This document shows, in pieces, positions 1 through 59,512 of a DNA stretch of 59,512 nt (positions are counted from its first letter, which is position 1; every line of letters starts with the position of its first letter). This DNA is from an uncultured Bacilli bacterium. Lineage in GTDB: Bacteria > Bacillota_I > Bacilli_A > RF39 > UBA660. A model generated the notes under the pieces. The model saw only the letters and a list, made by a program, of their open reading frames with translations, was not told the DNA's origin and ran no database searches. A program made the translations under genes and the position numbers. The DNA is taken from NCBI GenBank assembly GCA_910586865.1, contig CAJUIY010000003.1, positions 1-59,512 of the forward strand, read 5' to 3'.

Positions 1-392
1 AATATCATTTTTTTCTGAAATGCAATACCTATTTTTAGTTACGCAAGAAGTCTAAAGTATATCTATCAAAAAAGAATACCATAGATTTAGGTAAAATACT
101 TGTTAAAGATTCTTCTAATATGAACAAATTACATATAGGTTAGGTAGTATACTCTTTCTAAAATTATTATACCTGAGATGATTTTAAATAGCAAAGACAT
201 ATTTTAAACACATATCTTTCAAATAAGAACTTGCTAGTTTCTCCTCTCCCATTATTCCTCTTTCTTTACAAAAAACTCTCTCTACATTTCATGAGAATAT
301 ATTGAGATTGACTAGATTAATGCTATAATAAAAATAGGCACTAAAAAAAGGAATCCTAAAATATTTCTAACGTCTTGGTATGCGATTGTTTT

Positions 393-629
393 CTACTTTG
401 GGTCTTCAATAAATAGTTGTTCCAATGAAACACCTAAAGTATCTGCAATATGTCCAATATAATCTATTCTCGTATTTCTTCTAGCATTTTCAAGGTTAGA
501 TACATAAGTAGTAGTTGTCTTAAGTGCATCTGCAAAATCTTCTTGAGACCAATTCTTTTTCAAACGAAAGTATATGATGTTATTTGCTAAGATTTTACGA
601 GCATATTTTTCATATTTAATAAACATCAC
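393..629 (-). CDS. XRE-family helix-turn-helix transcriptional regulator (78 aa)
   Basis: Typical Cro/CI HTH_3 pattern (LKKNWSQEDFADALKTTTTYVSNLENARRN). Small size; divergent from a small ORF. Confidence 0.8.
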   Translation of the reverse strand: MMFIKYEKYARKILANNIIYFRLKKNWSQEDFADALKTTTTYVSNLENARRNTRIDYIGHIADTLGVSLEQLFIEDPK

Positions 630-768
630 ATCCTTTTTCTTATAACTTACTAATATTGTAATAAGTTTCTTATGTTTCGACCATACTTACTATGTAGCAA
701 GTTACAGAAAAATATACAAGAGTAAAGGAAAAAAATTTAGTGCTAGAAAGTGAATTAAAAAAAGGGAG

Positions 769-1068
769 TTGTATATGAACAAGAAAGAAAACCTTATACT
801 AGATGAAACGTTAACAAAAATTTATAAAACTTCATTTAAAATGGCGCGTGCTAATACTATAAATTTAATAGAATTTTATGATAAGAAACATAAATTATTA
901 CAACAAGAGAGAATGAAATTAGAAGAAAAAGAACCTTCAAAAATATGGAAAAAGGTTCATAGAGAATGGGAGTCAAAAAAAGAACGATTAAATTTGGAAA
1001 TCGAAGAAACATTTAATAAGCTTATGGAAAAATATATAGATCTTGAAGACTTGATTGGACTATCATAG
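769..1068 (+). CDS. hypothetical small coiled-coil protein (99 aa)
   Basis: GGGAG RBS-like sequence upstream of the ATG, charged helical sequence, followed by a hairpin terminator. No recognisable family. Confidence 0.5.
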   Translation: MYMNKKENLILDETLTKIYKTSFKMARANTINLIEFYDKKHKLLQQERMKLEEKEPSKIWKKVHREWESKKERLNLEIEETFNKLMEKYIDLEDLIGLS

Positions 1069-1102
1069 GCATTCATAATATTAGATAATTCACTTTCTTC
1101 TA

Positions 1103-1129
1103 AACACTTCTTATATAAGAGGTGTTTTT
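1103..1129 (+). terminator. Rho-independent terminator after the 99-aa ORF
   Basis: Hairpin AACACTTCTT-ATAT-AAGAGGTGTT followed by a TTTT run. Confidence 0.5.
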
Positions 1130-1195
1130 CTTTCCTCTAAAATGGCATTAAGAAAAAGAATAGTTAGAATCCTTCTTGTGAAATTTGTTTAAAGC

Positions 1196-1227
1196 ATAAG
1201 AAAAACTAGTATATTTTCATACTAGTT
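1196..1227 (-). terminator. Rho-independent terminator of the ABC exporter operon
   Basis: Perfect 9-bp stem AACTAGTAT / ATACTAGTT (1204-1212 / 1219-1227). On the minus strand it is followed by TTTTTCTT. Lies just downstream of the stop at 1245. Confidence 0.6.
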
Positions 1228-1244
1228 CCCTTCTCTTTTATCTA

Positions 1245-3599
1245 TTATAATTCAAATTGAGAATTGTATAAGTCTGCATAGAACCCTTCTTTTTTCATCA
1301 ATTCCTCATGATTTCCTTGTTCAATAATATTTCCATCTTTCATCACTAGAATCAAATCGGCATTTTTGATAGTAGATAGACGATGGGCAATAATAAAGGA
1401 AGTTTTTCCTTCTGTTAATTTATCCATTGCTTTTTGTACTAGCTCTTCTGTTCTCGTATCTACATTAGAAGTAGCTTCGTCCAAAATTAAGAAAGGAGCA
1501 TCTTCAATCATTCCTCTAGCAATTGTTAATAACTGTCTTTGTCCAGTGGATACACTATCATTATTGGAAATATCCGAATGATAAGCTTTAGGAAGGGTTC
1601 GGATGAAGTGATCTAAGCCTACTGTTTTGCATACTTCTTTTACTCTTTCCTCACTCACATTTTCACGATTGTAAACGATGTTTTCTAATACCGTACCTTG
1701 GAATAACCAAGTATCTTGAAGCACCATAGTGAAAAGACTATGAATATTTTCTCTTGTTAAATCTTTAATAGAAACACCATCTATTTTAATATCTCCACTC
1801 GAAATATCATAAAATTTCATTAATAGATTCACCATAGTTGTTTTTCCCGCTCCCGTTGGACCAACTATTGCAATTTTTTGACCACTGGTTGCTTTGGTAC
1901 TAAAATCTTTAATAGTAGGTTCCTTATTTCCATCATACGTAAAAGATACATGATTGAAAGCAATATTTCCCTTTACTTTTTCCTTTTCTAAAACATGATT
2001 TAGTGTCTCTTCGTTTTTCATCTCTTCTTCATCTAAAAGCTCAAATACTCGCTCTCCTGCTGCTGCGGTGGATTGTAGTGAAGTCATCGCTTGTGCAATT
2101 TGAGAAAGTGGCGAAGTAAATAATCGTACATAAGAAATAAAAGCAACAATAACACCAAAACTAATTAAATCATTTAACGTTAATAAAGCTCCCACAATAC
2201 AAACCGCTACATATCCAAAGTTTCCAATAAAATTCATCATTGGCATCATAAGTCCTGATAAAAATTGGCTTTTACGATTCGCATCATATACTTCTTCATT
2301 TAGTTTATCAAAGGCTTCATCGGATTCCTTTTTTCCATTATATACTTTTACTACGTTAAGACCAGAATAAACCTCTTCAATATGACCATTTAAAGCACCT
2401 AATTCTTTTTGTCTCGCAATAAAATATTTTTGAGATTTCCCAAGGATAACAAACATAAAGATAAATCCAAATAAACTTGCTAAAATGGCGGTTAATGCCA
2501 TTACCCAATTGGTATAAAACATCATCACAACCGTTCCTACAAGTAATGCTAATGCACTAACCAAAGTAGATAAAGATTGGTTCATGGATTGAGCAATCGT
2601 ATCAATATCATTTGTAACTCTTGATAAAATATCACCTGATAGATGGTTATCAAAATATTTAAGTGGTAAATTGTTTATTTTATTAGAAATCCGACTTCTT
2701 AATTTTCTGGCAAAGTTATTGGATACTACGGTCATAGAAATCGATTCTATATAATTAAATAAAGCACTGCAAAGATATAGGATTGCTAAAAACAAAGAGA
2801 TTTTTTTAATCTGATCCATATTCATGGTAGGCTCGATTACTTTTTTGATGTTTTTTGGCATTTCATCCATCTTTTGATATAATTTTTCTTTCTCCATCTC
2901 TTTATCTAATGTCTTTGCAGTATGTAAAAATTCTAATTGATCTTCTTTAGAAATGTTGATACCATCTATTTCAAATTCACTAAGAAAAACCTTCATAACA
3001 GAATCTGGTAGATTTATCTCTTCTTTATCGGATTGATTTGAAATACTTTCCAAAAGTTTTATTTTATCTTCTGAGGGAATCCATTGATTTTGATAAGTAG
3101 AATCTGTTAAAATTTTTCTTTGTATGCTTGTTGGCATTTCTAATATCATAGAAAGAGAGTTAGAACTCGTCATAGTAGAGAGTTTTTCTTGCATTATTCC
3201 TTTGTCTTCTTGTGATATTTCAGAATCACTCATAATTTCTATTATTTTGTTTTGAGACAAATCCATAGAAAGAATCTTTGGAAGTTCTTCTTTCATTGCT
3301 TCCTCTTCAAAAGAATTCGTAATGGTATTGGTTACCTTCTCTAAATTTTTACTATCAACTACCAATCCTTTTGTTATTTCATCTGTTAAATCTGATAACA
3401 TATTTGGTGCAAAAATGGAAAGAATCGAACTAATCGTAGATAATACAATCGCTATTGTAATTAATACACGGAATGGCTTTAGTTCTTTTAATAATCTTTT
3501 TATCGAACTTTTAAAATCTTTTGCTTTTTCAAAATTAGGACCACGCCCTCCTGGGCCTCTTCTTGGCCTTCTTCTTGAAGAATCATCGTTATTCTGCAT
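1245..3599 (-). CDS. ABC exporter permease/ATPase half-transporter (BmrD/YheH-like) with a large insertion between TM1 and TM2 (784 aa)
   Basis: C-terminal NBD with Walker A GPTGAGKTT, signature STGQRQ and Walker B LILDEATS. N-terminal Arg/Gly-rich tail. About 170 extra residues (roughly aa 80-255) sit between the first two TM helices. Confidence 0.9.
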   Translation of the reverse strand: MQNNDDSSRRRPRRGPGGRGPNFEKAKDFKSSIKRLLKELKPFRVLITIAIVLSTISSILSIFAPNMLSDLTDEITKGLVVDSKNLEKVTNTITNSFEEEAMKEELPKILSMDLSQNKIIEIMSDSEISQEDKGIMQEKLSTMTSSNSLSMILEMPTSIQRKILTDSTYQNQWIPSEDKIKLLESISNQSDKEEINLPDSVMKVFLSEFEIDGINISKEDQLEFLHTAKTLDKEMEKEKLYQKMDEMPKNIKKVIEPTMNMDQIKKISLFLAILYLCSALFNYIESISMTVVSNNFARKLRSRISNKINNLPLKYFDNHLSGDILSRVTNDIDTIAQSMNQSLSTLVSALALLVGTVVMMFYTNWVMALTAILASLFGFIFMFVILGKSQKYFIARQKELGALNGHIEEVYSGLNVVKVYNGKKESDEAFDKLNEEVYDANRKSQFLSGLMMPMMNFIGNFGYVAVCIVGALLTLNDLISFGVIVAFISYVRLFTSPLSQIAQAMTSLQSTAAAGERVFELLDEEEMKNEETLNHVLEKEKVKGNIAFNHVSFTYDGNKEPTIKDFSTKATSGQKIAIVGPTGAGKTTMVNLLMKFYDISSGDIKIDGVSIKDLTRENIHSLFTMVLQDTWLFQGTVLENIVYNRENVSEERVKEVCKTVGLDHFIRTLPKAYHSDISNNDSVSTGQRQLLTIARGMIEDAPFLILDEATSNVDTRTEELVQKAMDKLTEGKTSFIIAHRLSTIKNADLILVMKDGNIIEQGNHEELMKKEGFYADLYNSQFEL

Positions 3600-5352
3600 T
3601 TTCTAATTCCTCCTTTGATAATTGAGATAGTGCTATTTGCTTATACACCTCACAATTTTCTAGTAACTCTTTATGAGTACCCATACCAACACATTTACCA
3701 TTATCTAGAACCAGAATCTTATCTGCATTCATAATCGTTCCTATTCTTTGAGCAACAATCAAATTTGTAGCATCTTTTGTATATTTTTTTAATTCATGCC
3801 GTAAGACCGAATCGGTTTTATAATCTAAAGCAGAAAAGGAATCATCAAAAATATAAATTTCAGGTTCTCTCGCTATCGCACGAGCAATGGCAAGTCTTTG
3901 TTTTTGACCACCACTAACATTTGTACCACCTGAGGCAATATGGGTATCATACTGATTATCCATCTTTAAAACAAATTCTTCTGCTTGAGCTACTTTAATG
4001 GCTTCCTTAATTAGTTTTTCACTCTTTTCTTTGCCACTATCTCCATAAGAGACATTGGATTTTACTGTTCCATTAAACATCACTGCTTTTTGAGGAACAT
4101 ACCCTAGTTTTTGATAAAGAAAGTCTAATTTATAGTCTTTTACATTCACACCATCGATTAGGACTTCTCCATCGGTTACATCATAAAATCTTGGAACTAG
4201 GTTTATCAGTGTGGATTTACCACTTCCAGTGGAACCTATAAAAGCAACGGTTTCTCCTTTTTTTGCGGTAAAGGAAATGTCTTTTAATAAGTACTCCTCG
4301 GCATCAGGGTATTTAAAAGAAACGTTCTTAAATTCTACCTCACCACGTTTTTTAGTAGTATCTTTGTCAATCGTTCCATCTTTTACCGTAATATCCGTTT
4401 CTAAGACTTCGTTAATTCGAGAGGCCGAAACTTGTGCTCTTGGAAGCATCATAAAAATCATGGCAAGCATCAAAAAGGATATAATAACCTGCATTGCATA
4501 AGAAGAAAAGACTACCATATCACCAAATAAAGTTAATTTATCGGCCATCATTGCCTTATCGATTAAGTCTGCTCCAACAAAGTAAATGGCAAGAGTTAAA
4601 AAATACATTACTAAATACATGATAGGAGACAAAATGGCAAACTTCTTTTGATTAAATAATTGCTGATTGGTTAAAGCATTATTGACATCTTCAAATTTAT
4701 TGCTTTGATACTTTTCGGCATTAAAGGCACGTACTACACGAATACCAATTAAGTTTTCTCTAGTAACTCCATTGATTTTATCTGTTAATTTCTGTACAAT
4801 CTTAAATTTTGGCATTACAATACTAACAATTATTCCAATCGTGGATAATAAAATAACAACTGCTACGGCAGTAATGGTACTCCATTGCCAACTCTTATTT
4901 AAAATTTTAGTAACCGCCCAGATTGCTGTAATTGGTGCTTTAATTAACAATTGAAGCCCCATTCCAATTAACATCTCTACTTGTGTAATATCATTTGTTG
5001 TTCTAGTAATTAAGCTATTGGTTGAAAATGTTTTTACTTCATGTGTCGATAAATCTTCTACTTTATGAAATATTTTTTTTCTTGTTCGCAAAGAAAACGT
5101 AGAAGCTAAACCCGAAACAATATATCCAACTATCGCCGCAAAGAATAAACTTCCAAAGGCACATAGTACCATATAAGCCCCATTTTCTAAAATGTCGGCC
5201 ATTTTACTACCCTCTGTTTGCACCAAAACAGTAATTTCTGACATATAATCAGGCATTTTTAAATCTAACCATACTTGTAGAAAAATAAGACTTACTCCTA
5301 ATAAAGCGAAAAGCCACTCTTTTTTTCTAAAACAAGTTAATAATTTTATCAT
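3589..5352 (-). CDS. ABC exporter permease/ATPase half-transporter (BmrC/YheI-like), partner of the 784-aa subunit (587 aa)
   Basis: Six-TM domain plus NBD (GSTGSGKST, VSGGQKQR, IFDDSFSALD). Overlaps the downstream partner gene by 11 nt. Confidence 0.9.
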   Translation of the reverse strand: MIKLLTCFRKKEWLFALLGVSLIFLQVWLDLKMPDYMSEITVLVQTEGSKMADILENGAYMVLCAFGSLFFAAIVGYIVSGLASTFSLRTRKKIFHKVEDLSTHEVKTFSTNSLITRTTNDITQVEMLIGMGLQLLIKAPITAIWAVTKILNKSWQWSTITAVAVVILLSTIGIIVSIVMPKFKIVQKLTDKINGVTRENLIGIRVVRAFNAEKYQSNKFEDVNNALTNQQLFNQKKFAILSPIMYLVMYFLTLAIYFVGADLIDKAMMADKLTLFGDMVVFSSYAMQVIISFLMLAMIFMMLPRAQVSASRINEVLETDITVKDGTIDKDTTKKRGEVEFKNVSFKYPDAEEYLLKDISFTAKKGETVAFIGSTGSGKSTLINLVPRFYDVTDGEVLIDGVNVKDYKLDFLYQKLGYVPQKAVMFNGTVKSNVSYGDSGKEKSEKLIKEAIKVAQAEEFVLKMDNQYDTHIASGGTNVSGGQKQRLAIARAIAREPEIYIFDDSFSALDYKTDSVLRHELKKYTKDATNLIVAQRIGTIMNADKILVLDNGKCVGMGTHKELLENCEVYKQIALSQLSKEELENAE

Positions 5353-5822
5353 ATATTAATTTTCACTCCTTTTCTAACAATTTCTATTTGCTGTTTTCTA
5401 AGACATAATACCTTCATCTTTCTATGACATTCAGGGCACCTTGTATGTTTTATTCCTCTAGTGGAAGGTAGTGGTAGTCTTAGTATGGTTTTACACTTTC
5501 GACATTTTTTGTAAATATGATTTCTATCTCTTTTTTCCCATTTTTCTTTTAATTTTCTTCTCAGTAATAAATATTTCACATTTTCTTCTTTTCTTTTTTT
5601 CTTATTCTTGGAATATTTTCGTAACATCATAATCGAAAGAAGAAAGATTTCAACTAGTAATAAACTACGAGAAGAGAAGAAAAGATTCACCATAATTAAA
5701 ATCGTTACGATTTTCAATATAAAATAATAGAGTTCATCTATTCCATAGCGATGATACATCCATTTTTGATACCAACTAATAAATTTCACACATTCCCTCT
5801 TTTCCTTTTTGATAAATTCCAT
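5349..5822 (-). CDS. membrane protein with very basic linker and C-terminal zinc-ribbon (CxxC...CxxC)
   Basis: Two predicted TM helices, a K/R-rich segment, then CRKCKTILRLPLPSTRGIKHTRCPECHRKM. Overlaps the ABC gene start by 4 nt. The true start may be Met22 (5759), just after the TetR stop. Confidence 0.55.
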   Translation of the reverse strand: MEFIKKEKRECVKFISWYQKWMYHRYGIDELYYFILKIVTILIMVNLFFSSRSLLLVEIFLLSIMMLRKYSKNKKKRKEENVKYLLLRRKLKEKWEKRDRNHIYKKCRKCKTILRLPLPSTRGIKHTRCPECHRKMKVLCLRKQQIEIVRKGVKINI

Positions 5823-6402
5823 AACAGATTAAATCTAATTTTTTCAAATAGATTTCTCTTCCTTTTTCTTCTTGTTTTCGAACACCATCTAAACAAGAAA
5901 AAATTAAATTGTGCATGAATACTCCAAAGATAAATTCCAAATCAGTCGTTATGATTCCTTCTTTTCGGATTAAACTTTCTACCTCCTGGAAAATACATCT
6001 TCCAGGATCTTCTAAAAATATGTTTTTTTGGCACACATAACTACAAACATTTTTTAAAAATATTTTTAAATCTACTTGTTTCATTTTATTCGCTAACTCA
6101 TCATATAAATCAATAAAAGCCTCTCTGATATTTCCATCCCTTTTTCTAAACGCCTTTTTAATAATATGAAGAAGTCTATCCTGATATCGTAAAATGATAT
6201 AATCAAACAAATCATATTTATCATCAAAATACATGTAGAAACTTCCCCTAGGAATTTGGGCAGCCACTACAATCTTATTAATCGATGCTTTTTCTAACGT
6301 TGCAGTCGAAAACTCTTTCATGGCAGCATTTATTAATTTTCTCTTTTTTTCTTCACTTAAATTATGAAATGTTTGACTTGGCATAAATTCACATCCTAGC
6401 AT
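5776..6402 (-). CDS. TetR/AcrR-family transcriptional regulator
   Basis: N-terminal TetR HTH (KRKLINAAMKEFSTATLEKASINKIVVAAQIPRGSFYMYFDDKYDLF). The likely true start is Met7 (ATG at 6384), which has an AGGA RBS. Confidence 0.85.
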   Translation of the reverse strand: MLGCEFMPSQTFHNLSEEKKRKLINAAMKEFSTATLEKASINKIVVAAQIPRGSFYMYFDDKYDLFDYIILRYQDRLLHIIKKAFRKRDGNIREAFIDLYDELANKMKQVDLKIFLKNVCSYVCQKNIFLEDPGRCIFQEVESLIRKEGIITTDLEFIFGVFMHNLIFSCLDGVRKQEEKGREIYLKKLDLICYGIYQKGKEGMCEIY

Positions 6403-6419
6403 ACTATATATGCTTTTTC

Positions 6420-6449
6420 ATTATATTATGACACCTTGTCAGTTGTCAA
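6420..6449 (-). promoter_or_regulatory. sigma-A-type promoter of the tetR-ABC operon with an embedded palindromic operator
   Basis: On the minus strand: TTGACA (6449-6444), 18 nt, TATAAT (6425-6420). The perfect inverted repeat TGACA-N3-TGTCA (6429-6441) lies in the spacer. Confidence 0.55.
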
Positions 6450-6502
6450 TAGTAATTTATCTAAGCCATTACTTATTATCTAGAGCCATTACTTATTATA
6501 TG

Positions 6503-6548
6503 CAAAAAAAAGAAGTGAGTTTATCTTTTTCAAAGTTACTTACCTCTT
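6503..6548 (-). terminator. probable terminator downstream of the CAP-domain gene
   Basis: 11-bp imperfect stem (6510-6520 / 6538-6548), followed on the minus strand by a run of 8 T. Confidence 0.5.
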
Positions 6549-6708
6549 TTTAATAAGGGAATGAAAATCTTTTGTTATATAACTAACCTTATAATCTTTT
6601 ATACCTAACTCACCAACACTTCCTGTTAAAATAGTAGAAGAAACTTAAGATGAATCAATCCCATGAGTATCAATCAATTGGTAGATTAATATTCCAAAGT
6701 GTAGTTCC

Positions 6709-8073
6709 CTAATGTAGTTCCATGCTAGAAGGATTTCCTACAATTAAACAGTCAAAAGTTGTCTTTTGACCATTATAATCTACAGTTACGGTTGTAATCC
6801 CCTTTGTTGCAGAAGAAAAGCCACTTATCATATCCTCTGTTAAAGTTAGCGTAAAGGTTTGGCCATCTTTATCAGTTACCAAAAGAGTACTGCCAGTAAT
6901 ATCAAAAGTATCTCCTACTTTATATGTATTTTTCTTTGGTGTAGCAATAATAGATAAGATAGAACTATCACTACTATCACTACTTTTATAGTTTGTTGCA
7001 TCAAAGAACTCTGTTTTATATTCAATCTTAGCAGCCTTTTTGGTTTTATTATCAACTAATCCTGTAATTTCTACTTTGTATTTATCACCTTCTTTATAAC
7101 GATTACCAGAGGCAGATGGTTGAACAAAGGAAAGATTATAAAAATTCTCTGTTAATTTTCCATTTGCCGTAGTACATTCATAAGATTCATTTGTATTGAG
7201 ATTCGTTACAATTACTTTCAAATTATTAAGTGAATAGCTCATTTCCGCTTTGTTGATTTCCAAAGTCCAAGCCGAAGTATCTACTGGTAAGTCATCAAGA
7301 GGCATATAACCAGGTGCTGGATAAGCAGTATAGGCAAGTGTTTTAGATGCTCCCGTTGCTCCTTTTCCAAGAGCGGAGTATCCCCAAAAACTATTTTGCG
7401 TACTACTAACATAAGCAAACTGAAGACTACTGACACTATCACTAATGATAAAAAATCTATGACCAACCGTATCAAAAGTCGCCTTATTTAAATCATAACC
7501 TTCATCTAACCATCCTGTAATAGCTCCAGTAGGGGTGTATCCCCATGCCAAAATGTTATTGCTTGCTTTCGCACCTTGATTCCATAAGGCCTCACTCATA
7601 TCTGCTGGTTTTCCTTGCGTATTATTAATAATATGATTATGGTTCCAGATACGAACTAAGGCTCCTGCTTGTAAATCAGCAGAATGTGAAGAAGTATTTA
7701 AGGGTTTTGATCCAACCAACCATCTATAATAATTGGTCAGTGCCGTCATAGCAATATGAGTATCTTCTGTTAATTCTCCCCCATTATAAGGTGCTACTAC
7801 AGATGGTTTATTCTTGTAATAACTTTTCTCATCCCCCTCTTTATAAGTAAATCCTGCATTTTTTGCTTTATTATATTCACTAGCTATTTCCTTCTTACTT
7901 CTATTTTTAAATACCTCCCAATCATTTGCATTGTAGACCACTACCTCAATAGCCTTTGTCTCTAGACACAAAAAGGAAATACTAAAAAGGATAGTAGCAA
8001 ATAAAACAATTGCTAGTAACCCTTTCTTCCTTAATTTCTTTTTTTGCATTTTATCTCTCCTATTTTCCGTCAT
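6709..8073 (-). CDS. secreted CAP/SCP (PR-1-like) domain protein with C-terminal bacterial Ig-like domain (454 aa)
   Basis: N-terminal signal/anchor helix. CAP-like block (YYRWLVGSKPL ... GWLDEGY ... GHRFFIIS). The C-terminal about 80 aa resemble Big_3-type Ig repeats (YKVGDTFDITG...TVTVDYNGQKTTF). Confidence 0.75.
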   Translation of the reverse strand: MTENRRDKMQKKKLRKKGLLAIVLFATILFSISFLCLETKAIEVVVYNANDWEVFKNRSKKEIASEYNKAKNAGFTYKEGDEKSYYKNKPSVVAPYNGGELTEDTHIAMTALTNYYRWLVGSKPLNTSSHSADLQAGALVRIWNHNHIINNTQGKPADMSEALWNQGAKASNNILAWGYTPTGAITGWLDEGYDLNKATFDTVGHRFFIISDSVSSLQFAYVSSTQNSFWGYSALGKGATGASKTLAYTAYPAPGYMPLDDLPVDTSAWTLEINKAEMSYSLNNLKVIVTNLNTNESYECTTANGKLTENFYNLSFVQPSASGNRYKEGDKYKVEITGLVDNKTKKAAKIEYKTEFFDATNYKSSDSSDSSILSIIATPKKNTYKVGDTFDITGSTLLVTDKDGQTFTLTLTEDMISGFSSATKGITTVTVDYNGQKTTFDCLIVGNPSSMELH

Positions 8074-8150
8074 TCAAAAGGGTAAATGTATTCTATTTCC
8101 TTATATACTCTTACCTAACCCGTCTGTATTTCTATGACTTTTTTCTTAGT

Positions 8151-8179
8151 ATTATATTAAATCACTCTCTAATAGTCAA
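8151..8179 (-). promoter_or_regulatory. sigma-A promoter for the CAP-domain gene
   Basis: On the minus strand: TTGACT (8179-8174), 17 nt, TATAAT (8156-8151). Confidence 0.5.
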
Positions 8180-8277
8180 CCAATTTTAAAAAGGAGAGTT
8201 AGCATATAAAATAATGATATATACTGACTTTTGCCCCACTAGTTTTCTCCTTCCTTGCTGAAGGAAACTTTTAAGAA

Positions 8278-8309
8278 CAAAAAATCTACTATGTGATATC
8301 ATAGTAGAT
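8278..8309 (-). terminator. terminator after tRNA-Glu
   Basis: Stem ATCTACTATG / CATAGTAGAT (8284-8293 / 8300-8309), followed on the minus strand by TTTTTTG. Confidence 0.55.
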
Positions 8310-8322
8310 AAAAAAAATAAAA

Positions 8323-8399
8323 TGGTAGCCTGTACGGAATTCGAATCCGTGGATGCTGCCTTGAGAGGGCAGTGTGTTGAGCCTCTTCACCAACAGGCC
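8323..8399 (-). tRNA. tRNA-Glu (anticodon CUC)
   Basis: Hand-folded cloverleaf: acceptor GGCCTGT/ACAGGCT, anticodon stem CTGCC/GGCAG with loop CTCTCAA, T-loop TTCGAAT, encoded CCA. Very similar in layout to Bacillus tRNA-Glu. Confidence 0.9.
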
Positions 8400-8491
8400 A
8401 GAAACAATGTCTTCTTGAAAAGACAATATTATCTTACCATTAATTTTCGTTTTTGGCAAGTGTTTTATGAAAATTTTGTCGATTTTTACAG

Positions 8492-8926
8492 TTAATGATA
8501 TAAAGAAAACTTTTTGGTAAGTGGATCTAGTACTTCTTTTTCACCAAAAGTAACTAAACAATAGTATTCCATCTCTTCATTTGATGTTGCTAAAGTTTTT
8601 TCTAATTGTTCTTGGTAAGTATCCCCTGTCATTGTTTCTGTAAAATCTGTATAAAGAAGATTATGTTCCATCAGTTTTTGTCTTAATTTCTTAATTTCTC
8701 CATTTTTTCCTTTCAATACAATGAGTGATAGTCCTGAAATACTTTCATGAAGACCTCCATCCTTATCAGTAAAATCGATAAAACTCATCTTTTCTTTTAT
8801 CTCATCTGGAGCTTTCGCAACCAATCCTGCACAAGAGTGTGCAATCGCATTCAGGGCCTTTCCTATTTCTAAATTTTTATTGACAACTGCTACCAATTTA
8901 TGGGTTTCGTTATATACCATAAACAT
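8492..8926 (-). CDS. DUF2000-family protein (144 aa)
   Basis: Sequence pattern matches my recollection of DUF2000 (KLVAVVNKNLEIGKALNAIAH...DKDGGLH...LIVLKG...DFTE...Y..L..FG). Confidence 0.7.
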   Translation of the reverse strand: MFMVYNETHKLVAVVNKNLEIGKALNAIAHSCAGLVAKAPDEIKEKMSFIDFTDKDGGLHESISGLSLIVLKGKNGEIKKLRQKLMEHNLLYTDFTETMTGDTYQEQLEKTLATSNEEMEYYCLVTFGEKEVLDPLTKKFSLYH

Positions 8927-9006
8927 TCCTCCTTTTTTCTTATTTTACCTGAAATATATTTGTAATACAAGCCAAAAGAAAAACATAAAATGATAATGGT
9001 GATAAG

Positions 9007-9279
9007 ATGTATCAAATACAAGATGCTTTCTATGCAGCAGAACAATTAGGTATTCAGTTCCATCAGTTTAGTCCTGAGGAGTTTTTAACTGGTATTAATA
9101 TAGAACTAGAACATGGAACCATTCATGAGAAAACAAATGTAACGAATGATGATTTAATTACCACAGCAAAGATTGCTTTGGCTCACTTAAACGAATTTCC
9201 TAATTATTATAATAAAGACTATGGATTACTTGTATTCGAAAAATTTTTAGAATCCAAGCTACCAAAGTCTAAAAAATAA
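9007..9279 (+). CDS. small conserved protein, DUF5661-like (90 aa)
   Basis: Motifs IELEHGT and AKIALAHLNEFPNYYNK are as I recall for DUF5661. Followed by a weak hairpin and T-run. Confidence 0.6.
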   Translation: MYQIQDAFYAAEQLGIQFHQFSPEEFLTGINIELEHGTIHEKTNVTNDDLITTAKIALAHLNEFPNYYNKDYGLLVFEKFLESKLPKSKK

Positions 9280-9397
9280 AGAGCAACCCTTAGCTAGTGC
9301 TCTTTTCTTTTCGACTGAATGGAATTACTAAAGCCCAAGAACATCACCCTATTTTCGAAAGATAAGAATGGTATTCTCAGCCACTTCTTCCATTCTC
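9166..9397. repeat. copy A of a diverged direct duplication of about 230 bp (3' end of the DUF5661 gene, terminator, and a decayed 3' end of the Asp-box gene)
   Basis: Hand alignment with 13191-13426. The core (9223-9285 vs 13248-13309) is roughly 85-90% identical and the outer parts are weaker. Same orientation, about 4025 bp apart. Confidence 0.75.
9328..9397 (-). pseudogene. decayed fragment homologous to the 3' end of the Asp-box protein gene at 13229-13915
   Basis: On the minus strand, GAGAATGGAAGAAGTGGCTGAGAA ... CTTGGGCTTTAG aligns with GAAGATGGAAATGGCTATGAAGAG ... CTTGGGTTTTAG of the intact gene. The fragment is interrupted by stops. Confidence 0.35.
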
Positions 9398-9471
9398 AAA
9401 GAATAATTACAAATAAACTTCTTCTGTAAAAAAGAAATCGTATTTTCATATATATCATTTCACATTTCCGC

Positions 9472-10116
9472 CTATTTATTGTTAGAAAGTTTTTTTAGGA
9501 TGCCATCCTCAATCTGATAAGTTTCGTCACATAATTTATGAATATCTTCTTTAATATGCGTAGCTATAATAATTATTTTTCCATCTTTCTTCTCCTTTTG
9601 TAATAATTTTCTAATATTTTTGATACTATTATCATCTACTCCATTAAACGGCTCATCAAAAATTAAGACCTCAGGATCTTCCATAAGGACTTGAGCAATC
9701 CCCAACTTTTGTTTCATGCCTAACGAATACTTATGATATAGCTTATTTGCTTCTTTTTCAAGCCCTACGTTTTGTAATGATTTATCAATCTCGTCTTCTC
9801 CAATTTTAGATTGTAAAGAAGCTAGAAGACTGAGATTTTCTTTTCCTGTTAAATCTGGCAAAAAACTAGGATTTTCTATTAAGGCTCGAGTACTTGGTGG
9901 AAATAAATTATTTTTAATAATATCTACTCCATCAAATAATATTTGTCCTTCGGTTGGTTCCAAAAATGCACATAACATTTTTAATAATATGGTTTTCCCA
10001 GAACCATTAACTCCAATTATTCCATAAATATTTCCACTTTCAAAAGTTAAGTTTACTTTTCTCAATATTTCTACTTCCTTAAATTTTTTTGATACATTTT
10101 TTACTTCTATTTTCAT
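9472..10116 (-). CDS. ABC transporter ATP-binding protein, ABC-2 / lantibiotic-protection (LanF/BcrA)-like (214 aa)
   Basis: Walker A GVNGSGKT, signature YSLGMKQKLGIAQ (typical of LanF/BcrA-type NBDs), Walker B LIFDEP, H-loop ATH. Start overlaps the upstream permease stop by 4 nt. Confidence 0.85.
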   Translation of the reverse strand: MKIEVKNVSKKFKEVEILRKVNLTFESGNIYGIIGVNGSGKTILLKMLCAFLEPTEGQILFDGVDIIKNNLFPPSTRALIENPSFLPDLTGKENLSLLASLQSKIGEDEIDKSLQNVGLEKEANKLYHKYSLGMKQKLGIAQVLMEDPEVLIFDEPFNGVDDNSIKNIRKLLQKEKKDGKIIIIATHIKEDIHKLCDETYQIEDGILKKLSNNK

Positions 10117-11558
10117 AATTTACCTCCTAACATTTCCGTAACATTTCTTCTTTTTAATTTAATATTTTTTATCAGTTGTACCATTAAAATTATGGTAAGA
10201 ATTAGTAATCCATAAAGATAATGACGATACCAAATGATGTTTTTTGGCATTAGAGTGATAAAAATCATGATAAAGCAAAAAATCATTCCTTTTCTAATAA
10301 AATTACCCTCTTTACAGTGAAACAAAATCCATAGACTAACTTGTTGTACTATATTTGTAAATAAAACGTCGGATATGAATAAATTGATAATACTTTTGAA
10401 ATCGAAATTAGAATTAGTTTTTAAACATATCATTAAAATTAATACGATATACTGACTTATCTTTATCATAGTTAGTAAGAAAATAAGCACTATTTGTTTG
10501 TTAAAACACCATTTTGTAGTAGAAATCCTTAAAAATAAATTATCTTTCTTTCTAATCAAATCATGGATGTAAAAAGAGATTGCCAAATAGATGTGAATCA
10601 TAATGTTAATAATAAACATCATGATATCAATAGGAAAATAGCTATCTATCCTTAATCCCATGCTGGTAATCAGCATCTCCTCACTACTAATATCATAGTT
10701 AGAAATAATAAAATATAAAGAAAAGGCAGGAATAAGAATTAATGTGAGTATGTATTTATAATTTTTCTTTATCATATATTTTATATCGCTTATGGCAATA
10801 TATTTCATAAATATTTTCTCTCTCCTATTTATCAAGTGGTAGACAAAAATAACTAGTACTTCCAACAAAAGTATATATAGTAGAGAGTAACTAACTTCAA
10901 GCATAAAATTTCCATAATCAATATTTTCAAAATATCGCCAGATTGGTAACTGAAAAGTATTAGTAGTTTCCATGATTCCTAATGGATATAACCAAAAGGC
11001 AAAAACAAAGATAAAATCAATTACAATGACTTTTTCCTCTTTTAGTTTATGATACAAAAAGACATTAAAGATACTAACTAAAAGGGTAAGTACTATATAT
11101 CTTAGTAAATAAAAGATAGTATAGACCATATTATTAATATATCCATTATAGCTTTTGATATAGATATAGCCGCATTTTAAAATATTTACAACACTTAAAT
11201 AAGAAAGTAGGATAACTAAACTAACGATTAAATTACTGTAAACTACTAGTTTTATTAATTCTTTCAAATATTTCTTTTTGTTCTCTAGTCTTATAAGGTA
11301 AGAATCATATTGATTAAAAGTAGAACAAACATTCACGGTATTAATTAAAATTACTAAAAAGAATAAGCTATTGAAAGTTGCAAATTGAAAGGTATTTAAT
11401 ATTGCTGAAAAATAATTTTTAATTCCTGCCGTTAGAACAAAACTTCCATATAAACTTAAGAGAATGGATAAAAGTATGGTAGCTTTAAACTTTCTTGTTT
11501 TTGTGATAAATTTTAAAATCTCTGTAGTAGTATTTTTTTTATGAAATTTCTCTTTCAT
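10113..11558 (-). CDS. polytopic membrane protein, putative second permease component of the ABC-2 system (481 aa)
   Basis: More than 10 hydrophobic helices, extremely AT-rich coding. Overlaps both neighbours (20 nt with the upstream permease, 4 nt with the downstream ATPase). No recognisable motif. Confidence 0.65.
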   Translation of the reverse strand: MKEKFHKKNTTTEILKFITKTRKFKATILLSILLSLYGSFVLTAGIKNYFSAILNTFQFATFNSLFFLVILINTVNVCSTFNQYDSYLIRLENKKKYLKELIKLVVYSNLIVSLVILLSYLSVVNILKCGYIYIKSYNGYINNMVYTIFYLLRYIVLTLLVSIFNVFLYHKLKEEKVIVIDFIFVFAFWLYPLGIMETTNTFQLPIWRYFENIDYGNFMLEVSYSLLYILLLEVLVIFVYHLINRREKIFMKYIAISDIKYMIKKNYKYILTLILIPAFSLYFIISNYDISSEEMLITSMGLRIDSYFPIDIMMFIINIMIHIYLAISFYIHDLIRKKDNLFLRISTTKWCFNKQIVLIFLLTMIKISQYIVLILMICLKTNSNFDFKSIINLFISDVLFTNIVQQVSLWILFHCKEGNFIRKGMIFCFIMIFITLMPKNIIWYRHYLYGLLILTIILMVQLIKNIKLKRRNVTEMLGGKL

Positions 11559-12462
11559 TTTCGATCAAAACCCTTTCTTTCGTTTGGTAACTTTTCCATA
11601 AAATGATATAAGACGATATACAGAATAGAATAGAAAAGAAACAAGGAATGATTAAATTGTTATTGCTATCTAAATTCCAATATGCTAGTAGATTAAAATA
11701 TTCATATGGTATATCAATTCCTAATATTTTATTAATAATTAGGGCATAAACTCCTGCATATAAAATAATAACAAAGATAAAATAAGTGATATAAGCATAA
11801 AGAATGGTTATGAATTTTGATTTACTTTTTTTACAAAAGATAATTCCTATATTTCCATAGAATATTCCTAAAAAGAAGTGAATAATACACAATGCAAACC
11901 CATATAATAAAAAGTGATTATATTTAAAAGGTTCATATACAGCAATTCCTTTTACTTCCGCATCCATATTAAAATTAAACCTAGTAATCAAACAAGAAAG
12001 TATAAATGTCAAAATAAATAAAAACGGTAGGAATAAAGCGGGTTTTAAACTTTTTTTCAATATTTTTTTGAGGTAATCTTTATAACGAATTCTTGTTAAA
12101 TAATTTTTAATCATACCACTACTAAATTCAGAATGTATACTATTAATTGTTAAGATGATAATAATTAGAGGTTCTATTAATGGAAAGTTTTGAAATTCAT
12201 GATGCGCTACTATTTCATATGTCAAAGTAAGTGCATCTAATTTTTTTAATTTTTCTTTAGGGGATTCAAAGGTGCTAAACTCTTTACAGATAAGTTCATC
12301 TTTGGTTTTTTCACATTTTTCCTTTATTTCATTGTAATAGGGACCATATGAGTAATAATCTCTATAATATTGATAAAAAGAAATTAATACAATAAATATA
12401 GAAATAAAAATAGCTAATATTATCAGATTGTTTTTTTTAATATATCTTTTCCATTTTTCCAT
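11539..12462 (-). CDS. ABC-2-type permease-like membrane protein (307 aa)
   Basis: TM1, then an extracytoplasmic loop of about 70 aa, then five TMs. EFSSGMIKNYLTRIRYKDYLKK resembles the conserved E..sGt...ll..p.sR block of ABC-2 permeases. Confidence 0.65.
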   Translation of the reverse strand: MEKWKRYIKKNNLIILAIFISIFIVLISFYQYYRDYYSYGPYYNEIKEKCEKTKDELICKEFSTFESPKEKLKKLDALTLTYEIVAHHEFQNFPLIEPLIIIILTINSIHSEFSSGMIKNYLTRIRYKDYLKKILKKSLKPALFLPFLFILTFILSCLITRFNFNMDAEVKGIAVYEPFKYNHFLLYGFALCIIHFFLGIFYGNIGIIFCKKSKSKFITILYAYITYFIFVIILYAGVYALIINKILGIDIPYEYFNLLAYWNLDSNNNLIIPCFFSILFCISSYIILWKSYQTKERVLIENEREIS

Positions 12463-12527
12463 AAGGTAATTGTCCTTTCTTATTCGTCTGATAAATGCAA
12501 GTTTGGGGTAATTATTTCAGTTTTTTA

Positions 12528-12932
12528 TTAATCTAAATTCCAAGAACCATAGAAACTACCAGTAGTAATAAAAGAGTTTTTCGCTCTAAGATTCAAACGA
12601 TAAGTCGATGGTACTGTGTTGTTTCCATTGGTTTCTGTTAATTGAATAGAAGTTCCCTTTGGCAGACTTTTCCAACTAGATGTTGTGCCATTATTAACAC
12701 GATAAGTTCGTGCCTCGATTGCCATTTCGTTACCACTTACATCATCTGTACAAGTAGTTTTTACTGCAAACTGATTACTATAGTTATCTTTGTTGTGATT
12801 ATTAGTTGAGCTAGTTTGACTTCTTATCTTTATTGTTAAATCTACAATTCCTACGACTTGTGCAGATGCTGAACTTAGTGCAAAAAAGAATGTTAGAAGA
12901 AATAATAAAGATGTTATTTTTACGTATTTCAT
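12528..12932 (-). CDS. secreted beta-rich protein of unknown family (134 aa; mature about 110 aa)
   Basis: Strong RBS AAAGGAGG. Sec signal peptide with an ASA-Q cleavage site and no lipobox. The mature part is S/T/N-rich with alternating beta-strand-like patterns, and the C-terminus is GSFYGSWNLD. First gene of the ABC-2 cassette. Confidence 0.7.
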   Translation of the reverse strand: MKYVKITSLLFLLTFFFALSSASAQVVGIVDLTIKIRSQTSSTNNHNKDNYSNQFAVKTTCTDDVSGNEMAIEARTYRVNNGTTSSWKSLPKGTSIQLTETNGNNTVPSTYRLNLRAKNSFITTGSFYGSWNLD

Positions 12933-13190
12933 ATCATATCGTACCTCCTTTAATAATTACCCTGTTTGCACTTTATAATTATCATAATTTGTAGAATAAT
13001 GTTTCATAATTCTTTGAAATGTATAGTTAAGGAAGTTAACGGCTATTTTTTATTAAATCATAGCACATTGTTGACGTTTTGTATACTAATTTGTTATTCT
13101 TATACCATAGAAAGAATGATTTAGGATAAAATCATAATATCTAGGTTACAAAATCTTAAAACATCTCATTTTGTTATTTTAATTTGATGA

Positions 13191-13304
13191 CTTGTTTTTG
13201 CTTTGGCTCTCTTAAATGAATTTTCTAATTACAACAATAAACGCTCTGGATTACTTATTTTCGAAAAATCTTTAAAAATCCAAGCTACCAAATCAAAAAA
13301 ATAA
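13191..13304 (+). pseudogene. relic of the last 37 codons of a DUF5661-like gene
   Basis: Plus-strand translation LVFALALLNEFSNYNNKRSGLLIFEKSLKIQATKSKK* aligns with AKIALAHLNEFPNYYNKDYGLLVFEKFLESKLPKSKK* of 9007-9279. Preceded by an in-frame TGA at 13188, with no upstream coding continuation. Confidence 0.7.
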
Positions 13305-13426
13305 AGAGCCACTCTCAATCTATTGCTCTTTTCTTTTTGATTAACTGTATTTTCTAAAACCCAAGTAAGTCCTTTATCAATACTTTTAAACTCAAAATCC
13401 TTCTCTTCATAGCCATTTCCATCTTC
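13191..13426. repeat. copy B of the diverged direct duplication of about 230 bp
   Basis: See copy A. Here the Asp-box gene is the intact member and the DUF5661 part is the relic. Confidence 0.75.
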
Positions 13427-13915
13427 TGTTAAATCATAAACAGAACATTTCATTCTTAATTCGCTACCAGCTTGATAAGGAAATTCCTCGATTGTAATCA
13501 AATCCACATTTTCATTATCATAGGAAAACTTAGCATCCATAAAAGTTTTTCCTCCATCTAAAGTTACTTTAAATCCTTTAAAATCATTTTCTCTTCTTAT
13601 ATATCCAGTGGATATAACATAACCTACTTTCTCATTCGTAAACAAAAACCTGGCTTCTTGACTCACTGTAATTGGCTCCTTTGTTACTTTGGTATAACTT
13701 TTCCCATTGTCTGTACTTTTTTCCACTCCTACTATCCTATTTTGTCCAAGAACATCATCATATTTTTGAAAAGAAAGAATGGTATTTCTAAATCTTCTTG
13801 AATAGAGAAGATTCTCCTCTACTTTTTCTTTCTTATTATTAGAAAATAATAAGAAGAAAAAAACAATAAGGATACCAAGAATAAGAAATAGACTAAAAAT
13901 TTTTTTCTTGTCCAT
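13229..13915 (-). CDS. membrane-anchored extracytoplasmic protein with Asp-box (BNR-like) repeats (228 aa)
   Basis: N-terminal TM helix. Three S-x-D-x-G-x-(T/S)-(W/F/Y)-like motifs (STDNGKSY, TLDGGKTF, SIDKGLTW). Start abuts the stop of the upstream gene. The last about 35 codons read antisense through the DUF5661 relic. Confidence 0.65.
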   Translation of the reverse strand: MDKKKIFSLFLILGILIVFFFLLFSNNKKEKVEENLLYSRRFRNTILSFQKYDDVLGQNRIVGVEKSTDNGKSYTKVTKEPITVSQEARFLFTNEKVGYVISTGYIRRENDFKGFKVTLDGGKTFMDAKFSYDNENVDLITIEEFPYQAGSELRMKCSVYDLTEDGNGYEEKDFEFKSIDKGLTWVLENTVNQKEKSNRLRVALYFFDLVAWIFKDFSKISNPERLLL

Positions 13916-14695
13916 CTAACCACCTACCCTTTTTTGTTTTTTTATCTTTTCTTTAACGTCTTTTCTTTTTGAAATATATTCTTTCATCACTTGATAATAT
14001 TGATAGTCCCATTCTAAATTCTTATTTCCTTTTATTTGAGATATATTAGTGATTTGTTGATTTTGTAAATCACTATTAAAATCATCCATAAATTCACCTA
14101 ATGATGTTTTTAATATAGAAAATGAGAGAAAATCATATTTTTTTAGGTATTTTTTCACCACATCTTTAGGCGTTTCCCCTCTTCGTAAAAAGAAATAAGC
14201 AAGATCATATGGTGCTCGTGCATGTGGTTCTATTTCTTTTTCTAAATCCTCCCTTTCTATTTTCTCTGAAATTCTTCTGATCGTATTAGATTTCAATGCT
14301 CTTTCTGTCTGAAGAAGATAAATCATAGGGGAAAAGTTAGAATAGATTGGCTGTTTTCTTTCGATAAGAGAAGAGACAAGGAAAGAAAAGGTCTCTTCCG
14401 TCAACTCTTTTTCAAAATAATAAATAGTATATAGGATGGTAGTATAAGAAAAATTACCCTGATTCATAAAGGAAGAGTCTTTCAAAATAGATTGAAGAAA
14501 ATCATCTACTTCTTCCTTTAATTGCTTTACTCTTTTTCCTTCTTTGACATAAAGACTAGCTGAACACAAGCTGTAAAAAGCCCCTGATGCAAAATTCATA
14601 ATTTCGAAACATTTTTTCTCTAATTGGTCAACTCCTGCTACTTCGTTCATCCTAATATCCCCCAAAAACAAAATTTTCTCAATATACTCTATCAT
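13916..14695 (-). CDS. hypothetical cytoplasmic helical protein (259 aa)
   Basis: Long ORF 22 nt downstream of the histidine kinase gene and directly abutting the Asp-box gene. No recognisable motifs. Confidence 0.6.
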   Translation of the reverse strand: MIEYIEKILFLGDIRMNEVAGVDQLEKKCFEIMNFASGAFYSLCSASLYVKEGKRVKQLKEEVDDFLQSILKDSSFMNQGNFSYTTILYTIYYFEKELTEETFSFLVSSLIERKQPIYSNFSPMIYLLQTERALKSNTIRRISEKIEREDLEKEIEPHARAPYDLAYFFLRRGETPKDVVKKYLKKYDFLSFSILKTSLGEFMDDFNSDLQNQQITNISQIKGNKNLEWDYQYYQVMKEYISKRKDVKEKIKKQKRVGG

Positions 14696-14717
14696 AACAT
14701 AACTTTATCATAATGTC

Positions 14718-15740
14718 TCATTCTTTTCTTATTTTTTTCTCTTCAATATGATGTATACTACTTTTTGGAAGGATGAGAATTACTTTAGTATATTCTTTCT
14801 CTTTTGATTCTATTTGTAACTTTAATCCAAGTTTTTCACATAATTTATTGGAAAGATATAAACCCATACCAGTTGCTTGTTCTTTTTTTCGATTTTTTCC
14901 CGTAAAACCTTTTTCAAATACACGAGTAATATCAGAGGATAAAATACCACACCCATTATCCATTATTTCGAGGACTAGCTTGTTTTTCTCTTCTTTGGCT
15001 TTGATTTCTATTTTCTTTCTTTTTTTATCCAAATATTTAATGGAATTTTGAATGATTTGTGAAAGAATAAAAATTAACCATTTTTCATCGGTATAGACAA
15101 AGTAATCTAAATCTTTTATTTCTAGTTGAATCTTTCTTTTTAAAAGATAATTCTTATAATTTAAAAGTACTTGATGAATCACTTCCTCTAGCTTTATCTT
15201 TTTTACAAAATAATCGTGATAAACGTCTTCACTTCTCGCATAAAAAAGAATTTGTTCTACTAAATGATAAATTTTTTCTAATTCCTCTTTGGCTTCTTCC
15301 TGTTCTAAATTATCAAACATCAAAGATAATGCAGAAATAGGAGTTTTAATTTCATGTACAAAACTTTCAATATACTCACGATAATCCTTTTTTTCTTCCT
15401 CTATCATACTAAGTTTATCATGAAAAGATTTACAAGTTTTCTTTAACACTTCATAGTATCCTAGATTTTCTAGATTCTTTGGTCTTTTCATGATAGTAGA
15501 AATCAAATACTTTTCCTCCAAACTATCAACCATATGAATCATTTTTTCTACTTTTTTTCTCTCTTGGTAGAAATAAATTCCGAAAGAAAGAAAAGTATAA
15601 AAAAGAAAAATACTACAATAAAGAATAATAAAAGGAAAAGGGACTTGAAAAATACCTAGTAAAATACTATTAAAAACTAAAAAAGAAATAACAAAAATGA
15701 GAAACCATATTTTACTTTCTAGAAATGTTAAAAATCTCAT
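14718..15740 (-). CDS. BceS-type intramembrane-sensing histidine kinase (340 aa)
   Basis: Two N-terminal TM helices with almost no extracellular loop. H-box HEIKTPIS. N, G1 and G2 boxes (NSIKY, DNGCGI, GMGLYL). Overlaps the response regulator gene by 4 nt. Confidence 0.9.
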   Translation of the reverse strand: MRFLTFLESKIWFLIFVISFLVFNSILLGIFQVPFPFIILYCSIFLFYTFLSFGIYFYQERKKVEKMIHMVDSLEEKYLISTIMKRPKNLENLGYYEVLKKTCKSFHDKLSMIEEEKKDYREYIESFVHEIKTPISALSLMFDNLEQEEAKEELEKIYHLVEQILFYARSEDVYHDYFVKKIKLEEVIHQVLLNYKNYLLKRKIQLEIKDLDYFVYTDEKWLIFILSQIIQNSIKYLDKKRKKIEIKAKEEKNKLVLEIMDNGCGILSSDITRVFEKGFTGKNRKKEQATGMGLYLSNKLCEKLGLKLQIESKEKEYTKVILILPKSSIHHIEEKKIRKE

Positions 15741-16408
15741 AAGCGATACCCTTGTCCCCGAATCGTTTCTATAAAGTTAGTAATTCCAATCTCTTCTGCC
15801 TTTTTTCTTAAACGATTGATATTTACCATTAAAATATTCTCATCTAGATAACATTTATCATTCCATAGGTACTCTAACAGCTCCTCTTTCGTAATAATAC
15901 GATTCTCCTCTAAAAAGAAATAATAAAGAATACGAAATTCATTTCTCGTTAATTCTATTTCTCTTCCCTTATATTTTAAAATAGATAAGTGTAAATCTAA
16001 AGTGTACCCTTTTTTTGTAATCTCTTTATAGTTTTTAGGATCTATCATCTGAAGTGCTCTTTTGATTTTTTCTAATAAAATACTTTTATGATAAGGTTTT
16101 GTTATAAAATCAATTCCACCGGATTGAATACTAATTAATTCATCTTTTTGGGTATTTCTACTGGTAACAAAGAGAATAGGAATATTACTCTTCTTTTTAA
16201 TTCTTTTACAAATCGCAAAACCACTTTCATAAGGTAAATTAATGTCTAAGAGAATTAAGTTGATCGAATAAAGAGAAAGACTTTCTTCTATTTTTTCAAA
16301 GTCCGTTATTTTAATCGTCTGATAACCATTGGTTTCTAATAATTTCGAAAGTTCTTCTCGAATGACTTCTTCATCTTCAATAATCGCAATTGTCATGAAA
16401 AACACCAC
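15737..16408 (-). CDS. OmpR/BceR-family response regulator
   Basis: Receiver domain (IIEDEE...LLDINLP...) plus a winged-helix output (TRNEFRILYYF...RGQGYRL). The likely true start is ATG at 16396, preceded by AGGTGGTG. Confidence 0.9.
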   Translation of the reverse strand: MVFFMTIAIIEDEEVIREELSKLLETNGYQTIKITDFEKIEESLSLYSINLILLDINLPYESGFAICKRIKKKSNIPILFVTSRNTQKDELISIQSGGIDFITKPYHKSILLEKIKRALQMIDPKNYKEITKKGYTLDLHLSILKYKGREIELTRNEFRILYYFFLEENRIITKEELLEYLWNDKCYLDENILMVNINRLRKKAEEIGITNFIETIRGQGYRL

Positions 16409-16431
16409 CTACTTTTTATTGTACCATGTAT

Positions 16432-17001
16432 CTAAAACAATTCCATAAAAATACTATAAAAAATTAAAGTAAATGGTTTTCCAACCACAATATAAAGAAA
16501 AAACTTTTTTAGACTCATATTGGATAATCCTGCCACATAACATAATAAATCATCTGGTAGGCCTGGTAATAGAATCCCTAAGAAGAAGATTTGATGAAAT
16601 CTTTTTGTCTTAATATAGGCTAGATACTTCTCAATGGTTTCTTCTTTGAATAATTTTTTGACAAAAGGAAGACCATATCTTCTAGATAAAAGAAAAGCAA
16701 CAACAGAACCTAATACTAGACCAATATAGTTATAAATAAAACCAAAGATTGGACCAAAAGCAAGAACTCCTGCGAGACAAGAAGCTCCTCCTGGTATCAC
16801 AGGAAATACTACTTGTACCATCTGCAAGAAAAGGAAAAAGATTGGTGCTATGACCCCAAACTTTTGAATATAAGAAACGAGTATCTCCTTTTCTTTAAAA
16901 ATTCCTAGTTTTAATCCATAAAGAATAAAAAGAATAATTAAGATGGTCATAATAATCGTTACCATATGAAAGATTGTTTTTACTTTGTTTTTTTGCTGCA
17001 T
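16432..17001 (-). CDS. TVP38/TMEM64 (DedA-superfamily, SNARE-associated) membrane protein (189 aa)
   Basis: Typical TVP38 pattern: FPVIPGGASCLAGVLAFGP ... LPGLPDDLLCYVAGLS. Embedded between bceB and the two-component genes. Confidence 0.8.
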   Translation of the reverse strand: MQQKNKVKTIFHMVTIIMTILIILFILYGLKLGIFKEKEILVSYIQKFGVIAPIFFLFLQMVQVVFPVIPGGASCLAGVLAFGPIFGFIYNYIGLVLGSVVAFLLSRRYGLPFVKKLFKEETIEKYLAYIKTKRFHQIFFLGILLPGLPDDLLCYVAGLSNMSLKKFFLYIVVGKPFTLIFYSIFMELF

Positions 17002-17046
17002 TTTACTACTCCTTACTACTATTTATTATTTGTCTTTTTTTTCTTC

Positions 17047-19056
17047 TTATTCCTCTACATTCTTTTTAAATCCAAAGTAAGTAGATAGAAAGTAAAGGAA
17101 ATAAATTATTAGAAAAAGGAAAATATTCATACCAAAATAAGTTAAATAAACCGTATCTTTTTCTAATGATACTTTAAAGATTCGATTCATCGATGTTAAA
17201 GTACAAATACTTATGATAGTTGGATAAAGAAGAGGGAAAAGGAAAAAGATGGAGAGTTGTTTGAATATGGTCTTATGAAGAGTATCTCTACGGACTCCTA
17301 ATTTACTTAATACTTGATAACGATATTTATACTTTGTAGAATCACTTAATTGTTGAATTGCTAAAATGGTTCCCACAACCGCAGTAAACACAAAAGCGAT
17401 ATAAAAACAAACAAAAGCAATGATTGTTACAAATCCATTATTTTGAGATTTTTCTTTTCCCCGTACAATTAAATTAGCAATGGAATAACAAAGATATTGA
17501 CCATTCTCATTATAATAACAAAAATCATCATCCGAAAACTTCGCAAGTTTATCATAAAAAGCCTCTGTCGTCTCCTCTTTCGTATCCACAATTAAATGAG
17601 AATCTGCGATTTTAAGATTTTCTACGATAGAATCTGGTACTACGATGGTAAAGCCATATCCCATTCCCCAAGCATAAGTATATCCTTCTGTAAAAAAATA
17701 TTTTTGCTTCAATTGTTTTCCATTTGATAACGTAATTTCTTTTAAGTCTTTATCATTTTTTAAAGTCTTATACTCTCTCGTAACATGTAATAAATATTCA
17801 TCCTCTAAAAGAGAAACCTCTTTCTTTCCTCTTAATTTTAATAACTTGTTATAGTCACTTAATTTAATAAACTGATCATGTTCTCTCCAACCAGCCTCAT
17901 CCCCTGATTTTCTGGCAATGGCTTTCATCACATTATTATTATTTTCGTAATAACTATCATAAATTAATTCTTCTTCTATGGTATAGTGTTCTTTAATAAA
18001 TTCCTCATATTTCTTGATATCTTCTTTTTTAATATCTAAACTAATATCATAAGGTGCTACTACTTCTAATTGATAGTCAAACATTCCTTTAAATAAACTA
18101 GATAGATTTAAGGCAATTAGGGTAAAGGCAATGAAAGCGGTTAAGGTTCCTATTGTAAATCCCATGGTCTTCATCTTAGAAGCAAAACATCTTGCAATAA
18201 ATAGATTGTCACTATGATATTTTATCTTCTTATTTTTTAAAACAAGTTGGAGGATAAAATGAGAAATCGAAATGGATAGTAAATAAATACTAAGAAGAAG
18301 GAAAAGAATACAAATAAAAATCATAATGAGAGAAGGATTTCTTCCTAAGGTGTGAAATTCTCTATCAAATAAATCAAGAGAAGTTACTCCTAATATGAGA
18401 GAGATAAGAAGAAAAAGTCCCTGATAACTCGCTTCTTTTTTCCTTCTTTTTTCATTTTGTTTTTCAAGATAGAAAAGATCATATACTTTTATTTTTTTTA
18501 CTCTTCTTCTAGAAAGAAATAAAACAATAAAATAGATAATACAAAAATAAAGAAGTAAAGTGAGAATAGCTTGGATAGAAAAATCTATTTTTACTAGTTG
18601 TCCTAAATCAAAAATATTCATAATAATAGAAGAGGCAAAGATACTAAAGAGATAACCAATTGGCAAGGATAGTAAAAAAGAGAAAGAACCTAGTATTATA
18701 TTTTCTAGAAGAAACATCTTTGTAATATAAGATTTTTTAATTCCTAGTATTAAATAAGTTCCAAATTCTTTGCTTCTTTTTTCAAACATAAATTTTGTCG
18801 TATAGTTAATTAAAAAACAGATAACAAGTATCATGAAAATATTTACGATATACATCACCAATTGAAAGGATTTCATCACATAACTTAACTGTAATACTTC
18901 TTTCGAATTACTAAGCAAGTTAAAAGCAAACATCAAGGAAAAAGCCATCATTACTGTAATAAAATAGATGACATAGTCCTTACTACTCCTTTTTGCATTT
19001 AGAAAAGCTAACTTACTTAACACTAGAAACATCTCCCCCAAGTAATGTAATGACAT
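17047..19056 (-). CDS. BceB-type FtsX-family ABC permease (669 aa)
   Basis: About 10 TM helices with a large extracytoplasmic domain between TM7 and TM8, the size and layout of BceB/VraG permeases. Overlaps bceA-like; the real start may be an internal Met. Confidence 0.85.
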   Translation of the reverse strand: MSLHYLGEMFLVLSKLAFLNAKRSSKDYVIYFITVMMAFSLMFAFNLLSNSKEVLQLSYVMKSFQLVMYIVNIFMILVICFLINYTTKFMFEKRSKEFGTYLILGIKKSYITKMFLLENIILGSFSFLLSLPIGYLFSIFASSIIMNIFDLGQLVKIDFSIQAILTLLLYFCIIYFIVLFLSRRRVKKIKVYDLFYLEKQNEKRRKKEASYQGLFLLISLILGVTSLDLFDREFHTLGRNPSLIMIFICILFLLLSIYLLSISISHFILQLVLKNKKIKYHSDNLFIARCFASKMKTMGFTIGTLTAFIAFTLIALNLSSLFKGMFDYQLEVVAPYDISLDIKKEDIKKYEEFIKEHYTIEEELIYDSYYENNNNVMKAIARKSGDEAGWREHDQFIKLSDYNKLLKLRGKKEVSLLEDEYLLHVTREYKTLKNDKDLKEITLSNGKQLKQKYFFTEGYTYAWGMGYGFTIVVPDSIVENLKIADSHLIVDTKEETTEAFYDKLAKFSDDDFCYYNENGQYLCYSIANLIVRGKEKSQNNGFVTIIAFVCFYIAFVFTAVVGTILAIQQLSDSTKYKYRYQVLSKLGVRRDTLHKTIFKQLSIFFLFPLLYPTIISICTLTSMNRIFKVSLEKDTVYLTYFGMNIFLFLIIYFLYFLSTYFGFKKNVEE

Positions 19057-19789
19057 CTAAAATTTCATCAAAAAATTCTTTTCTACTCTTTTCTCCTTTT
19101 ATGATTTCACTAAATATTTTACCATCTTTTAAAAACAAAACTCTTTGACAGAAGCTTGCAGAAAACGCATCATGTGTCACCATTAGAATCGTAGCATCCA
19201 ATTCTTTGTTCATCTCCTCCATCGTCTCTAAAAGCATTCTAGCAGATTTCGAATCGAGTGCTCCTGTCGGTTCATCTGCTAATATTAATTTTGGTTTATT
19301 AATTAATGCTCTAGCACAAGCACATCTTTGTTTTTGACCTCCTGATACTTCATAAGGAAATTGATTTCTGATTTCATCAATCCCCAGTTTTTTTGTAATA
19401 TCATCTACTAGCCATTCAATTTCTTTCTCCTCTTTCTTATTAATAATAAGCGATAAAGAGATATTTTCTTCGATGGTTAAGGTATCTAGTAAATTAAAGT
19501 CTTGAAAAATAAATCCCAGTTTTTCTCTTCGAAAATCAGCTAACTCATCCTCTTTTCGTTTTGTAATATCTTCTCCATCAATATCAATATTTCCAGCTGT
19601 CACCTCATCTATCGTTGAAATACAGTTTAATAAGGTTGTTTTCCCACTACCAGAAGAACCCATTATCGCAACAAACTCTCCTTCTAAAACTTGAAAAGAA
19701 ATTCCATCGATTGCCTTTCTTATAATATTGCTATCTTGTCCATAATATTTTTTTAAATGTTTTATCTTTAAAATCTCCATTTTAAACAC
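19013..19789 (-). CDS. BceA-type ABC ATP-binding protein
   Basis: MacB/LolD-like NBD (GSSGSGKTT, VSGGQKQR, LADEPTGALD). The likely true start is ATG at 19780 (MEILKIKHLKK). Confidence 0.9.
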   Translation of the reverse strand: MFKMEILKIKHLKKYYGQDSNIIRKAIDGISFQVLEGEFVAIMGSSGSGKTTLLNCISTIDEVTAGNIDIDGEDITKRKEDELADFRREKLGFIFQDFNLLDTLTIEENISLSLIINKKEEKEIEWLVDDITKKLGIDEIRNQFPYEVSGGQKQRCACARALINKPKLILADEPTGALDSKSARMLLETMEEMNKELDATILMVTHDAFSASFCQRVLFLKDGKIFSEIIKGEKSRKEFFDEILDVITLLGGDVSSVK

Positions 19790-19925
19790 GCTCCATTTGT
19801 GATTTTACTAATCGAATCCCTTTTGTTAAAAAATAGATAATCCCTACTACCAATAAAAAAGGAATCATTAGAATAAGAACAAGGCAAATTAGTAATTTTA
19901 AAAGAATATTTTTTACACTATTCAT
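19782..19925 (-). CDS. unannotated 47-aa single-TM small protein translationally coupled to the bceA-like gene
   Basis: Hand translation: MNSVKNILLKLLICLVLILMIPFLLVVGIIYFLTKGIRLVKSQMERV. RBS AGAAGGGA lies 7 nt upstream. Its TAA stop is separated by 1 nt from the bceA ATG (TAAAATG). Below the ORF-track cutoff. Confidence 0.45.
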   Translation of the reverse strand: MNSVKNILLKLLICLVLILMIPFLLVVGIIYFLTKGIRLVKSQMERV

Positions 19926-19949
19926 CTATGTTCCCTTCTTTCTAATAAA

Positions 19950-19992
19950 ATTATATCAAAAAAAAAGATAGATAAACCTTACAGTTTTGTTA
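19950..19992 (-). promoter_or_regulatory. putative BceR-dependent promoter: inverted repeat TAACA-N4-TGTAA upstream of a perfect -10
   Basis: On the minus strand: TAACAAAACTGTAA (19992-19979), 23 nt, TATAAT (19955-19950). The -35 is weak (GGTTTA) and abuts the repeat, as expected for an activator-dependent promoter. Confidence 0.45.
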
Positions 19993-20013
19993 GGTTAAAG
20001 TAAGAAAGGTGGT

Positions 20014-20052
20014 CAAATAAAAAAAGAAGAAAATATGGCAGAGTTTCTTCTT
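20014..20052 (-). terminator. terminator after the DUF4097 gene
   Basis: Stem AAGAAGAAA / TTTCTTCTT (20024-20032 / 20044-20052), with a T-run on the minus strand. Confidence 0.55.
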
Positions 20053-20073
20053 TTTATTTATCATGAAAAGCTT

Positions 20074-21216
20074 TTATTTTAATACTACTTTCTTTACTAA
20101 TTTTGCTTCTTCTTCCCTGATATTTTCAACCAAAAAGGCACAGGACTCATTTCTATTACAAGAATCAATTTCTTTCTCATATATTTCAGCATTTCTTAAG
20201 GAAATAGTCGTACTAACTATTACATTATTGTTTTCATCTAATAGGTCAATAGAATCTCCTCTTTTCAAAGTTCCAGATGTAATTTTACCAAGAAATAGAA
20301 AGGATTGATCCGTATCTTTTAAATATTTCTGAACGATAAATTCAGAAGTGTTAGACTGATTTTCTTCTGTTACCACATGATTTTCAAAAGAAATATCAAT
20401 TCTACCTACTCCACCATCAATATAAAGTGAGTTAGCACCATTTCCATAGTACGTATTATCACTCACTGATTTGCCATCGATAGAAGCACTACCAATTCCT
20501 TTATCCACTTTTATCTTGTAGTCACTCTCATTACCAAGTAGAACAATATCTGTTTCTCCAACACCTGCTTCTATTTTACTATTTCCCAACACTTCAGCTG
20601 TTAACTCTAATTTTCCAACTCCCATATCCAAATCTAGGTTATGAAGCTTTCCGTTATGGATAGAGAACTTACCAGCTCCACCTTCTACTTCCATCTTTTC
20701 TAAAACATGAAGTTCGTCCATCTCTACTTCTCCAGCACCTAAATCTAATTCTAGCTTTTTCGTAGCTAATTTCTCAATTTCTATTCTTCCAGCACCAGAA
20801 TCAATTGATACTTCATCATAAACTTCATCCTTTGGAAGATAAATAACTAACTGATAATTATGTTTTCTTTTAAATAGATTTCCTTTTCTTTCTTTAATAA
20901 CTAGTTTATCATTCGAAGTCTTTGTTACAATTTTACTATTATTTGTCTCCATTCGAAATTTTTCTCCCTCTCGAATGATAGTACTTGTAGCTCTTAAATC
21001 GATTTCTAAAGAAGATACTGCCTCAGTAATTTCTAATTTGTTACTAGAAGTGAAAGCAGAATCCTCTTTGTCATCAAAAAGATTCGAAAATACCATAAAG
21101 CACATCATGATTCCTGATAAAATACTTACAATTAAGAAAATAGCAAAAGCGATTGCTAAATATTTAATTACTTTTTGTGTTTCGTTCATTTTATCTCCAC
21201 TCCTCCAAATAAGCAT
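20074..21216 (-). CDS. membrane-anchored DUF4097 (LiaG-like) beta-repeat protein with C-terminal EF-Tu domain-2-like barrel
   Basis: N-terminal TM. Repeated GAG/GVG-x-E/D-beta-strand units (GAGRIEIE, GAGEVEMD, GAGKFSIH, GVGKLELT, GVGETDIV, GVGRIDIS). The C-terminal about 90 aa resemble GTP_EFTU_D2. The likely start is ATG at 21189 (MNETQK), which overlaps the upstream stop as ATGA. Confidence 0.7.
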   Translation of the reverse strand: MLIWRSGDKMNETQKVIKYLAIAFAIFLIVSILSGIMMCFMVFSNLFDDKEDSAFTSSNKLEITEAVSSLEIDLRATSTIIREGEKFRMETNNSKIVTKTSNDKLVIKERKGNLFKRKHNYQLVIYLPKDEVYDEVSIDSGAGRIEIEKLATKKLELDLGAGEVEMDELHVLEKMEVEGGAGKFSIHNGKLHNLDLDMGVGKLELTAEVLGNSKIEAGVGETDIVLLGNESDYKIKVDKGIGSASIDGKSVSDNTYYGNGANSLYIDGGVGRIDISFENHVVTEENQSNTSEFIVQKYLKDTDQSFLFLGKITSGTLKRGDSIDLLDENNNVIVSTTISLRNAEIYEKEIDSCNRNESCAFLVENIREEEAKLVKKVVLK

Positions 21217-21875
21217 GTGGCATTGATGTAAATGATCTTTGTTGCACTTTTATCGATTTTTTTACGGTTATCACTTACACCACCAAATATCGGAGTAGAT
21301 GCTATTTTTACCTTAACATCCTTTGGAACATAAATCACAATACCACCAAAAATAGAACTTGCATTCACAATACTTTCATCCTTTATTTTGGCATCTGAAA
21401 GTTCACATTTCACTTCACCAAAAACAGCAGTTAAATTACACCCATCAAAGTCTTCATTAGAAAAATCAACGGCTTGTCCTCCAAAAGTAGAACAATAATC
21501 CTTATCAATATTTTTCGTTTTATTCAAATGTTTAATCCTCTTTTGTACTTTCGAATTAATAGAATCTTTAAACAAGAAAGATAAGCCAATCATTACTAAA
21601 ATAAAAGGAACCATCAACTTAAAGATTAACTCAAACTCTAATAAATCTCTACACCCTAGTAATAAAAGAATTCCTATGACTAATCCAATCAAATTATCTT
21701 GCCTACCGCTATTACTAAAAAGTCCAATAAAGCATGGAACAATAATAAACAAAGTCCAAAATCCATCAAAAAAGATATCAATATTGGTAATTTCTAAGGC
21801 ATTTAACCCTACAATAACTCCTATTCCAATAAATACCAAACCCCATAAAAAGTTACTTATTTTATTCATATACAA
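21186..21875 (-). CDS. LiaF-like cell-wall-active-antibiotic response membrane protein (DUF2154-type C-terminus)
   Basis: Four N-terminal TM helices. The C-terminal pattern FGGQAVDF...AVFGEVKCEL...SSIFGGIVIYVPKDVKVKIASTPIFGG is characteristic of the LiaF C-terminal domain. Confidence 0.7.
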   Translation of the reverse strand: MYMNKISNFLWGLVFIGIGVIVGLNALEITNIDIFFDGFWTLFIIVPCFIGLFSNSGRQDNLIGLVIGILLLLGCRDLLEFELIFKLMVPFILVMIGLSFLFKDSINSKVQKRIKHLNKTKNIDKDYCSTFGGQAVDFSNEDFDGCNLTAVFGEVKCELSDAKIKDESIVNASSIFGGIVIYVPKDVKVKIASTPIFGGVSDNRKKIDKSATKIIYINATCLFGGVEIK

Positions 21876-21881
21876 ACTCTC

Positions 21882-22082
21882 CTATTCTACTTCACTTTTA
21901 TTTGGCATAATAAGGGCAGCCACAAAATAGGCTACAATACCAGTACCAACACAAAATATTAACAAAATCCAAAGCAATCTGACAATCGTTGGATCCATAT
22001 CAAAATATTCTGCAATTCCTCCACATACACCAAAAACTTTTCTTCCGTTTTCTATCTTATATAATCTTTTTTTCTTATCCAT
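21882..22082 (-). CDS. PspC-domain membrane protein (66 aa)
   Basis: LYKIENGRKVFGVCGGIAEYFDMDPTIVRLLWILL is the canonical PspC domain, followed by a TM helix. Confidence 0.85.
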   Translation of the reverse strand: MDKKKRLYKIENGRKVFGVCGGIAEYFDMDPTIVRLLWILLIFCVGTGIVAYFVAALIMPNKSEVE

Positions 22083-22146
22083 TCTATCACTCCGTTTTTC
22101 TTATTTTAGCATAGTTTTTTCTATTCGTCTATTAAAAAAGTGATTT

Positions 22147-23802
22147 CTATAAAACCACTTCTTGATAAAAGCTTATTCGTTCTCTTATGGATTCTTTCCC
22201 TAATATCTTTAAAATCGAATATAAATCAGGAGATTTCGTTCTTCCCGTTACCATTACTCGAATCGCTTCACAAAGATCTCCGACATGCCCCTTATAACTA
22301 TCCGGATTTTTCTTATATTCTTTAGGACTTGCAGCATAACCATGTTTTTCTGCAAAACTTTTGATGTTATTAAACCATTCTTCATTCGATACGGTTAAAT
22401 CTAATTCTTCCAAATATTCTAAAATAAGATTGACATCATATGTTTTATCCCCGTCATATTTTCTATATTTCTCTTCAAAAAACTCTTTATCAATGGCATA
22501 AGAAAACTCTTCTTTTACATCGCTATATTTTGCAATATCTTTACGAGGTCTTGGTCCATCTTTTTCAATACTCAAAAACTTAATCATTGAATCTTTATTT
22601 TCTTCTAAAAGTTTAGCATATTCTTCATCATATTTTTTAGCATATTGAATAGTCTCTTCATAAACCTCCTCCCCGCTTTTACGAGAAAAATAGGTTTTAC
22701 AGATATTTGTGAATTTTGCTTCATCAAAACTGGTCCCACCTACTGGCATCTTTTCAAAGGAAAAGGTAAAATCTTCAATCGTTTTGTCTTGATTTTGTAG
22801 ATACCATTCTTCGAAATTGGTATTGGCAATGGTTGCTAAATAAAGATGCAAAGCATCAATTGGAATTCCTTGTTCTTCATAAAATTTTGCTCCTGCCCAA
22901 GGATCTTTTCTTTTGGATAGTTTTCGAACGGCTCCTGTTTCCTGATCCTTAATGGTAAGAGGTGCGATATGAGCATATTTCACTGGTTCAAACCCTAATA
23001 CTTGAAATAGTTGATAATGAAGAGGTAAGCTAGATACCCATTCATCTCCACGAATCACATGAGTAGTATGCATTAGATGATCATCAATTGCATGAGCAAG
23101 ATGATAGGTTGGCGTTCCATCTTTTTTTAATAATACGGTGTCCATATCGTGTTCTGGAAATTTCATTTTACCCTTAATACAGTCCACTACTTCCACCGTG
23201 TTTTTCGCATTACCAGGACTTTTTAAACGAATAACATAATCTTTTCCGGCAGTAAGTTTCTCTTTGATTTCTTCTAAAGATAAATCTCTATCTACTGCAT
23301 AAACTCCATAAATTCCTATTTTTGTTTTGATTAGAGCTTGTTCTTCTTTGATTTGCGCTTGTTCTTCTTCACTCATAAAACAAGGATAAGCTAATCCTTT
23401 TTCGATTAAATCTTTTACATAAGCTTGATAAATTTCCGTTCTTTTACTTTGCTGATAGGGACCATACTCGCCACCATAGCCATACCCCTCATTAGGAGTA
23501 ATCTTAAACCCTTTTAAAACAGAGGTAATATTTTCAATACCACCTTCTACGGCTCTTTTTTGATCAGTATCTTCAATTCTTAAGTAAAAACTTCCTCCAC
23601 TTTGTCTTGCATAAATCATATCACAAAAAGCAGAAAGCAAGTTTCCTAAATGAACACTTCCAGTAGGACTAGGTCCATATCTAGTAACCATAACACCTTC
23701 TGATAATTCTCTTGGTTTGTATAAATTCTCGTAATCTTCCGTTGCCTTTTCTAGATTTGGAAATAAAATATTTGCTAGCTCTATTCTTTCTTCCTCACGC
23801 AT
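22147..23802 (-). CDS. gltX: glutamate--tRNA ligase (long form, 551 aa)
   Basis: HIGH-type motif PSPTGSVHLGN, the GluRS-specific block RIEDTDQKR, and the KMSKS variant KLSKRK. Confidence 0.85.
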   Translation of the reverse strand: MREEERIELANILFPNLEKATEDYENLYKPRELSEGVMVTRYGPSPTGSVHLGNLLSAFCDMIYARQSGGSFYLRIEDTDQKRAVEGGIENITSVLKGFKITPNEGYGYGGEYGPYQQSKRTEIYQAYVKDLIEKGLAYPCFMSEEEQAQIKEEQALIKTKIGIYGVYAVDRDLSLEEIKEKLTAGKDYVIRLKSPGNAKNTVEVVDCIKGKMKFPEHDMDTVLLKKDGTPTYHLAHAIDDHLMHTTHVIRGDEWVSSLPLHYQLFQVLGFEPVKYAHIAPLTIKDQETGAVRKLSKRKDPWAGAKFYEEQGIPIDALHLYLATIANTNFEEWYLQNQDKTIEDFTFSFEKMPVGGTSFDEAKFTNICKTYFSRKSGEEVYEETIQYAKKYDEEYAKLLEENKDSMIKFLSIEKDGPRPRKDIAKYSDVKEEFSYAIDKEFFEEKYRKYDGDKTYDVNLILEYLEELDLTVSNEEWFNNIKSFAEKHGYAASPKEYKKNPDSYKGHVGDLCEAIRVMVTGRTKSPDLYSILKILGKESIRERISFYQEVVL

Positions 23803-23870
23803 AGTTATGCACCTCTTTCTATATCATTCTCTCATACTATATCATCTTTTATAGTAGAAATCAATGCTAT

Positions 23871-23895
23871 TATAAAAACCCTTGATAATCAAGGG
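23871..23895 (-). terminator. terminator between tRNA-Gln and gltX
   Basis: On the minus strand: CCCTTGAT-T-ATCAAGGG followed by TTTTTATA. Confidence 0.55.
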
Positions 23896-23907
23896 AATAC
23901 TTCTTAT

Positions 23908-23983
23908 TGGCTGCCCTAGTTAGATTCGAACTAACGGAATGATGCGGTCAGAGCGCACTGCCTTACCACTTGGCTATAGGGCA
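23908..23983 (-). tRNA. tRNA-Gln (anticodon CUG)
   Basis: Hand-folded: acceptor TGCCCTA/TAGGGCA, D-arm GCC-AAGTGGTAA-GGC, anticodon stem GTGCG/CGCAT with loop CTCTGAC, T-loop TTCGAAT, discriminator G plus encoded CCA. Closely resembles Bacillus tRNA-Gln. Confidence 0.9.
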
Positions 23984-24013
23984 ATTTCTATATATTTATT
24001 TTATAATAAAATG

Positions 24014-24056
24014 AGAAAAAAAGAAAGAAAAATATGCATATTCTTCCTTTCTTTTT
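24014..24056 (-). terminator. terminator after the 202-aa ORF
   Basis: Long imperfect hairpin centred on the palindrome AATATGCATATT and flanked by AAAGAAAG / CTTTCTTT arms. T-run on the minus strand. Confidence 0.5.
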
Positions 24057-24057
24057 T

Positions 24058-24666
24058 CTACTTCCTATTTTTTAATTCCTTATGAATCGATTTTACTTTC
24101 GATCTTATTTTTTCCATATCGTCTCCATCCTTAGCAGGAACTCCATTTTGTGCTAAGAAATCAAGCAAGGAAAAAAACATTCCCATATCTAATCCTCTTT
24201 GTTCTAAATTACGATTCTGATGAATGCAAAAATCAAGGATAGCATCTTCTCTTGAACCATTTTCTTTTTCAGGAGAATTTGCTACTTGATTTGTTCTACC
24301 CAAGCTTTTTCGTGAATTGGAAATGGTACTTAAAATACCTCTTCTAAAATCACGAAGAGCTAGTGCTGTCATATCTTTTCCATAAGTATCAAAGTAATCT
24401 TGATACCCAGAAATAAGAGTCTTTAAATTTTCATCTGATAAAACCTCTCTACGATTTTCTATCAAATCTTTTACCTTTTGATATTCTTTTTGGAAATTCA
24501 TACGAGATAAGTCATAACAAGATTTTTTTCTTTCTTTATATTCTCTCCTAGCAATGGCTTTTTCTACTCTTTGTTTTCGCTCTTCTTGTTGTTTTATTTC
24601 TCTTTTTTTCTTTCTTTTATTTGAATACTCTTTAATACCTGTTTTTTCATATTGTTTTTCTATCAT
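24058..24666 (-). CDS. hypothetical highly charged protein (202 aa)
   Basis: Long ORF with K/R/E-rich N-terminal third. No recognisable domain. Confidence 0.55.
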   Translation of the reverse strand: MIEKQYEKTGIKEYSNKRKKKREIKQQEERKQRVEKAIARREYKERKKSCYDLSRMNFQKEYQKVKDLIENRREVLSDENLKTLISGYQDYFDTYGKDMTALALRDFRRGILSTISNSRKSLGRTNQVANSPEKENGSREDAILDFCIHQNRNLEQRGLDMGMFFSLLDFLAQNGVPAKDGDDMEKIRSKVKSIHKELKNRK

Positions 24667-24748
24667 TTTTCTACCTTCTTTTAATTTTTATTTAAAGAAT
24701 AAGTAAAACTGATTTTTAATCATTACTAAAAACCAGTTCCTTTTCCTT

Positions 24749-25360
24749 TTATTTTTTTCTATATGATTTATGTGGTCTCATTTTTTCTTGAATGTTTCTT
24801 AGAAGAACGGTATTATAAGGAGCACTCTTTACGGAAGATTTTAAAGTAGTCCATGATTTTTCCTTCATCCAAGAGGCTTTTTTGATTTTTTCTTCAAATG
24901 TTTTCTGTGTATATCCTTTTTTTCTTTTGATATCAAACAATGCTAGAAAAGCTTTTACAGGCTCTTCAATTAGCATTTCATTTTTAATATTGCTACTATA
25001 AACCTCTGTTAATTTATCAAAACATAGTACCTTTGAATACAACATTTCATTAAAGACATTTTTTAAGTCATTCGCTGCTTTTTTCTCTTGTAATACTTGT
25101 ACACCAGACATTCTAGTACTTAATAACATTTGATCAATTACATTGTGTACATGGCGAATATCCTGAAAAGATACCCCTCTTTTTAACTCCGCTTTATACT
25201 GAATGTACTCTCCGTTATCAGAATCTACAACAAAAAACACCTTCGGCTTTTTTGCTTTTTTTTGTAACTTTCTTTGTTTTTCTACTTCTTTTTCTGGAAG
25301 CCTAACACTATCACCCAATATCAATAATGGTGCATTATCACTCATACTTACTATATCCAT
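24749..25360 (-). CDS. hypothetical protein (203 aa)
   Basis: Long ORF with RBS AAGAGGGT. Upstream promoter-like TTGCTA-17-TACAAT with TG extension. No recognisable domain. Confidence 0.55.
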   Translation of the reverse strand: MDIVSMSDNAPLLILGDSVRLPEKEVEKQRKLQKKAKKPKVFFVVDSDNGEYIQYKAELKRGVSFQDIRHVHNVIDQMLLSTRMSGVQVLQEKKAANDLKNVFNEMLYSKVLCFDKLTEVYSSNIKNEMLIEEPVKAFLALFDIKRKKGYTQKTFEEKIKKASWMKEKSWTTLKSSVKSAPYNTVLLRNIQEKMRPHKSYRKK

Positions 25361-25713
25361 TTTTTACCCTCTTTCTTTCACATGTTTCTGTATTGTATCA
25401 CACTTTTCTACTTTTAGCAAGCACCAACACTTTTCATTCCATAATAATATATTCGAAAAGCAGTTTATCATGTACAAAAGCTTATCTTTTTTTAATTATC
25501 CCTAAATATTTTGATGAATACTTCTTACGAAACATTTACCTAATCCTCCTCTCTTTTTTCAGCATCATAACAAAAAAAAGGAAGAGATACAAAAGAGACA
25601 TTTTCATTTTTTATCAAAAAAAATATTAGATTTATTCTTTTTTCTAATATCTTTTTAATAAAATCTTTCTTTTCTTTCTAAATACTAAAAAGAAAAGCAG
25701 AGAAAAATTAATT

Positions 25714-27750
25714 TTAGTTATAGATATATAATTCGTGTTGTGCCCTTGTTGCCGCAACATATAAAAGATTTCTTTCATCCTTTTTATAAGAGTTTTTTCG
25801 GTTGTTATAGATAATAACACTATCAAACTCCAAGCCCTTGGCAATATAAGCAGGAATCACCACTAAATCCTTATTAAAGTTGGTAGTCGTTTCTTCAATT
25901 AATGAGATATTAAGACGACTCTTTAAAAACTCATATAGTTTTTTTGCTTCTACTTCATCCTTTGTAATCACAGCTACCGATTGATATTTCTTTGTCAAGG
26001 TATCAATATCTTCATATAGACTTTCGGCTAAATCTTCGGTATTTTTTCTCATTTGAATGGGAACATTACTACTTTTTCGAATAGCACTCACATGATTTAA
26101 ACCTAATATTTTATTCGTATAATCAATAATTTCAGGAGAAGAGCGATAGGTCTTTGTTAACTCTAAATACCTCGTATCTCCCTTAAAAATATCTCTTAAT
26201 TCTTCTAAAGAGGAATATTTATAATAAGGGTTAATATTTTGATTGACATCTCCTAATATCGTAAATTCTGCTTTTTTAAAGATATGATTAATAATGATAT
26301 ATTGTAACTTATTGTAATCTTGTGCTTCATCAATTACTACTTGTTTGACGTTTGCCTCATAATAAAACCCATTTAACATTCCTTTCATATAAGTGAAAAG
26401 TAAGCTATCTTCATAGTGAATAACATCCCTATGCACAAAACTTTTGATTTCGGCATCGGATAAAACTATTTTACAATAATCACTTTTATAAAAATCGGTA
26501 TATATTTTCTTATAGTCTTCCGAAAAGTTAATCGCACCATTGATTAATTTTCGAAAAGTGGCCTTTTTCTTATTGGTTCCTTTATAAAACGTATTCGATA
26601 ACTTCTCTGCGATTTGGTCTAATCTTTCAAAAAGAGGCAAGCGATCATATTTATAATGCAACATTTCATTTAACTCTTCTAAGGTGGTAAAATGAAACTT
26701 TGTCTCTTCAATATCATCGGTAAACTTCGCATTTTTTATATAACTTTCTAAATAATGGTCAAAGTCATCAATGATTTCATTACTTTGTTTATATTTCACT
26801 AGTTTTATATGTTCTTCCTTTTTCGAGTAATAGCGAAATAAAAAGTTAGAAAACGTTTCTACTTCTTTGTATTCAGTTAAAAAAGAGGCTAAATAATCAT
26901 GAAAAGTAGTTTGAAGGGTATTCTCTTCTCCTAGCTCTGGTAAAACATTAGAAATATATTCCGTAAAGATATTATTGGGAGAAAAAATTAAGATATTACT
27001 ACTAGTTAAGTTTTTAATTTGATAAAGTAAAAAAGCAATACGATGAAGAGCTACGGTTGTTTTTCCACTTCCAGCAATTCCTTGAACAATTAAATTATCA
27101 TCGTCTAAGTTTCGAATAATTTTATTTTGTTCTTCTTGAATGGTATTGACGATATTTTTCATTTTTTCGCTTGAGTTCTCACTTAAAACAGTCTGTAGGA
27201 CTTCATCATTAATGTTTAAGTCATTATCAAAAACACTAATTAACCTATTATTTTCTATCTGGTATTGTCTTTTTCTAAGGAGTTCTCCTTCAATGATTCC
27301 TGCAGGAGCCTTATAACTACACTTTCCTACCTCATAATCATAAAACAAACTACAAATAGGACTTCTCCAATCATATAAAATATTATTTAAGTTCTTATCT
27401 TTTAAATAAGTAAGCGATAAATAAATGTTAAATACATCTCCATCTAAATCTTGAAAGACAATAGAAGCAAAATATGGCTTTTTTTCTACTTTTAATAGAC
27501 TTCTTAAATATTTTTCTTTATCCATTACACGATGTTCTTCTTCGTTTGATAACGTCTTCGCCTGTGAAATATCACCAGCATCAAAAGAAGAAGAGTCTTG
27601 CCATATAATTTTTTTAAACTCCACTAAATCATTGCTAGAGATTTTTACCGTTTCTTTTAAGGAATCGATATTTTTCTTTACTAAATGAGATACTTTTTTT
27701 AATATTGTTTTTTCTTTTTCTAGTTCTACACCTTCAATTGCCATATCCAT
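25714..27750 (-). CDS. helD: HelD-like UvrD/Rep superfamily-1 helicase (RNA polymerase-associated helicase IV type, 678 aa)
   Basis: N-terminal coiled-coil, then KPYFASIVF...IYLSLTYL and LYDWRSPICSLFYD (HelD hallmarks). Walker A GIAGSGKTT, DEAQDY, and C-terminal LYVAATRAQHEL. Confidence 0.8.
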   Translation of the reverse strand: MDMAIEGVELEKEKTILKKVSHLVKKNIDSLKETVKISSNDLVEFKKIIWQDSSSFDAGDISQAKTLSNEEEHRVMDKEKYLRSLLKVEKKPYFASIVFQDLDGDVFNIYLSLTYLKDKNLNNILYDWRSPICSLFYDYEVGKCSYKAPAGIIEGELLRKRQYQIENNRLISVFDNDLNINDEVLQTVLSENSSEKMKNIVNTIQEEQNKIIRNLDDDNLIVQGIAGSGKTTVALHRIAFLLYQIKNLTSSNILIFSPNNIFTEYISNVLPELGEENTLQTTFHDYLASFLTEYKEVETFSNFLFRYYSKKEEHIKLVKYKQSNEIIDDFDHYLESYIKNAKFTDDIEETKFHFTTLEELNEMLHYKYDRLPLFERLDQIAEKLSNTFYKGTNKKKATFRKLINGAINFSEDYKKIYTDFYKSDYCKIVLSDAEIKSFVHRDVIHYEDSLLFTYMKGMLNGFYYEANVKQVVIDEAQDYNKLQYIIINHIFKKAEFTILGDVNQNINPYYKYSSLEELRDIFKGDTRYLELTKTYRSSPEIIDYTNKILGLNHVSAIRKSSNVPIQMRKNTEDLAESLYEDIDTLTKKYQSVAVITKDEVEAKKLYEFLKSRLNISLIEETTTNFNKDLVVIPAYIAKGLEFDSVIIYNNRKNSYKKDERNLLYVAATRAQHELYIYN

Positions 27751-27828
27751 TCTCCTTATACTCTATCTTACAAAAATAAATATATCATAAAAAGAAAAGG
27801 CTTTCAATTTAGTTTACTAAAATTAACG

Positions 27829-30800
27829 TCAAATTTTTTCGGGAACTTTTTCTATCCTTTCTTCTAAAATAGAATATAAATAGATATCTACTTCTTTATC
27901 AGAAATCGTATGAATGTAATTCTGATATCCTTCTAATTGTTTGTAATAAGCCGAATCGTTTGTATTTTTCAATTTATAATCTACAATTGTAATCTTATCT
28001 TCCTCTTCTATCAAAAGATCAATCATACCATGTTTTACTTCTTCTTCCAAAGAATAAGAGAATTCATACTCCTTATAGTATTTTGCGTTCTTTCTTTTCT
28101 TTATAAAATCACTTTCTAGAAAACTCTTTACTTTTCTCGCTTCAAAATCAGTCATATACGAATAATCTGGATTCTGAAAATCTATAAACTCTAATAACTC
28201 ATGGATTCGAATTCCCAGGTCGAGTGTTCTTCTATCCTCTTTTGTAATAAAGGATAATGATTTTGAAAATTTAGACTCTTTTTGCTCTTCTTCTGGGATG
28301 AAAATCTCTTTGATGGTAAGCTTCTCTTCTTTTTCCAAATTCCTTAATTTTGTGCTAGTTCCTCTTTTTAAATAATCCTTCGTGTAATTTGCCTCCTTCT
28401 TGATGATATATCCTTTTATTTTAGGATAGATTAGAACTAACATATCATAAAAAGATTTTATTTTTCTTTTTTCTTGATAAGAAATTACTTGTTTTCCCTT
28501 TGTTGTATCCATATCTGGTAAAACCATAATAATCTTTTCTTTTGCACGTGTCAAAGCCACATACAAAAGTCGAATTTTTTCGGATATTTCTTCCTGTTTT
28601 GTCTCCGAAGTAAGAAGCATCTTATAGATGGTATCCTTTTTATATTCCTGAAAATAAGGAGTAATTATTCCTAAATGATTACTATATAAAATAGGATCAT
28701 TTAATTCTTTAAAACTAAATTCTTTCGTAAATCCAGCAAAATAACAAATTGGATATTCTAAGCCCTTTGATTTATGAATCGTCATAATTTTTACCGAATT
28801 ACTATCACTGTGATTCAAGGAAAAAGACACCTTATCTTCACTTTCTAATATTTCCTCTAGATAAGCAATAAAATCTTCTGCCGTTTTCCCAATATTTTCT
28901 AATGATTCTGCTAAGTTATAAAAGTACTCTAATCGCTTTCTTCCAATTTCCACATTTCCTATTGTTATTAGTTTCTCTTCCCATTGAAAGATTTCTAATA
29001 ATTTTAAAAAGAAGGCTTTAAAGGATATCTCATAATAGTAATCATATAACTTCAAACATTTCTCAAAAATAACGCTATCTTTGAAGTTTTCTTTATAAAA
29101 ATAATCAAATAACACCTCATCATCAATATGAAATAAGAAACTTCTCCCCAAAGAGAAAAAGCAATATTGAAACTCTTCTTTGTATTCTTCCTTGTCAATC
29201 GCTTGTATCATTTTTAAAATGTTTTTAATTAGAAAGATATCGTTATGATTCTTTACTTCCTCTTCTTTATAAAGGGTAAGAGGAATATTTAAATATTCAA
29301 ATATTTTCTTATATAAATCAAAGTCACTACTTCGATCTAATAAAATAACAAAATCACGATAGGATACTTCTCTTTTTATCTTTTCATCTTTATCAAAGAT
29401 AAGGTAATGACTCTTTATTTTCTTTTTAATATCTTCTCCAATTAAAAAGATTTCTTTTTCACTTTTGGTAAAGTTAGAATCAATATCATCATAAGAAAAG
29501 ATTTCAAAATCATAATTTTGCTCTGTTTTTCCTTCTTTATGATAAGAAAAGTTTCCAAATACCATTTGATGAGAGGTTTTATAGTCTGCTCCCCCTATCC
29601 TATCATCCATTAAGTCATTAAAGATTAAATTAATATTATTCAAAACTTCGTCTCTAGAGCGAAAGTTTTTTAACAAATCAATTTTTAACCCCTCTTTCCC
29701 TATCGTATACTCATCATATTTATTTTTAAAGATATAAGGGTTGGCATTACGAAACCGATAAATCGATTGTTTAATGTCTCCGACCATATAAACATTATGA
29801 TTACTAATCAAAGAGACAAAGTACTCTTGAATATCATTCGTGTCCTGATACTCATCTAGCATAATTTCTTTAAAACTACTCTTTAATTCTTCTCTAATTT
29901 CCTCGTTCTCTTCTACTAACTGAATCGCTAGTTTACTAATATCTAAAAATGAATTCTTATTTTCTTCTTTTTTCGCTTTTTGTAAACGAGTACGATATTT
30001 CTTTATAATGGTCAAAATAATTTCTACATCCTCTTTTGTTGCTTTTAACTCTTTTTTGATTTGATCACTATTATCACAAATACACATTTCCTTAATCGAA
30101 GTCAAAGTAGACCCCATCTTGGTTTTGATTTCTTTGGCCTCTTCATCCTCTAGATTTCTAGGTAACTGTAACGATCTAGCATCTGGAATATTTTGGATTA
30201 CTTCATCATAATTCTTACTGTAAAAAAGAGGATTTAACTTTTGATAGAACTTCTCTGTAGTATCACTATCTAAGTGATGGGAAAGGATATCCATATCTTC
30301 TTCCATGGTACCAATTAATAATTTTATTTCTTGATAAAACTGTTTAATATTATCATTTATAATTTTGTCTTGATAATAGTTTGAAATATAATTTTCTAAG
30401 TAGTAATCGGCATCCATTCTCATATCCAAAGTATCACTTAATTTTATCAATAATTTTTTTAATTTGTCATCGTCTTTGGTACAAAAATGGTGGATAAATT
30501 CTCTAAACTTTTCATCATCGTTTCGTAAGTAGTACTCCTCAAATACTTCTTCCATTATTTTCTTTTTTAAAATAGTAAGTAAAGAAGCATCTGTTATCGA
30601 AATGTTTTTGGGCATATTTAACAGATAATGATATTTCTTCACTAAACTTAAAGAAAAACTATCAAAGGTAGTAATATAGGCAGAATCGATTAAGTTCACT
30701 TGATCTTCTAAATGTTCTTTTTTTAATTTCTTACGAATTCGATCTTTCATCTCTTTTGCTGCGGCATTCGTAAATGTCATGATTAGAAATTCATTGATAG

Positions 30801-30939
30801 AAGTTCCTTGTAATACCTTTTGTAATACTCGTTCGGATAAGACTGCGGTTTTGCCAGAACCTGCTCCTGCTGAAACAATGATATTAGTACCACTTTTTTC
30901 AATTGCCATTAACTGTTCTTCGGTCCATGTATTAGCCAT
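27829..30939 (-). CDS. addA: ATP-dependent helicase/nuclease subunit A (AddA/RexA), compact 1036 aa
   Basis: UvrD-like motifs (GAGSGKT, LDEYQDTN, MTIHKSKGLEYP, LLYVALTRAKEK) and a C-terminal RecB-type nuclease motif (GMIDLL...IVDYKLK). Confidence 0.85.
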   Translation of the reverse strand: MANTWTEEQLMAIEKSGTNIIVSAGAGSGKTAVLSERVLQKVLQGTSINEFLIMTFTNAAAKEMKDRIRKKLKKEHLEDQVNLIDSAYITTFDSFSLSLVKKYHYLLNMPKNISITDASLLTILKKKIMEEVFEEYYLRNDDEKFREFIHHFCTKDDDKLKKLLIKLSDTLDMRMDADYYLENYISNYYQDKIINDNIKQFYQEIKLLIGTMEEDMDILSHHLDSDTTEKFYQKLNPLFYSKNYDEVIQNIPDARSLQLPRNLEDEEAKEIKTKMGSTLTSIKEMCICDNSDQIKKELKATKEDVEIILTIIKKYRTRLQKAKKEENKNSFLDISKLAIQLVEENEEIREELKSSFKEIMLDEYQDTNDIQEYFVSLISNHNVYMVGDIKQSIYRFRNANPYIFKNKYDEYTIGKEGLKIDLLKNFRSRDEVLNNINLIFNDLMDDRIGGADYKTSHQMVFGNFSYHKEGKTEQNYDFEIFSYDDIDSNFTKSEKEIFLIGEDIKKKIKSHYLIFDKDEKIKREVSYRDFVILLDRSSDFDLYKKIFEYLNIPLTLYKEEEVKNHNDIFLIKNILKMIQAIDKEEYKEEFQYCFFSLGRSFLFHIDDEVLFDYFYKENFKDSVIFEKCLKLYDYYYEISFKAFFLKLLEIFQWEEKLITIGNVEIGRKRLEYFYNLAESLENIGKTAEDFIAYLEEILESEDKVSFSLNHSDSNSVKIMTIHKSKGLEYPICYFAGFTKEFSFKELNDPILYSNHLGIITPYFQEYKKDTIYKMLLTSETKQEEISEKIRLLYVALTRAKEKIIMVLPDMDTTKGKQVISYQEKRKIKSFYDMLVLIYPKIKGYIIKKEANYTKDYLKRGTSTKLRNLEKEEKLTIKEIFIPEEEQKESKFSKSLSFITKEDRRTLDLGIRIHELLEFIDFQNPDYSYMTDFEARKVKSFLESDFIKKRKNAKYYKEYEFSYSLEEEVKHGMIDLLIEEEDKITIVDYKLKNTNDSAYYKQLEGYQNYIHTISDKEVDIYLYSILEERIEKVPEKI

Positions 30940-33262
30940 TGTTATTCCCTCCTAAAAAAGATAAATCCTTTTGTTTTTCTAAGACTACTTCATCATCACT
31001 TGTCTTAAAACATAAATCTTTATATTTACAGTTTTCACATGCCAAATTTTGATGATCCATCACTTTTGGATTAATCGTAAAATTTCCTTCTAATATCTCT
31101 TTACTTTGTTTCGAAATTAAATTTTTTGTATAATCAATAATACCACTAAATTCCTCATCACTTAATAGTTTGGCACGTTTATCAAACTCTTCTTTTCCTG
31201 TTATTTTTATTCCCTTAATATATTCACTTTTTTCATAGGTTTGGTCAAAAAGACGTAACCTTTCCTGATGATTCGTGGTATATCCTGTTAATCTTAAATT
31301 CTTTTTATATTCCTCTTCTATTTCTATATTCTTTTTATATTTTAAAATACCATTTAATACTTTTTGTAAATAAATTCCACTAAATTTAATATTTGAAAAA
31401 AGGTTAGAATCATAAACTAAATATAAATAGATAGGAAGTTGCATATCGAGTCCATATTTCATATTACAAATATTTGTATGGAGTGTTCCTGTTTTATAGT
31501 CAATAATACTTAATAACGTGTCTTTTTGTTCTTCTTTATACATTATCTTATCAATATTTCCGGTAAAAGTAGTTGGAATATAATTTGGAACCTTTACCTT
31601 TATTTTTTTCTCATATAACTTATTAGGATACGTTGTATATTCTTCCTGATTTCTTAAAATTTCAATATCCTTTTTTAATTCTTCCTTTAGAATGTTCAAA
31701 AAGAAAGAATCTTTGGAAGAGAGTTCTAATTTTTCTAAATAATTATCCCATTCTCTTTCGAAATGAAAATAATTTAAATAACATACGGAAAACATATAAT
31801 GGAATAAATTGCCTACTAAGGTATTAAAGTTATCTCGAAATAAATCTAGTTTTAATACATATTTAATATAATAACTAAAATTACATAATTGATATCTGTT
31901 AAAAGAAGTATAACTAAGAGTTAGTTTATTTCCTATATAGTTTAAATAGTTAGAGTGATTGATTTTTGTAAAAGTATTTTGATAAGTCTTATAAGGAATG
32001 GTAGGATACGTTTGATATAATGGTTTTAAATAGATATTTTCTTCTCCATATTTATCATATTGATCAAGCATATGACCAAGTAATAATTGATTATATAAAT
32101 GACTATTTGAATATCCTAATTGATAGTTTACTTCTTTCCATTCTAAATCAGATAAGATACTAGATTTTAAATATTCTTGAAAATTACTTTCTTTTTTATA
32201 AGAGAGAAAAATATTTTTGGTATTCGATAAAACAATTTCTAAATATTCTCTTTCTAATTTATTTTTGTAAGAAGAGGAATATAAAGGAACCTCTTTTTTT
32301 AGAGAATCATTAATGTAGTCTAAGTCCTTATGTATTTTGGGCAATACATCTTGATTAAGACCTAATACAAACAAGTAAGATTCTTCATCTAAGGGCCGTA
32401 ACGTATCCAAAATATTAACTGCGTTTTTATACTGTTTAGAAGATAAATAGGTATTTTTTAATTTGTCAATTAAGAATTCTTGATAATGCTTACTTTCTAT
32501 TACATCAACGATAGAGTTAACCGCATCCATTAGTTTTATTACGACTTCATTCGTAAATCCTGGTAAAGTACCACTTTTTAAGTATTCTTTGACAATATTG
32601 GTACCATAAATACAATCTTTCCTATTAAGATGAATAGGAAGATGAAACTTTTCAAAAAGAGTTTTTATACTATAATGATATTCTCTTGTTACATTTGCTA
32701 AATAGATATTAGAAAGAGATACACCCCTTTGATAGAGCTCTATTATTTTCTCAATAACAAAAATAACTTCTTCTTCTAGTGTTTGACAGCAAAAAACAGT
32801 AGGATGGATTTCTCTTTTTTCTTCTTTTAAAATCGTTGCTTGTTGAAACATTTCCTCTTCGTATTGATCTAGAAGATAATAGCCATATACTATGACTTTC
32901 TTATTTTCAATATACTTTCGAAAAATAGGATCAAAAATTAAATAGTTATTTTCTACTAATTCTTTTTTCAACTCCTGCAGTTTTATCAGTTTCCTACTAT
33001 GATAAGTTTTTTCTAAATCGATGACATATAACTCTTCTACCATCATTCTAGCAACTTCTAAAATATATCCATACTTTTCCATTAAATAGTGAAGTGTTTG
33101 GTTGGTATAAGAAAAAAAGTAACGTCTTTTATATTCCTCTTTTGTCATAAATTTTGTATGTGTTAAAGTCTTTTTCTTTTGTAAGATTTCTTTTTTTATA
33201 TCGTTTGGACATACTACTACTGTATTTTCTAAATTCTCTTTTTCAAGCATAAATATCACCAT
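30932..33262 (-). CDS. addB: ATP-dependent helicase/nuclease subunit B (AddB/RexB), compact 776 aa
   Basis: Overlaps addA by 8 nt. C-terminal nuclease motif IIDYKTG plus the Fe-S 'iron staple' cysteines (C...CENCKYKDLC = C-x2-C-x5-C). No Walker A is visible at the N-terminus. Confidence 0.8.
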   Translation of the reverse strand: MVIFMLEKENLENTVVVCPNDIKKEILQKKKTLTHTKFMTKEEYKRRYFFSYTNQTLHYLMEKYGYILEVARMMVEELYVIDLEKTYHSRKLIKLQELKKELVENNYLIFDPIFRKYIENKKVIVYGYYLLDQYEEEMFQQATILKEEKREIHPTVFCCQTLEEEVIFVIEKIIELYQRGVSLSNIYLANVTREYHYSIKTLFEKFHLPIHLNRKDCIYGTNIVKEYLKSGTLPGFTNEVVIKLMDAVNSIVDVIESKHYQEFLIDKLKNTYLSSKQYKNAVNILDTLRPLDEESYLFVLGLNQDVLPKIHKDLDYINDSLKKEVPLYSSSYKNKLEREYLEIVLSNTKNIFLSYKKESNFQEYLKSSILSDLEWKEVNYQLGYSNSHLYNQLLLGHMLDQYDKYGEENIYLKPLYQTYPTIPYKTYQNTFTKINHSNYLNYIGNKLTLSYTSFNRYQLCNFSYYIKYVLKLDLFRDNFNTLVGNLFHYMFSVCYLNYFHFEREWDNYLEKLELSSKDSFFLNILKEELKKDIEILRNQEEYTTYPNKLYEKKIKVKVPNYIPTTFTGNIDKIMYKEEQKDTLLSIIDYKTGTLHTNICNMKYGLDMQLPIYLYLVYDSNLFSNIKFSGIYLQKVLNGILKYKKNIEIEEEYKKNLRLTGYTTNHQERLRLFDQTYEKSEYIKGIKITGKEEFDKRAKLLSDEEFSGIIDYTKNLISKQSKEILEGNFTINPKVMDHQNLACENCKYKDLCFKTSDDEVVLEKQKDLSFLGGNNNG

Positions 33263-33299
33263 CTTTATTTTATCAAAAAAGACAAAAAAAAAGAAGTAT

Positions 33300-33518
33300 T
33301 TACTCTGCTTCTTTTGATTCCATTATGGTTTGCTTTTTGTAACTACCACATTTTGAACATACTCTATGTGGCTTAATCATTTCACCACATGATGGACATT
33401 TTGTCATCGTTGGTGCTGTCATTGCTTTATGGGCTTGTCTCATTCTTTTTCTTGTTTTTGATACCTTATGATCTGGTACAGCAAACATTTGAATATTTAA
33501 GCTTAACATTGTTATCAC
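33300..33518 (-). CDS. rpmF: 50S ribosomal protein L32
   Basis: AVPDHKVSKTRKRMR...CPSCGEMIKPHRVCSKCGSY matches L32. The likely true start is ATG at 33488 (MFAVP...). Confidence 0.9.
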   Translation of the reverse strand: MITMLSLNIQMFAVPDHKVSKTRKRMRQAHKAMTAPTMTKCPSCGEMIKPHRVCSKCGSYKKQTIMESKEAE

Positions 33519-34003
33519 TCCTTTTTATCAAAGTCTTTTAATAAATCAGCAAAGGGATTCTTCTCTGATTTATGGTCCTCTTCACTAATTAATTTCCAGC
33601 CATCCCCATGAATTTCGTCTAGATTGGAAACCTTTGTAAATTTCATGGGAACCTCTAGTACAATATTTTCCCACAAAAACTCAAATAAATCAAGACTATT
33701 TTTATCATTTTTTAAGTTTTCTTCCAAAATATCATCATAGAAAATAGAAAATGGATACTCTACAGGTTCTAGAGAAATGTCATCTTCTAGTATCATGACC
33801 CCACTAATATCGAATTTTGCATGTATTTCTTCTTCCTCTTCATAAGAAAAGAAGCCATCCACTTTAATATCCTTTAATTCCAGTACTTTCGTATTTTGGT
33901 AATAACTCTTTGGAATGGTTACTACTTTGTGAATTTCTAATTTTTCAATAAAAGATAAATCAAGCATTTTATTTTCACCTCTTTTTCTGATAAGCTTTTC
34001 CAT
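33515..34003 (-). CDS. yceD: YceD/DUF177-family protein (23S rRNA accumulation protein)
   Basis: Acidic protein of about 150 aa immediately upstream of rpmF, the conserved yceD-rpmF arrangement. The likely start is Met13 (33967). Confidence 0.75.
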   Translation of the reverse strand: MEKLIRKRGENKMLDLSFIEKLEIHKVVTIPKSYYQNTKVLELKDIKVDGFFSYEEEEEIHAKFDISGVMILEDDISLEPVEYPFSIFYDDILEENLKNDKNSLDLFEFLWENIVLEVPMKFTKVSNLDEIHGDGWKLISEEDHKSEKNPFADLLKDFDKKE

Positions 34004-35249
34004 CTTTTGCTTCTTCGTATTGTTGATTCAAAATATTTGTATAAAGTGTGCCCTCTTTGATTTCTTTACGTCTTTCTATTAACCAATATATTTTTTTGTC
34101 TAATTCCTTTGAAGAGGAAGCATCACGAATAAATAACAATATTTTATCTAATATAAAATAATTATCTAGAAAAGAAACAAAACCCTCTTGACCATCAAAT
34201 TCATCAAAAAGAAGAAAGTTAAGTTTCTTATCAAAAATTTCCGTTTCGTCCTCGTCCATTGTTTGTCTTTTCTTAGAACATAAATCTCTTATAATCATCA
34301 ATCTCATCATATACTCTAGTTGATAAAAGTTTTTACTAAAAAAGATATCCCTAATACAAGATTGATGTAATAGAGGGGTTTCCCTTACCTCATTAATGAC
34401 AAAATAATCCTGCTTTTTACTAATCGATTTTATGAAATCTCCATATTCTTCTATTCTTTCACCAGATTTTATTTCATCCAGTAAAAAGTCAGGTAATTCA
34501 CTAATATTTTTTACAATATCCTGATTGATATAGGTATTTTCTTCGTCTTCTACTACCGAATACTTAAGTAAAAGTAATCTCTCATGAAGATACCTTTTGT
34601 TACCTAATGCACAATCCATAACAGAAGAAAAGTCAGAACAAGATATTTTTTTGACATAGTCATAACGAAAGTCATTCGTAAGACAGGTTAAAAGCTCCAT
34701 TTTTTCATCTGAACGATGATTGGACTGTACCAGTTGTAAAAATTTATCAGCACCTAAATCTATGATAGAGGACATGATATTTTGATGAGAAATAATTTTC
34801 AAGTCATTACAATCTAATAAAGCTTCAAAAAAAGTTGCAATCGAATGACTGTTCCCTAATATGGTATGTATAAAACTTAGAACAGAATCCTCTTCTACAA
34901 AACTACTATTGTTATGAGAATCCATATATTTATCCACTAACTCCTGGCACCATTCCGGACTCTTTATTATATAATATAACTTTTCGATATCGAATATTTT
35001 CATTTCATTAGAAGCAATTATTTGTAGTTTTAAATCAATAATATTACAAATATCAGCGATTGAAAATTCATAGTGCTGGTTCATCTCTTTATCAAATGTT
35101 TCAAAAATATAAGAAAGTTGCTCCTGATTCATTTTCCTAGTTCTATGCCTCAATGTTTGCATTCTTTTTTCTATCGAAAACTGTTTTAGTCTATTCTTAT
35201 CCAAATTTGGAATTTTATCCAACCAACTTTTGGTCATAAAACTTACCAT
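33975..35249 (-). CDS. hypothetical helical protein (424 aa)
   Basis: Long ORF directly upstream of yceD-rpmF on the same strand. No recognisable domain. Confidence 0.55.
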   Translation of the reverse strand: MVSFMTKSWLDKIPNLDKNRLKQFSIEKRMQTLRHRTRKMNQEQLSYIFETFDKEMNQHYEFSIADICNIIDLKLQIIASNEMKIFDIEKLYYIIKSPEWCQELVDKYMDSHNNSSFVEEDSVLSFIHTILGNSHSIATFFEALLDCNDLKIISHQNIMSSIIDLGADKFLQLVQSNHRSDEKMELLTCLTNDFRYDYVKKISCSDFSSVMDCALGNKRYLHERLLLLKYSVVEDEENTYINQDIVKNISELPDFLLDEIKSGERIEEYGDFIKSISKKQDYFVINEVRETPLLHQSCIRDIFFSKNFYQLEYMMRLMIIRDLCSKKRQTMDEDETEIFDKKLNFLLFDEFDGQEGFVSFLDNYFILDKILLFIRDASSSKELDKKIYWLIERRKEIKEGTLYTNILNQQYEEAKDGKAYQKKR

Positions 35250-35387
35250 TTCCTCACCCTCTTATATTCATTCTAACATTAAATCTTAGCGAAAACAAGG
35301 AAAAAGAAATTTTACTTCGACAAAAACTGCTTTCTTTTCTTCTTCTTTTGTGATATGATTATAGCTAACTAAAAGAGGTGGTGTGTT

Positions 35388-36539
35388 ATGGCTGTTGGAC
35401 TCATTGCGGAATATAATCCCTTTCATAATGGGCATCTGTATCAACTAAACAAAATAAAAGAACAGTTTCCAAATGAAGAAATTATCTTAGTTTTGAGTGG
35501 TAACTTTACGCAACGAGGGGAAGTTTCCCTCCTAAATAAGTGGAAAAAGAGTGAAGTTGCCCTAAAGGCTGGAGTAGATTTAGTAGTCGAACTACCTTTT
35601 ATCTTCGCAACACAATCGGCTGATTTATTTAGTTATGGTGCCGTTACCCTATTAGAAAAATTGAAAGTGAATCACTTAGTGTTTGGAAGTGAATCAAATT
35701 GTTTAGAAGAGTTAGAAATCATTGCCAAATGCCAGATAGAAAATGAGGAATTTGAAAAATTAGTAAAAATATATTCTAAATTTGGTCATAACTATCCTAC
35801 CGCAATTTCAAATGCAATATACGATTTAACTGAGAAAAAAGTTAATACCCCAAATGATTTATTAGGCATCAGTTATATCAAAACTATTTTAAAAAATAAT
35901 TATAGGATAAAACCATTCTGCATCAAAAGAACTACGGATTATCACGATAAAACAATACATAGTCTTTCTAGTGCTACTGCCATTCGAAAAGCTTTAAAGG
36001 AAGGAAAAAAGATAAAAGATACCGTTCCTGATTTTGTTCTTCCCTATCTTCAACCATTCCATTTTATAGAAGATTATTTTGACGTATTGAAATATAAGAT
36101 TCTAACGGATAGTGACTTATCTATCTATCAAACTGTAGATGAAGGAATTGAAAATAAATTAAAAAAAGAAATCCCTAGTTGTCATAGTTATCAGGAACTA
36201 ATGGATAGAATAAAAACCAAAAGATACACTTATAACAAAATCTCTAGAATGTTATTACATATTTTAGTAGGATTCAAAAAAGAGTTTGCAAAAGAAAATA
36301 GAAAAATCGAATATATTAGAATCTTAGGATTTAATAATAAGGGAAGAAGTTATCTAAATCGAGTAAAAAAAGAGATTGATATCAAAGTATTGAGTAAATT
36401 TGAAAGAAATTATTCAGAAATGTTAGATTTTGAGTTATATACAACTAGCATATATGACTTAATAAAGAAAGAAAACTTAACAGAAGAAGAATATAAGAAT
36501 CATTTAGGAGGAATAGAAAATGAAAAGAATGAAAAATAG
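35388..36539 (+). CDS. tmcAL: tRNA(Met) cytidine acetate ligase (YlbM/UPF0348 nucleotidyltransferase)
   Basis: N-terminal GLIAEYNPFHNGHLYQL motif. Size and position next to yceD-rpmF match the Bacillus ylbM-ylbN arrangement. Confidence 0.8.
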   Translation: MAVGLIAEYNPFHNGHLYQLNKIKEQFPNEEIILVLSGNFTQRGEVSLLNKWKKSEVALKAGVDLVVELPFIFATQSADLFSYGAVTLLEKLKVNHLVFGSESNCLEELEIIAKCQIENEEFEKLVKIYSKFGHNYPTAISNAIYDLTEKKVNTPNDLLGISYIKTILKNNYRIKPFCIKRTTDYHDKTIHSLSSATAIRKALKEGKKIKDTVPDFVLPYLQPFHFIEDYFDVLKYKILTDSDLSIYQTVDEGIENKLKKEIPSCHSYQELMDRIKTKRYTYNKISRMLLHILVGFKKEFAKENRKIEYIRILGFNNKGRSYLNRVKKEIDIKVLSKFERNYSEMLDFELYTTSIYDLIKKENLTEEEYKNHLGGIENEKNEK

Positions 36540-37179
36540 AGGACAACTAATTGTAATATCTGGTCCTAGTGGATGCGGTAAGGGAAGCGTAATTGAGAAA
36601 TTATTAGAAAGTACCGATTTAAATCTATGGTTATCGCTTTCAACAACATCTAGACAAATAAGAGACAATGATATTCCAGGAAAAACATACAATTTTGTTA
36701 CGAAAGAAGAGTTTGAGAAAAAAATAGAAGAAGATTACTTTTTAGAATATGCAGAATATTCTGGTAATTATTATGGTACTCCTAAAAGTACTATCGAAGA
36801 AAAGCTAGAAAATGGAATTGATGTCATATTAGAGATTGAAATTCAAGGTGCTTTAAAAATAAAAGAAATTAGAAAAGATGCTCTATTTATATTTATTCTA
36901 CCACCAAGTATGAGAGAATTAAAAAGAAGATTGGAAGGAAGAAATACAGAGACAAAAGAAAAAATATTGAAAAGATTTAAAACTGCCTATCGTGAAATCA
37001 ACGAAGTAACTAAATATAACTATGTTGTCATCAATGATGAAATGGAAGAAGCTTCTAAAAAAATCAATTCTATTATCGAAGCTGAAAAATGCCGTGTTGA
37101 TAGAATTGAGGAAACCTATCTTAATTCATTAGAAGAAGAAATCCATGAGATATTATTAGAAGACAATGAAACAATATAA
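36520..37179 (+). CDS. gmk: guanylate kinase
   Basis: P-loop GPSGCGKGS, TTSRQIRDNDIPGKTYNFV, YYGTP. Confidence 0.9.
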   Translation: MKRMKNRGQLIVISGPSGCGKGSVIEKLLESTDLNLWLSLSTTSRQIRDNDIPGKTYNFVTKEEFEKKIEEDYFLEYAEYSGNYYGTPKSTIEEKLENGIDVILEIEIQGALKIKEIRKDALFIFILPPSMRELKRRLEGRNTETKEKILKRFKTAYREINEVTKYNYVVINDEMEEASKKINSIIEAEKCRVDRIEETYLNSLEEEIHEILLEDNETI

Positions 37180-37207
37180 AAAGATGGAGAAAGCTCTCCA
37201 TCTTTTT
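37178..37207. terminator. bidirectional terminator between gmk and pyk
   Basis: AAAAGATGGAGA-AAGC-TCTCCATCTTTTT: perfect stem with A/T runs on both sides. Confidence 0.65.
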
Positions 37208-38621
37208 AGTCGATTACTTCAATCTTCATTAAGTTTGTCGTTCTCTTGTTATCCGTATTAGGGAATCCTCCTGTAAGAATCACCTTATCTCCTTTATTTA
37301 AATCCACAAATTCTTTTGCACACTCTACACTACGTTCTAATACTTCATCTGTTGAGTTACAAACATCTAATTTTTTAGAATATACTCCCCAGTTAAGAGC
37401 AAGCCTTCTACCCGTTTTTTCATCAGGACATAGAGCTAAGATTGGTGCCTTTGGTTTTAAGTTACTAATAATAGCAGCTGTTCTACCACTAATTGTTGCT
37501 GCACAAACCAATTTGGCATCTAGTTTATTACAACTCTCCACCACATCTTCTGCAATCGCACATTGAATCGTATCTGCAGACATCTTTTCGGAAATATAAT
37601 TGAAAGAGGCATAACGTTCTGCTACTTCACAGATATCAGCCATTGCTTGAACGGTTTCCACTGGATGTTTTCCAATTGTGGTTTCTCCACTTAGCATAAC
37701 AGCATCGGTACCATCTAATACAGCATTAGCAATATCAGATGTTTCTGCTCTTTTTGGTCTAGCATTTTCCATCATTGTTTCAAGCATTTCGGTTGCTGTA
37801 ATAACAACTTTACCCATCTCACGACATATTTGAATCATTAATTTTTGAGCATGTGGAACTTCTTCCGATGGAATCTCAGTACCTAAATCACCACGACCTA
37901 TCATTACTCCATCTGCTACAGTTAAGATATCTCTTAGATTGTCAATTCCTAATTGATTCTCAATCTTACAAATAATTTGTAAATCTTCACGATGATGTTG
38001 TTTTAGAAGTTCTTTAATTTCTAATACATTTTCTTTCGTAGATACAAACGAAATAGCAAGATATTCTCCACCGTGTTCGCAAGCATATTTAATATCTGCT
38101 CGATCTAAATCACTAACATAAGGAATATCTAGAGCTTTTCCTGGAACACTCATACTCTTGCGATTACCAAGAATTCCTCCGTTAATAATCCTACAAGAAA
38201 CTCCTCCTTCAGGATCTGTATCAACAACTTCTGAAGTCATTTTTCCATTTTCAAAAGAAACGATATCACCCACCTCAATAGAATCAAGAGCTTCAGGATG
38301 GTTCACTGTAATTCTATCTTGATTACCAACAATATCCTCTTTTACTAATTTTATAATATTTCCGGGAATTAATTCAATAGAATCTCCTTCTAGTACACCA
38401 TTACGAAACTCTGGTCCTTTGGTATCCCATAAGATAGCAACATTAATTCCTGTTCTTTTTCTAACCTCACGAACAGAAGCTGCTACTAATTCTCTTTCCT
38501 CTATTGTTGCATGTGTAAAGTTAACTCTTGCAACATTCATTCCTGCTAATGCCATTTTTTCCATCGTATCGGCATCATTACTAGCAGGTCCAATTGTACA
38601 AACAATTTTTGTTTTTTTCAT
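37206..38621 (-). CDS. pyk: pyruvate kinase
   Basis: MKKTKIVCTIGPAS...NFTHA..., MIGRGDLG, and overall collinearity with bacterial Pyk (471 aa, no PEP-utilizer extension). Confidence 0.95.
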   Translation of the reverse strand: MKKTKIVCTIGPASNDADTMEKMALAGMNVARVNFTHATIEERELVAASVREVRKRTGINVAILWDTKGPEFRNGVLEGDSIELIPGNIIKLVKEDIVGNQDRITVNHPEALDSIEVGDIVSFENGKMTSEVVDTDPEGGVSCRIINGGILGNRKSMSVPGKALDIPYVSDLDRADIKYACEHGGEYLAISFVSTKENVLEIKELLKQHHREDLQIICKIENQLGIDNLRDILTVADGVMIGRGDLGTEIPSEEVPHAQKLMIQICREMGKVVITATEMLETMMENARPKRAETSDIANAVLDGTDAVMLSGETTIGKHPVETVQAMADICEVAERYASFNYISEKMSADTIQCAIAEDVVESCNKLDAKLVCAATISGRTAAIISNLKPKAPILALCPDEKTGRRLALNWGVYSKKLDVCNSTDEVLERSVECAKEFVDLNKGDKVILTGGFPNTDNKRTTNLMKIEVID

Positions 38622-38690
38622 TTACTTCTCCTCCTTTAACCATACGTTGTTAATATATCATAAATGGTATCAAAACACAAACATTTTATG

Positions 38691-39512
38691 CTATTTTTGA
38701 CACTTTGGACAGTAATAAGTTGACCGCCCATTTATTTTTATCACTTGAATTTGAGTCTTACATTTTGGACATAACTCATCTTTTTTTCCATGTACTAACA
38801 ATTCTTGCTGAAAAAGCCCATGTACTCCCTCGCTAGAAGTAAAGCTTTTTATCGTCGTTCCACCAAATTCTATCGCACGATCTAACACTTCTCTTGTATT
38901 TTGGATAATAGTTCCACATTCTTTTTCCGTAATGGTATTTGATTTTCTGTTTGGATTAATTTTACTCAAATATAAAATTTCATCATCATAAATATTACCA
39001 ATTCCCGCAATAATGGATTGATCTAATAAACTTGTTTTAATAGGGACACTTTTCTTTTTTAACTTATCTTGCAAATAAGAACTAGTTAAATTACAATCAT
39101 TATACTCATAACCAATTTCCTTTAATGGTAATGTGGTTAAGTAATTATCTTTATCTAATAAATGCATCTTTCCAAATTTTCTAACATCGTGAAATCGCAT
39201 TTGACTATTGTCATCAAAAGTAAAAATGACATGTTCGTGTTTATTGATAGGATTTCCTTTAATACGAAAGAAAAACTTTCCTTCCATTCTTAAATGAATT
39301 AATAAAATCTTTTTTGTTAGATGAAATACAATCCACTTGCCTCTAGTAGTAATATCTTCTATTTTTTGATTTAGTAAACCTTCCCTAAATTCTTTTGGTG
39401 TTGGATTTTCAATTATATTGTCCCATAAGATTTCGACCTCTATTATCTTTTTCCCTATGATTTTTCTTTTCAATGATTTAACAACGGTTACTACTTCTGG
39501 TTTTTCAGGCAT
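38691..39512 (-). CDS. mutM: formamidopyrimidine-DNA glycosylase
   Basis: N-terminal MPEKPEV (catalytic Pro2), H2TH region, and a C-terminal zinc finger CPKC...CPKC. Confidence 0.9.
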   Translation of the reverse strand: MPEKPEVVTVVKSLKRKIIGKKIIEVEILWDNIIENPTPKEFREGLLNQKIEDITTRGKWIVFHLTKKILLIHLRMEGKFFFRIKGNPINKHEHVIFTFDDNSQMRFHDVRKFGKMHLLDKDNYLTTLPLKEIGYEYNDCNLTSSYLQDKLKKKSVPIKTSLLDQSIIAGIGNIYDDEILYLSKINPNRKSNTITEKECGTIIQNTREVLDRAIEFGGTTIKSFTSSEGVHGLFQQELLVHGKKDELCPKCKTQIQVIKINGRSTYYCPKCQK

Positions 39513-39531
39513 AATATGACCTCTTTTCTAA

Positions 39532-42162
39532 CTATTTTGCTTCATACCAATTATTACCATATTCTATTTCCACTTTTAGAGGAACACTTAACTGATAGGT
39601 GTTTTCCATCGTGTCTTTTACGATTTCCTTGACTTCTTCTAATTCGTCTTTTACTACATTAAACACTAATTCATCATGCACTTGAATTAACATTTTACTT
39701 TTTAATCCTCTTTTTTTGAATTCATCATATATTTCTACCATGGCTTTTTTCAAAATATCAGAAGCACTTCCTTGGATAGGAGTATTTAAAGCGATACGCT
39801 CTCCTCCGCTTCTTATCATATAATTTTTACTCTGTAATTCTTCTATCACTCTTTTTCGATTCATTATGGTTGTTACATAACCATTCTTATAAGCATCTTC
39901 TTTTTCTTGACTCATATATTCTTGAATTCCTGGATAAGTAGTTAAGTAATTATCAATAAACTCTTTTGCCGTTTTAATATCGACTCCTAAATCTTCGGAA
40001 AGTCCAAAACTACTAATTCCATATAATATTCCAAAGTTAACCGCTTTAGCCGTTCTTCTCATATCTTTTGTCACTTCTTCTATAGGAACATGAAAAATAT
40101 CAGAAGCAGTTTTGGTATGTATATCTATCCCCTTATTAAAGGCTTCTATTAAGTTATCTGCGTTGGATAATGCAGCAAAAATACGAAGCTCTACTTGTGA
40201 ATAATCACTAGACAAAAGATAAGAGTTGCTATCTGCAATGAAAGCAGAACGAATTAATTTTGAGTACTCTTGTGTTGCTGGAATGTTTTGTAAGTTGGGA
40301 TTAATACTAGATAATCTACCTGTTCTTGTCAAGGTCTGAGTAAATATGGTGTGAATTCTACCATCTTCTCTAATTTCATTAATAAGTCCCACAGCATAAT
40401 TACTATATAACTTTGTTAAAGTGCGATGTTCTAATACCTTAGAAATAATAGGATGAAAATCAATTACTTTATCTAGTATATCTTTGCTAGTTGAATAACT
40501 TTTTCCTTCTTTCAATTTCTTTGGATATGGAATACTAAGTTTTCTAAATAGAATATCACCTAATTGTTTTGGTGAATTAACATTAAATTCCTCACCTGCA
40601 TCTTGATAAATATCTTTTATTAACTGTTCTATTTTATCTTTTAATTCTTCCGCAATATGTTCTAAATAAGATTTATCAACGAATACTCCTGTCATCTCCA
40701 TATCTGCTAAAACTCTAGAAAGTGGCATTTCGATATCTTCAAATAAAGATAACTCATTATCTTCTTTTAATCTATTAAAAAGGTTGTCTTTTATTTCATA
40801 AATAAACTTTGCCTTTTCCATTACTTGCTTCTTTATAGTTTCGAAAGGAACATTTTTTCTTTTTTTCTCACTACCATAGGTATCTTCAAATAAAGCAATT
40901 GGATAGCCTAAAGAATTTGCTAAATACGCAATGTCATCATTTACGTTTTCATTTAATAAATAAGCAGCAATCATCACATCAAAACAAGTATTCTTTTCTT
41001 TTATAGATAAAGAATTTAAAACTACAATATTTTTTTTCAAATCATAAGTATATTTATTATACATAGAAGAAAAAATTTCTTTATACTCTTCTATTTTGTC
41101 TTTCTCTATAAAATATCCATACTCTCCATCATAAATACCAATCCCTAAGATATTTGCTTTACTATAGATAAACCCATCCATCTCAATATAATAAGCAAAT
41201 TCCTTTTTGTTAGAAAATTCTGAAATATCTTTTTCTGTTAACTCAAGAGTTGGGACAGTATCTATTTTTGGGCATTCCTCTTCTTTTTCTATTTCTCCCA
41301 CTTTACGTAAAAGAGATTTAAACTCTAGCTCTTTTAAAATGTCAATATATTCTTTTTGATTGATACCACCATATTTTAAATCTTCTAGAGTGAAATCAAG
41401 AGGAACATCTCGATAAATAGTAGCTAAGTCATAACTCATATAAGCATTTTCCTTATCATTTAATAATTTTTCTTTTGTCTTACCAGTAACCTCATCGATA
41501 TGGGCATAGAGATTATCCAAAGTTTGATATTTACTAAGTAAATTGATAGCTGTTTTTTCTCCAATTCCTTTTACTCCAGGAATATTATCGCTACTATCTC
41601 CCATCAACGCTTTTAAATCCACCATTCCTTTTGGCTCTACTTGATAGGTATTTCTGAATTCCTCTTTATCCATACGTATAAAACCAGTCATTTTTAATAA
41701 TTTTACATCCACTTCATCACTAATTAATTGTAATAAGTCTTTATCACTACTAACTATTGTAGCAATAAATTCATCCTCTAAGTCTACGATTTTCGCAACC
41801 GTACCAATGATATCATCCGCCTCATATTGATCAATTTCAAAGTGTTTAATCCCCATAGCATCCAACACTTCTTTTGCTTTCGGAAATTGTTGTTTTAACT
41901 CTTCAGGCATGGTAGCACGCCCCGCTTTATAAGTATCGTATTTATCATGTCGGAATGTCTTTCCTTTATCAAAAGCCACTAAAATATATTTAGGTTCTTC
42001 CTCTTTGATAATTTTTGATATCATATTGATAAATCCATATAAGGCATTCGTTGGAAATCCTTTCGAATTTCTCATAATAGTACCCTGATATGCAGTTGCA
42101 TAATAACTTCTAAATAATAGATTGTTTCCATCTACTAAAATAACTTTTTTCATACTTCTCAC
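39532..42162 (-). CDS. polA: DNA polymerase I
   Basis: 5'-nuclease domain (LVDGNNLLFRSYYA), and polymerase motifs (DYSQVELR, RRTAKAVNFGILYG, QVHDELV). The likely true start is ATG at 42153, preceded by AGGTGAG. Confidence 0.95.
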   Translation of the reverse strand: MRSMKKVILVDGNNLLFRSYYATAYQGTIMRNSKGFPTNALYGFINMISKIIKEEEPKYILVAFDKGKTFRHDKYDTYKAGRATMPEELKQQFPKAKEVLDAMGIKHFEIDQYEADDIIGTVAKIVDLEDEFIATIVSSDKDLLQLISDEVDVKLLKMTGFIRMDKEEFRNTYQVEPKGMVDLKALMGDSSDNIPGVKGIGEKTAINLLSKYQTLDNLYAHIDEVTGKTKEKLLNDKENAYMSYDLATIYRDVPLDFTLEDLKYGGINQKEYIDILKELEFKSLLRKVGEIEKEEECPKIDTVPTLELTEKDISEFSNKKEFAYYIEMDGFIYSKANILGIGIYDGEYGYFIEKDKIEEYKEIFSSMYNKYTYDLKKNIVVLNSLSIKEKNTCFDVMIAAYLLNENVNDDIAYLANSLGYPIALFEDTYGSEKKRKNVPFETIKKQVMEKAKFIYEIKDNLFNRLKEDNELSLFEDIEMPLSRVLADMEMTGVFVDKSYLEHIAEELKDKIEQLIKDIYQDAGEEFNVNSPKQLGDILFRKLSIPYPKKLKEGKSYSTSKDILDKVIDFHPIISKVLEHRTLTKLYSNYAVGLINEIREDGRIHTIFTQTLTRTGRLSSINPNLQNIPATQEYSKLIRSAFIADSNSYLLSSDYSQVELRIFAALSNADNLIEAFNKGIDIHTKTASDIFHVPIEEVTKDMRRTAKAVNFGILYGISSFGLSEDLGVDIKTAKEFIDNYLTTYPGIQEYMSQEKEDAYKNGYVTTIMNRKRVIEELQSKNYMIRSGGERIALNTPIQGSASDILKKAMVEIYDEFKKRGLKSKMLIQVHDELVFNVVKDELEEVKEIVKDTMENTYQLSVPLKVEIEYGNNWYEAK

Positions 42163-42191
42163 CTATTTCATTATACCATAAATTAGGATGA

Positions 42192-42347
42192 TTATCCTTT
42201 TAATTTTATCGATAAGGAAGAATTTGAATTTCTTAACTGATTACTAGCATCAATTTCTTGAATTCTACTACTTACAAGTAAGGTACATCCAATAGCAAAT
42301 AAATAGATAATAGAGATACAAATACCTCCTTTAATTATTTTAATCAT
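42192..42347 (-). CDS. unannotated 51-aa single-TM small protein divergent from lexA (candidate SOS-induced division inhibitor)
   Basis: Hand translation: MIKIIKGGICISIIYLFAIGCTLLVSSRIQEIDASNQLRNSNSSLSIKLKG. RBS AAAGGAG lies 9 nt upstream. Consensus promoter with a LexA-like box upstream. Below the ORF-track cutoff. Confidence 0.45.
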   Translation of the reverse strand: MIKIIKGGICISIIYLFAIGCTLLVSSRIQEIDASNQLRNSNSSLSIKLKG

Positions 42348-42377
42348 TCCACATTACTCCTTTCTTTTGTTAAATCT

Positions 42378-42406
42378 ATTATATATCATACAATTGTTCG
42401 TGTCAA
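42378..42406 (-). promoter_or_regulatory. consensus sigma-A promoter with a Cheo-type LexA box in the spacer
   Basis: On the minus strand: TTGACA (42406-42401), 17 nt, TATAAT (42383-42378). The spacer contains CGAACAATTGTATG (42400-42387), compared with the Firmicute LexA consensus CGAAC-N4-GTTCG. Confidence 0.5.
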
Positions 42407-42415
42407 TATCATTTT

Positions 42416-42454
42416 AAACATTTGTTTGACTTTTTTATCAATTAATGATACGAT
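42416..42454 (+). promoter_or_regulatory. lexA promoter with overlapping palindrome AAAC-N4-GTTT
   Basis: TTGACT (42426-42431), 17 nt, TGaTACGAT (-10 at 42449-42454). The perfect palindrome AAACATTTGTTT (42416-42427) overlaps the -35. Confidence 0.5.
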
Positions 42455-42475
42455 AAAGACATAAGGAGGTCAAGT

Positions 42476-43093
42476 ATGGAAAAACTCACGGAAAGACAAA
42501 AATTTATACTTGAAGTTTTAAAAAAACTACTTGCAAAAAATGGTTATCCGCCTACTGTTAGAGAAATTGGAGAACTCGCAGAATTACATTCCCCTGCAAC
42601 CATTCATTTTCATTTAAAAAAGTTAGAAGAAAAAGGATATATTAGAAAAGGAAGTAGCAAGAATAGAACCATAGAATTACTAGTTCCAAATGAATTTGTA
42701 GAAAAAGAAGAAGATGTGATATCTGTTCCATTACTTGGGAAAGTGACAGCAGGTACACCAATTGAAGCCATTGAAACACCAGATGAATATTTTAATTTAC
42801 CTTCTAACTTAGTTAGTAACAAAAAAGAAATATTTACTTTAAAAGTCAGTGGTGAAAGTATGATTAATGTTGGAATCTATGATAATGATATACTAATTGT
42901 AGAAAGACAAAATACAGCAAAAAACGGAGATACTGTGGTTGCTATGACGGAGAACAATGAAGCAACGGTTAAAACTTTTTATAAAGAAAATGGTTATTTT
43001 CGACTACAACCTGAAAATGATACGATGGATCCTATTATCTTAGATAATGTCACAATACTTGGTAAAGTAGTTGGCTTATATCGTAAATTTTAA
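42476..43093 (+). CDS. lexA: LexA repressor
   Basis: Winged-helix N-terminus (GYPPTVREIGE), cleavage-site region, and S24 peptidase catalytic motifs (SGESM ... VKTF). Confidence 0.95.
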   Translation: MEKLTERQKFILEVLKKLLAKNGYPPTVREIGELAELHSPATIHFHLKKLEEKGYIRKGSSKNRTIELLVPNEFVEKEEDVISVPLLGKVTAGTPIEAIETPDEYFNLPSNLVSNKKEIFTLKVSGESMINVGIYDNDILIVERQNTAKNGDTVVAMTENNEATVKTFYKENGYFRLQPENDTMDPIILDNVTILGKVVGLYRKF

Positions 43094-43098
43094 AGATA

Positions 43099-44244
<1,146 letters not shown>

Positions 44245-44290
44245 TCAATACCTCCCATCATCTTTTTTCTATTATACCACGCATCTATTC

Positions 44291-45166
44291 CTAAATCCTT
44301 CTTTTTAAGACGAAAGTTTTATCTTCTTTTCTTTCTTCTGTAAAACCAGCTTTATAAATGATTTTATTCGTAATCTTATCCGTTAAGCAATAATCAATCA
44401 ATCTTCTATGTTCTTCGTCTTCTTTGTCTATCTTGATAGTGATATTATCTTTTTCAAATCCAAAGAACAATTGATTTTCTAGAAATAAATAAAGTTGAAT
44501 TCTTTCAAATGGTCCCCGAACACATCCTAAATTGATTAAATAATCATTAGCGAATTCCATTCTTGCAACAAATAACCCTACTAAATCCTTCTTATCCATA
44601 TCAAAATATTGACTAACTGTATTACGATCTGTCATCTCTTTATGAAGAAGGGAAAAGAAATTATTTAAAGGAATATGATTGGGATAAACCGATAAGTTAT
44701 CATCGATTTTTTCTAGATAACTAGGAGATAATTTCATTAAGTTTGGATATTTTCTATTTAGAGTTTTATAATGAGGAATCACACCAAATTCAGTTGGCCT
44801 GAGTCCATATTGATTATGAAATAAATCACCTAATGGATTGAGATAAAATAAGCCCCTATCTCCTTCTACGATAACAACAAATAATGGTACTTTTGCACTA
44901 TTGGCTGCCGTCTTCCAAGCTTTTATTCCAAAACTTTCAAAAAGAGAAACATAAAAATCTGCTAGTGTGCTACAAACAATATGTCTTCCATTCTTAATAA
45001 AACCGCTTTGATATTGTTCGTACTTTTCTTCATCCGAAGCTAAAAAATATCCTAAATCTCTTTCGAAAAAAGGTGCTAACTTAACATATAAGTAACGAAC
45101 GATATAATCTTTTGGCCAAGATTTATCTACCTTATGAATGATTTCTAACATTTCTTCTGTTATCAT
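44291..45166 (-). CDS. hypothetical protein; weak resemblance to a transglutaminase-like cysteine-protease core (291 aa)
   Basis: The segment VCSTLADFYVSLFESFGIKAW resembles the Cys-helix of transglutaminase-like folds. No clear catalytic His follows. Confidence 0.45.
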   Translation of the reverse strand: MITEEMLEIIHKVDKSWPKDYIVRYLYVKLAPFFERDLGYFLASDEEKYEQYQSGFIKNGRHIVCSTLADFYVSLFESFGIKAWKTAANSAKVPLFVVIVEGDRGLFYLNPLGDLFHNQYGLRPTEFGVIPHYKTLNRKYPNLMKLSPSYLEKIDDNLSVYPNHIPLNNFFSLLHKEMTDRNTVSQYFDMDKKDLVGLFVARMEFANDYLINLGCVRGPFERIQLYLFLENQLFFGFEKDNITIKIDKEDEEHRRLIDYCLTDKITNKIIYKAGFTEERKEDKTFVLKRRI

Positions 45167-45278
45167 ATACTGCCTCCTATAAACTGGTAAAAGGATATTT
45201 TAAATACCAGTTATATAGTACACTTATTTTAGAAAAAGTCAAATGAAACCCAACCAAAATAGAAGAATGGTAGGAAAG

Positions 45279-46613
45279 TCATTCTAAATAATAGATATCA
45301 TAATGACGTTCTGTTTTTATATATTTCGTATTATTTATAATATAATTAGCTATTTTTAAATCAAATTGATTGTCAAATTCTGCATGATAATCCTTCTTAT
45401 CTAAAATCACATAACGCTGATGCATTTTTTTAATACTCTCTATCATCTTCTCACTACCATGATAACCGAAATTTCCATAAAAGAAAGCATCATAGTAATC
45501 TATCTTTCTATTACGTGAAATATCATAAAGTCTTTTCTCAGAAGATAGAATTAGAGAATTAGGATACCTATCAAACAGTTTATAATTTTCTAGAGACTCC
45601 TCATAATCTAACTCTCCTTTTAAAGAATACTGAAAGTGATTAAATTCAGAACAAAATGTTGGTTTTAAATAAATGTAAATATTAATTACTGTAATGGCAC
45701 TAAAAAGAAAAGCTGTTACGATAGACAATATCGAATATGATAAGTTCCAATTTTTTATTAAAGGCAAAAGTTGTAGCAGAAAGCATAGAAAATAGATAGA
45801 AAAGTGATGAAAATTAAACAGTGGTACAACAAAAGAGAAACCAGCCAATAAATAATAGTTAGAAATATCCTCTTTATTTTTTATTGTTGTGATAATAGAA
45901 AGAATAAGACAAAGTAAACTAATAAAAGTATAAAAATCAAAAAAATTCCCATTCTTTTCCGTAAAATCAAAGAGGCCCAAGAAACATAAATCGATAAAAG
46001 AATACAAAGAACCTGTAAGAAGCAAATAGAAGAAGAAGATTATGATAGGGATGAAAAATCCAAGCATTCTCTTCTTGATTTTCTCTCTGTTTTTATAGTA
46101 TTTGAGTGTCGGTAAAAGAAATAATAAAATGCCTACGGTATGCTTACTTAGAAATCCAAGTCCCATCACAAAACCAATTAAATAGTCCTTATCTTTCTGT
46201 TTCTTTTCTAGAAAAAGTAAGAAAATCAAAATGAAAAAGGCCATAAAGTTATAAGTGGGTTCTACTCCTAAAAAACCAAAGAGACTAACCCCTACTAATA
46301 ATAAATAACTTTTCTTTCCATATAAAGAATATAAAAAGTAACACATAATGGTAACCAGTAAACTCTGCTCTAAAATGAACATCACATAATTATTAAAAAA
46401 TAACAATCCAATGGACATAAGAAAAGCATAAAGTGGAGTTGAGATGGTATTAAAATCTAAATAAGGAACCTCCCCTCTTGCTATCGCATAACTAAAACAA
46501 TAGTTATTCATTGGATCTCCATAAGCATTTTTAAAATTAAAAAATTCGTAAAAACAAAACGTAAAAATAAAGATTCCTATATATATGCCATACTTTTTTA
46601 AAAACTTCTTCAT
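45279..46613 (-). CDS. polytopic membrane protein, putative GT-C-fold (ArnT/PMT-like) glycosyltransferase (444 aa)
   Basis: About 11 TM helices in the first 320 aa with an acidic motif in the first loop, then a soluble C-terminal domain. This is the general architecture of GT-C enzymes. Confidence 0.45.
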   Translation of the reverse strand: MKKFLKKYGIYIGIFIFTFCFYEFFNFKNAYGDPMNNYCFSYAIARGEVPYLDFNTISTPLYAFLMSIGLLFFNNYVMFILEQSLLVTIMCYFLYSLYGKKSYLLLVGVSLFGFLGVEPTYNFMAFFILIFLLFLEKKQKDKDYLIGFVMGLGFLSKHTVGILLFLLPTLKYYKNREKIKKRMLGFFIPIIIFFFYLLLTGSLYSFIDLCFLGLFDFTEKNGNFFDFYTFISLLCLILSIITTIKNKEDISNYYLLAGFSFVVPLFNFHHFSIYFLCFLLQLLPLIKNWNLSYSILSIVTAFLFSAITVINIYIYLKPTFCSEFNHFQYSLKGELDYEESLENYKLFDRYPNSLILSSEKRLYDISRNRKIDYYDAFFYGNFGYHGSEKMIESIKKMHQRYVILDKKDYHAEFDNQFDLKIANYIINNTKYIKTERHYDIYYLE

Positions 46614-46711
46614 ATTTTCTCTCCTATTTATATATGAAAATGAATCTCCTTAGAAAAAATGTGAATTCTTGTCTAAATTCATTTATATAATAACTTCTTT
46701 TGGTGCTTGCA

Positions 46712-46760
46712 TAGTAAAAATCAAGAGTAATAATGAATTTTCCTCCTTCACTCTTGATTT
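46712..46760 (-). terminator. terminator after the 218-aa ORF
   Basis: 11-bp perfect stem AAATCAAGAGT / ACTCTTGATTT (46718-46728 / 46750-46760), followed by TTTTTAC on the minus strand. The loop is large. Confidence 0.5.
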
Positions 46761-46802
46761 TATATTTTTAAAGTAATACTGGTACCTATCCTATTTCCTT
46801 TT

Positions 46803-47459
46803 TTAAGATTCTAATATGCTACAAGTATAACCAATACTTTCATAATAGGATTGTTGATCACTTATTTTATCTTGAAAATAATTCACTAATTTCATATCAT
46901 CTGCATTATCGGTAATACTTTTCTTATTTATCAAAATATTTATTTTAGAGTCTGTTTCTTTTATATTTATATTATTTAGTGATTTAAAGTAAGCTAGTGC
47001 CTCATTTACTGTTTTAAAAGCACTACTTTCGCTATTTTCAGGAGTCTCTACATCTGAAGTGATTGGTGTCTGTTCTACTCCATTATTACTTTCTCCTATC
47101 GATGGATTTGTTACTTCTGGTATCGTATTAGGAGTATCACTTGGAATTTCAGTAGTACCTCCTTGATTTTCATTAGTTGTATTTTCTTTCTTGTCTTCTG
47201 GTAATTCTTCTATTTTTTGGTAAAGAATTCGATTCGTAGATATCTTTCCATTTATATATTTTGTTGTTGTCGTCTCCTCATATTGTTCTTCTGTAAATGT
47301 TTTACTACATTTTAAGACAGCAATACTATTTTTTTCTTCTTTTTGACTTGTTATCTCTTCTCTTGGAATTAGTTTTCGGAATGTTGGTGGTAATGCAATC
47401 ACAGCTAGTAGTAGTATCATACACAATACTACTAAAATGGGATTTCTTTCTTTCTTCAT
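46803..47459 (-). CDS. membrane-anchored extracytoplasmic protein with T/E/N/P-rich linker (218 aa)
   Basis: N-terminal TM helix, a low-complexity central region, and a small C-terminal domain. No family recognised. Confidence 0.55.
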   Translation of the reverse strand: MKKERNPILVVLCMILLLAVIALPPTFRKLIPREEITSQKEEKNSIAVLKCSKTFTEEQYEETTTTKYINGKISTNRILYQKIEELPEDKKENTTNENQGGTTEIPSDTPNTIPEVTNPSIGESNNGVEQTPITSDVETPENSESSAFKTVNEALAYFKSLNNINIKETDSKINILINKKSITDNADDMKLVNYFQDKISDQQSYYESIGYTCSILES

Positions 47460-47470
47460 ATGCTAAACTC

Positions 47471-48280
47471 CTAAAACAATTCTTCTATTCCATTATTAAT
47501 GTCTTCTTTTTCTTCTTCCTTTTTCTCTACGATATTAGGAGGAGGTAAGACAACCCTATCATTTTCTAATTCTAGTTCCTTTGGTTTTGGATTATTTTCT
47601 TCAAAAAAATTAGAGTTATCTACCGTTTCACTTTTTTGTTCTTTTATTGGTTCTTCTTCAAATTTGTGGTTTCTTCTAAACTCCTCTTTTTCTTCTTTTG
47701 ATACAATCGGAATTTTCAATACTTGTCCTACATTTAGTACATTACTTGCTAGATTATTGACTAATTCTATCTCATCCTCTGTAGTATAATAACGATTTGC
47801 TATCTCATATAACGTATCCCCCTTCTTTACTTTATAAGTAATATAGTCTAAATCCTTCTTTTTGCTTAATACCACTTTTATGAATTTTACGATATACAAA
47901 ATTAAAAAGGCAAGAGGAAATAATGGTAATGCCATTACAATATAATAAAATGTCCTGTTTTCATCCACTAAATGATAAACTACCATAGAGTTTGTTATAG
48001 AGACAGAGAAACCAATCGTAATAGCAAGTAGTCCACCTATCACTACATTTGCTAATAAGCAAGTCCAAAAATTAGTAACATAATTATATCGATTAATATC
48101 TTTTTCTTTGATAGATCCAGAATATATAAAAATAGCAATTCCCATAACTACTACAATAATCAAAACAGGAACAAAAACATATTTTACTAAATCTAGAAAA
48201 AGAGATAAATCAAATCTCATTGTTACATTTTTCATACTATCACCTATTATAAATATAACATAGTTCTCTGTATTTTTCAA
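47471..48280 (-). CDS. LysM-domain membrane protein (269 aa)
   Basis: Four TM helices, then the LysM motif YKVKKGDTLYEIANRYYTTEDEIELVNNLASNVLNVGQVLKIP. Confidence 0.75.
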   Translation of the reverse strand: MKNTENYVIFIIGDSMKNVTMRFDLSLFLDLVKYVFVPVLIIVVVMGIAIFIYSGSIKEKDINRYNYVTNFWTCLLANVVIGGLLAITIGFSVSITNSMVVYHLVDENRTFYYIVMALPLFPLAFLILYIVKFIKVVLSKKKDLDYITYKVKKGDTLYEIANRYYTTEDEIELVNNLASNVLNVGQVLKIPIVSKEEKEEFRRNHKFEEEPIKEQKSETVDNSNFFEENNPKPKELELENDRVVLPPPNIVEKKEEEKEDINNGIEELF

Positions 48281-48308
48281 TCACTTTATCACAAAGAAAA
48301 ACAAAGGT

Positions 48309-49622
48309 TTACTTTTCCTTTGTAATAATTTTTGATGGTAATAAAATTACTTTTGCTCTATTATTAAATTTCATATTAGCGAGAATTTTATCTAGTGTTT
48401 TCTTATTCATCTTTCGTATTAAATCCACTTTATTTGGAATTAACTTCTTATATCGTATCATATCATCAAAAACATTGCTAACTGTGGTATCTACAAAATC
48501 AATCATCTTTACTTCGTTCGCAATCCATACTTTTTTCATTCTTTCTAAATCGTCTTCCTCAATCTTTATATAATCAAGTTCTTTTTGGACTTCTTCGATT
48601 AGTAGTTCTGGGTCTTCTGTTTCTGCATATATTAATAGACTACTATAATTTTTAGTAGAGTCCCATTCGTAATAAAAACTAGACATTAAGTGTTTATTTC
48701 TAACTCTTTCTCTAAATAAAGAAGATGTTCCAAATAGTAAAGCAGCAATCATAGAAAAGTATAAATCTAGTTCTAACTCATCTTTTATATCGAAATCCTC
48801 TTTTAATAATTTATAACCTAAGCCAATTTTAGGAACTTTAATATTAATCGATAGCTCCTCACAGTCTTTATGAACATTTTTTGGTTCTTTCACTTCTTTT
48901 ACTTTTACCTCATCGATTCGATTTTCCTTTTCTCCCAAAGTCTCACTAATAATATCCATGGCATCCTTCTTGTTAAAATTACCAGCAATAATAATAAACA
49001 TATTATTTGGGTTGTAAAAAGTGTTATAACAAGTATATAAATCTTCTTTCGTAATCTGATCAATATCATTGGTAGTTCCAGCAATGTCAATTCGATGTGG
49101 ATCCACCCGATAAAGATTTTCCCTTAATTTATTTTCTAAAAAGGCCTCCGGAATATCATCATACATCTTAATCTCTTCTTTGATAATTCCCTTTTCTTTT
49201 TCTACATTTTCATCTGTAAAGTAAGGTTCATTCACAAAATTAATAAGATATTTTAAATTCTTTTTAAATTCCTTTGTACCATAACAAATATAGCGAGTAC
49301 TAGTAAAGGTAGTAGAAGCATTCCCTCCAGTTCCACTTTCTGAGAAGAAGGAGAAAGGATCCACGCCATCTTCTTGCTCAAACATTTTATGTTCCAAAAA
49401 ATGAGCAATGCCATTCGGAACCGTAGTGAATTTTTTAGATCCTACGGGAACAAAACAATTGGTATCACTACCATATCTAGTAGCATAAGTCATAAAATAA
49501 TTTTTTTTATCCTCATAGGGAATGAAAATAACTTCTAGCCCATTATTTAGTTTTTCTGTAAAACAGGTTTTGTCTAATCCTTTTAATTCGACCGTTTTCA
49601 TTCTTTCACCCCTTCCAAACAA
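48309..49622 (-). CDS. M16-family zinc peptidase, catalytically competent subunit (YmfH-like)
   Basis: Inverted zinc-binding motif HFLEH (HxxEH) is present. Overlaps the partner gene. Confidence 0.85.
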   Translation of the reverse strand: MFGRGERMKTVELKGLDKTCFTEKLNNGLEVIFIPYEDKKNYFMTYATRYGSDTNCFVPVGSKKFTTVPNGIAHFLEHKMFEQEDGVDPFSFFSESGTGGNASTTFTSTRYICYGTKEFKKNLKYLINFVNEPYFTDENVEKEKGIIKEEIKMYDDIPEAFLENKLRENLYRVDPHRIDIAGTTNDIDQITKEDLYTCYNTFYNPNNMFIIIAGNFNKKDAMDIISETLGEKENRIDEVKVKEVKEPKNVHKDCEELSINIKVPKIGLGYKLLKEDFDIKDELELDLYFSMIAALLFGTSSLFRERVRNKHLMSSFYYEWDSTKNYSSLLIYAETEDPELLIEEVQKELDYIKIEEDDLERMKKVWIANEVKMIDFVDTTVSNVFDDMIRYKKLIPNKVDLIRKMNKKTLDKILANMKFNNRAKVILLPSKIITKEK

Positions 49623-50860
49623 TAAGCAGTATCTAACTTTATCTTTTTAGCAACTTTTATAATATCATTACTAGTTACTTCCATCATTTTTTCCACTCTT
49701 GTTTCCATATCATCTAACCCAACAAGGTCCATCATATAATAGCTTTCTATAATGCTAGATTGACTTTCTAAAATACTATCCATTGCCGTTTGAAAATATT
49801 CTTTTGCAATCGTTAAATCTTTATCACTAAATTTTCCTTTTTTCATTAAGTTCATTTGACTTTGGATTAATGAAACGGTCTTCTTAATATTTTTCTTATC
49901 AATTCCTGCCCGTATTACTAATATGTTATCTAACTTATTAGGTACTGAATTTATCGTATAACATAAAGAGTGTTTTTCCCTGACTTCTCGAAACAGTTTA
50001 GAATCCGGACCAGAACCCAAGATGACATTATATAGTGTGAGTGGATAGTCTCGCTCATATTTAGTTAAATTACATAATCTTGCACCAATTGCTAGCTTAG
50101 ACTGATTGTTTACTTCTTGCTCCATCACGGTTCTGATATGTTTTCTTGGCTTTTTTTCTTCTAAGTAATATCCTAGTTTTTGTTTTTTAAACGTTTTGGT
50201 TCGGAAAATACTTTTTATCATTTCTTCTGTCTCATGAAAGTCAATATCACCAATGACAAAAATATCCATCAAATCCTTATTTATCATATTTTTATAATAC
50301 TGATATAAATTTTTACTATCAATCGCATCTAAATCTTCTATATAGCCTGCCATTCTACAAGATAATGGTCCTTCCTCTTCCATATTTTCATAAAGACGAA
50401 GTAAACTATAATAACTAGCATCTTCTTTCAAACTCTCTAAAGAAGTTTTCGCATTTCTTTTTACAATTTCTAATTGTTCCTCATTAAAATGATTTCCATC
50501 AACATTAGGGTCATAGACTACATCATATAAAAAGTCTAATGCACTTTTAAAATTCCCCTCTTCTGTATATTTATCATGAAGAACCGTTAGTAAAATATCC
50601 GTATTGATATAATTCCCAATCCTAGAATTACTACTTGAAATGGTTGCTGCATATAAGTCTTGTCCTTTAATAATCAAGTCTCTTTTCGTCTGATATTTTT
50701 TGGTCGATAATGTTAACAAACTACATAAAACATTTCGTAGTGTAATTTCTTCTTTAACAATAGGACTTCGGAATGACACCCTTATTTTTATGGTTTTAAA
50801 ATTCGTTGTTTTAATTAAATGTAATTTATAAGCTCCTAAATCTTTTTTTACGTATTTCAT
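49598..50860 (-). CDS. M16-family peptidase-like protein, non-catalytic partner (YmfF-like)
   Basis: Same fold-length and layout but no HxxEH motif. Paired with and overlapping the active subunit. Confidence 0.8.
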   Translation of the reverse strand: MKYVKKDLGAYKLHLIKTTNFKTIKIRVSFRSPIVKEEITLRNVLCSLLTLSTKKYQTKRDLIIKGQDLYAATISSSNSRIGNYINTDILLTVLHDKYTEEGNFKSALDFLYDVVYDPNVDGNHFNEEQLEIVKRNAKTSLESLKEDASYYSLLRLYENMEEEGPLSCRMAGYIEDLDAIDSKNLYQYYKNMINKDLMDIFVIGDIDFHETEEMIKSIFRTKTFKKQKLGYYLEEKKPRKHIRTVMEQEVNNQSKLAIGARLCNLTKYERDYPLTLYNVILGSGPDSKLFREVREKHSLCYTINSVPNKLDNILVIRAGIDKKNIKKTVSLIQSQMNLMKKGKFSDKDLTIAKEYFQTAMDSILESQSSIIESYYMMDLVGLDDMETRVEKMMEVTSNDIIKVAKKIKLDTAYCLEGVKE

Positions 50861-50897
50861 AATTCACCTCTTTTTTATTATGTATAGTTTTTTTTAT

Positions 50898-51641
50898 TTA
50901 ATACTTTAATATAATAGCATCTAATGCTATTTTTATCATATCATTTAGACTATTTTGACGATCTTCACTACTAACTGCTAACTCCTTTTTACCAATAATA
51001 TCCACAATACTCATTAATGCAGATGCCCTTTTTCCTAATTTTTTCGCAAGATAGAAAAGTCCAAAGGCTTCCATTTCTAGTCCCAAATAAGAAATATCTT
51101 CTGGATAATTTTTAATATAACGTGAAAAATCAATATAAGGATCAAAAATATCACTAGTAATAATCGGACCTATTTGCAAATCGTAACTGTTTTCTTTGGC
51201 TGCTATTATTATTTTTTCGTTTAATTCTTTACTAGACTCGATAGAATTCATATTATCACCATCAAAAGCTTTTGGAAACGTAGATAAGCTATAAGCTTCA
51301 CTAGCTAAAATAACATCTAATACCTTTCTATCTTGATTGGCAGAACCACAAGTACCAATTCGAATGATTTCCTCTACATCATAAAAATGGTATAATTCAT
51401 AAGCATAAATACCAACACTAGGAATTCCCATGCCAGATGGAAATACGGTGATTTTCTCTCCTTTATAATATCCAGTATAAGCTGTCATATTTCGAACATT
51501 ATTTACAACTTTTACTTCTTCTAAAAAATGATCCGCAATATATTTGGCACGAAGAGGATCTCCTGGCATTAATACTTTGCTAGCAATATCGCCCTTTTCT
51601 GCTTCAATGTGCGTTGTCGACATATTTCTACCTTCTTTCAT
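50898..51641 (-). CDS. deoD: purine nucleoside phosphorylase, DeoD type
   Basis: MSTTHIEAEKGDIASKVLMPGDPLRAKYIA is nearly identical in pattern to the DeoD N-terminus. The likely true start is ATG at 51623, preceded by AAGAAGG. Confidence 0.9.
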   Translation of the reverse strand: MKEGRNMSTTHIEAEKGDIASKVLMPGDPLRAKYIADHFLEEVKVVNNVRNMTAYTGYYKGEKITVFPSGMGIPSVGIYAYELYHFYDVEEIIRIGTCGSANQDRKVLDVILASEAYSLSTFPKAFDGDNMNSIESSKELNEKIIIAAKENSYDLQIGPIITSDIFDPYIDFSRYIKNYPEDISYLGLEMEAFGLFYLAKKLGKRASALMSIVDIIGKKELAVSSEDRQNSLNDMIKIALDAIILKY

Positions 51642-51714
51642 ATTTATTATAGCAAATTTATTCTATTTATCCAAGCATTTTTCAAAAAGAAAGAAGTCAT
51701 AAACATGGCTTCCT

Positions 51715-54045
51715 TTACTCTTCACTATGATCTAATTGAATTAATACTTCTCTTGGTTTCGAACCGTTCGCAGGTCCTATAATTCCACGTTCTTCTAACA
51801 AATCAATAATTCTAGCGGCTCTATTATAACCAAGTTTAAATCTTCTTTGAAGAAGAGAGGCACTCGCTTTTTGGCTACTAACCACAAACTCTACAATTTC
51901 ATTATACAAAGGATCGTCTTTGTCTTCTACTACGGCACCATCAGAAGATGCAGGTGCACTATCCGATGTCTCTTCTACATCCAACTTCATCATATCATCA
52001 TCATACTGTACTTCTTGTTGTTCACTTACATAGTTAATGATTCTTCCAATTTCCTCATCTGTAATAAAAGAGCCTTGAATTCGAAGCGGTGAATTCATTC
52101 CGATTGGTAAAAACAACATATCTCCTTTTCCTAGTAATTGTTCTGCTCCAGTTTGATCAAGTATGGTCCTAGAGTCGATTCCGGAACCAACAGAGAAAGC
52201 AATACGTGATGGAATATTCGCCTTAATTAATCCTGTGATAACTTCGGTAGATGGTCTTTGAGTTGCCACAATTAAATGCATTCCTGCGGCACGAGCTTTT
52301 TGGGTAATTCTTAATATGGAATCTTCTACCTCTTTCGCAGCAACCATCATCAAATCAGCAAGCTCGTCGATAATAATGACAATATAGGGCATCTTTTCTT
52401 TTTTTAGTTCTTCGTCTGTTATTTTTGCATTTTCTTTTTCCACATAAGCATTATATCCTTCGATATTTTTCGTTTTCGAATCACTAAATACGCTATATCT
52501 TCTCTCCATCTCATCGACCATTTTCTTAAGGGCAATGGCTGCTTGCTTTGGATCGGTAACAACAGGTCTTAACAAGTGAGGAATTCCATTATAAACAGAT
52601 AATTCAACAACCTTAGGATCCACCATAATAAGTTTTACTTCATCTGGTTTCGCACGCATCAAAATAGAGCAAATAATTCCATTAACACAAACAGACTTAC
52701 CAGAACCAGTCGTACCGGCGATTAATAAATGTGGCATTTTATTGACTTCACAGACACCAATATCCCCCATTATGCTTTTTCCAAGTGGAACCATTAATTT
52801 TTTATCCATCGCTCCTTGCATTTTTCTACTATTAATTATTTCATAGAAACTAACAGGTGTCGGAGTATCATTCGCAAATTCAATACCTACTGTATTCTTA
52901 CCTGGAATAGGAGCTTCAATTCGAACATCTTTCTTGGCAAGAGCTAATGATATTTCACGATTGATACTTGTTATTTTATTCACTCTAGTACCACTAGCAA
53001 TCTCTAATTCATATTGAACAACCGAAGGACCAATGTGAACTTCTACTACTTTACCAATTATTTTAAAATCTTTTAATACATTTTCTAAAACGGTTATATT
53101 TTTCTCAATAATACTTTGATCTGTTCCCTTTGCTTTCTTTTTAGGTTTATCTAATAAATTAATACTAGGTAATTTATATTCTTTATTAGTTACTACTCTA
53201 GTAGGTTTTACTTTTTCTTTATCAGTAGTATCTGTGCCAACTAATTCTTCTTTATCCTCTTCCTTTGTTTCTACCTTAGTAAGTTCATCAATACTTGATA
53301 TTTTAATACGTTTTTCTTCTTTTACTGGTTCTTCTTCATTACCATCATTAATAATAACACCTTTTGTACTAACTTCTTCTTTTTTCTTCTCCTCTTTTTC
53401 CTTCTTTTCCCTTGGTTCTCTATTTTTTACTTTTTCCTTCATAATATCCACTAAAGCAAATCCAGCGAATAAGAAAAATCCTAAACCAAGAAGAGTCCAT
53501 GCTACTATCTGCATTCCGATATAGGAAAATAATTTACTAAAAATAATAGCAAATACTCCTCCAATAATGCCTCCTCCAACCGCAAACATATCAGACAAAG
53601 TTCCAGTTGACATAACACTATGAAAAGCAGTTACTAACTGATTAATCGTTTCTTTAAAGATTAGCATCATATTTCCATTGTTACTAGCAACAAATTCTCG
53701 GTGCATTAAAATTAAAAAACCTAAAGTAAAAATATAGATACCAACTAATTTAGTCGTAAAAAAATCAGGATATTTTCTTTCAATTACTAAATAGCCTCCT
53801 ATGATTAAAAGAGATAACAAGAAAATCATAGAAATAGATCCAAATAGAAAGACAGCAAACGAAGTAATAAATCTTCCTACTGGTCCATATTTTCCCATTC
53901 CTAAAATAGCACAAAGTATTAGTAATACTCCATACAATTCTTCCATATGATCAAAACTTTTTTTGACTTCTTTTTTCTTTTTCTTCTTTGCCATATTGAT
54001 ACTCCTCACTAAACTTCTTATTTTATATGATAAAATTTCTTTCAA
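51715..54045 (-). CDS. ftsK: DNA translocase FtsK/SpoIIIE
   Basis: N-terminal TM domain, acidic linker, motor domain (GTTGSGKSV, IIIDELADLMM) and the C-terminal gamma winged helix (LLQRRFKLGYNRAARIID). The likely start is the internal Met at 53994. Confidence 0.95.
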   Translation of the reverse strand: MKEILSYKIRSLVRSINMAKKKKKKEVKKSFDHMEELYGVLLILCAILGMGKYGPVGRFITSFAVFLFGSISMIFLLSLLIIGGYLVIERKYPDFFTTKLVGIYIFTLGFLILMHREFVASNNGNMMLIFKETINQLVTAFHSVMSTGTLSDMFAVGGGIIGGVFAIIFSKLFSYIGMQIVAWTLLGLGFFLFAGFALVDIMKEKVKNREPREKKEKEEKKKEEVSTKGVIINDGNEEEPVKEEKRIKISSIDELTKVETKEEDKEELVGTDTTDKEKVKPTRVVTNKEYKLPSINLLDKPKKKAKGTDQSIIEKNITVLENVLKDFKIIGKVVEVHIGPSVVQYELEIASGTRVNKITSINREISLALAKKDVRIEAPIPGKNTVGIEFANDTPTPVSFYEIINSRKMQGAMDKKLMVPLGKSIMGDIGVCEVNKMPHLLIAGTTGSGKSVCVNGIICSILMRAKPDEVKLIMVDPKVVELSVYNGIPHLLRPVVTDPKQAAIALKKMVDEMERRYSVFSDSKTKNIEGYNAYVEKENAKITDEELKKEKMPYIVIIIDELADLMMVAAKEVEDSILRITQKARAAGMHLIVATQRPSTEVITGLIKANIPSRIAFSVGSGIDSRTILDQTGAEQLLGKGDMLFLPIGMNSPLRIQGSFITDEEIGRIINYVSEQQEVQYDDDMMKLDVEETSDSAPASSDGAVVEDKDDPLYNEIVEFVVSSQKASASLLQRRFKLGYNRAARIIDLLEERGIIGPANGSKPREVLIQLDHSEE

Positions 54046-54063
54046 TTAATAATATTTAGATAA

Positions 54064-54516
54064 CTATTCTTTTTCATGTAAATTTAAAAAACAGACTACT
54101 AATTCTTGAAAACTATCAAATTCCTTTAAATGATCTAGTGTTCCATTTGTCATGATAACATATTTCTTTGTAGCTTTTATATAACCTATATAATCTAAAC
54201 TTGACTTTCCTAGAAGCAGATAATCACCTATATCTGTTCCTTCCTGAAAATTAGTGTTTATAGTAATAAAATCTAAAGAAGCATATCTTGGGAAATTTTT
54301 TTCGATATCTTCATTAAAACAACAAAAAATACTATGACCATCATAGGAAAATCCATTTATTTCGTGAAGAAAGTCCTCATATTCTAGTGGTAGAAAACAC
54401 CCAAAGTGCTCCTTGCAATAATTGGATACCTCTTGCGTAACAATAGAAGAAAGGCCTAATGGTTGAGCTCTGTTTTCACAGTATGACATCATTTTGTTCA
54501 ACAATTCTTTTTTCAT
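54064..54516 (-). CDS. SMI1/KNR4 (SUKH)-like small protein (150 aa)
   Basis: The pattern LPLEYEDFLHEINGFSYDGHSIF...YLLLGKS...Y resembles SUKH-superfamily (YrhA-like) proteins. Confidence 0.45.
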   Translation of the reverse strand: MKKELLNKMMSYCENRAQPLGLSSIVTQEVSNYCKEHFGCFLPLEYEDFLHEINGFSYDGHSIFCCFNEDIEKNFPRYASLDFITINTNFQEGTDIGDYLLLGKSSLDYIGYIKATKKYVIMTNGTLDHLKEFDSFQELVVCFLNLHEKE

Positions 54517-54648
54517 TTTCTCCCTCCAAAAAACATAAATTCATTTCTATATTCTTCCTAAATAATAGCCTATAAGAATTATATCAACTTTTATATTTTA
54601 AGACAAGAAAAGAGAATCATTTGACATCTTAATTGACGAAATAATTCT

Positions 54649-57627
54649 CTATAGTACTTCTACTTTTTGATCTAATTTTACACTTACTAGTTTTGATACG
54701 CCAGACTCTTGCATCGTAATACCATATAAAGTATCAGCAAATTCCATAGTCTTTTTCTTATGCGTAATAATTAAAAACTGCGTTTTATCTCGATAATTGT
54801 TTAAGTATTTTCCAAAAGAGTCAACATTTGCTTCATCTAGTGCCGCTTCTACTTCATCAAAAATACAAAATGGTACCGTCTTTATATTTAAAATAGCAAA
54901 TAATAAACTAATTGCCGTAAACGTTTTTTCTCCTCCAGATAATAAAGAAATTGTCGTTAATTTCTTACCAGGAGGGCTGGCAACAATTTCAACACCAGTA
55001 GTTAACATATCATCTGGATTCGTTAATTCAAGTGAAGCATTTCCTCCTTTAAATAATTCCTTAAAGACATTTTTAAATTCTTCTTTGATTTTTTCGAAAG
55101 TGTTTTTAAATTCTTCAATCATAACAGCATCCATCTCATTCATAATATCAAGAAGTGTATTAGAAGCATTTAAAAGATCCTGCCTTTGTCCTATTAAAAA
55201 CTCATACCGTTTATTTACTCGTTCAAACTCTTCAATGGAATCTAAATTGACCATTCCAATTCTTTTAATATTATTCTTATAAAGTTGTACCTCACTGCGG
55301 GCCTCTTCCACCTCTTTTTCTAAAAAGTATTCCTCTTTTGCTCGTTCATAAGTCATCGAATATTCCTCACTTAACGTTTGAAGCATGGTATCTAGTTTTA
55401 CCTCACATTTGGTAATCGAAATTGTCATATTTTGAGACTCTTTTTCTAAGTCTCTTAGCTTCAAATTCTTTAATTTATAATCCGCGTTATTTCTCTCAAT
55501 CGTATCTTTTAAAGATTCTACTTCTTTGGATAAGTTTTGATAATCCAAAATTAACTTTTCCTTCTCTAAATTCTTTTCATTATATCTACTAATCAACTCT
55601 TCTTCTACCTTCGAAAAGTTATTATTTTGTAAATTTTGATAAGAACCGATTTCTTTTTCCACTTCTTCTAACTTTTTTAATAACGCATTTAGATTATTCT
55701 CTTTTGTTGTTAATTTTTCATCTTCTAATACTTTATTTCTTGCTAGTTGCAAATACTCATTGTTAATTTTTTCTATTTCCTGCGTAATATTTTCTATTTT
55801 TTCTTCTGTTCGTTTTAAATCACTCTGATTTTCTTTTATTTTTCTCTCCTGTTCCTTAAAAGACTGCTTGATGGAAATTAAACTTTTACTTTGATAAGAA
55901 GAACCTCCAGATAGAGAACCTCCTACATGAACAACATCTCCGTCTAAGGTAACAATCTTGTACCTTTTTTTTATCTTTCTACTCAATCGATTGGCTGCTT
56001 GTAAATTCGAAGAAAGCAGAACACATCCCAATTGATTATAAATAACATTTTCATAACGTTTATCAAAGGAAGTAATATCGGCAACCACACCAAGAAAATC
56101 AGTATCTTCCTTTATGTTATTTAAAGTATCGGAATCGATATATCTTTTTTGAATTACAGATAAAGGAAAAAAAGTAGCTCTTCCTAACTTATAATCTTTC
56201 AAATAGTTGACAGCTACAACCGCAGAATTCTCATCCTCTGTAATAATAAAGTTTTTACAAGAAGAAATCGCAACCTTTAATGCTTTTACATACTTCTCCT
56301 CTATTTCTAATACACTACCAATCGTTGCCCAAATACCAGATAAGTTCTTAGCAGATAATACTTGTTTCACACTATTTGGAACATTGCCAAAGGAATCCAT
56401 CTCCATTTGTAAAGAATTCATAGTATGTTCTATACTAATTCTATCACGGTCCAGTTTCGAAAACTCTAACTGCTCCATATTTTTCTGTTCGGTTAGTTTT
56501 TTCATTTCTTCTTTCTTATTCTCTTGTTCTTCTTCTAATTTAGAAACAATTTTAAAACATTCCTTCTTCTCTACTTTTAATAATTCGGTATCTTTTTCTA
56601 AGGTACCTTTTTGTTCGAATAGTACTCTTAATTTTTCAGAATAATCATCTCTAGTAGAATTTTCATTTCTCTCCCTTAATAGATTTTTTTCTCCATTTAA
56701 CTTCTCTACTTCTTCAGTTACTTCTAAAAGTCTTTGATTCATCTCTCCTAATCTTTCTTCATAATTCTCCAATTTTTTTTGTTCTAACAAAGTTTGAGCA
56801 TCATTTTTAGAAGAGCTAGAGGCTAATTCTGTAATTTCTGCATTTAAGGTTTTCTTCTTTTTTTCATACATTTCTTTTTGATTATGGTATTCTTCAATAT
56901 CATGTGCTAAAAGAGCAATTTCTAAGTCCGTTAATTTTTCTTTATTTTCTAAATATTCTTTTGCTTTTATGCTCTGCTCCCTTAAAGGTTCTACTTGATT
57001 TTCTAGTTCGGTAATAATATCATTAACACGTTCTATATTGGTATGAGTATGATCTAGTTTTCTTAAAGCTTCATTCTTTCTAGTTTTATATTTCAAAATA
57101 CCTGCCGCCTCTTCAAAAATTATTCTTCTATCCATTGGAGAACTACTTAATATTCTATCTACTTCTCCTTGTGAGATAATATTAAACGATTCTTTTCCAA
57201 CACCACTATCTAGTAACAAATTAATAATGTCTTTCAGTCTGCATCTTTCATTATTTAAGTAGTATTCATTCTCACCACTTCGATAAACTTTTCTTTTAAT
57301 TGAAATATCCGTATATGGAACATTTATATAATGATCACTATTATCAAAAATAAGTTCAATTGATGCCATATTTAAAGGCTTTCTACTTTTACTTCCAGAA
57401 AAGATTACATCCGACATGGCTCCATCTCCACGAAGGGATTTGACCGACTGTTCTCCCAGTACCCAACGAACCGCATCTACAATATTACTTTTTCCAGATC
57501 CATTAGGACCAACAATACATGTTATTTTATTATCTAAATTTATATTCAATTTATCTGCGAAAGATTTAAACCCACTCGCAACAATCTCTTTTAAATACAT
57601 CAACATCACCCTATTCACTTTTCCCAT
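54649..57627 (-). CDS. smc: chromosome segregation protein SMC (compact, about 983 aa)
   Basis: N-terminal Walker A GPNGSGKSN, long coiled coils, hinge (GIWATIGSVLEI...GRATFFPL), C-terminal LSGGEKT and Walker B FCIFDEVEAALD. The likely true start is ATG at 57600 (MYLKEI). Confidence 0.95.
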   Translation of the reverse strand: MGKVNRVMLMYLKEIVASGFKSFADKLNINLDNKITCIVGPNGSGKSNIVDAVRWVLGEQSVKSLRGDGAMSDVIFSGSKSRKPLNMASIELIFDNSDHYINVPYTDISIKRKVYRSGENEYYLNNERCRLKDIINLLLDSGVGKESFNIISQGEVDRILSSSPMDRRIIFEEAAGILKYKTRKNEALRKLDHTHTNIERVNDIITELENQVEPLREQSIKAKEYLENKEKLTDLEIALLAHDIEEYHNQKEMYEKKKKTLNAEITELASSSSKNDAQTLLEQKKLENYEERLGEMNQRLLEVTEEVEKLNGEKNLLRERNENSTRDDYSEKLRVLFEQKGTLEKDTELLKVEKKECFKIVSKLEEEQENKKEEMKKLTEQKNMEQLEFSKLDRDRISIEHTMNSLQMEMDSFGNVPNSVKQVLSAKNLSGIWATIGSVLEIEEKYVKALKVAISSCKNFIITEDENSAVVAVNYLKDYKLGRATFFPLSVIQKRYIDSDTLNNIKEDTDFLGVVADITSFDKRYENVIYNQLGCVLLSSNLQAANRLSRKIKKRYKIVTLDGDVVHVGGSLSGGSSYQSKSLISIKQSFKEQERKIKENQSDLKRTEEKIENITQEIEKINNEYLQLARNKVLEDEKLTTKENNLNALLKKLEEVEKEIGSYQNLQNNNFSKVEEELISRYNEKNLEKEKLILDYQNLSKEVESLKDTIERNNADYKLKNLKLRDLEKESQNMTISITKCEVKLDTMLQTLSEEYSMTYERAKEEYFLEKEVEEARSEVQLYKNNIKRIGMVNLDSIEEFERVNKRYEFLIGQRQDLLNASNTLLDIMNEMDAVMIEEFKNTFEKIKEEFKNVFKELFKGGNASLELTNPDDMLTTGVEIVASPPGKKLTTISLLSGGEKTFTAISLLFAILNIKTVPFCIFDEVEAALDEANVDSFGKYLNNYRDKTQFLIITHKKKTMEFADTLYGITMQESGVSKLVSVKLDQKVEVL

Positions 57628-57871
57628 TATACTATATTTTTTTTAGGGTTTCAATAACAGAATGAAAGGAATTCTCTTCTTCTCTTACATACAAAATTTA
57701 GATTTAACTTTAGGACTGATATATTCCAAAGTCTTATTTTATTAGTAAGAATGCAATAAATGAGTATTTCGATAGAAATAATAGGAACAGGCAATTTTTA
57801 TAGTCATTATGTTTCACACAACCATCTCAAAAAAATAGTTCTAACCGATAAAGCTAAAAAGTAGTAAAAAT

Positions 57872-57909
57872 AAAACTGATATTTATAAATATAACTATTT
57901 ATCAGTTTT
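57872..57909 (-). terminator. probable terminator downstream of the PGM/PMM gene
   Basis: 10-bp perfect stem AAAACTGATA / TATCAGTTTT with an 18-nt loop, followed by ATTTTT on the minus strand. Confidence 0.45.
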
Positions 57910-57986
57910 TGGTTTCATTTTATCAAATATCAGTAATAGTTTTTTTAGTACACTCACACTTTTTATTATAGTAACACGTCTACTCC

Positions 57987-59360
57987 TTATTGATTCCACT
58001 TTTCCATCAGTGTTAAAAATTCTCTTTGAATTTCTTCTAATCTTTCTTTGGTTCTTGCCTCAAATCTAGCGGTTAAATTAGGACCTGTATTGGATGCTCT
58101 AACAAGTGCCCAACTATCCTCAAATAATACTTTAGCACCATCTATTTCTAATACTTCATAGCCTTTTTCTTTCGCATATTCTAAAACTTTTTCTACTATG
58201 CCAAATTTGATATCATCATTTGACTTAAATTTCAGCTCCTCCGTTGCATAGTACCGATTGATTCCTTCTAATAATTGATCCACTGTCTTATTGGTATGAG
58301 ATAAAATTTCTAGCATTCGAAGTCCTGCATATAATCCACTATCAAAGCCTAACCAACGATCTCTAAAGTAAACATGACCAGATAATTCTCCACCAAATGG
58401 TAAATCAGCGTCTCTTACTTTTGCTTTGGTATAAGAGTTTCCTGTACGATAACAAATAGAGGTTCCACCTAATTTTTCAATTTCGTCACTTAAGGATTTG
58501 GAACATTTTACATCATATAAAAACTCTTTTTTGGATACCTTATGGATGATATCTCGAATCACAATAATCATAAAATAGTCCGTTGGAATAAAGGTAGCAC
58601 TGTTAGAAACCATTCCCATTCTATCTCCATCTCCATCAAAAGATAGTCCGATATCTGCCTGTTCTTCTATCACTTTTTTCTTTAGCTGCTCTAAGTTATC
58701 CTCTACACATGGATCGGGATGATGATTTGGAAAGTTGCCATCACTTACGTCATTAATTGTTATAATATCAATAGGAAAAAGACTATATAATTCTTTCATA
58801 ATAATACTAGAAGTGCCATTCCCAGGATCTAACACCACTTTTACTCTTCTAGAGCCAAAATGTAAATTACTTTTAAATAATTCTACGTATTCATCATGGA
58901 TATCATATTCACGTACCTCCCCTTCTCCTTTTAGAAATTCTTTCTTTAATATATAAGCTAAAAAGTCTTGAATCTCTTGTCCTTTACAATTACCAGATTC
59001 ATCAAACGCAAATTTAAACCCATTATCGTCTTTCGGATTATGACTAGCAGTAACCATGACCCCACTATATATTTTTAACTTCAAACAAGCATAATAATAC
59101 ATGGGTGTGGTACAAAGTCCTAAACTTATAATGTGAATACCTGTACTTTTAATTCCTTCTATTAAAGCATGATATAACTTATCACTAGATAGCCGATTAT
59201 CATGACCAACAATACATTCTACTTTTCCAATACTTCTAATGTAACTACCAAACCCAAGTCCTATCGTATAAGCTGTATCTTCATCAATCTCATTTGGATA
59301 AACTCCTCTAATATCATATCCTCTAAATATATTTTTATTGATATTTTCTTTATATTTCAT
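57987..59360 (-). CDS. phosphoglucomutase/phosphomannomutase-family alpha-D-phosphohexomutase (457 aa)
   Basis: Active-site TASHNP, metal-binding DGDGDR and sugar-binding GELSGH motifs. Confidence 0.85.
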   Translation of the reverse strand: MKYKENINKNIFRGYDIRGVYPNEIDEDTAYTIGLGFGSYIRSIGKVECIVGHDNRLSSDKLYHALIEGIKSTGIHIISLGLCTTPMYYYACLKLKIYSGVMVTASHNPKDDNGFKFAFDESGNCKGQEIQDFLAYILKKEFLKGEGEVREYDIHDEYVELFKSNLHFGSRRVKVVLDPGNGTSSIIMKELYSLFPIDIITINDVSDGNFPNHHPDPCVEDNLEQLKKKVIEEQADIGLSFDGDGDRMGMVSNSATFIPTDYFMIIVIRDIIHKVSKKEFLYDVKCSKSLSDEIEKLGGTSICYRTGNSYTKAKVRDADLPFGGELSGHVYFRDRWLGFDSGLYAGLRMLEILSHTNKTVDQLLEGINRYYATEELKFKSNDDIKFGIVEKVLEYAKEKGYEVLEIDGAKVLFEDSWALVRASNTGPNLTARFEARTKERLEEIQREFLTLMEKWNQ

Positions 59361-59512
59361 TTCATACCTCCTACTAGAAAATCATTCTTTATCCTTTCTA
59401 ATCTACTTAAAATTCTATCATAAATAGTCGAACATGAAAACTATTATTTTTAAATTGACAGGATAAAATCATAAACACTGAATATTAAGATGAAACGCAT
59501 CTATGATAGAAT

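What the first reader, a model, noticed from the sequence alone, without database searches (positions are those of the whole stretch)
9166..13426. The 3.8-kb ABC-2 cassette is bracketed by a diverged direct duplication of about 230 bp of the local convergent gene junction
The junction is the DUF5661 3' end, then a terminator, then the Asp-box gene 3' end. It occurs twice in the same orientation, at 9166-9397 and 13191-13426.

In the left copy the DUF5661 gene is intact and the Asp-box part is decayed by stops and frameshifts. In the right copy the Asp-box gene is intact and only the last 37 DUF5661 codons survive (LVFALALLNEFSNYNNKRSGLLIFEKSLKIQATKSKK* vs AKIALAHLNEFPNYYNKDYGLLVFEKFLESKLPKSKK*).

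Everything between the copies (9398-13190) is the four-gene cassette. This is the scar expected from Campbell-type single-crossover integration of a circular DNA carrying a homeologous copy of this junction. It therefore suggests horizontal acquisition without any integrase or transposase. By eye the cassette also looks more AT-rich than its surroundings.
Basis: seen in the sequence. Interest (0 to 1): 0.65.

Follow-up and report, generated by a model that had tools for sequence, protein, structure and literature searches.

The report
Gene cassette flanked by duplicated insertion site
A four-gene transporter cassette sits in an uncultured mouse-gut bacterium between two decaying copies of 589 bp of its insertion site; this is a clear but fairly ordinary example of gene gain by recombination without any integrase.

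Summary
The repeat is real but mis-measured. Window 9173-9340 matches 13198-13365 (82%, E 4e-43). Then 9335-9375 matches 13746-13786, so the left Asp-box remnant carries a 380-bp internal deletion, not "stops and frameshifts".

A relative 5-6% diverged (L035) keeps more of the left copy. It shows that the duplicated segment S was 589 bp (13198-13786): DUF5661 codons 56-90, a terminator-like hairpin, and Asp-box codons 44-199.

Empty sites exist. One is conspecific (L006-L011), one more distant (L028-L034).

The cassette also occurs elsewhere. An 82.6%-identical copy lies in an unrelated context (L036). A 42%-identical version is cargo of a conjugative element (L037-L040). No integrase or transposase lies within 10 kb.

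So acquisition with an S-X-S layout, the layout a Campbell-type crossover would leave, is supported.
- GC3 of the cassette equals the host's.
- The 18% divergence looks like pseudogene decay plus gene conversion (an 83-bp identical tract in L035), not donor homeology.

The event predates the split from L035. Campbell integration cannot be separated from a one-step illegitimate insertion with target duplication.

The parts
9007..9279 (+). Intact DUF5661 gene (90 aa). Its last 35 codons lie inside the left copy of S.
   Evidence: Pfam PF18905, E 1e-14. It is 94% identical to the empty-site orthologue in L006.
9173..9340 (.). Left copy of the duplicated segment (S_L), block 1. It holds the DUF5661 3' end, the hairpin and the last ~13 codons of an Asp-box pseudogene.
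   Evidence: 82% identical to 13198-13365, E 4e-43. None of 1000 shuffles reached the score.
9278..9305 (.). Left terminator-like hairpin (8-bp stem, 12-nt loop, A run before and T run after).
   Evidence: Fold -12.7 kcal/mol, z -2.8 on the + strand and -16.3 kcal/mol on the - strand. The consensus scan did not call it. In some strains an IS3-type element sits here.
9335..9375 (-). S_L block 2: an internal Asp-box fragment (codons ~44-57). It is joined to block 1 across a 380-bp deletion at CCAAG.
   Evidence: 35/41 identical to 13746-13786, E 2e-9. L035 keeps 80 bp of this block and has a smaller, 194-bp deletion.
9376..9427 (.). 52-bp linker of unknown origin between S_L and the cassette proper.
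   Evidence: It has no homology to the Asp-box 5' part and none to L036. It was found only in occupied loci.
9428..13072 (-). Cassette proper: one transcription unit with upstream region, four genes and its own weak terminator.
   Evidence: 82.6% nt identity to L036 over exactly this span, where the flanks are different. The same gene order sits on a conjugative element at 42% aa identity.
9472..10116 (-). ABC ATPase (214 aa).
   Evidence: PF00005, E 2e-30. Best NCBIfam hit is TIGR03740, the lantibiotic-protection ABC ATPase: 180 bits, below its cut-off of 310.
10113..11558 (-). 481-aa polytopic membrane protein. It looks like a fusion of two permease halves of ~225-250 aa.
   Evidence: No Pfam or NCBIfam family. 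Of 225 relatives among 1.84 billion representatives, many are ~225-250 aa and match either residues 10-248 or residues 250-470.
11539..12462 (-). 307-aa polytopic membrane protein.
   Evidence: ORF. No family hit. Conserved in L035, L036 and L037-L040.
12528..12932 (-). 134-aa protein with an N-terminal signal-peptide-like sequence (…ALSSASA/QV).
   Evidence: ORF. Weak DUF5979 hit, E 3e-4, below the cut-off. It is the first gene of the unit in every context.
13073..13197 (.). 125-bp linker of unknown origin between the cassette proper and S_R.
   Evidence: Not in L036. No homology to the DUF5661 5' part. Found only in occupied loci, 91% identical in L035.
13198..13786 (.). Right, full-length copy of the duplicated segment (S_R, 589 bp).
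   Evidence: The outer ends are shared by the window and L035. The whole window holds no further copy.
13198..13304 (+). DUF5661 3' pseudogene (codons 56-90 plus stop), with a +1/-1 frameshift pair and replacements at otherwise invariant residues.
   Evidence: Alignments. None of the 120 best-scoring homologues is closer to it than to the intact copy.
13303..13331 (.). Right terminator-like hairpin (7-bp stem, 15-nt loop).
   Evidence: Fold -12.6 kcal/mol, z -5.1.
13229..13915 (-). Intact Asp-box gene. It is 199 aa in sister strains. In this window a 1-bp insertion at 13317 removes the stop and adds 29 codons that read antisense through the DUF5661 remnant.
   Evidence: The only BNR hit is below the Pfam cut-off.

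Best explanation
WHAT IT IS. An ancestor of this mouse-gut Bacilli lineage gained a self-contained four-gene ABC-transporter operon (X, window 9376-13197). X landed in the junction between the convergent DUF5661 and Asp-box genes. The same event duplicated 589 bp of that junction (S), giving S-X-S. The outer half of each S copy still completes a working gene. The inner halves are redundant and are decaying.

SHOWN:
- the repeat and its true extent;
- one shared origin in two lineages about 5-6% apart;
- the decay: point changes, frameshifts and two different microhomology deletions;
- gene conversion between the copies in L035;
- empty sites in relatives;
- the cassette in other contexts;
- no recombinase gene nearby.

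INFERRED MECHANISM (about 40% likely, the leading option). RecA-type single reciprocal crossover (Campbell-type insertion-duplication) between the chromosomal junction and a circular DNA carrying X joined to a copy of S. That copy came from the same or a very similar lineage, not from a distant homeologue.

ALSO INFERRED. Once formed, the allele spread or was replaced among strains by ordinary homologous recombination in the conserved flanks. In principle it could loop out again through the repeats.

LIKELY FUNCTION OF X (inferred, weak). An exporter or immunity pump of the kind that protects against lantibiotics. This rests on ATPase similarity and a two-half permease.
For: - Repeat statistics.
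- L035 carries the same outer ends with a longer left copy (314 bp + 80 bp), so there was one ancestral event with S = 589 bp.
- No detectable homology beyond either end of S.
- Empty sites: L006-L011 have HK/RR 99-100% identical to the window and the two stops 10 bp apart. L028-L034 are also empty.
- The cassette proper (9428-13072) is 82.6% identical to L036, where it is flanked by an unrelated AAA gene.
- The same 134-307-485-220 gene order is cargo beside PrgI/TraG-like genes and a 524-aa serine recombinase in L037-L040.
- No integrase or transposase appears in the gene tables 10 kb either side. No inverted repeat pairs the two ends of X.
- Decay signature: the changes shared by the window and L035 remnants are non-synonymous and fall at residues that do not vary in the 120 best-scoring homologues. 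There are 18 private changes on the L035 Asp-box remnant, against 4-8 on the sister functional branch.
- An 83-bp identical run inside repeats otherwise 12-16% diverged in L035 shows that homologous recombination acts on these repeats.
- Mosaic identity to the empty-site strain: 99-100% from about 14800 onward, but 87-96% across 13400-14750.
- ATPase family and split-permease relatives.
Against: - No circular S+X form, and no read joint across a single S, was seen. Only assembled contigs were available, so this absence says little.
- A circle carrying resident-type S must itself have been made by two illegitimate joints (13786|9376 and 13197|13198). The Campbell step therefore does not remove the need for illegitimate recombination.
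- The 52-bp and 125-bp linkers have no identified source. No plasmid, phage or viral contig carries the cassette.
- dN/dS of the L035 Asp-box remnant against its functional copy is 0.34 (11.7 synonymous, 19.3 non-synonymous differences). That resembles the value between functional alleles, so some starting divergence cannot be excluded.
- Gene conversion blurs every age or origin estimate.
- Composition gives no support for foreign origin.
Confidence: 0.4

Rival explanations
1. One-step illegitimate insertion with target duplication. During replication or break repair, a nascent end left the chromosome at Asp-box codon 44 (13786). It copied or joined about 3.8 kb of foreign DNA present in the cell (from a conjugative element or from taken-up DNA). 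It then re-entered the sister or template 589 bp behind, at DUF5661 codon 56 (13198). This is template switching, or double illegitimate recombination across sister chromosomes. No circle carrying S is needed.
For: - The two S copies appear to derive from the resident lineage itself.
- X is only one operon plus 52-bp and 125-bp linkers, with no vector or backbone remnant.
- Both joints lie in the middle of genes, with no homology beyond them.
- Every model needs two illegitimate joints, and this one needs nothing more.
- Illegitimate recombination is argued to be a major source of small variable segments in bacterial genomes (PMC2884548).
Against: - Strictly illegitimate events are very rare, about 1e-8 per cell as quoted in PMC2884548. 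A double event with a 589-bp setback is not, to my knowledge, a well-documented route in Firmicutes.
- The donor sequence is unknown, so microhomology at the joints cannot be checked.
Confidence: 0.3
2. Remnant of a site-specific integrative element (genomic islet, decayed IME/ICE or CIME-like). The element integrated at the left end of S, inside DUF5661, and carried its own replacement 3' end plus adjacent captured host DNA, much as prophage e14 does at icd. The integrase and the rest of the element were later deleted.
For: - Relatives of the cassette are cargo of a conjugative element with a serine recombinase.
- Element-borne replacement of a target gene's 3' end, with a displaced pseudo-3'-end at the other side, is known for e14 at icd. 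There the functional icdA and the restored icd+ alleles differ by 12 SNPs, a truncated icd copy (icdC) lies at the other end of the prophage, and the crossover falls in 11-bp direct repeats in icdA and icdC (PMC4759930).
Against: - No integrase in the window lineage or in L035.
- S includes about 480 bp of antisense Asp-box coding sequence, which is of no use to an element.
- At e14, 10 of the 12 icd differences are synonymous. Here the remnant differs by non-synonymous decay.
- The longest identical run between the window's copies is 16 bp, with no recognisable core.
- 589 bp is far longer than the attachment-site repeats I know of (own knowledge).
Confidence: 0.1
3. Two once-complete paralogous DUF5661-terminator-Asp-box modules flanked the cassette. 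Two later deletions trimmed the inner genes, so the ends of S are deletion endpoints and not recombination joints. The cassette could then be ancestral to the locus and the empty sites secondary.
For: - On backbone similarity the empty-site strain B is nested with the window (HK/RR 99-100% identical). Its Asp-box/259-aa tract, however, lies outside both the window and L035 (dS 0.26 against 0.12). B may therefore have lost the cassette by allelic replacement.
- Deletions at microhomologies do occur in this remnant.
Against: - It needs a module duplication plus two independent deletions, all before the split from L035.
- More distant lineages are empty (D) or lack part of the junction altogether (E, F). 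The GTDB relatives of the Asp-box gene show no cassette nearby.
- The cassette occurs in unrelated contexts.
Confidence: 0.1

Closest known systems
Campbell-type insertion-duplication: single-crossover integration of non-replicating circular DNA carrying a chromosomal fragment, as used for insertion-duplication mutagenesis in streptococci and Bacillus (own knowledge)
   Same: Direct repeats of a unique chromosomal fragment flank the inserted DNA. The genes that cross the outer ends stay intact. No site-specific recombinase is needed. The repeats can recombine again.
   Different: Here it is a natural, ancient event. No vector backbone is left, only 52-bp and 125-bp linkers. The circular precursor is inferred, not seen. 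The repeats are now 82% identical and one is internally deleted.
Prophage e14 (and phage 21) at icd in E. coli (PMC4759930; the phage 21 part is own knowledge)
   Same: An insert is flanked by two diverged copies of the 3' end of the target gene, and one copy keeps the gene functional.
   Different: e14 uses an integrase acting on an 11-bp core, and its icd copies differ mostly at synonymous sites. Here there is no integrase. The repeat spans two convergent genes (589 bp), and the differences look like pseudogene decay.
Minimal mobile elements of Neisseria: variable cassettes between conserved flanking genes, exchanged by homologous recombination (Saunders and Snyder 2002, as cited in PMC3787668)
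   Same: The locus holds different gene content in close relatives between conserved flanks. The identity profile to the empty-site strain is mosaic, with a sharp break near 14790.
   Different: Minimal mobile elements are not defined by a flanking duplication of the target. Natural competence of this organism is unknown.
Homology-facilitated illegitimate recombination, i.e. foreign DNA capture during transformation (de Vries and Wackernagel 2002; Prudhomme et al. 2002, as cited in PMC2884548)
   Same: Foreign DNA is acquired without mobile-element enzymes, through joints in the middle of genes.
   Different: As far as I know (own knowledge), it usually replaces or deletes recipient DNA next to the anchor. 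Here 589 bp of recipient DNA are duplicated.
LanFEG-type lantibiotic-protection ABC transporters
   Same: The ATPase's best family hit is TIGR03740. The 481-aa protein looks like two fused permease halves of ~225-250 aa. A small secreted protein is encoded alongside.
   Different: The ATPase scores below the family cut-off. The permeases match no Pfam or NCBIfam model, and neither do ten of their relatives that were tested. There is an extra 307-aa membrane protein and no lantibiotic genes nearby.

Membership tests
Campbell-type (homologous single-crossover) insertion-duplication product | Same-orientation duplication of a unique chromosomal segment immediately flanking the insert | tested here: met
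   9173-9375 (with an internal deletion) against 13198-13786. The window holds no other copy.
Campbell-type (homologous single-crossover) insertion-duplication product | Relatives with a single copy of the segment and no insert (empty site) | tested here: met
   L006-L011 and L028-L034.
Campbell-type (homologous single-crossover) insertion-duplication product | A circular precursor or excision product carrying the insert plus one copy of the segment | tested here: inconclusive
   No such joint appeared in four runs, but only assembled contigs were available. No plasmid, phage or viral match.
   The remnants group with the resident alleles and show decay-type changes. However, dN/dS is 0.34 for the L035 Asp-box remnant, and gene conversion blurs the signal.
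Site-specific integrative element (island, IME, CIME, prophage remnant) | Integrase or recombinase gene in or next to the insert | tested here: not met
   None in the gene tables of L001, L002 and L035, and none among the Pfam hits of the cassette proteins.
Site-specific integrative element (island, IME, CIME, prophage remnant) | Short identical core sequence at both ends | tested here: inconclusive
   The longest identical run between the window's copies is 16 bp, inside the DUF5661 tail. Nothing marks it as a core.
Transposon or IS-bounded unit | Transposase, terminal inverted repeats and a short (2-15 bp) target duplication | tested here: not met
   There is no transposase. No inverted repeat pairs 9376-9430 with 13070-13197. 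The duplication is 589 bp. The IS3-type element in L041/X3 is a separate, later insertion.
Minimal mobile element | Variable gene content between conserved flanking genes in close relatives, with signs of flanking homologous recombination | tested here: met
   The occupied and empty alleles share HK/RR at 99-100% identity but differ by 5-13% across 13400-14750. Other lineages vary further.
LanFEG-type / ABC-2 exporter | ATPase reaches the curated score of the lantibiotic-protection family | tested here: not met
   TIGR03740: 180 bits against a cut-off of 309.75.
LanFEG-type / ABC-2 exporter | Permeases belong to a described ABC-2 membrane family | tested here: not met
   No Pfam or NCBIfam hit for the 481-aa or 307-aa proteins, nor for ten relatives. 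The structure model was too poor to compare (pLDDT 42.7).

The most novel reading that the evidence does not exclude
S-X-S is a working, integrase-free mobile unit addressed by homology. Host RecA loops out a circle of the cassette plus one S. After transfer to an empty-site strain, the circle re-enters by a single crossover at the convergent junction without harming either gene. The decayed state seen here would be such an element becoming fixed.
Probability: 0.12. Interest if true: 0.6.

Novelty: new member of a known kind. Interest (0 to 1): 0.35.

Why it matters
This is a clean natural case in which the empty site, the occupied site at two stages of decay, and the same cassette in other contexts (including as conjugative-element cargo) can all be compared. 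It shows how a single operon can enter a chromosome with no recombinase of its own while leaving both neighbouring genes intact. It also shows how the scar then erodes through point decay, microhomology deletions and gene conversion.

It carries a warning for scar-reading. Divergence between flanking repeats and low GC were both taken as signs of a foreign, homeologous donor, and neither holds up here. The biological novelty is modest.

The cassette's permeases belong to a family not yet described in Pfam or NCBIfam, which may deserve a functional test.

Tried and rejected
- The genome-collection scan with the Asp-box protein alone found nothing. With an alignment it found only distant MAGs (54% identity or less) labelled Bacilli, Tenericutes or Erysipelotrichaceae. 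These had no DUF5661 or cassette nearby, so they say nothing about the junction.
- Searches for the cassette in plasmids, phage records (one 132-nt, 72% chance-level match), viral contigs and JGI metagenome contigs (one locus of the 42% type only) gave no donor.
- Tests for homology beyond either end of S, in the window and in L035, were at shuffle level. I therefore rejected the idea that whole genes were duplicated and merely decayed beyond recognition. Full erosion cannot be excluded.
- The 52-bp and 125-bp linkers match nothing outside occupied loci.
- Composition as evidence of foreign origin was rejected: GC3 is the same as the host's.
- Looking for a donor lineage of the DUF5661 remnant among the 120 best-scoring homologues failed. 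None is closer to the remnant than to the intact copy.
- Laying contigs of four mouse-gut runs on the locus showed no cassette-less joint and no circle joint. These are assemblies, so the absence is uninformative.
- The structure prediction of the 481-aa protein was too poor to use (pLDDT 42.7), so no fold search was run.
- The consensus terminator scan called nothing in 8900-14000. The hairpins are supported only by folding energy.

Full report
1. THE OBSERVATION

The region holds these ORFs, with family assignments from Pfam:
- an intact DUF5661 gene, 9007-9279 (+), PF18905, E 1e-14;
- four tightly packed minus-strand genes:
  - an ABC ATPase, 9472-10116;
  - a 481-aa membrane protein, 10113-11558;
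  - a 307-aa membrane protein, 11539-12462;
  - a 134-aa protein with a signal-peptide-like start, 12528-12932;
- the Asp-box gene, 13229-13915 (-), with only a sub-threshold BNR hit;
- a 259-aa gene, then a histidine kinase and a response regulator.

A gapped self-comparison gives 9173-9340 against 13198-13365 at 139/169 identical (82%), E 4e-43. The repeat finder reports the ungapped core at 78% over 118 nt. None of 1000 shuffles reaches the observed score. The repeat is real.

The first 7 nt are unrelated. The segment 9341-9397 against 13366-13426 is at chance level, with 200 of 1000 shuffles reaching it.

Instead, 9335-9375 matches 13746-13786, which lies 380 bp deeper in the Asp-box gene (35/41, E 2e-9; 0 of 1000 shuffles). 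The two matches overlap on CCAAG. The left Asp-box remnant therefore carries an internal deletion at a microhomology. The window contains no further copy of the repeat or of the cassette.

2. RELATIVES

The Asp-box protein has few relatives (32 clusters). Their contigs, together with those found through DUF5661 and the 481-aa protein, define these alleles of the locus:

- Lineage A: the window, L001-L005 and L041-L043. These are 99.3-99.8% identical and carry the same structure.
- Lineage C: L035, an ENA/NCBI metagenome contig. It is about 94-95% identical to the window across the whole locus, including the kinase and regulator. It carries the cassette at the same place.
- Lineage B: L006-L011. 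These have no cassette, and the stop codons of Asp-box and DUF5661 lie 10 bp apart.
- Lineage D: L028-L034. The site is also empty, and the two-component system is missing too.
- Lineages E (L044) and F (L045): one lacks the Asp-box gene and the other lacks DUF5661.

The sequencing runs that hold the window are labelled mouse gut metagenomes, and one holds it exactly as a 59,462-bp contig. The nearest GTDB genomes are distant MAGs labelled Bacilli, Tenericutes or Erysipelotrichaceae, and they are uninformative here.

3. TRUE EXTENT AND AGE OF THE DUPLICATION

In L035 the repeat is 848-1157 against 5052-5365 (314 bp, 87.6%) plus 1156-1235 against 5560-5639 (80 bp, 96%). In window coordinates this runs from 13198 to 13786 with only 13513-13706 missing. 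The outer ends are the same as in the window.

One ancestral event therefore duplicated a 589-bp segment S. S comprises DUF5661 codons 56-90 with the stop, the hairpin, and Asp-box codons 44-199. The left copy later lost 194 bp in C and 380 bp in A. These may be nested or independent deletions.

Neither lineage shows homology beyond S on either side (shuffle tests). Both ends of S lie in the middle of genes. Because S spans the 3' ends of two convergent genes, S-X-S leaves one intact DUF5661 on the left and one intact Asp-box gene on the right.

4. WHERE THE INSERT BEGINS AND ENDS, AND WHERE ELSE IT OCCURS

The empty site of L006 is collinear with the window up to 9339 from the left and from 13198 on the right. 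About 167 bp of L006 are represented twice in the window.

The 481-aa protein has only five clusters of relatives in the indexed search.
- L036 carries all four genes at 82.6% nucleotide identity over window 9428-13072. That span includes the upstream region and a short hairpin plus T run after the ATPase. L036 is flanked by an unrelated convergent AAA gene and shows no trace of S.
- L037-L040 carry the same gene order at about 42% protein identity. There the genes lie between transfer genes (PrgI, TraG-like P-loop) and a 524-aa serine recombinase. The right flanks differ among contigs, as expected for cargo of a conjugative element.

Between S and the cassette proper lie 52 bp (9376-9427) and 125 bp (13073-13197), which occur only in occupied loci. 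No plasmid, phage or viral contig carries the cassette, and the JGI metagenome scan added only one locus of the 42% type.

The cassette is thus a discrete, self-contained unit that occurs in at least three unrelated settings.

5. IS THE DUPLICATED COPY 'HOMEOLOGOUS'?

In the three-way alignment, the empty site resembles the left (functional) copy in the DUF5661 part. The right remnant carries the differences.

Those differences are replacements at positions that do not vary in the 120 best-scoring homologues: His to Leu, Tyr to Asn, Tyr to Ser. None of those homologues is closer to the remnant than to the intact gene.

Read codon by codon, the changes shared by the window and L035 remnants are non-synonymous, and none is a synonymous difference from the resident alleles. 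Functional alleles compared with each other give dN/dS of 0.07-0.16. Remnant against functional copy gives 0.35-1.45. The remnant also keeps the lineage-specific tail (…SKLPKSKK).

For the Asp-box half, the site patterns are as follows:
- 3 sites place the L035 remnant with the A/C functional alleles;
- 1 site places it outside B;
- 0 sites place it with B;
- the remnant has 18 private changes, against 4-8 on the sister functional branch.

All this points to decay of a copy that started out like the resident sequence.

Two caveats remain.
- dN/dS between the L035 Asp-box remnant and its functional copy is 0.34 (11.7 synonymous and 19.3 non-synonymous differences). That is no higher than between functional alleles. 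By my own binomial estimate from those counts, it is only weakly incompatible (p about 0.09) with one neutral plus one constrained branch.
- L035 has an 83-bp perfectly identical run inside repeats otherwise 12-16% diverged. Each lineage's remnant also carries its own lineage's tail and terminator loop. The copies have therefore exchanged sequence by gene conversion.

Divergence between the copies therefore cannot be read as the donor's divergence. Homeology is neither needed nor excluded.

6. COMPOSITION

Raw GC falls to 0.23-0.25 across 10000-12500. GC3 of the four genes is 0.195, 0.249, 0.185 and 0.200, inside the window's range of 0.217 +/- 0.027 over 45 ORFs. The drop lies in codon positions 1 and 2 of the two membrane-protein genes. 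This is an amino-acid effect, not a foreign signature.

7. POPULATION HISTORY

The window and the empty-site strain B are 99-100% identical through the kinase, the regulator and beyond. They are only 87-96% identical across 13400-14750 and about 93-96% across 8300-9300, with a sharp break near 14790.

In the Asp-box gene, B lies outside both A and C (dS 0.26 against 0.12). On the backbone, however, B is nearest to A.

The simplest reading has three parts. The insertion predates the A/C split. A and C inherited it. B received an empty-site allele from a more distant lineage by homologous recombination in the flanks. D, E, F and the distant MAGs indicate that the cassette-free state is the older one.

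This is the behaviour described for minimal mobile elements (PMC3787668).

8. MECHANISM

Any origin needs two illegitimate joints: Asp-box codon 44 to the 52-bp linker, and the 125-bp linker to DUF5661 codon 56.

(a) Campbell-type crossover of a circle carrying X and S. This is the classic way to obtain repeats of hundreds of bp around an insert. It relies on efficient homologous recombination, which demonstrably acts on these repeats. The circle, however, is not observed. It would have had to acquire resident-type S beforehand and then leave no backbone.

(b) A one-step illegitimate insertion with a 589-bp setback, by template switching or by joining across sister chromosomes. This needs no circle and fits the bare insert. 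Such events are very rare (rates quoted in PMC2884548).

(c) A decayed site-specific element of the e14-at-icd kind (PMC4759930). This lacks any integrase in either lineage, and it does not explain the 480 bp of antisense Asp-box sequence.

(d) Two complete paralogous modules later trimmed by deletion. This needs more events.

I rate these at about 0.4, 0.3, 0.1 and 0.1. The broader statement has much higher confidence, about 0.85. That statement is: an acquired operon inserted at this junction with a 589-bp target duplication, old, decaying, and free of any recombinase.

9. WHAT THE CASSETTE IS

The ATPase's best curated family is the lantibiotic-protection ABC ATPase TIGR03740, at 180 bits and below its cut-off. 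It is followed by DrrA, GldA and similar exporter ATPases.

The 481-aa protein has 225 relatives among 1.84 billion representatives. Many are ~225-250 aa and match either its first or its second half, so it is probably a fusion of two permease subunits. Neither it, nor the 307-aa protein, nor ten tested relatives match any Pfam or NCBIfam family. The structure model was unusable (pLDDT 42.7).

'ABC-2' is thus plausible from the ATPase but unproven for the permeases.

The surrounding genes are PspC, LiaF-like, an ABC plus FtsX pair, a DedA/VTT protein and the kinase-regulator pair. They suggest an envelope-stress or peptide-antibiotic setting. This is inference only.

10. VERDICT

It is unsupported on homeology and on AT-richness, and it is not decisive between Campbell integration and a one-step illegitimate insertion.

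This is a well-documented member of a known kind of event and is of moderate interest.

Noticed in passing
window 9286-9296; L041 12274-12770; run X3: In some sister strains an IS3-type insertion sequence (rve, rve_2 and rve_3 integrase-core domains; the ends read TGAACCCC…) sits in the loop of the left terminator-like hairpin. Contigs overlap by about 5 bp at the insertion point, and assemblies break there.
   Followed up: partly
window 13317-13323 (Asp-box stop region): This strain has one extra base at 13317 and a T where sister strains have G at 13323. These changes remove the Asp-box stop codon. The ORF is 228 aa instead of 199 aa and reads antisense through the hairpin and the DUF5661 remnant.
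   Followed up: yes
L035 898-980 against 5102-5184: An 83-bp perfectly identical run lies inside repeats otherwise 12-16% diverged. It covers the DUF5661 tail and the hairpin and carries lineage-specific substitutions in both copies. This indicates gene conversion between the two copies.
   Followed up: yes
window 10113-11558: The 481-aa membrane protein looks like a fusion of two ~225-250-aa permease halves. Its family (225 relatives among 1.84 billion representatives) has no Pfam or NCBIfam model.
   Followed up: partly
L037-L040 8411-12120: The same four-gene order (134, 307, 485 and 220 aa) is carried next to PrgI and TraG-like transfer genes, HTH regulators and a 524-aa serine recombinase. 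The chromosomal flanks differ among contigs, one of which is labelled human gut metagenome. This looks like cargo of a conjugative element.
   Followed up: partly
window 13400-14790 against 14800-16600 (compared with L006): Identity to the empty-site strain jumps from 87-96% to 99-100% at about 14790, between the 259-aa gene and the histidine kinase. Further alternations occur at 16700-16900 and 18200-19300. This indicates mosaic recombination tracts.
   Followed up: partly
window about 6700-20000 and loci L028, L044, L045: The stretch between the PspC/LiaF/DUF4097 genes and DUF2000 is a plasticity zone. The ABC+FtsX pair, the kinase-regulator pair, the Asp-box gene and DUF5661 are each present or absent in different lineages. 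One lineage has an ISL3 transposase next to DUF2000 (L029).
   Followed up: no
window 6709-8073 against L006 11891-15112: The neighbouring secreted CAP/Big_3 protein is 454 aa here but 1073-1074 aa in lineages B and D, and the region 8100-8300 is only 61-71% alike. This is a fast-changing surface-protein gene.
   Followed up: no
window 9007-9279: DUF5661 is a very widespread and highly conserved small protein. The search found 3830 hits, and the 120 best listed are 70-99% identical over about 87-90 aa. Its function is unknown.
   Followed up: no

Follow-up and report, generated by a model that had tools for sequence, protein, structure and literature searches.

The window, the whole 59,512-nucleotide stretch of DNA that was analysed, carries a cassette of four genes on its minus strand. 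The ORFs bear out the arrangement described in an earlier sequence-only reading: genes for proteins of 134, 307, 481 and 214 aa, in that order, with overlaps and a 65-nt gap. The features of the locus are as follows.

13198..13355, no strand assigned: left copy of a direct repeat (relic), through which the 3′ end of a 228-aa ORF reads
12933..13197, minus strand: upstream non-coding region with the cassette's own expression signals (sequence read)
12528..12932, minus strand: exported-protein gene, 134 aa (ORF)
12463..12527, minus strand: 65-nt spacer from the exported-protein gene to H, unstructured, holding the RBS of H
11539..12462, minus strand: membrane gene H, 307 aa (ORF, hydropathy)
10113..11558, minus strand: fused membrane gene Nh-Ch, 481 aa (ORF)
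10818..11558, minus strand: Nh, N-terminal half (residues 1-247) of the 481-aa protein (BLAST and HMM mapping)
10113..10817, minus strand: Ch, C-terminal half (residues 248-481) of the 481-aa protein (sequence mapping)
9472..10116, minus strand: ATPase gene, 214 aa (ORF, PF00005)
9271..9312, minus strand: hairpin and then a U-run, 3′ of the ATPase gene (fold, anatomy only)
9173..9330, no strand assigned: right copy of the direct repeat, formed by the 3′ end of a DUF5661 gene and its terminator

Gene layout, expression signals and insertion scar

The H and 481-aa genes overlap by 20 nt and the 481-aa and ATPase genes by 4 nt, the start of the latter overlapping the stop codon of the former (ATGA). 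Conserved homologues of all four genes occur elsewhere in the same arrangement, and by this comparison they are real genes rather than chance ORFs. The ORFs, the overlaps and the common orientation fit an operon, from which the four genes would be co-transcribed as one unit. The exported-protein gene, which is the first, has the strongest RBS of the cassette, the GGAGG-type AAAGGAGGT 10 nt 5′ of its ATG. Promoter-like hexamers near the cassette were no more frequent than in shuffled sequence, and an Rfam scan of 9200-13400 (E≤1) found no riboswitch or known RNA motif. A possible hairpin had been proposed in the 65-nt spacer and is absent; the spacer's MFE of -2.5 kcal/mol is weaker than that of all 200 shuffles (z = +2.1). 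The equivalent spacer measures 20-53 nt in other chromosomal versions of the cassette and 276-281 nt in the version borne by an integrative conjugative element (ICE). Beyond the ATPase gene, a stem-loop (GAAAAGAGCAC...GUUGCUCUUU) followed by AUUUUUU is likely a bidirectional terminator common to the cassette and the convergent DUF5661 gene. The z-score of the 68-nt stretch here is not significant, and a consensus scan gave no terminator-like site. The cassette has a GC content of 25.8%, compared with 29.4% for the window and 32% for the exported-protein gene, the low value being due mainly to the membrane genes.

An imperfect direct repeat of ~150 nt (~80% identity) brackets the cassette exactly. 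We read its left copy as an insertion scar, the cassette having been inserted between the two copies, in agreement with the scar noticed previously. The Bce and Lia-like neighbours are likewise real: a Bce-like module occupies 14718-19789 and a LiaF/DUF4097 pair 20074-21875. The two-component sensor of the Bce-like module adjoins the cassette in this window only and is apparently separate from it. As had been stated, the annotated neighbours include neither a lantibiotic precursor nor a modification enzyme or dedicated regulator.

The exported protein

The first gene encodes a signal peptide (residues 1-24, encoded at 12861-12932) consisting of MKYVK, a hydrophobic core and an A-x-A site, ASA/Q. 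Both this cleavage site and the C-terminus, GSFYGSWNLD, are as first described. The protein is predicted to leave by Sec and to be cut after Ala24, releasing a mildly basic, cysteine-poor product of ~110 aa (~12 kDa). An exhaustive profile search recovered 140 cluster representatives, nearly all 130-140 aa long. An alignment of 128 sequences served for AlphaFold and for the conservation and Pfam/NCBIfam counts. Four positions are almost invariant in it, A24 at -1 (97%), K48 (98%), Q54 (93%) and W131 (99%), and family members end in ...W.L(D/N). The mature proteins are mostly basic (median pI 8.8 over the 128 members), and 115 of the 128 have no cysteine or only one. A lipobox cysteine occurs in no member, and there is neither a lipid nor a sortase anchor. 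The 134-aa protein had been said to match nothing recognisable. Its family indeed has no consistent Pfam or NCBIfam assignment across the 128 members, each family listed being matched by one member only, and its profile found no match among PDB sequences. By its alignment this is a real family without a name.

Structure prediction with Foldseek was one of the checks suggested at the outset. The AlphaFold model (pLDDT 94, pTM 0.79) has a helix at residues 2-19 and then a compact sandwich, so that the mature protein is predicted to be an eight-strand jelly-roll. The first strand is confidently packed, leaving no free N-terminal connector in the model. Its Foldseek neighbours are jelly-roll, lectin and CBM proteins, namely IBDV VP2, CBM6, the EclA lectin, Ena2A and small phage proteins. 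TM-scores range from 0.35 to 0.49 against PDB entries and reach 0.68 against an unnamed phage protein, with identity of at most 20%. Ena2A fibres are among the weaker matches (E 3e-3, TM 0.31-0.35).

The transporter and its recurrence

The two membrane proteins had been described as dissimilar, which did not hold. The 481-aa protein is, as judged by homologues, a fusion of two ~240-aa membrane domains: Nh is a stand-alone gene of ~249 aa in three other versions (L015, L019 and L031) and also occurs in sister transporters, and Ch is a stand-alone gene of 222-231 aa in the same three. H, Nh and Ch all carry the motif [FY]L.R......[YW] after TM2. H is ABC-2-like, with about six helices by hydropathy and a weak ABC2_membrane_2 match (E 0.033). 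None of the three domains matched the LanE or LanG models (E≤1), or any other model beyond this weak match. The first extracellular loop of H is enlarged to ~60 aa and contains a YQYY.DYYSYGPYY motif and two cysteines. The ATPase (PF00005, E 2e-30; signature YSLGMKQKLG) belongs by profile comparison to the ABC-2/LanF/BcrA/DrrA class. The LanF/BcrA-like assignment proposed from its SLGMKQK motif is thus upheld in part: the signature is there and the best NCBIfam match is TIGR03740, the lantibiotic-protection ATPase, but the score of 180 bits lies under the 310-bit cut-off. Among solved structures the ATPase is nearest to ABCA nucleotide-binding domains and NosF. Taken together, the transporter would be unusual in comprising three related six-helix membrane domains beside a LanF-like ATPase of the ABC-2 class.

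The four genes were expected to co-occur in other genomes if they form a system, and the full set (exported protein, H, Nh, Ch and ATPase) is found in nine independent versions. L019 keeps the full set although its gene order is permuted, an argument that the linkage is functional and not accidental. H homologues (31-51% identity) always lie 3′ of the exported-protein gene, in every family member with enough downstream DNA, and the ATPases of cassettes elsewhere are 55-69% identical to that in the window. Some versions are chromosomal and others are ICE cargo (human-gut metagenomes). In one version, L009, a sortase lies 8 kb from the cassette. The pairing was found in gut and rumen Erysipelotrichaceae-like bacteria, and it occurs rarely and sporadically, with 6 clusters (90% identity), 2 JGI metagenome loci and 2 of 185,579 GTDB species (matched with a partial pattern). 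Outside this window no two-component sensor lies beside the cassette, and none lies inside any of the nine versions. Conserved candidates for cargo synthesis were not found beside it either. Since the exported protein belongs to no characterised family and the genes co-occur nine times independently, there is support for the suggestion that the cassette is a system not described before, with a LanF-like ABC-2 transporter at its base. The cassette as a whole matches no named protein family in our searches and is a conserved module without a name.

Three independent sister cassettes, with ATPases 66-69% identical, consist of H′, Nh′ and the ATPase, and form a common chromosomal system next to polC. 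They have no exported protein. Ch is present in 9/9 versions with the exported protein and 0/3 sisters, and the H loop insertion in 7/8 and 0/3. The exported protein, Ch and the enlarged H loop appear together and are missing from the sister transporters, and we regard them as one added functional unit. Between cassette versions the exported protein is 30-61% identical and the membrane domains 27-51%; it thus evolves in step with them and slightly slower. The divergence of the cassette tracks that of the ICE backbone, without evidence of diversifying selection or of swapped alleles, and neither tandem toxin paralogues nor an orphan immunity copy (Ch without the exported protein) occurred in the contexts examined. 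L002, a natural variant 97% identical to L001, has lost H, Nh-Ch and the 5′ portion of the ATPase gene through a clean 2.6-kb deletion but retains an intact exported-protein gene, so the protein is apparently tolerated without the pump.

Candidate functions and comparison with known systems

We tentatively interpret the cassette as encoding a putative protein bacteriocin exported by Sec, together with an ABC pump dedicated to self-protection, a reading favoured only marginally over that of a non-toxic partner discussed below. The jelly-roll protein would probably act on the cell envelope from outside, through a lectin-like or ligand-binding site that may include nearly invariant polar residues (K48, Q54, D63 and an S-G-(D/N)-E-(R/M)-A loop). 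On the outside of the producer's own membrane, Ch and the enlarged H loop would allow the transporter to recognise this protein, free or complexed with the envelope target, leaving the producer unharmed. This would join the operon logic of lactococcin 972 to LanFEG-type machinery. The bacteriocin lactococcin 972 leaves the cell by Sec, folds as a cysteine-free beta-sandwich and binds lipid II (PMC8538875). A conserved signal peptide without an anchor is consistent with export and release, and the basic mature proteins and the jelly-roll, lectin and CBM neighbours of the predicted fold suit a bacteriocin. The toxin-like gene is first and has the best RBS, and the genes are tightly linked in nine full cassettes, with sister cassettes that lack the added unit. 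Carriage as ICE cargo and the insertion scar in the window are typical of antagonism modules, and the sporadic, rare distribution agrees with one. Inducible peptide-resistance pumps usually come with a two-component sensor, as in the Bce, Cpr and Nsr systems, and the cassette outside this window has none. Against a bacteriocin, the L002 deletion argues mildly against a suicide toxin, other parts evolve faster than the exported protein, and the cassette keeps step with the ICE backbone and shows neither diversifying selection nor allele swapping. Tandem paralogues and orphan immunity copies did not turn up in the contexts examined, the base transporter is common on chromosomes without a secreted partner, and a LanFEG-like mechanism of expulsion from the membrane fits poorly with a folded substrate of 12 kDa.

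Some of these observations suit a reading, which we consider somewhat unlikely, in which the exported protein is not toxic but serves a resistance or export pump as its extracellular partner. After Sec export, the jelly-roll protein would dock on the enlarged H loop and/or Ch and capture an external ligand (for example an antimicrobial peptide, an antibiotic bound to lipid II or a molecule derived from the wall) or shield the target of such a compound, in a role like that of LanI/NisI with LanFEG, YxeA with YxdLM or PcsB with FtsEX. Protection would in that case be against compounds from other organisms. Such a partner would account for the joint occurrence of the protein, Ch and the H loop, their evolution in step, the tolerance of the protein alone in L002, the ATPase's best score being to a lantibiotic-protection model and the insertion of the window cassette next to envelope-stress modules of the Bce-like and Lia-like kinds; the invariance of the polar residues suggests a single conserved ligand. 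LanI and LanFEG cooperate in known systems (PMC4828448), but the exported protein has no lipid or membrane anchor, whereas described LanI proteins are either lipoproteins or associated with the membrane (PMC4828448). Neither sequence nor profile comparison linked the exported protein to LanI, YxeA/DUF1093 or a binding-protein family of any kind, and the nine versions do not carry the sensor or inducible regulator typical of orphan peptide-resistance pumps. An improbable third reading is a hand-off or mechanotransmission module, in which the transporter would extract from the membrane a molecule that is hydrophobic or linked to a lipid and pass it to the secreted jelly-roll as a soluble carrier, or ATP hydrolysis would switch the activity of the docked protein, as in LolCDE-LolA, LptB2FGC-LptA, NosDFY and FtsEX-PcsB but in a single-membrane bacterium. 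The lipid-handling ABCA-type domains and NosF nearest to the ATPase point this way, but that similarity is generic across the ABC-2 class. The sister transporter next to polC suggests a physiological export role, and the exported partner arrives with new extracellular and membrane pump parts. An unanchored carrier would diffuse away from a monoderm, conserved cargo-synthesis genes are not found beside the cassette, and the model appears compact and S/T/N-rich with no obvious hydrophobic groove. That the protein polymerises into a surface fibre or coat with the transporter aiding assembly, like TasA or the Ena endospore appendage proteins, is very unlikely. Both of these are jelly-rolls in Firmicutes, and Ena2A is among the weaker Foldseek matches. 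Ena proteins, however, depend on cysteine-rich connectors; the family is cysteine-poor and its modelled first strand is packed, no TasA/camelysin or DUF3992 Pfam match occurs in the 128 members, and the cassette has no dedicated signal peptidase or sortase.

The lactococcin 972 operon (PF09683, TIGR01654, TIGR03608), with lcn972, a large membrane protein and an ABC ATPase, has the same logic. In both, a Sec-exported, unmodified beta-sandwich protein comes first, followed by the membrane protein or proteins and an ATPase thought to be protective, with neither modification enzymes nor a dedicated regulator. The analogy drawn earlier holds for this logic and not for family membership: PF09683 matched none of the 128 members, hhalign against the 2LGN sequence gave a probability of 0.3%, and 2LGN was absent from the PDB profile search and the top Foldseek matches. 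The mature cassette protein is a predicted eight-strand jelly-roll of 110 aa, whereas lactococcin 972 is a 66-aa, six-strand sandwich; the membrane part has three ABC-2-like domains rather than a DUF1430/FtsX-like protein, and the ATPase falls under the TIGR03608 cut-off (116 against 255 bits). CBM6, EclA/LecA-type lectins and viral capsid projection domains share the eight-strand jelly-roll of about 110 residues, but with modest TM-scores and no mappable sugar- or metal-binding residues this is a resemblance of fold only.

The LanFEG(H)/LanI systems (NisFEG/NisI, SpaFEG/SpaI, GdmFEG with GdmH) resemble the cassette in the best match and S-L-G-M-K-Q signature of the ATPase, and in having an extracellular protein component (PMC4828448, PMC5945643, PMC8538875). 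The two six-helix domains of ~225-250 aa in unfused versions are the size of LanE and LanG, and the further ~300-aa membrane protein is comparable to GdmH/EpiH. The ATPase gene, however, is last and not first, and the ATPase score far under the curated 310 bits, with no LanE/LanG match, rules out curated LanFEG membership. A LanI analogue, as family membership, is ruled out by the absent lipobox, the cassette protein being cut by signal peptidase I (predicted). None of the versions examined has a lantibiotic precursor, LanB/C/M, LanT, LanP or LanRK next to it.

Among the ABC complexes that cooperate with an exported protein lacking an anchor are FtsEX-PcsB/CwlO, LolCDE-LolA, LptB2FGC-LptA and NosDFY. 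As in these, the cassette combines genes for an ATPase, for membrane domains bearing an extracellular docking element and for a soluble, beta-rich protein exported by Sec; the ATPase is similar to NosF and to nucleotide-binding domains of the ABCA type. Its exported protein and membrane domains have no sequence relationship to theirs and its host is apparently a single-membrane Firmicute. The likeness is one of logic only.

Gene layout and insertion scar in the window

The cassette had been proposed, from the sequence alone, as four minus-strand ORFs, and ORF reading places all four exactly where they were claimed. In what follows, gene 1 encodes the exported protein, H is the 307-aa membrane domain, and Nh and Ch are the N- and C-terminal halves of the 481-aa membrane protein.

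Features of the cassette and its borders (window coordinates; genes from ORF reading)
12932-12528, minus strand: gene 1, exported protein, 134 aa
12462-11539, minus strand: membrane protein H, 307 aa
11558-10113, minus strand: membrane protein, Nh-Ch fusion, 481 aa
10116-9472, minus strand: ABC ATPase, 214 aa
~9271-9312, 3′ of the ATPase gene: stem-loop and U-run, common to the convergent DUF5661 gene
9173-9330 and 13198-13355: imperfect direct repeat (~150 nt, ~80% identity) bracketing the cassette and its upstream region

The three transporter ORFs overlap by 20 nt and 4 nt, and a 65-nt spacer lies 3′ of gene 1, which holds the first position and has the best RBS of the cassette. The possible hairpin suggested for the 65-nt gap is absent. 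At -2.5 kcal/mol, the spacer is less stably folded than any of 200 shuffles, which rules out a hairpin or attenuator there. Rfam, searched at E≤1, gives no match to a riboswitch or other known RNA element in the cassette or upstream of it.

The horizontal-acquisition scar named in the sequence-only reading is borne out by the ~150-nt direct repeat around the cassette. The repeat consists of the 3′ end of the DUF5661 gene together with the terminator hairpin of that gene. Of the two copies, the left one is a relic, read through by the 3′ end of a 228-aa ORF (13229-13915, minus strand); the C-terminus of that ORF is therefore probably not original. The cassette, at 25.8% GC, ranks among the lowest 2% of windows of its size. 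Membrane-protein composition accounts for most of this, since gene 1 alone has 32% GC, and low GC is weak proof of foreign origin. The direct-repeat scar is better evidence of insertion.

The neighboring Bce and Lia-like modules reported earlier are present directly upstream of the cassette (14718-21875). This envelope-stress block encodes a BceS-like kinase, a response regulator, a DedA/VTT protein, a BceB-like FtsX permease (669 aa), and a BceA-like ATPase; next come a LiaF-like protein and a DUF4097 'toastrack' protein. Two genes with no assigned function (259 and 228 aa) trail the kinase gene with almost zero spacing. Downstream of the cassette (1245-8926) are a TetR regulator, a heterodimeric type-I ABC exporter (784 and 587 aa), a 454-aa exported CAP and Big_3 protein, a tRNA-Glu (8323-8399), and a DUF2000 gene. 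A conserved partnership with the Bce-like two-component system was rejected, as was one with the flanking 228-, 259-, 144-, and 90-aa genes; none of these accompanies the cassette in other loci.

The exported protein family and its predicted fold

The exported protein begins with MKYVKITSLLFLLTFFFALSSASA/QV and ends with GSFYGSWNLD, the signal-peptide cleavage before QV and the C-terminus both being read in the ORF as first described. A word-indexed search returned only six family clusters at 90% identity. When 1.84 billion representatives were searched exhaustively with a profile, 140 proteins matched at E≤1e-3, of which 59 reached E≤1e-10; nearly all of the 140 are 130-140 aa long and align end to end. 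Sequences within the family vary widely (mean column identity 23%). Conserved positions include M1, K2, and K5 of the signal-peptide n-region, the -1 alanine (A24, 97%), and, in the mature part, P35, K48 (98%), Q54 (93%), D63, G129, W131 (99%), and a loop S-G-(D/N)-E-(R/M)-A. The mature proteins are ~110 aa long and their median pI is 8.8; 115/128 have no more than one cysteine. The cleavage site is A-x-A, and we found no lipobox, LPXTG motif, or C-terminal anchor in the family sequences inspected. Across all 128 aligned members, the signal-peptide n-region (M-K-Y-L-K, residues 1-8) carries 2.6 bits per column vs. 1.6 in the mature protein. An n-region conserved above the mature protein is unusual for Sec signal peptides.

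The sequence-only reading had considered that the protein might fall into a characterized family; this did not occur in Pfam, NCBIfam, or PDB, with 128 members compared. No Pfam or NCBIfam family is matched consistently among the 128 aligned members, each listed family being hit by one member only. The window protein has no lactococcin 972 family match in Pfam or NCBIfam at E≤1, and the family profile has no match among PDB sequences. A single sub-threshold match to DUF5979 (21.7 bits vs. 25; the window protein only, 1/128 members) was dismissed as chance.

An AlphaFold run with only six sequences was unusable (pLDDT 46) and was replaced by one with the 128-sequence alignment (pLDDT 94, pTM 0.79). 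In this model, residues 2-19 form a signal helix and eight strands form a sandwich. Its Foldseek neighbors are jelly-rolls, namely IBDV VP2 (E 5e-4), CBM6, the EclA lectin domain, Ena2A fibers, and unnamed small phage proteins (TM up to 0.68). Identity to all Foldseek matches is ≤20%. The model establishes the predicted fold class as jelly-roll, with no specific homolog. Giant fibronectin-type-III repeat proteins retrieved by search (P0119, P0151, P0156) match profile positions ~80-121 repeatedly (E 1e-5 to 5e-8). These matches probably represent a common beta-strand pattern (W...Y.L.LRA.N) and not homology.

Transporter, sister cassettes, and genomic contexts

The ATPase is a standard ABC ATPase (PF00005, E 2e-30), and the SLGMKQK signature previously noted is present within YSLGMKQKLG. 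Its best curated match is the lantibiotic-protection model TIGR03740 (180.4 bits vs. a cut-off of 309.75), with DrrA (TIGR01188, E 8e-42), GldA, and the Lcn972-type ATPase scoring next. By comparison with solved structures, of which ABCA nucleotide-binding domains and NosF are the closest, the ATPase falls in the ABC-2/type V class.

Both membrane proteins are polytopic by hydropathy, with ~6 helices in the 307-aa and ~12 in the 481-aa protein. H has a weak match to ABC2_membrane_2 (E 0.033, 13.9 bits vs. a gathering threshold of 27.2) and no other Pfam or NCBIfam match, and Nh and Ch have none. In three homologous loci (L015, L019, L031), the counterpart of the 481-aa protein is two genes, Nh of ~249 aa and Ch of 222-231 aa, and by this comparison the 481-aa protein is a fusion of the two. 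H, Nh, and Ch each carry [FY]L.R......[YW] after the second helix (read by eye), and hhalign relates H weakly to Nh (E 3e-4 over 179 columns). By the fusion, the common motif, and the similarity of H to Nh, the pump has three related membrane domains per ATPase, two of them joined in the 481-aa protein, and not two dissimilar membrane proteins as first described.

The ATPase has >120 close relatives at 63-73% identity. Among those sampled, one (P0186) is within a cassette with the exported protein, and the others are in a simpler sister cassette composed only of counterparts of H (H′, 274-279 aa) and Nh (Nh′, 248-259 aa) and the ATPase (66-69% identical to that of the window). The sister cassette is chromosomal, with a ferredoxin gene and polC as neighbors, and greatly outnumbers the version that includes the exported protein.

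Sister cassettes (coordinates in each locus)
L036: 7442-9654
L039: 1027-3207
L041: 133-2328

The sister cassettes lack the exported protein, Ch, and an insertion in the first outer loop of H. The insertion is 32-46 residues long (YQYF.DYY.Y.P.YYE, two conserved cysteines; residues ~33-95 of the window H). It is found in 7/8 distinct versions that have the exported protein and is absent from L015 and from 3/3 sister cassettes. This joint presence and absence indicates that the exported protein, Ch, and the loop insertion are one add-on to a pre-existing two-domain pump. When the exported protein was gained, the outward-facing parts of the pump changed with it; no other structural clue to the working of the module is as strong.

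The sequence-only reading had called for a survey of co-occurrence, and the four-gene set does recur. A homolog of H follows each family member for which sufficient downstream sequence is available, and the full cassette is found in nine independent versions, including that of the window.

Full cassette versions (loci joined by a slash belong to one version)
This window
L001
L003/L027 (L027, an Erysipelotrichaceae MAG from rumen)
L008-L012/L034 (ICE in human-gut metagenomes)
L013/L043
L015
L019 (Bacilli MAG from rabbit)
L031

Identity to the window is 55-69% for the ATPase, 30-61% for the exported protein, 31-51% for H, and 27-43% for Nh and Ch. The MAGs of L027 and L019, both from uncultured bacteria, are the closest relatives that bear a name. 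In L019 (883-6432) the gene order is permuted to Ch, ATPase, exported protein, H, Nh, which argues for a functional and not an accidental linkage. Upstream of this cassette are genes for an unrelated 252-aa beta-rich exported protein and a 376-aa XRE-type regulator, and downstream is a GntR-like gene. Broad alignments had no stretch conserved enough for an automatic DNA pattern; a degenerate pattern built by hand found 13 loci in GTDB genomes, only 2 of which are real family members.

Two versions are cargo of ICEs and are mutually only 36% identical in the exported protein. They are flanked by type-IV-secretion genes and a serine recombinase, with XRE or sigma-like regulators adjoining. Conjugative elements carry the module in the human gut. 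The ICE-borne cassettes are about as diverged as the ICE backbone proteins, and accelerated allele replacement of the cassette within the ICE was not seen. A phage or plasmid origin was rejected, as IMG/VR, INPHARED phages, and PLSDB plasmids contain no relatives. In both ICE-borne versions a pemK RNA motif (Rfam RF02913, 56-60 bits; L008 13887-13967 and L015 5338-5418) lies between the cassette and the serine-recombinase genes, with a sigma-70 region-4-like 160-aa gene just upstream of it. Other versions are plainly chromosomal, with flanks such as frr and a DUF92 gene. A 6S RNA gene (RF00013, 57 bits; 5007-5190) immediately downstream of the L001 cassette places that version in a chromosomal, non-ICE context. 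These two RNAs (pemK in the ICE backbones, 6S) and a tRNA are the only Rfam matches in related loci, and all are unrelated.

A 176-200-aa protein recurs beside both cassette types, with its gene downstream, upstream, or divergent and, in some loci, present twice. The protein combines an N-terminal zinc ribbon with membrane helices that bear the motif LLGPLY..YRG. We found no homolog of it in the window or beside the L001, L031, and L043 cassettes.

Genes for the 176-200-aa neighbor protein
L008: 12162-12722
L003: 4549-5109
L027: 3185-3745 and 2480-3034
L015: 252-782
L036: 6765-7358 and 6443-6751
L042: 143-1310

The module is real, conserved, mobile, and unnamed.

Possible functions and relation to known systems

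Our tentative reading is that the exported protein is a candidate Sec-dependent protein bacteriocin with ABC self-protection, for which lactococcin 972 provides a precedent (PMC8538875). The product is released, unanchored, and mildly basic, gene 1 comes first with the best RBS, and the distribution is mobile and sporadic, with an insertion scar in the window. Outside the window no two-component sensor occurs with the cassette, and the Bce-like one in the window is adjacent but apparently separate. Several observations argue against a toxin. L002 (1-4794) is a natural deletion variant of L001, with flanks 97% identical and 2.6 kb missing, joined at a 10-nt overlap (L001 positions 1931-4530). 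The clean deletion takes away the pump (H, Nh-Ch, and the 5′ portion of the ATPase gene) and leaves gene 1 intact. In addition, the exported protein has no excess divergence, neither tandem toxin arrays nor orphan immunity copies were seen in the contexts examined, and a folded 12-kDa protein is awkward for a LanFEG-like pump.

The main rival is possible but doubtful: a non-toxic extracellular partner would dock on the new loop or domain and aid a resistance or export pump. Its logic is that of LanI/LanFEG (PMC4828448), and also of YxeA and FtsEX-PcsB. We regard as improbable a hand-off or mechanotransmission reading, in which the jelly-roll protein, instead of being a toxin, would serve a three-domain ABC-2 machine of a single-membrane bacterium as its detachable extracellular subunit. 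The pump would load the protein with a membrane- or wall-derived molecule, or unload one from it, or would switch the activity of the protein by ATP hydrolysis. If so, the module would be a Gram-positive counterpart of LolCDE-LolA, Lpt, and FtsEX-PcsB, built from entirely unrelated families and spread by conjugative elements. A fiber subunit has little support and is most improbable. TasA/camelysin and Ena (DUF3992) have no Pfam match in the 128 members, the Foldseek TM to Ena2A is 0.31-0.35, and the N-terminal strand, a connector or donor strand in TasA and Ena, is packed in the model. TasA also has a dedicated SipW, whereas the cassettes have no signal peptidase gene.

If the protein is a bacteriocin, it would represent a new Sec-dependent family of ~140 sequence clusters, jelly-roll in fold and unrelated to lactococcin 972, paired with a distinct type of ABC self-protection among the Erysipelotrichaceae-like bacteria of gut and rumen. 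To our knowledge, the means of competition of these bacteria are poorly known. If it is a pump accessory, it would be a new way for ABC-2 transporters to gain an extracellular partner and a third membrane domain. Either way, four 'hypothetical' families (exported protein, H, Nh, Ch), all unannotated, can now be annotated as one module. The sister transporters without the add-on offer a natural with/without comparison, and the question is therefore directly testable.

The analogy with lactococcin 972 drawn earlier does not extend to family membership. PF09683/TIGR01653 has no match among 128 members at E≤0.01, and Lcn972 (PDB 2LGN) is not among the profile matches in PDB at E≤10 and has an hhalign probability of 0.3%. 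Neither membrane protein matches the operon's membrane protein (TIGR01654/DUF1430), and the ATPase scores 115.7 bits against TIGR03608 (cut-off 254.85). The LanI-type reading likewise fails as membership; LanI is a lipoprotein or membrane-associated, whereas the exported protein is A-x-A cleaved and has no lipobox in the sequences inspected. LanFEG supplies the best-scoring model for the ATPase, yet clearly sub-threshold, and its permeases (MutE/EpiE, MutG; TIGR03732/TIGR03733) are not matched at E≤1 by the window proteins or ten H, Nh, and Ch homologs. LanFEG transporters are defined by two separate polytopic membrane subunits of ~215-255 aa and one ATPase. The unfused cassettes have subunits of 249 and 222-231 aa, an ATPase, and also a third related subunit, H (267-323 aa), that the LanFEG definition does not include. 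YxeA/DUF1093 (PF06486) is not among the Pfam matches of the 128 members. An anti-phage defense system was rejected, as PADLOC systems show only generic ATPase similarity and no match to the exported or membrane proteins. Among ABC-2/type V exporters, the ATPase fits the DrrA/ABCA/NosF subclass, but only H matches ABC2_membrane_2, and weakly. The module belongs to no named family tested, and it would work along the lines of known pairings between a small exported protein and an ABC-2 pump.
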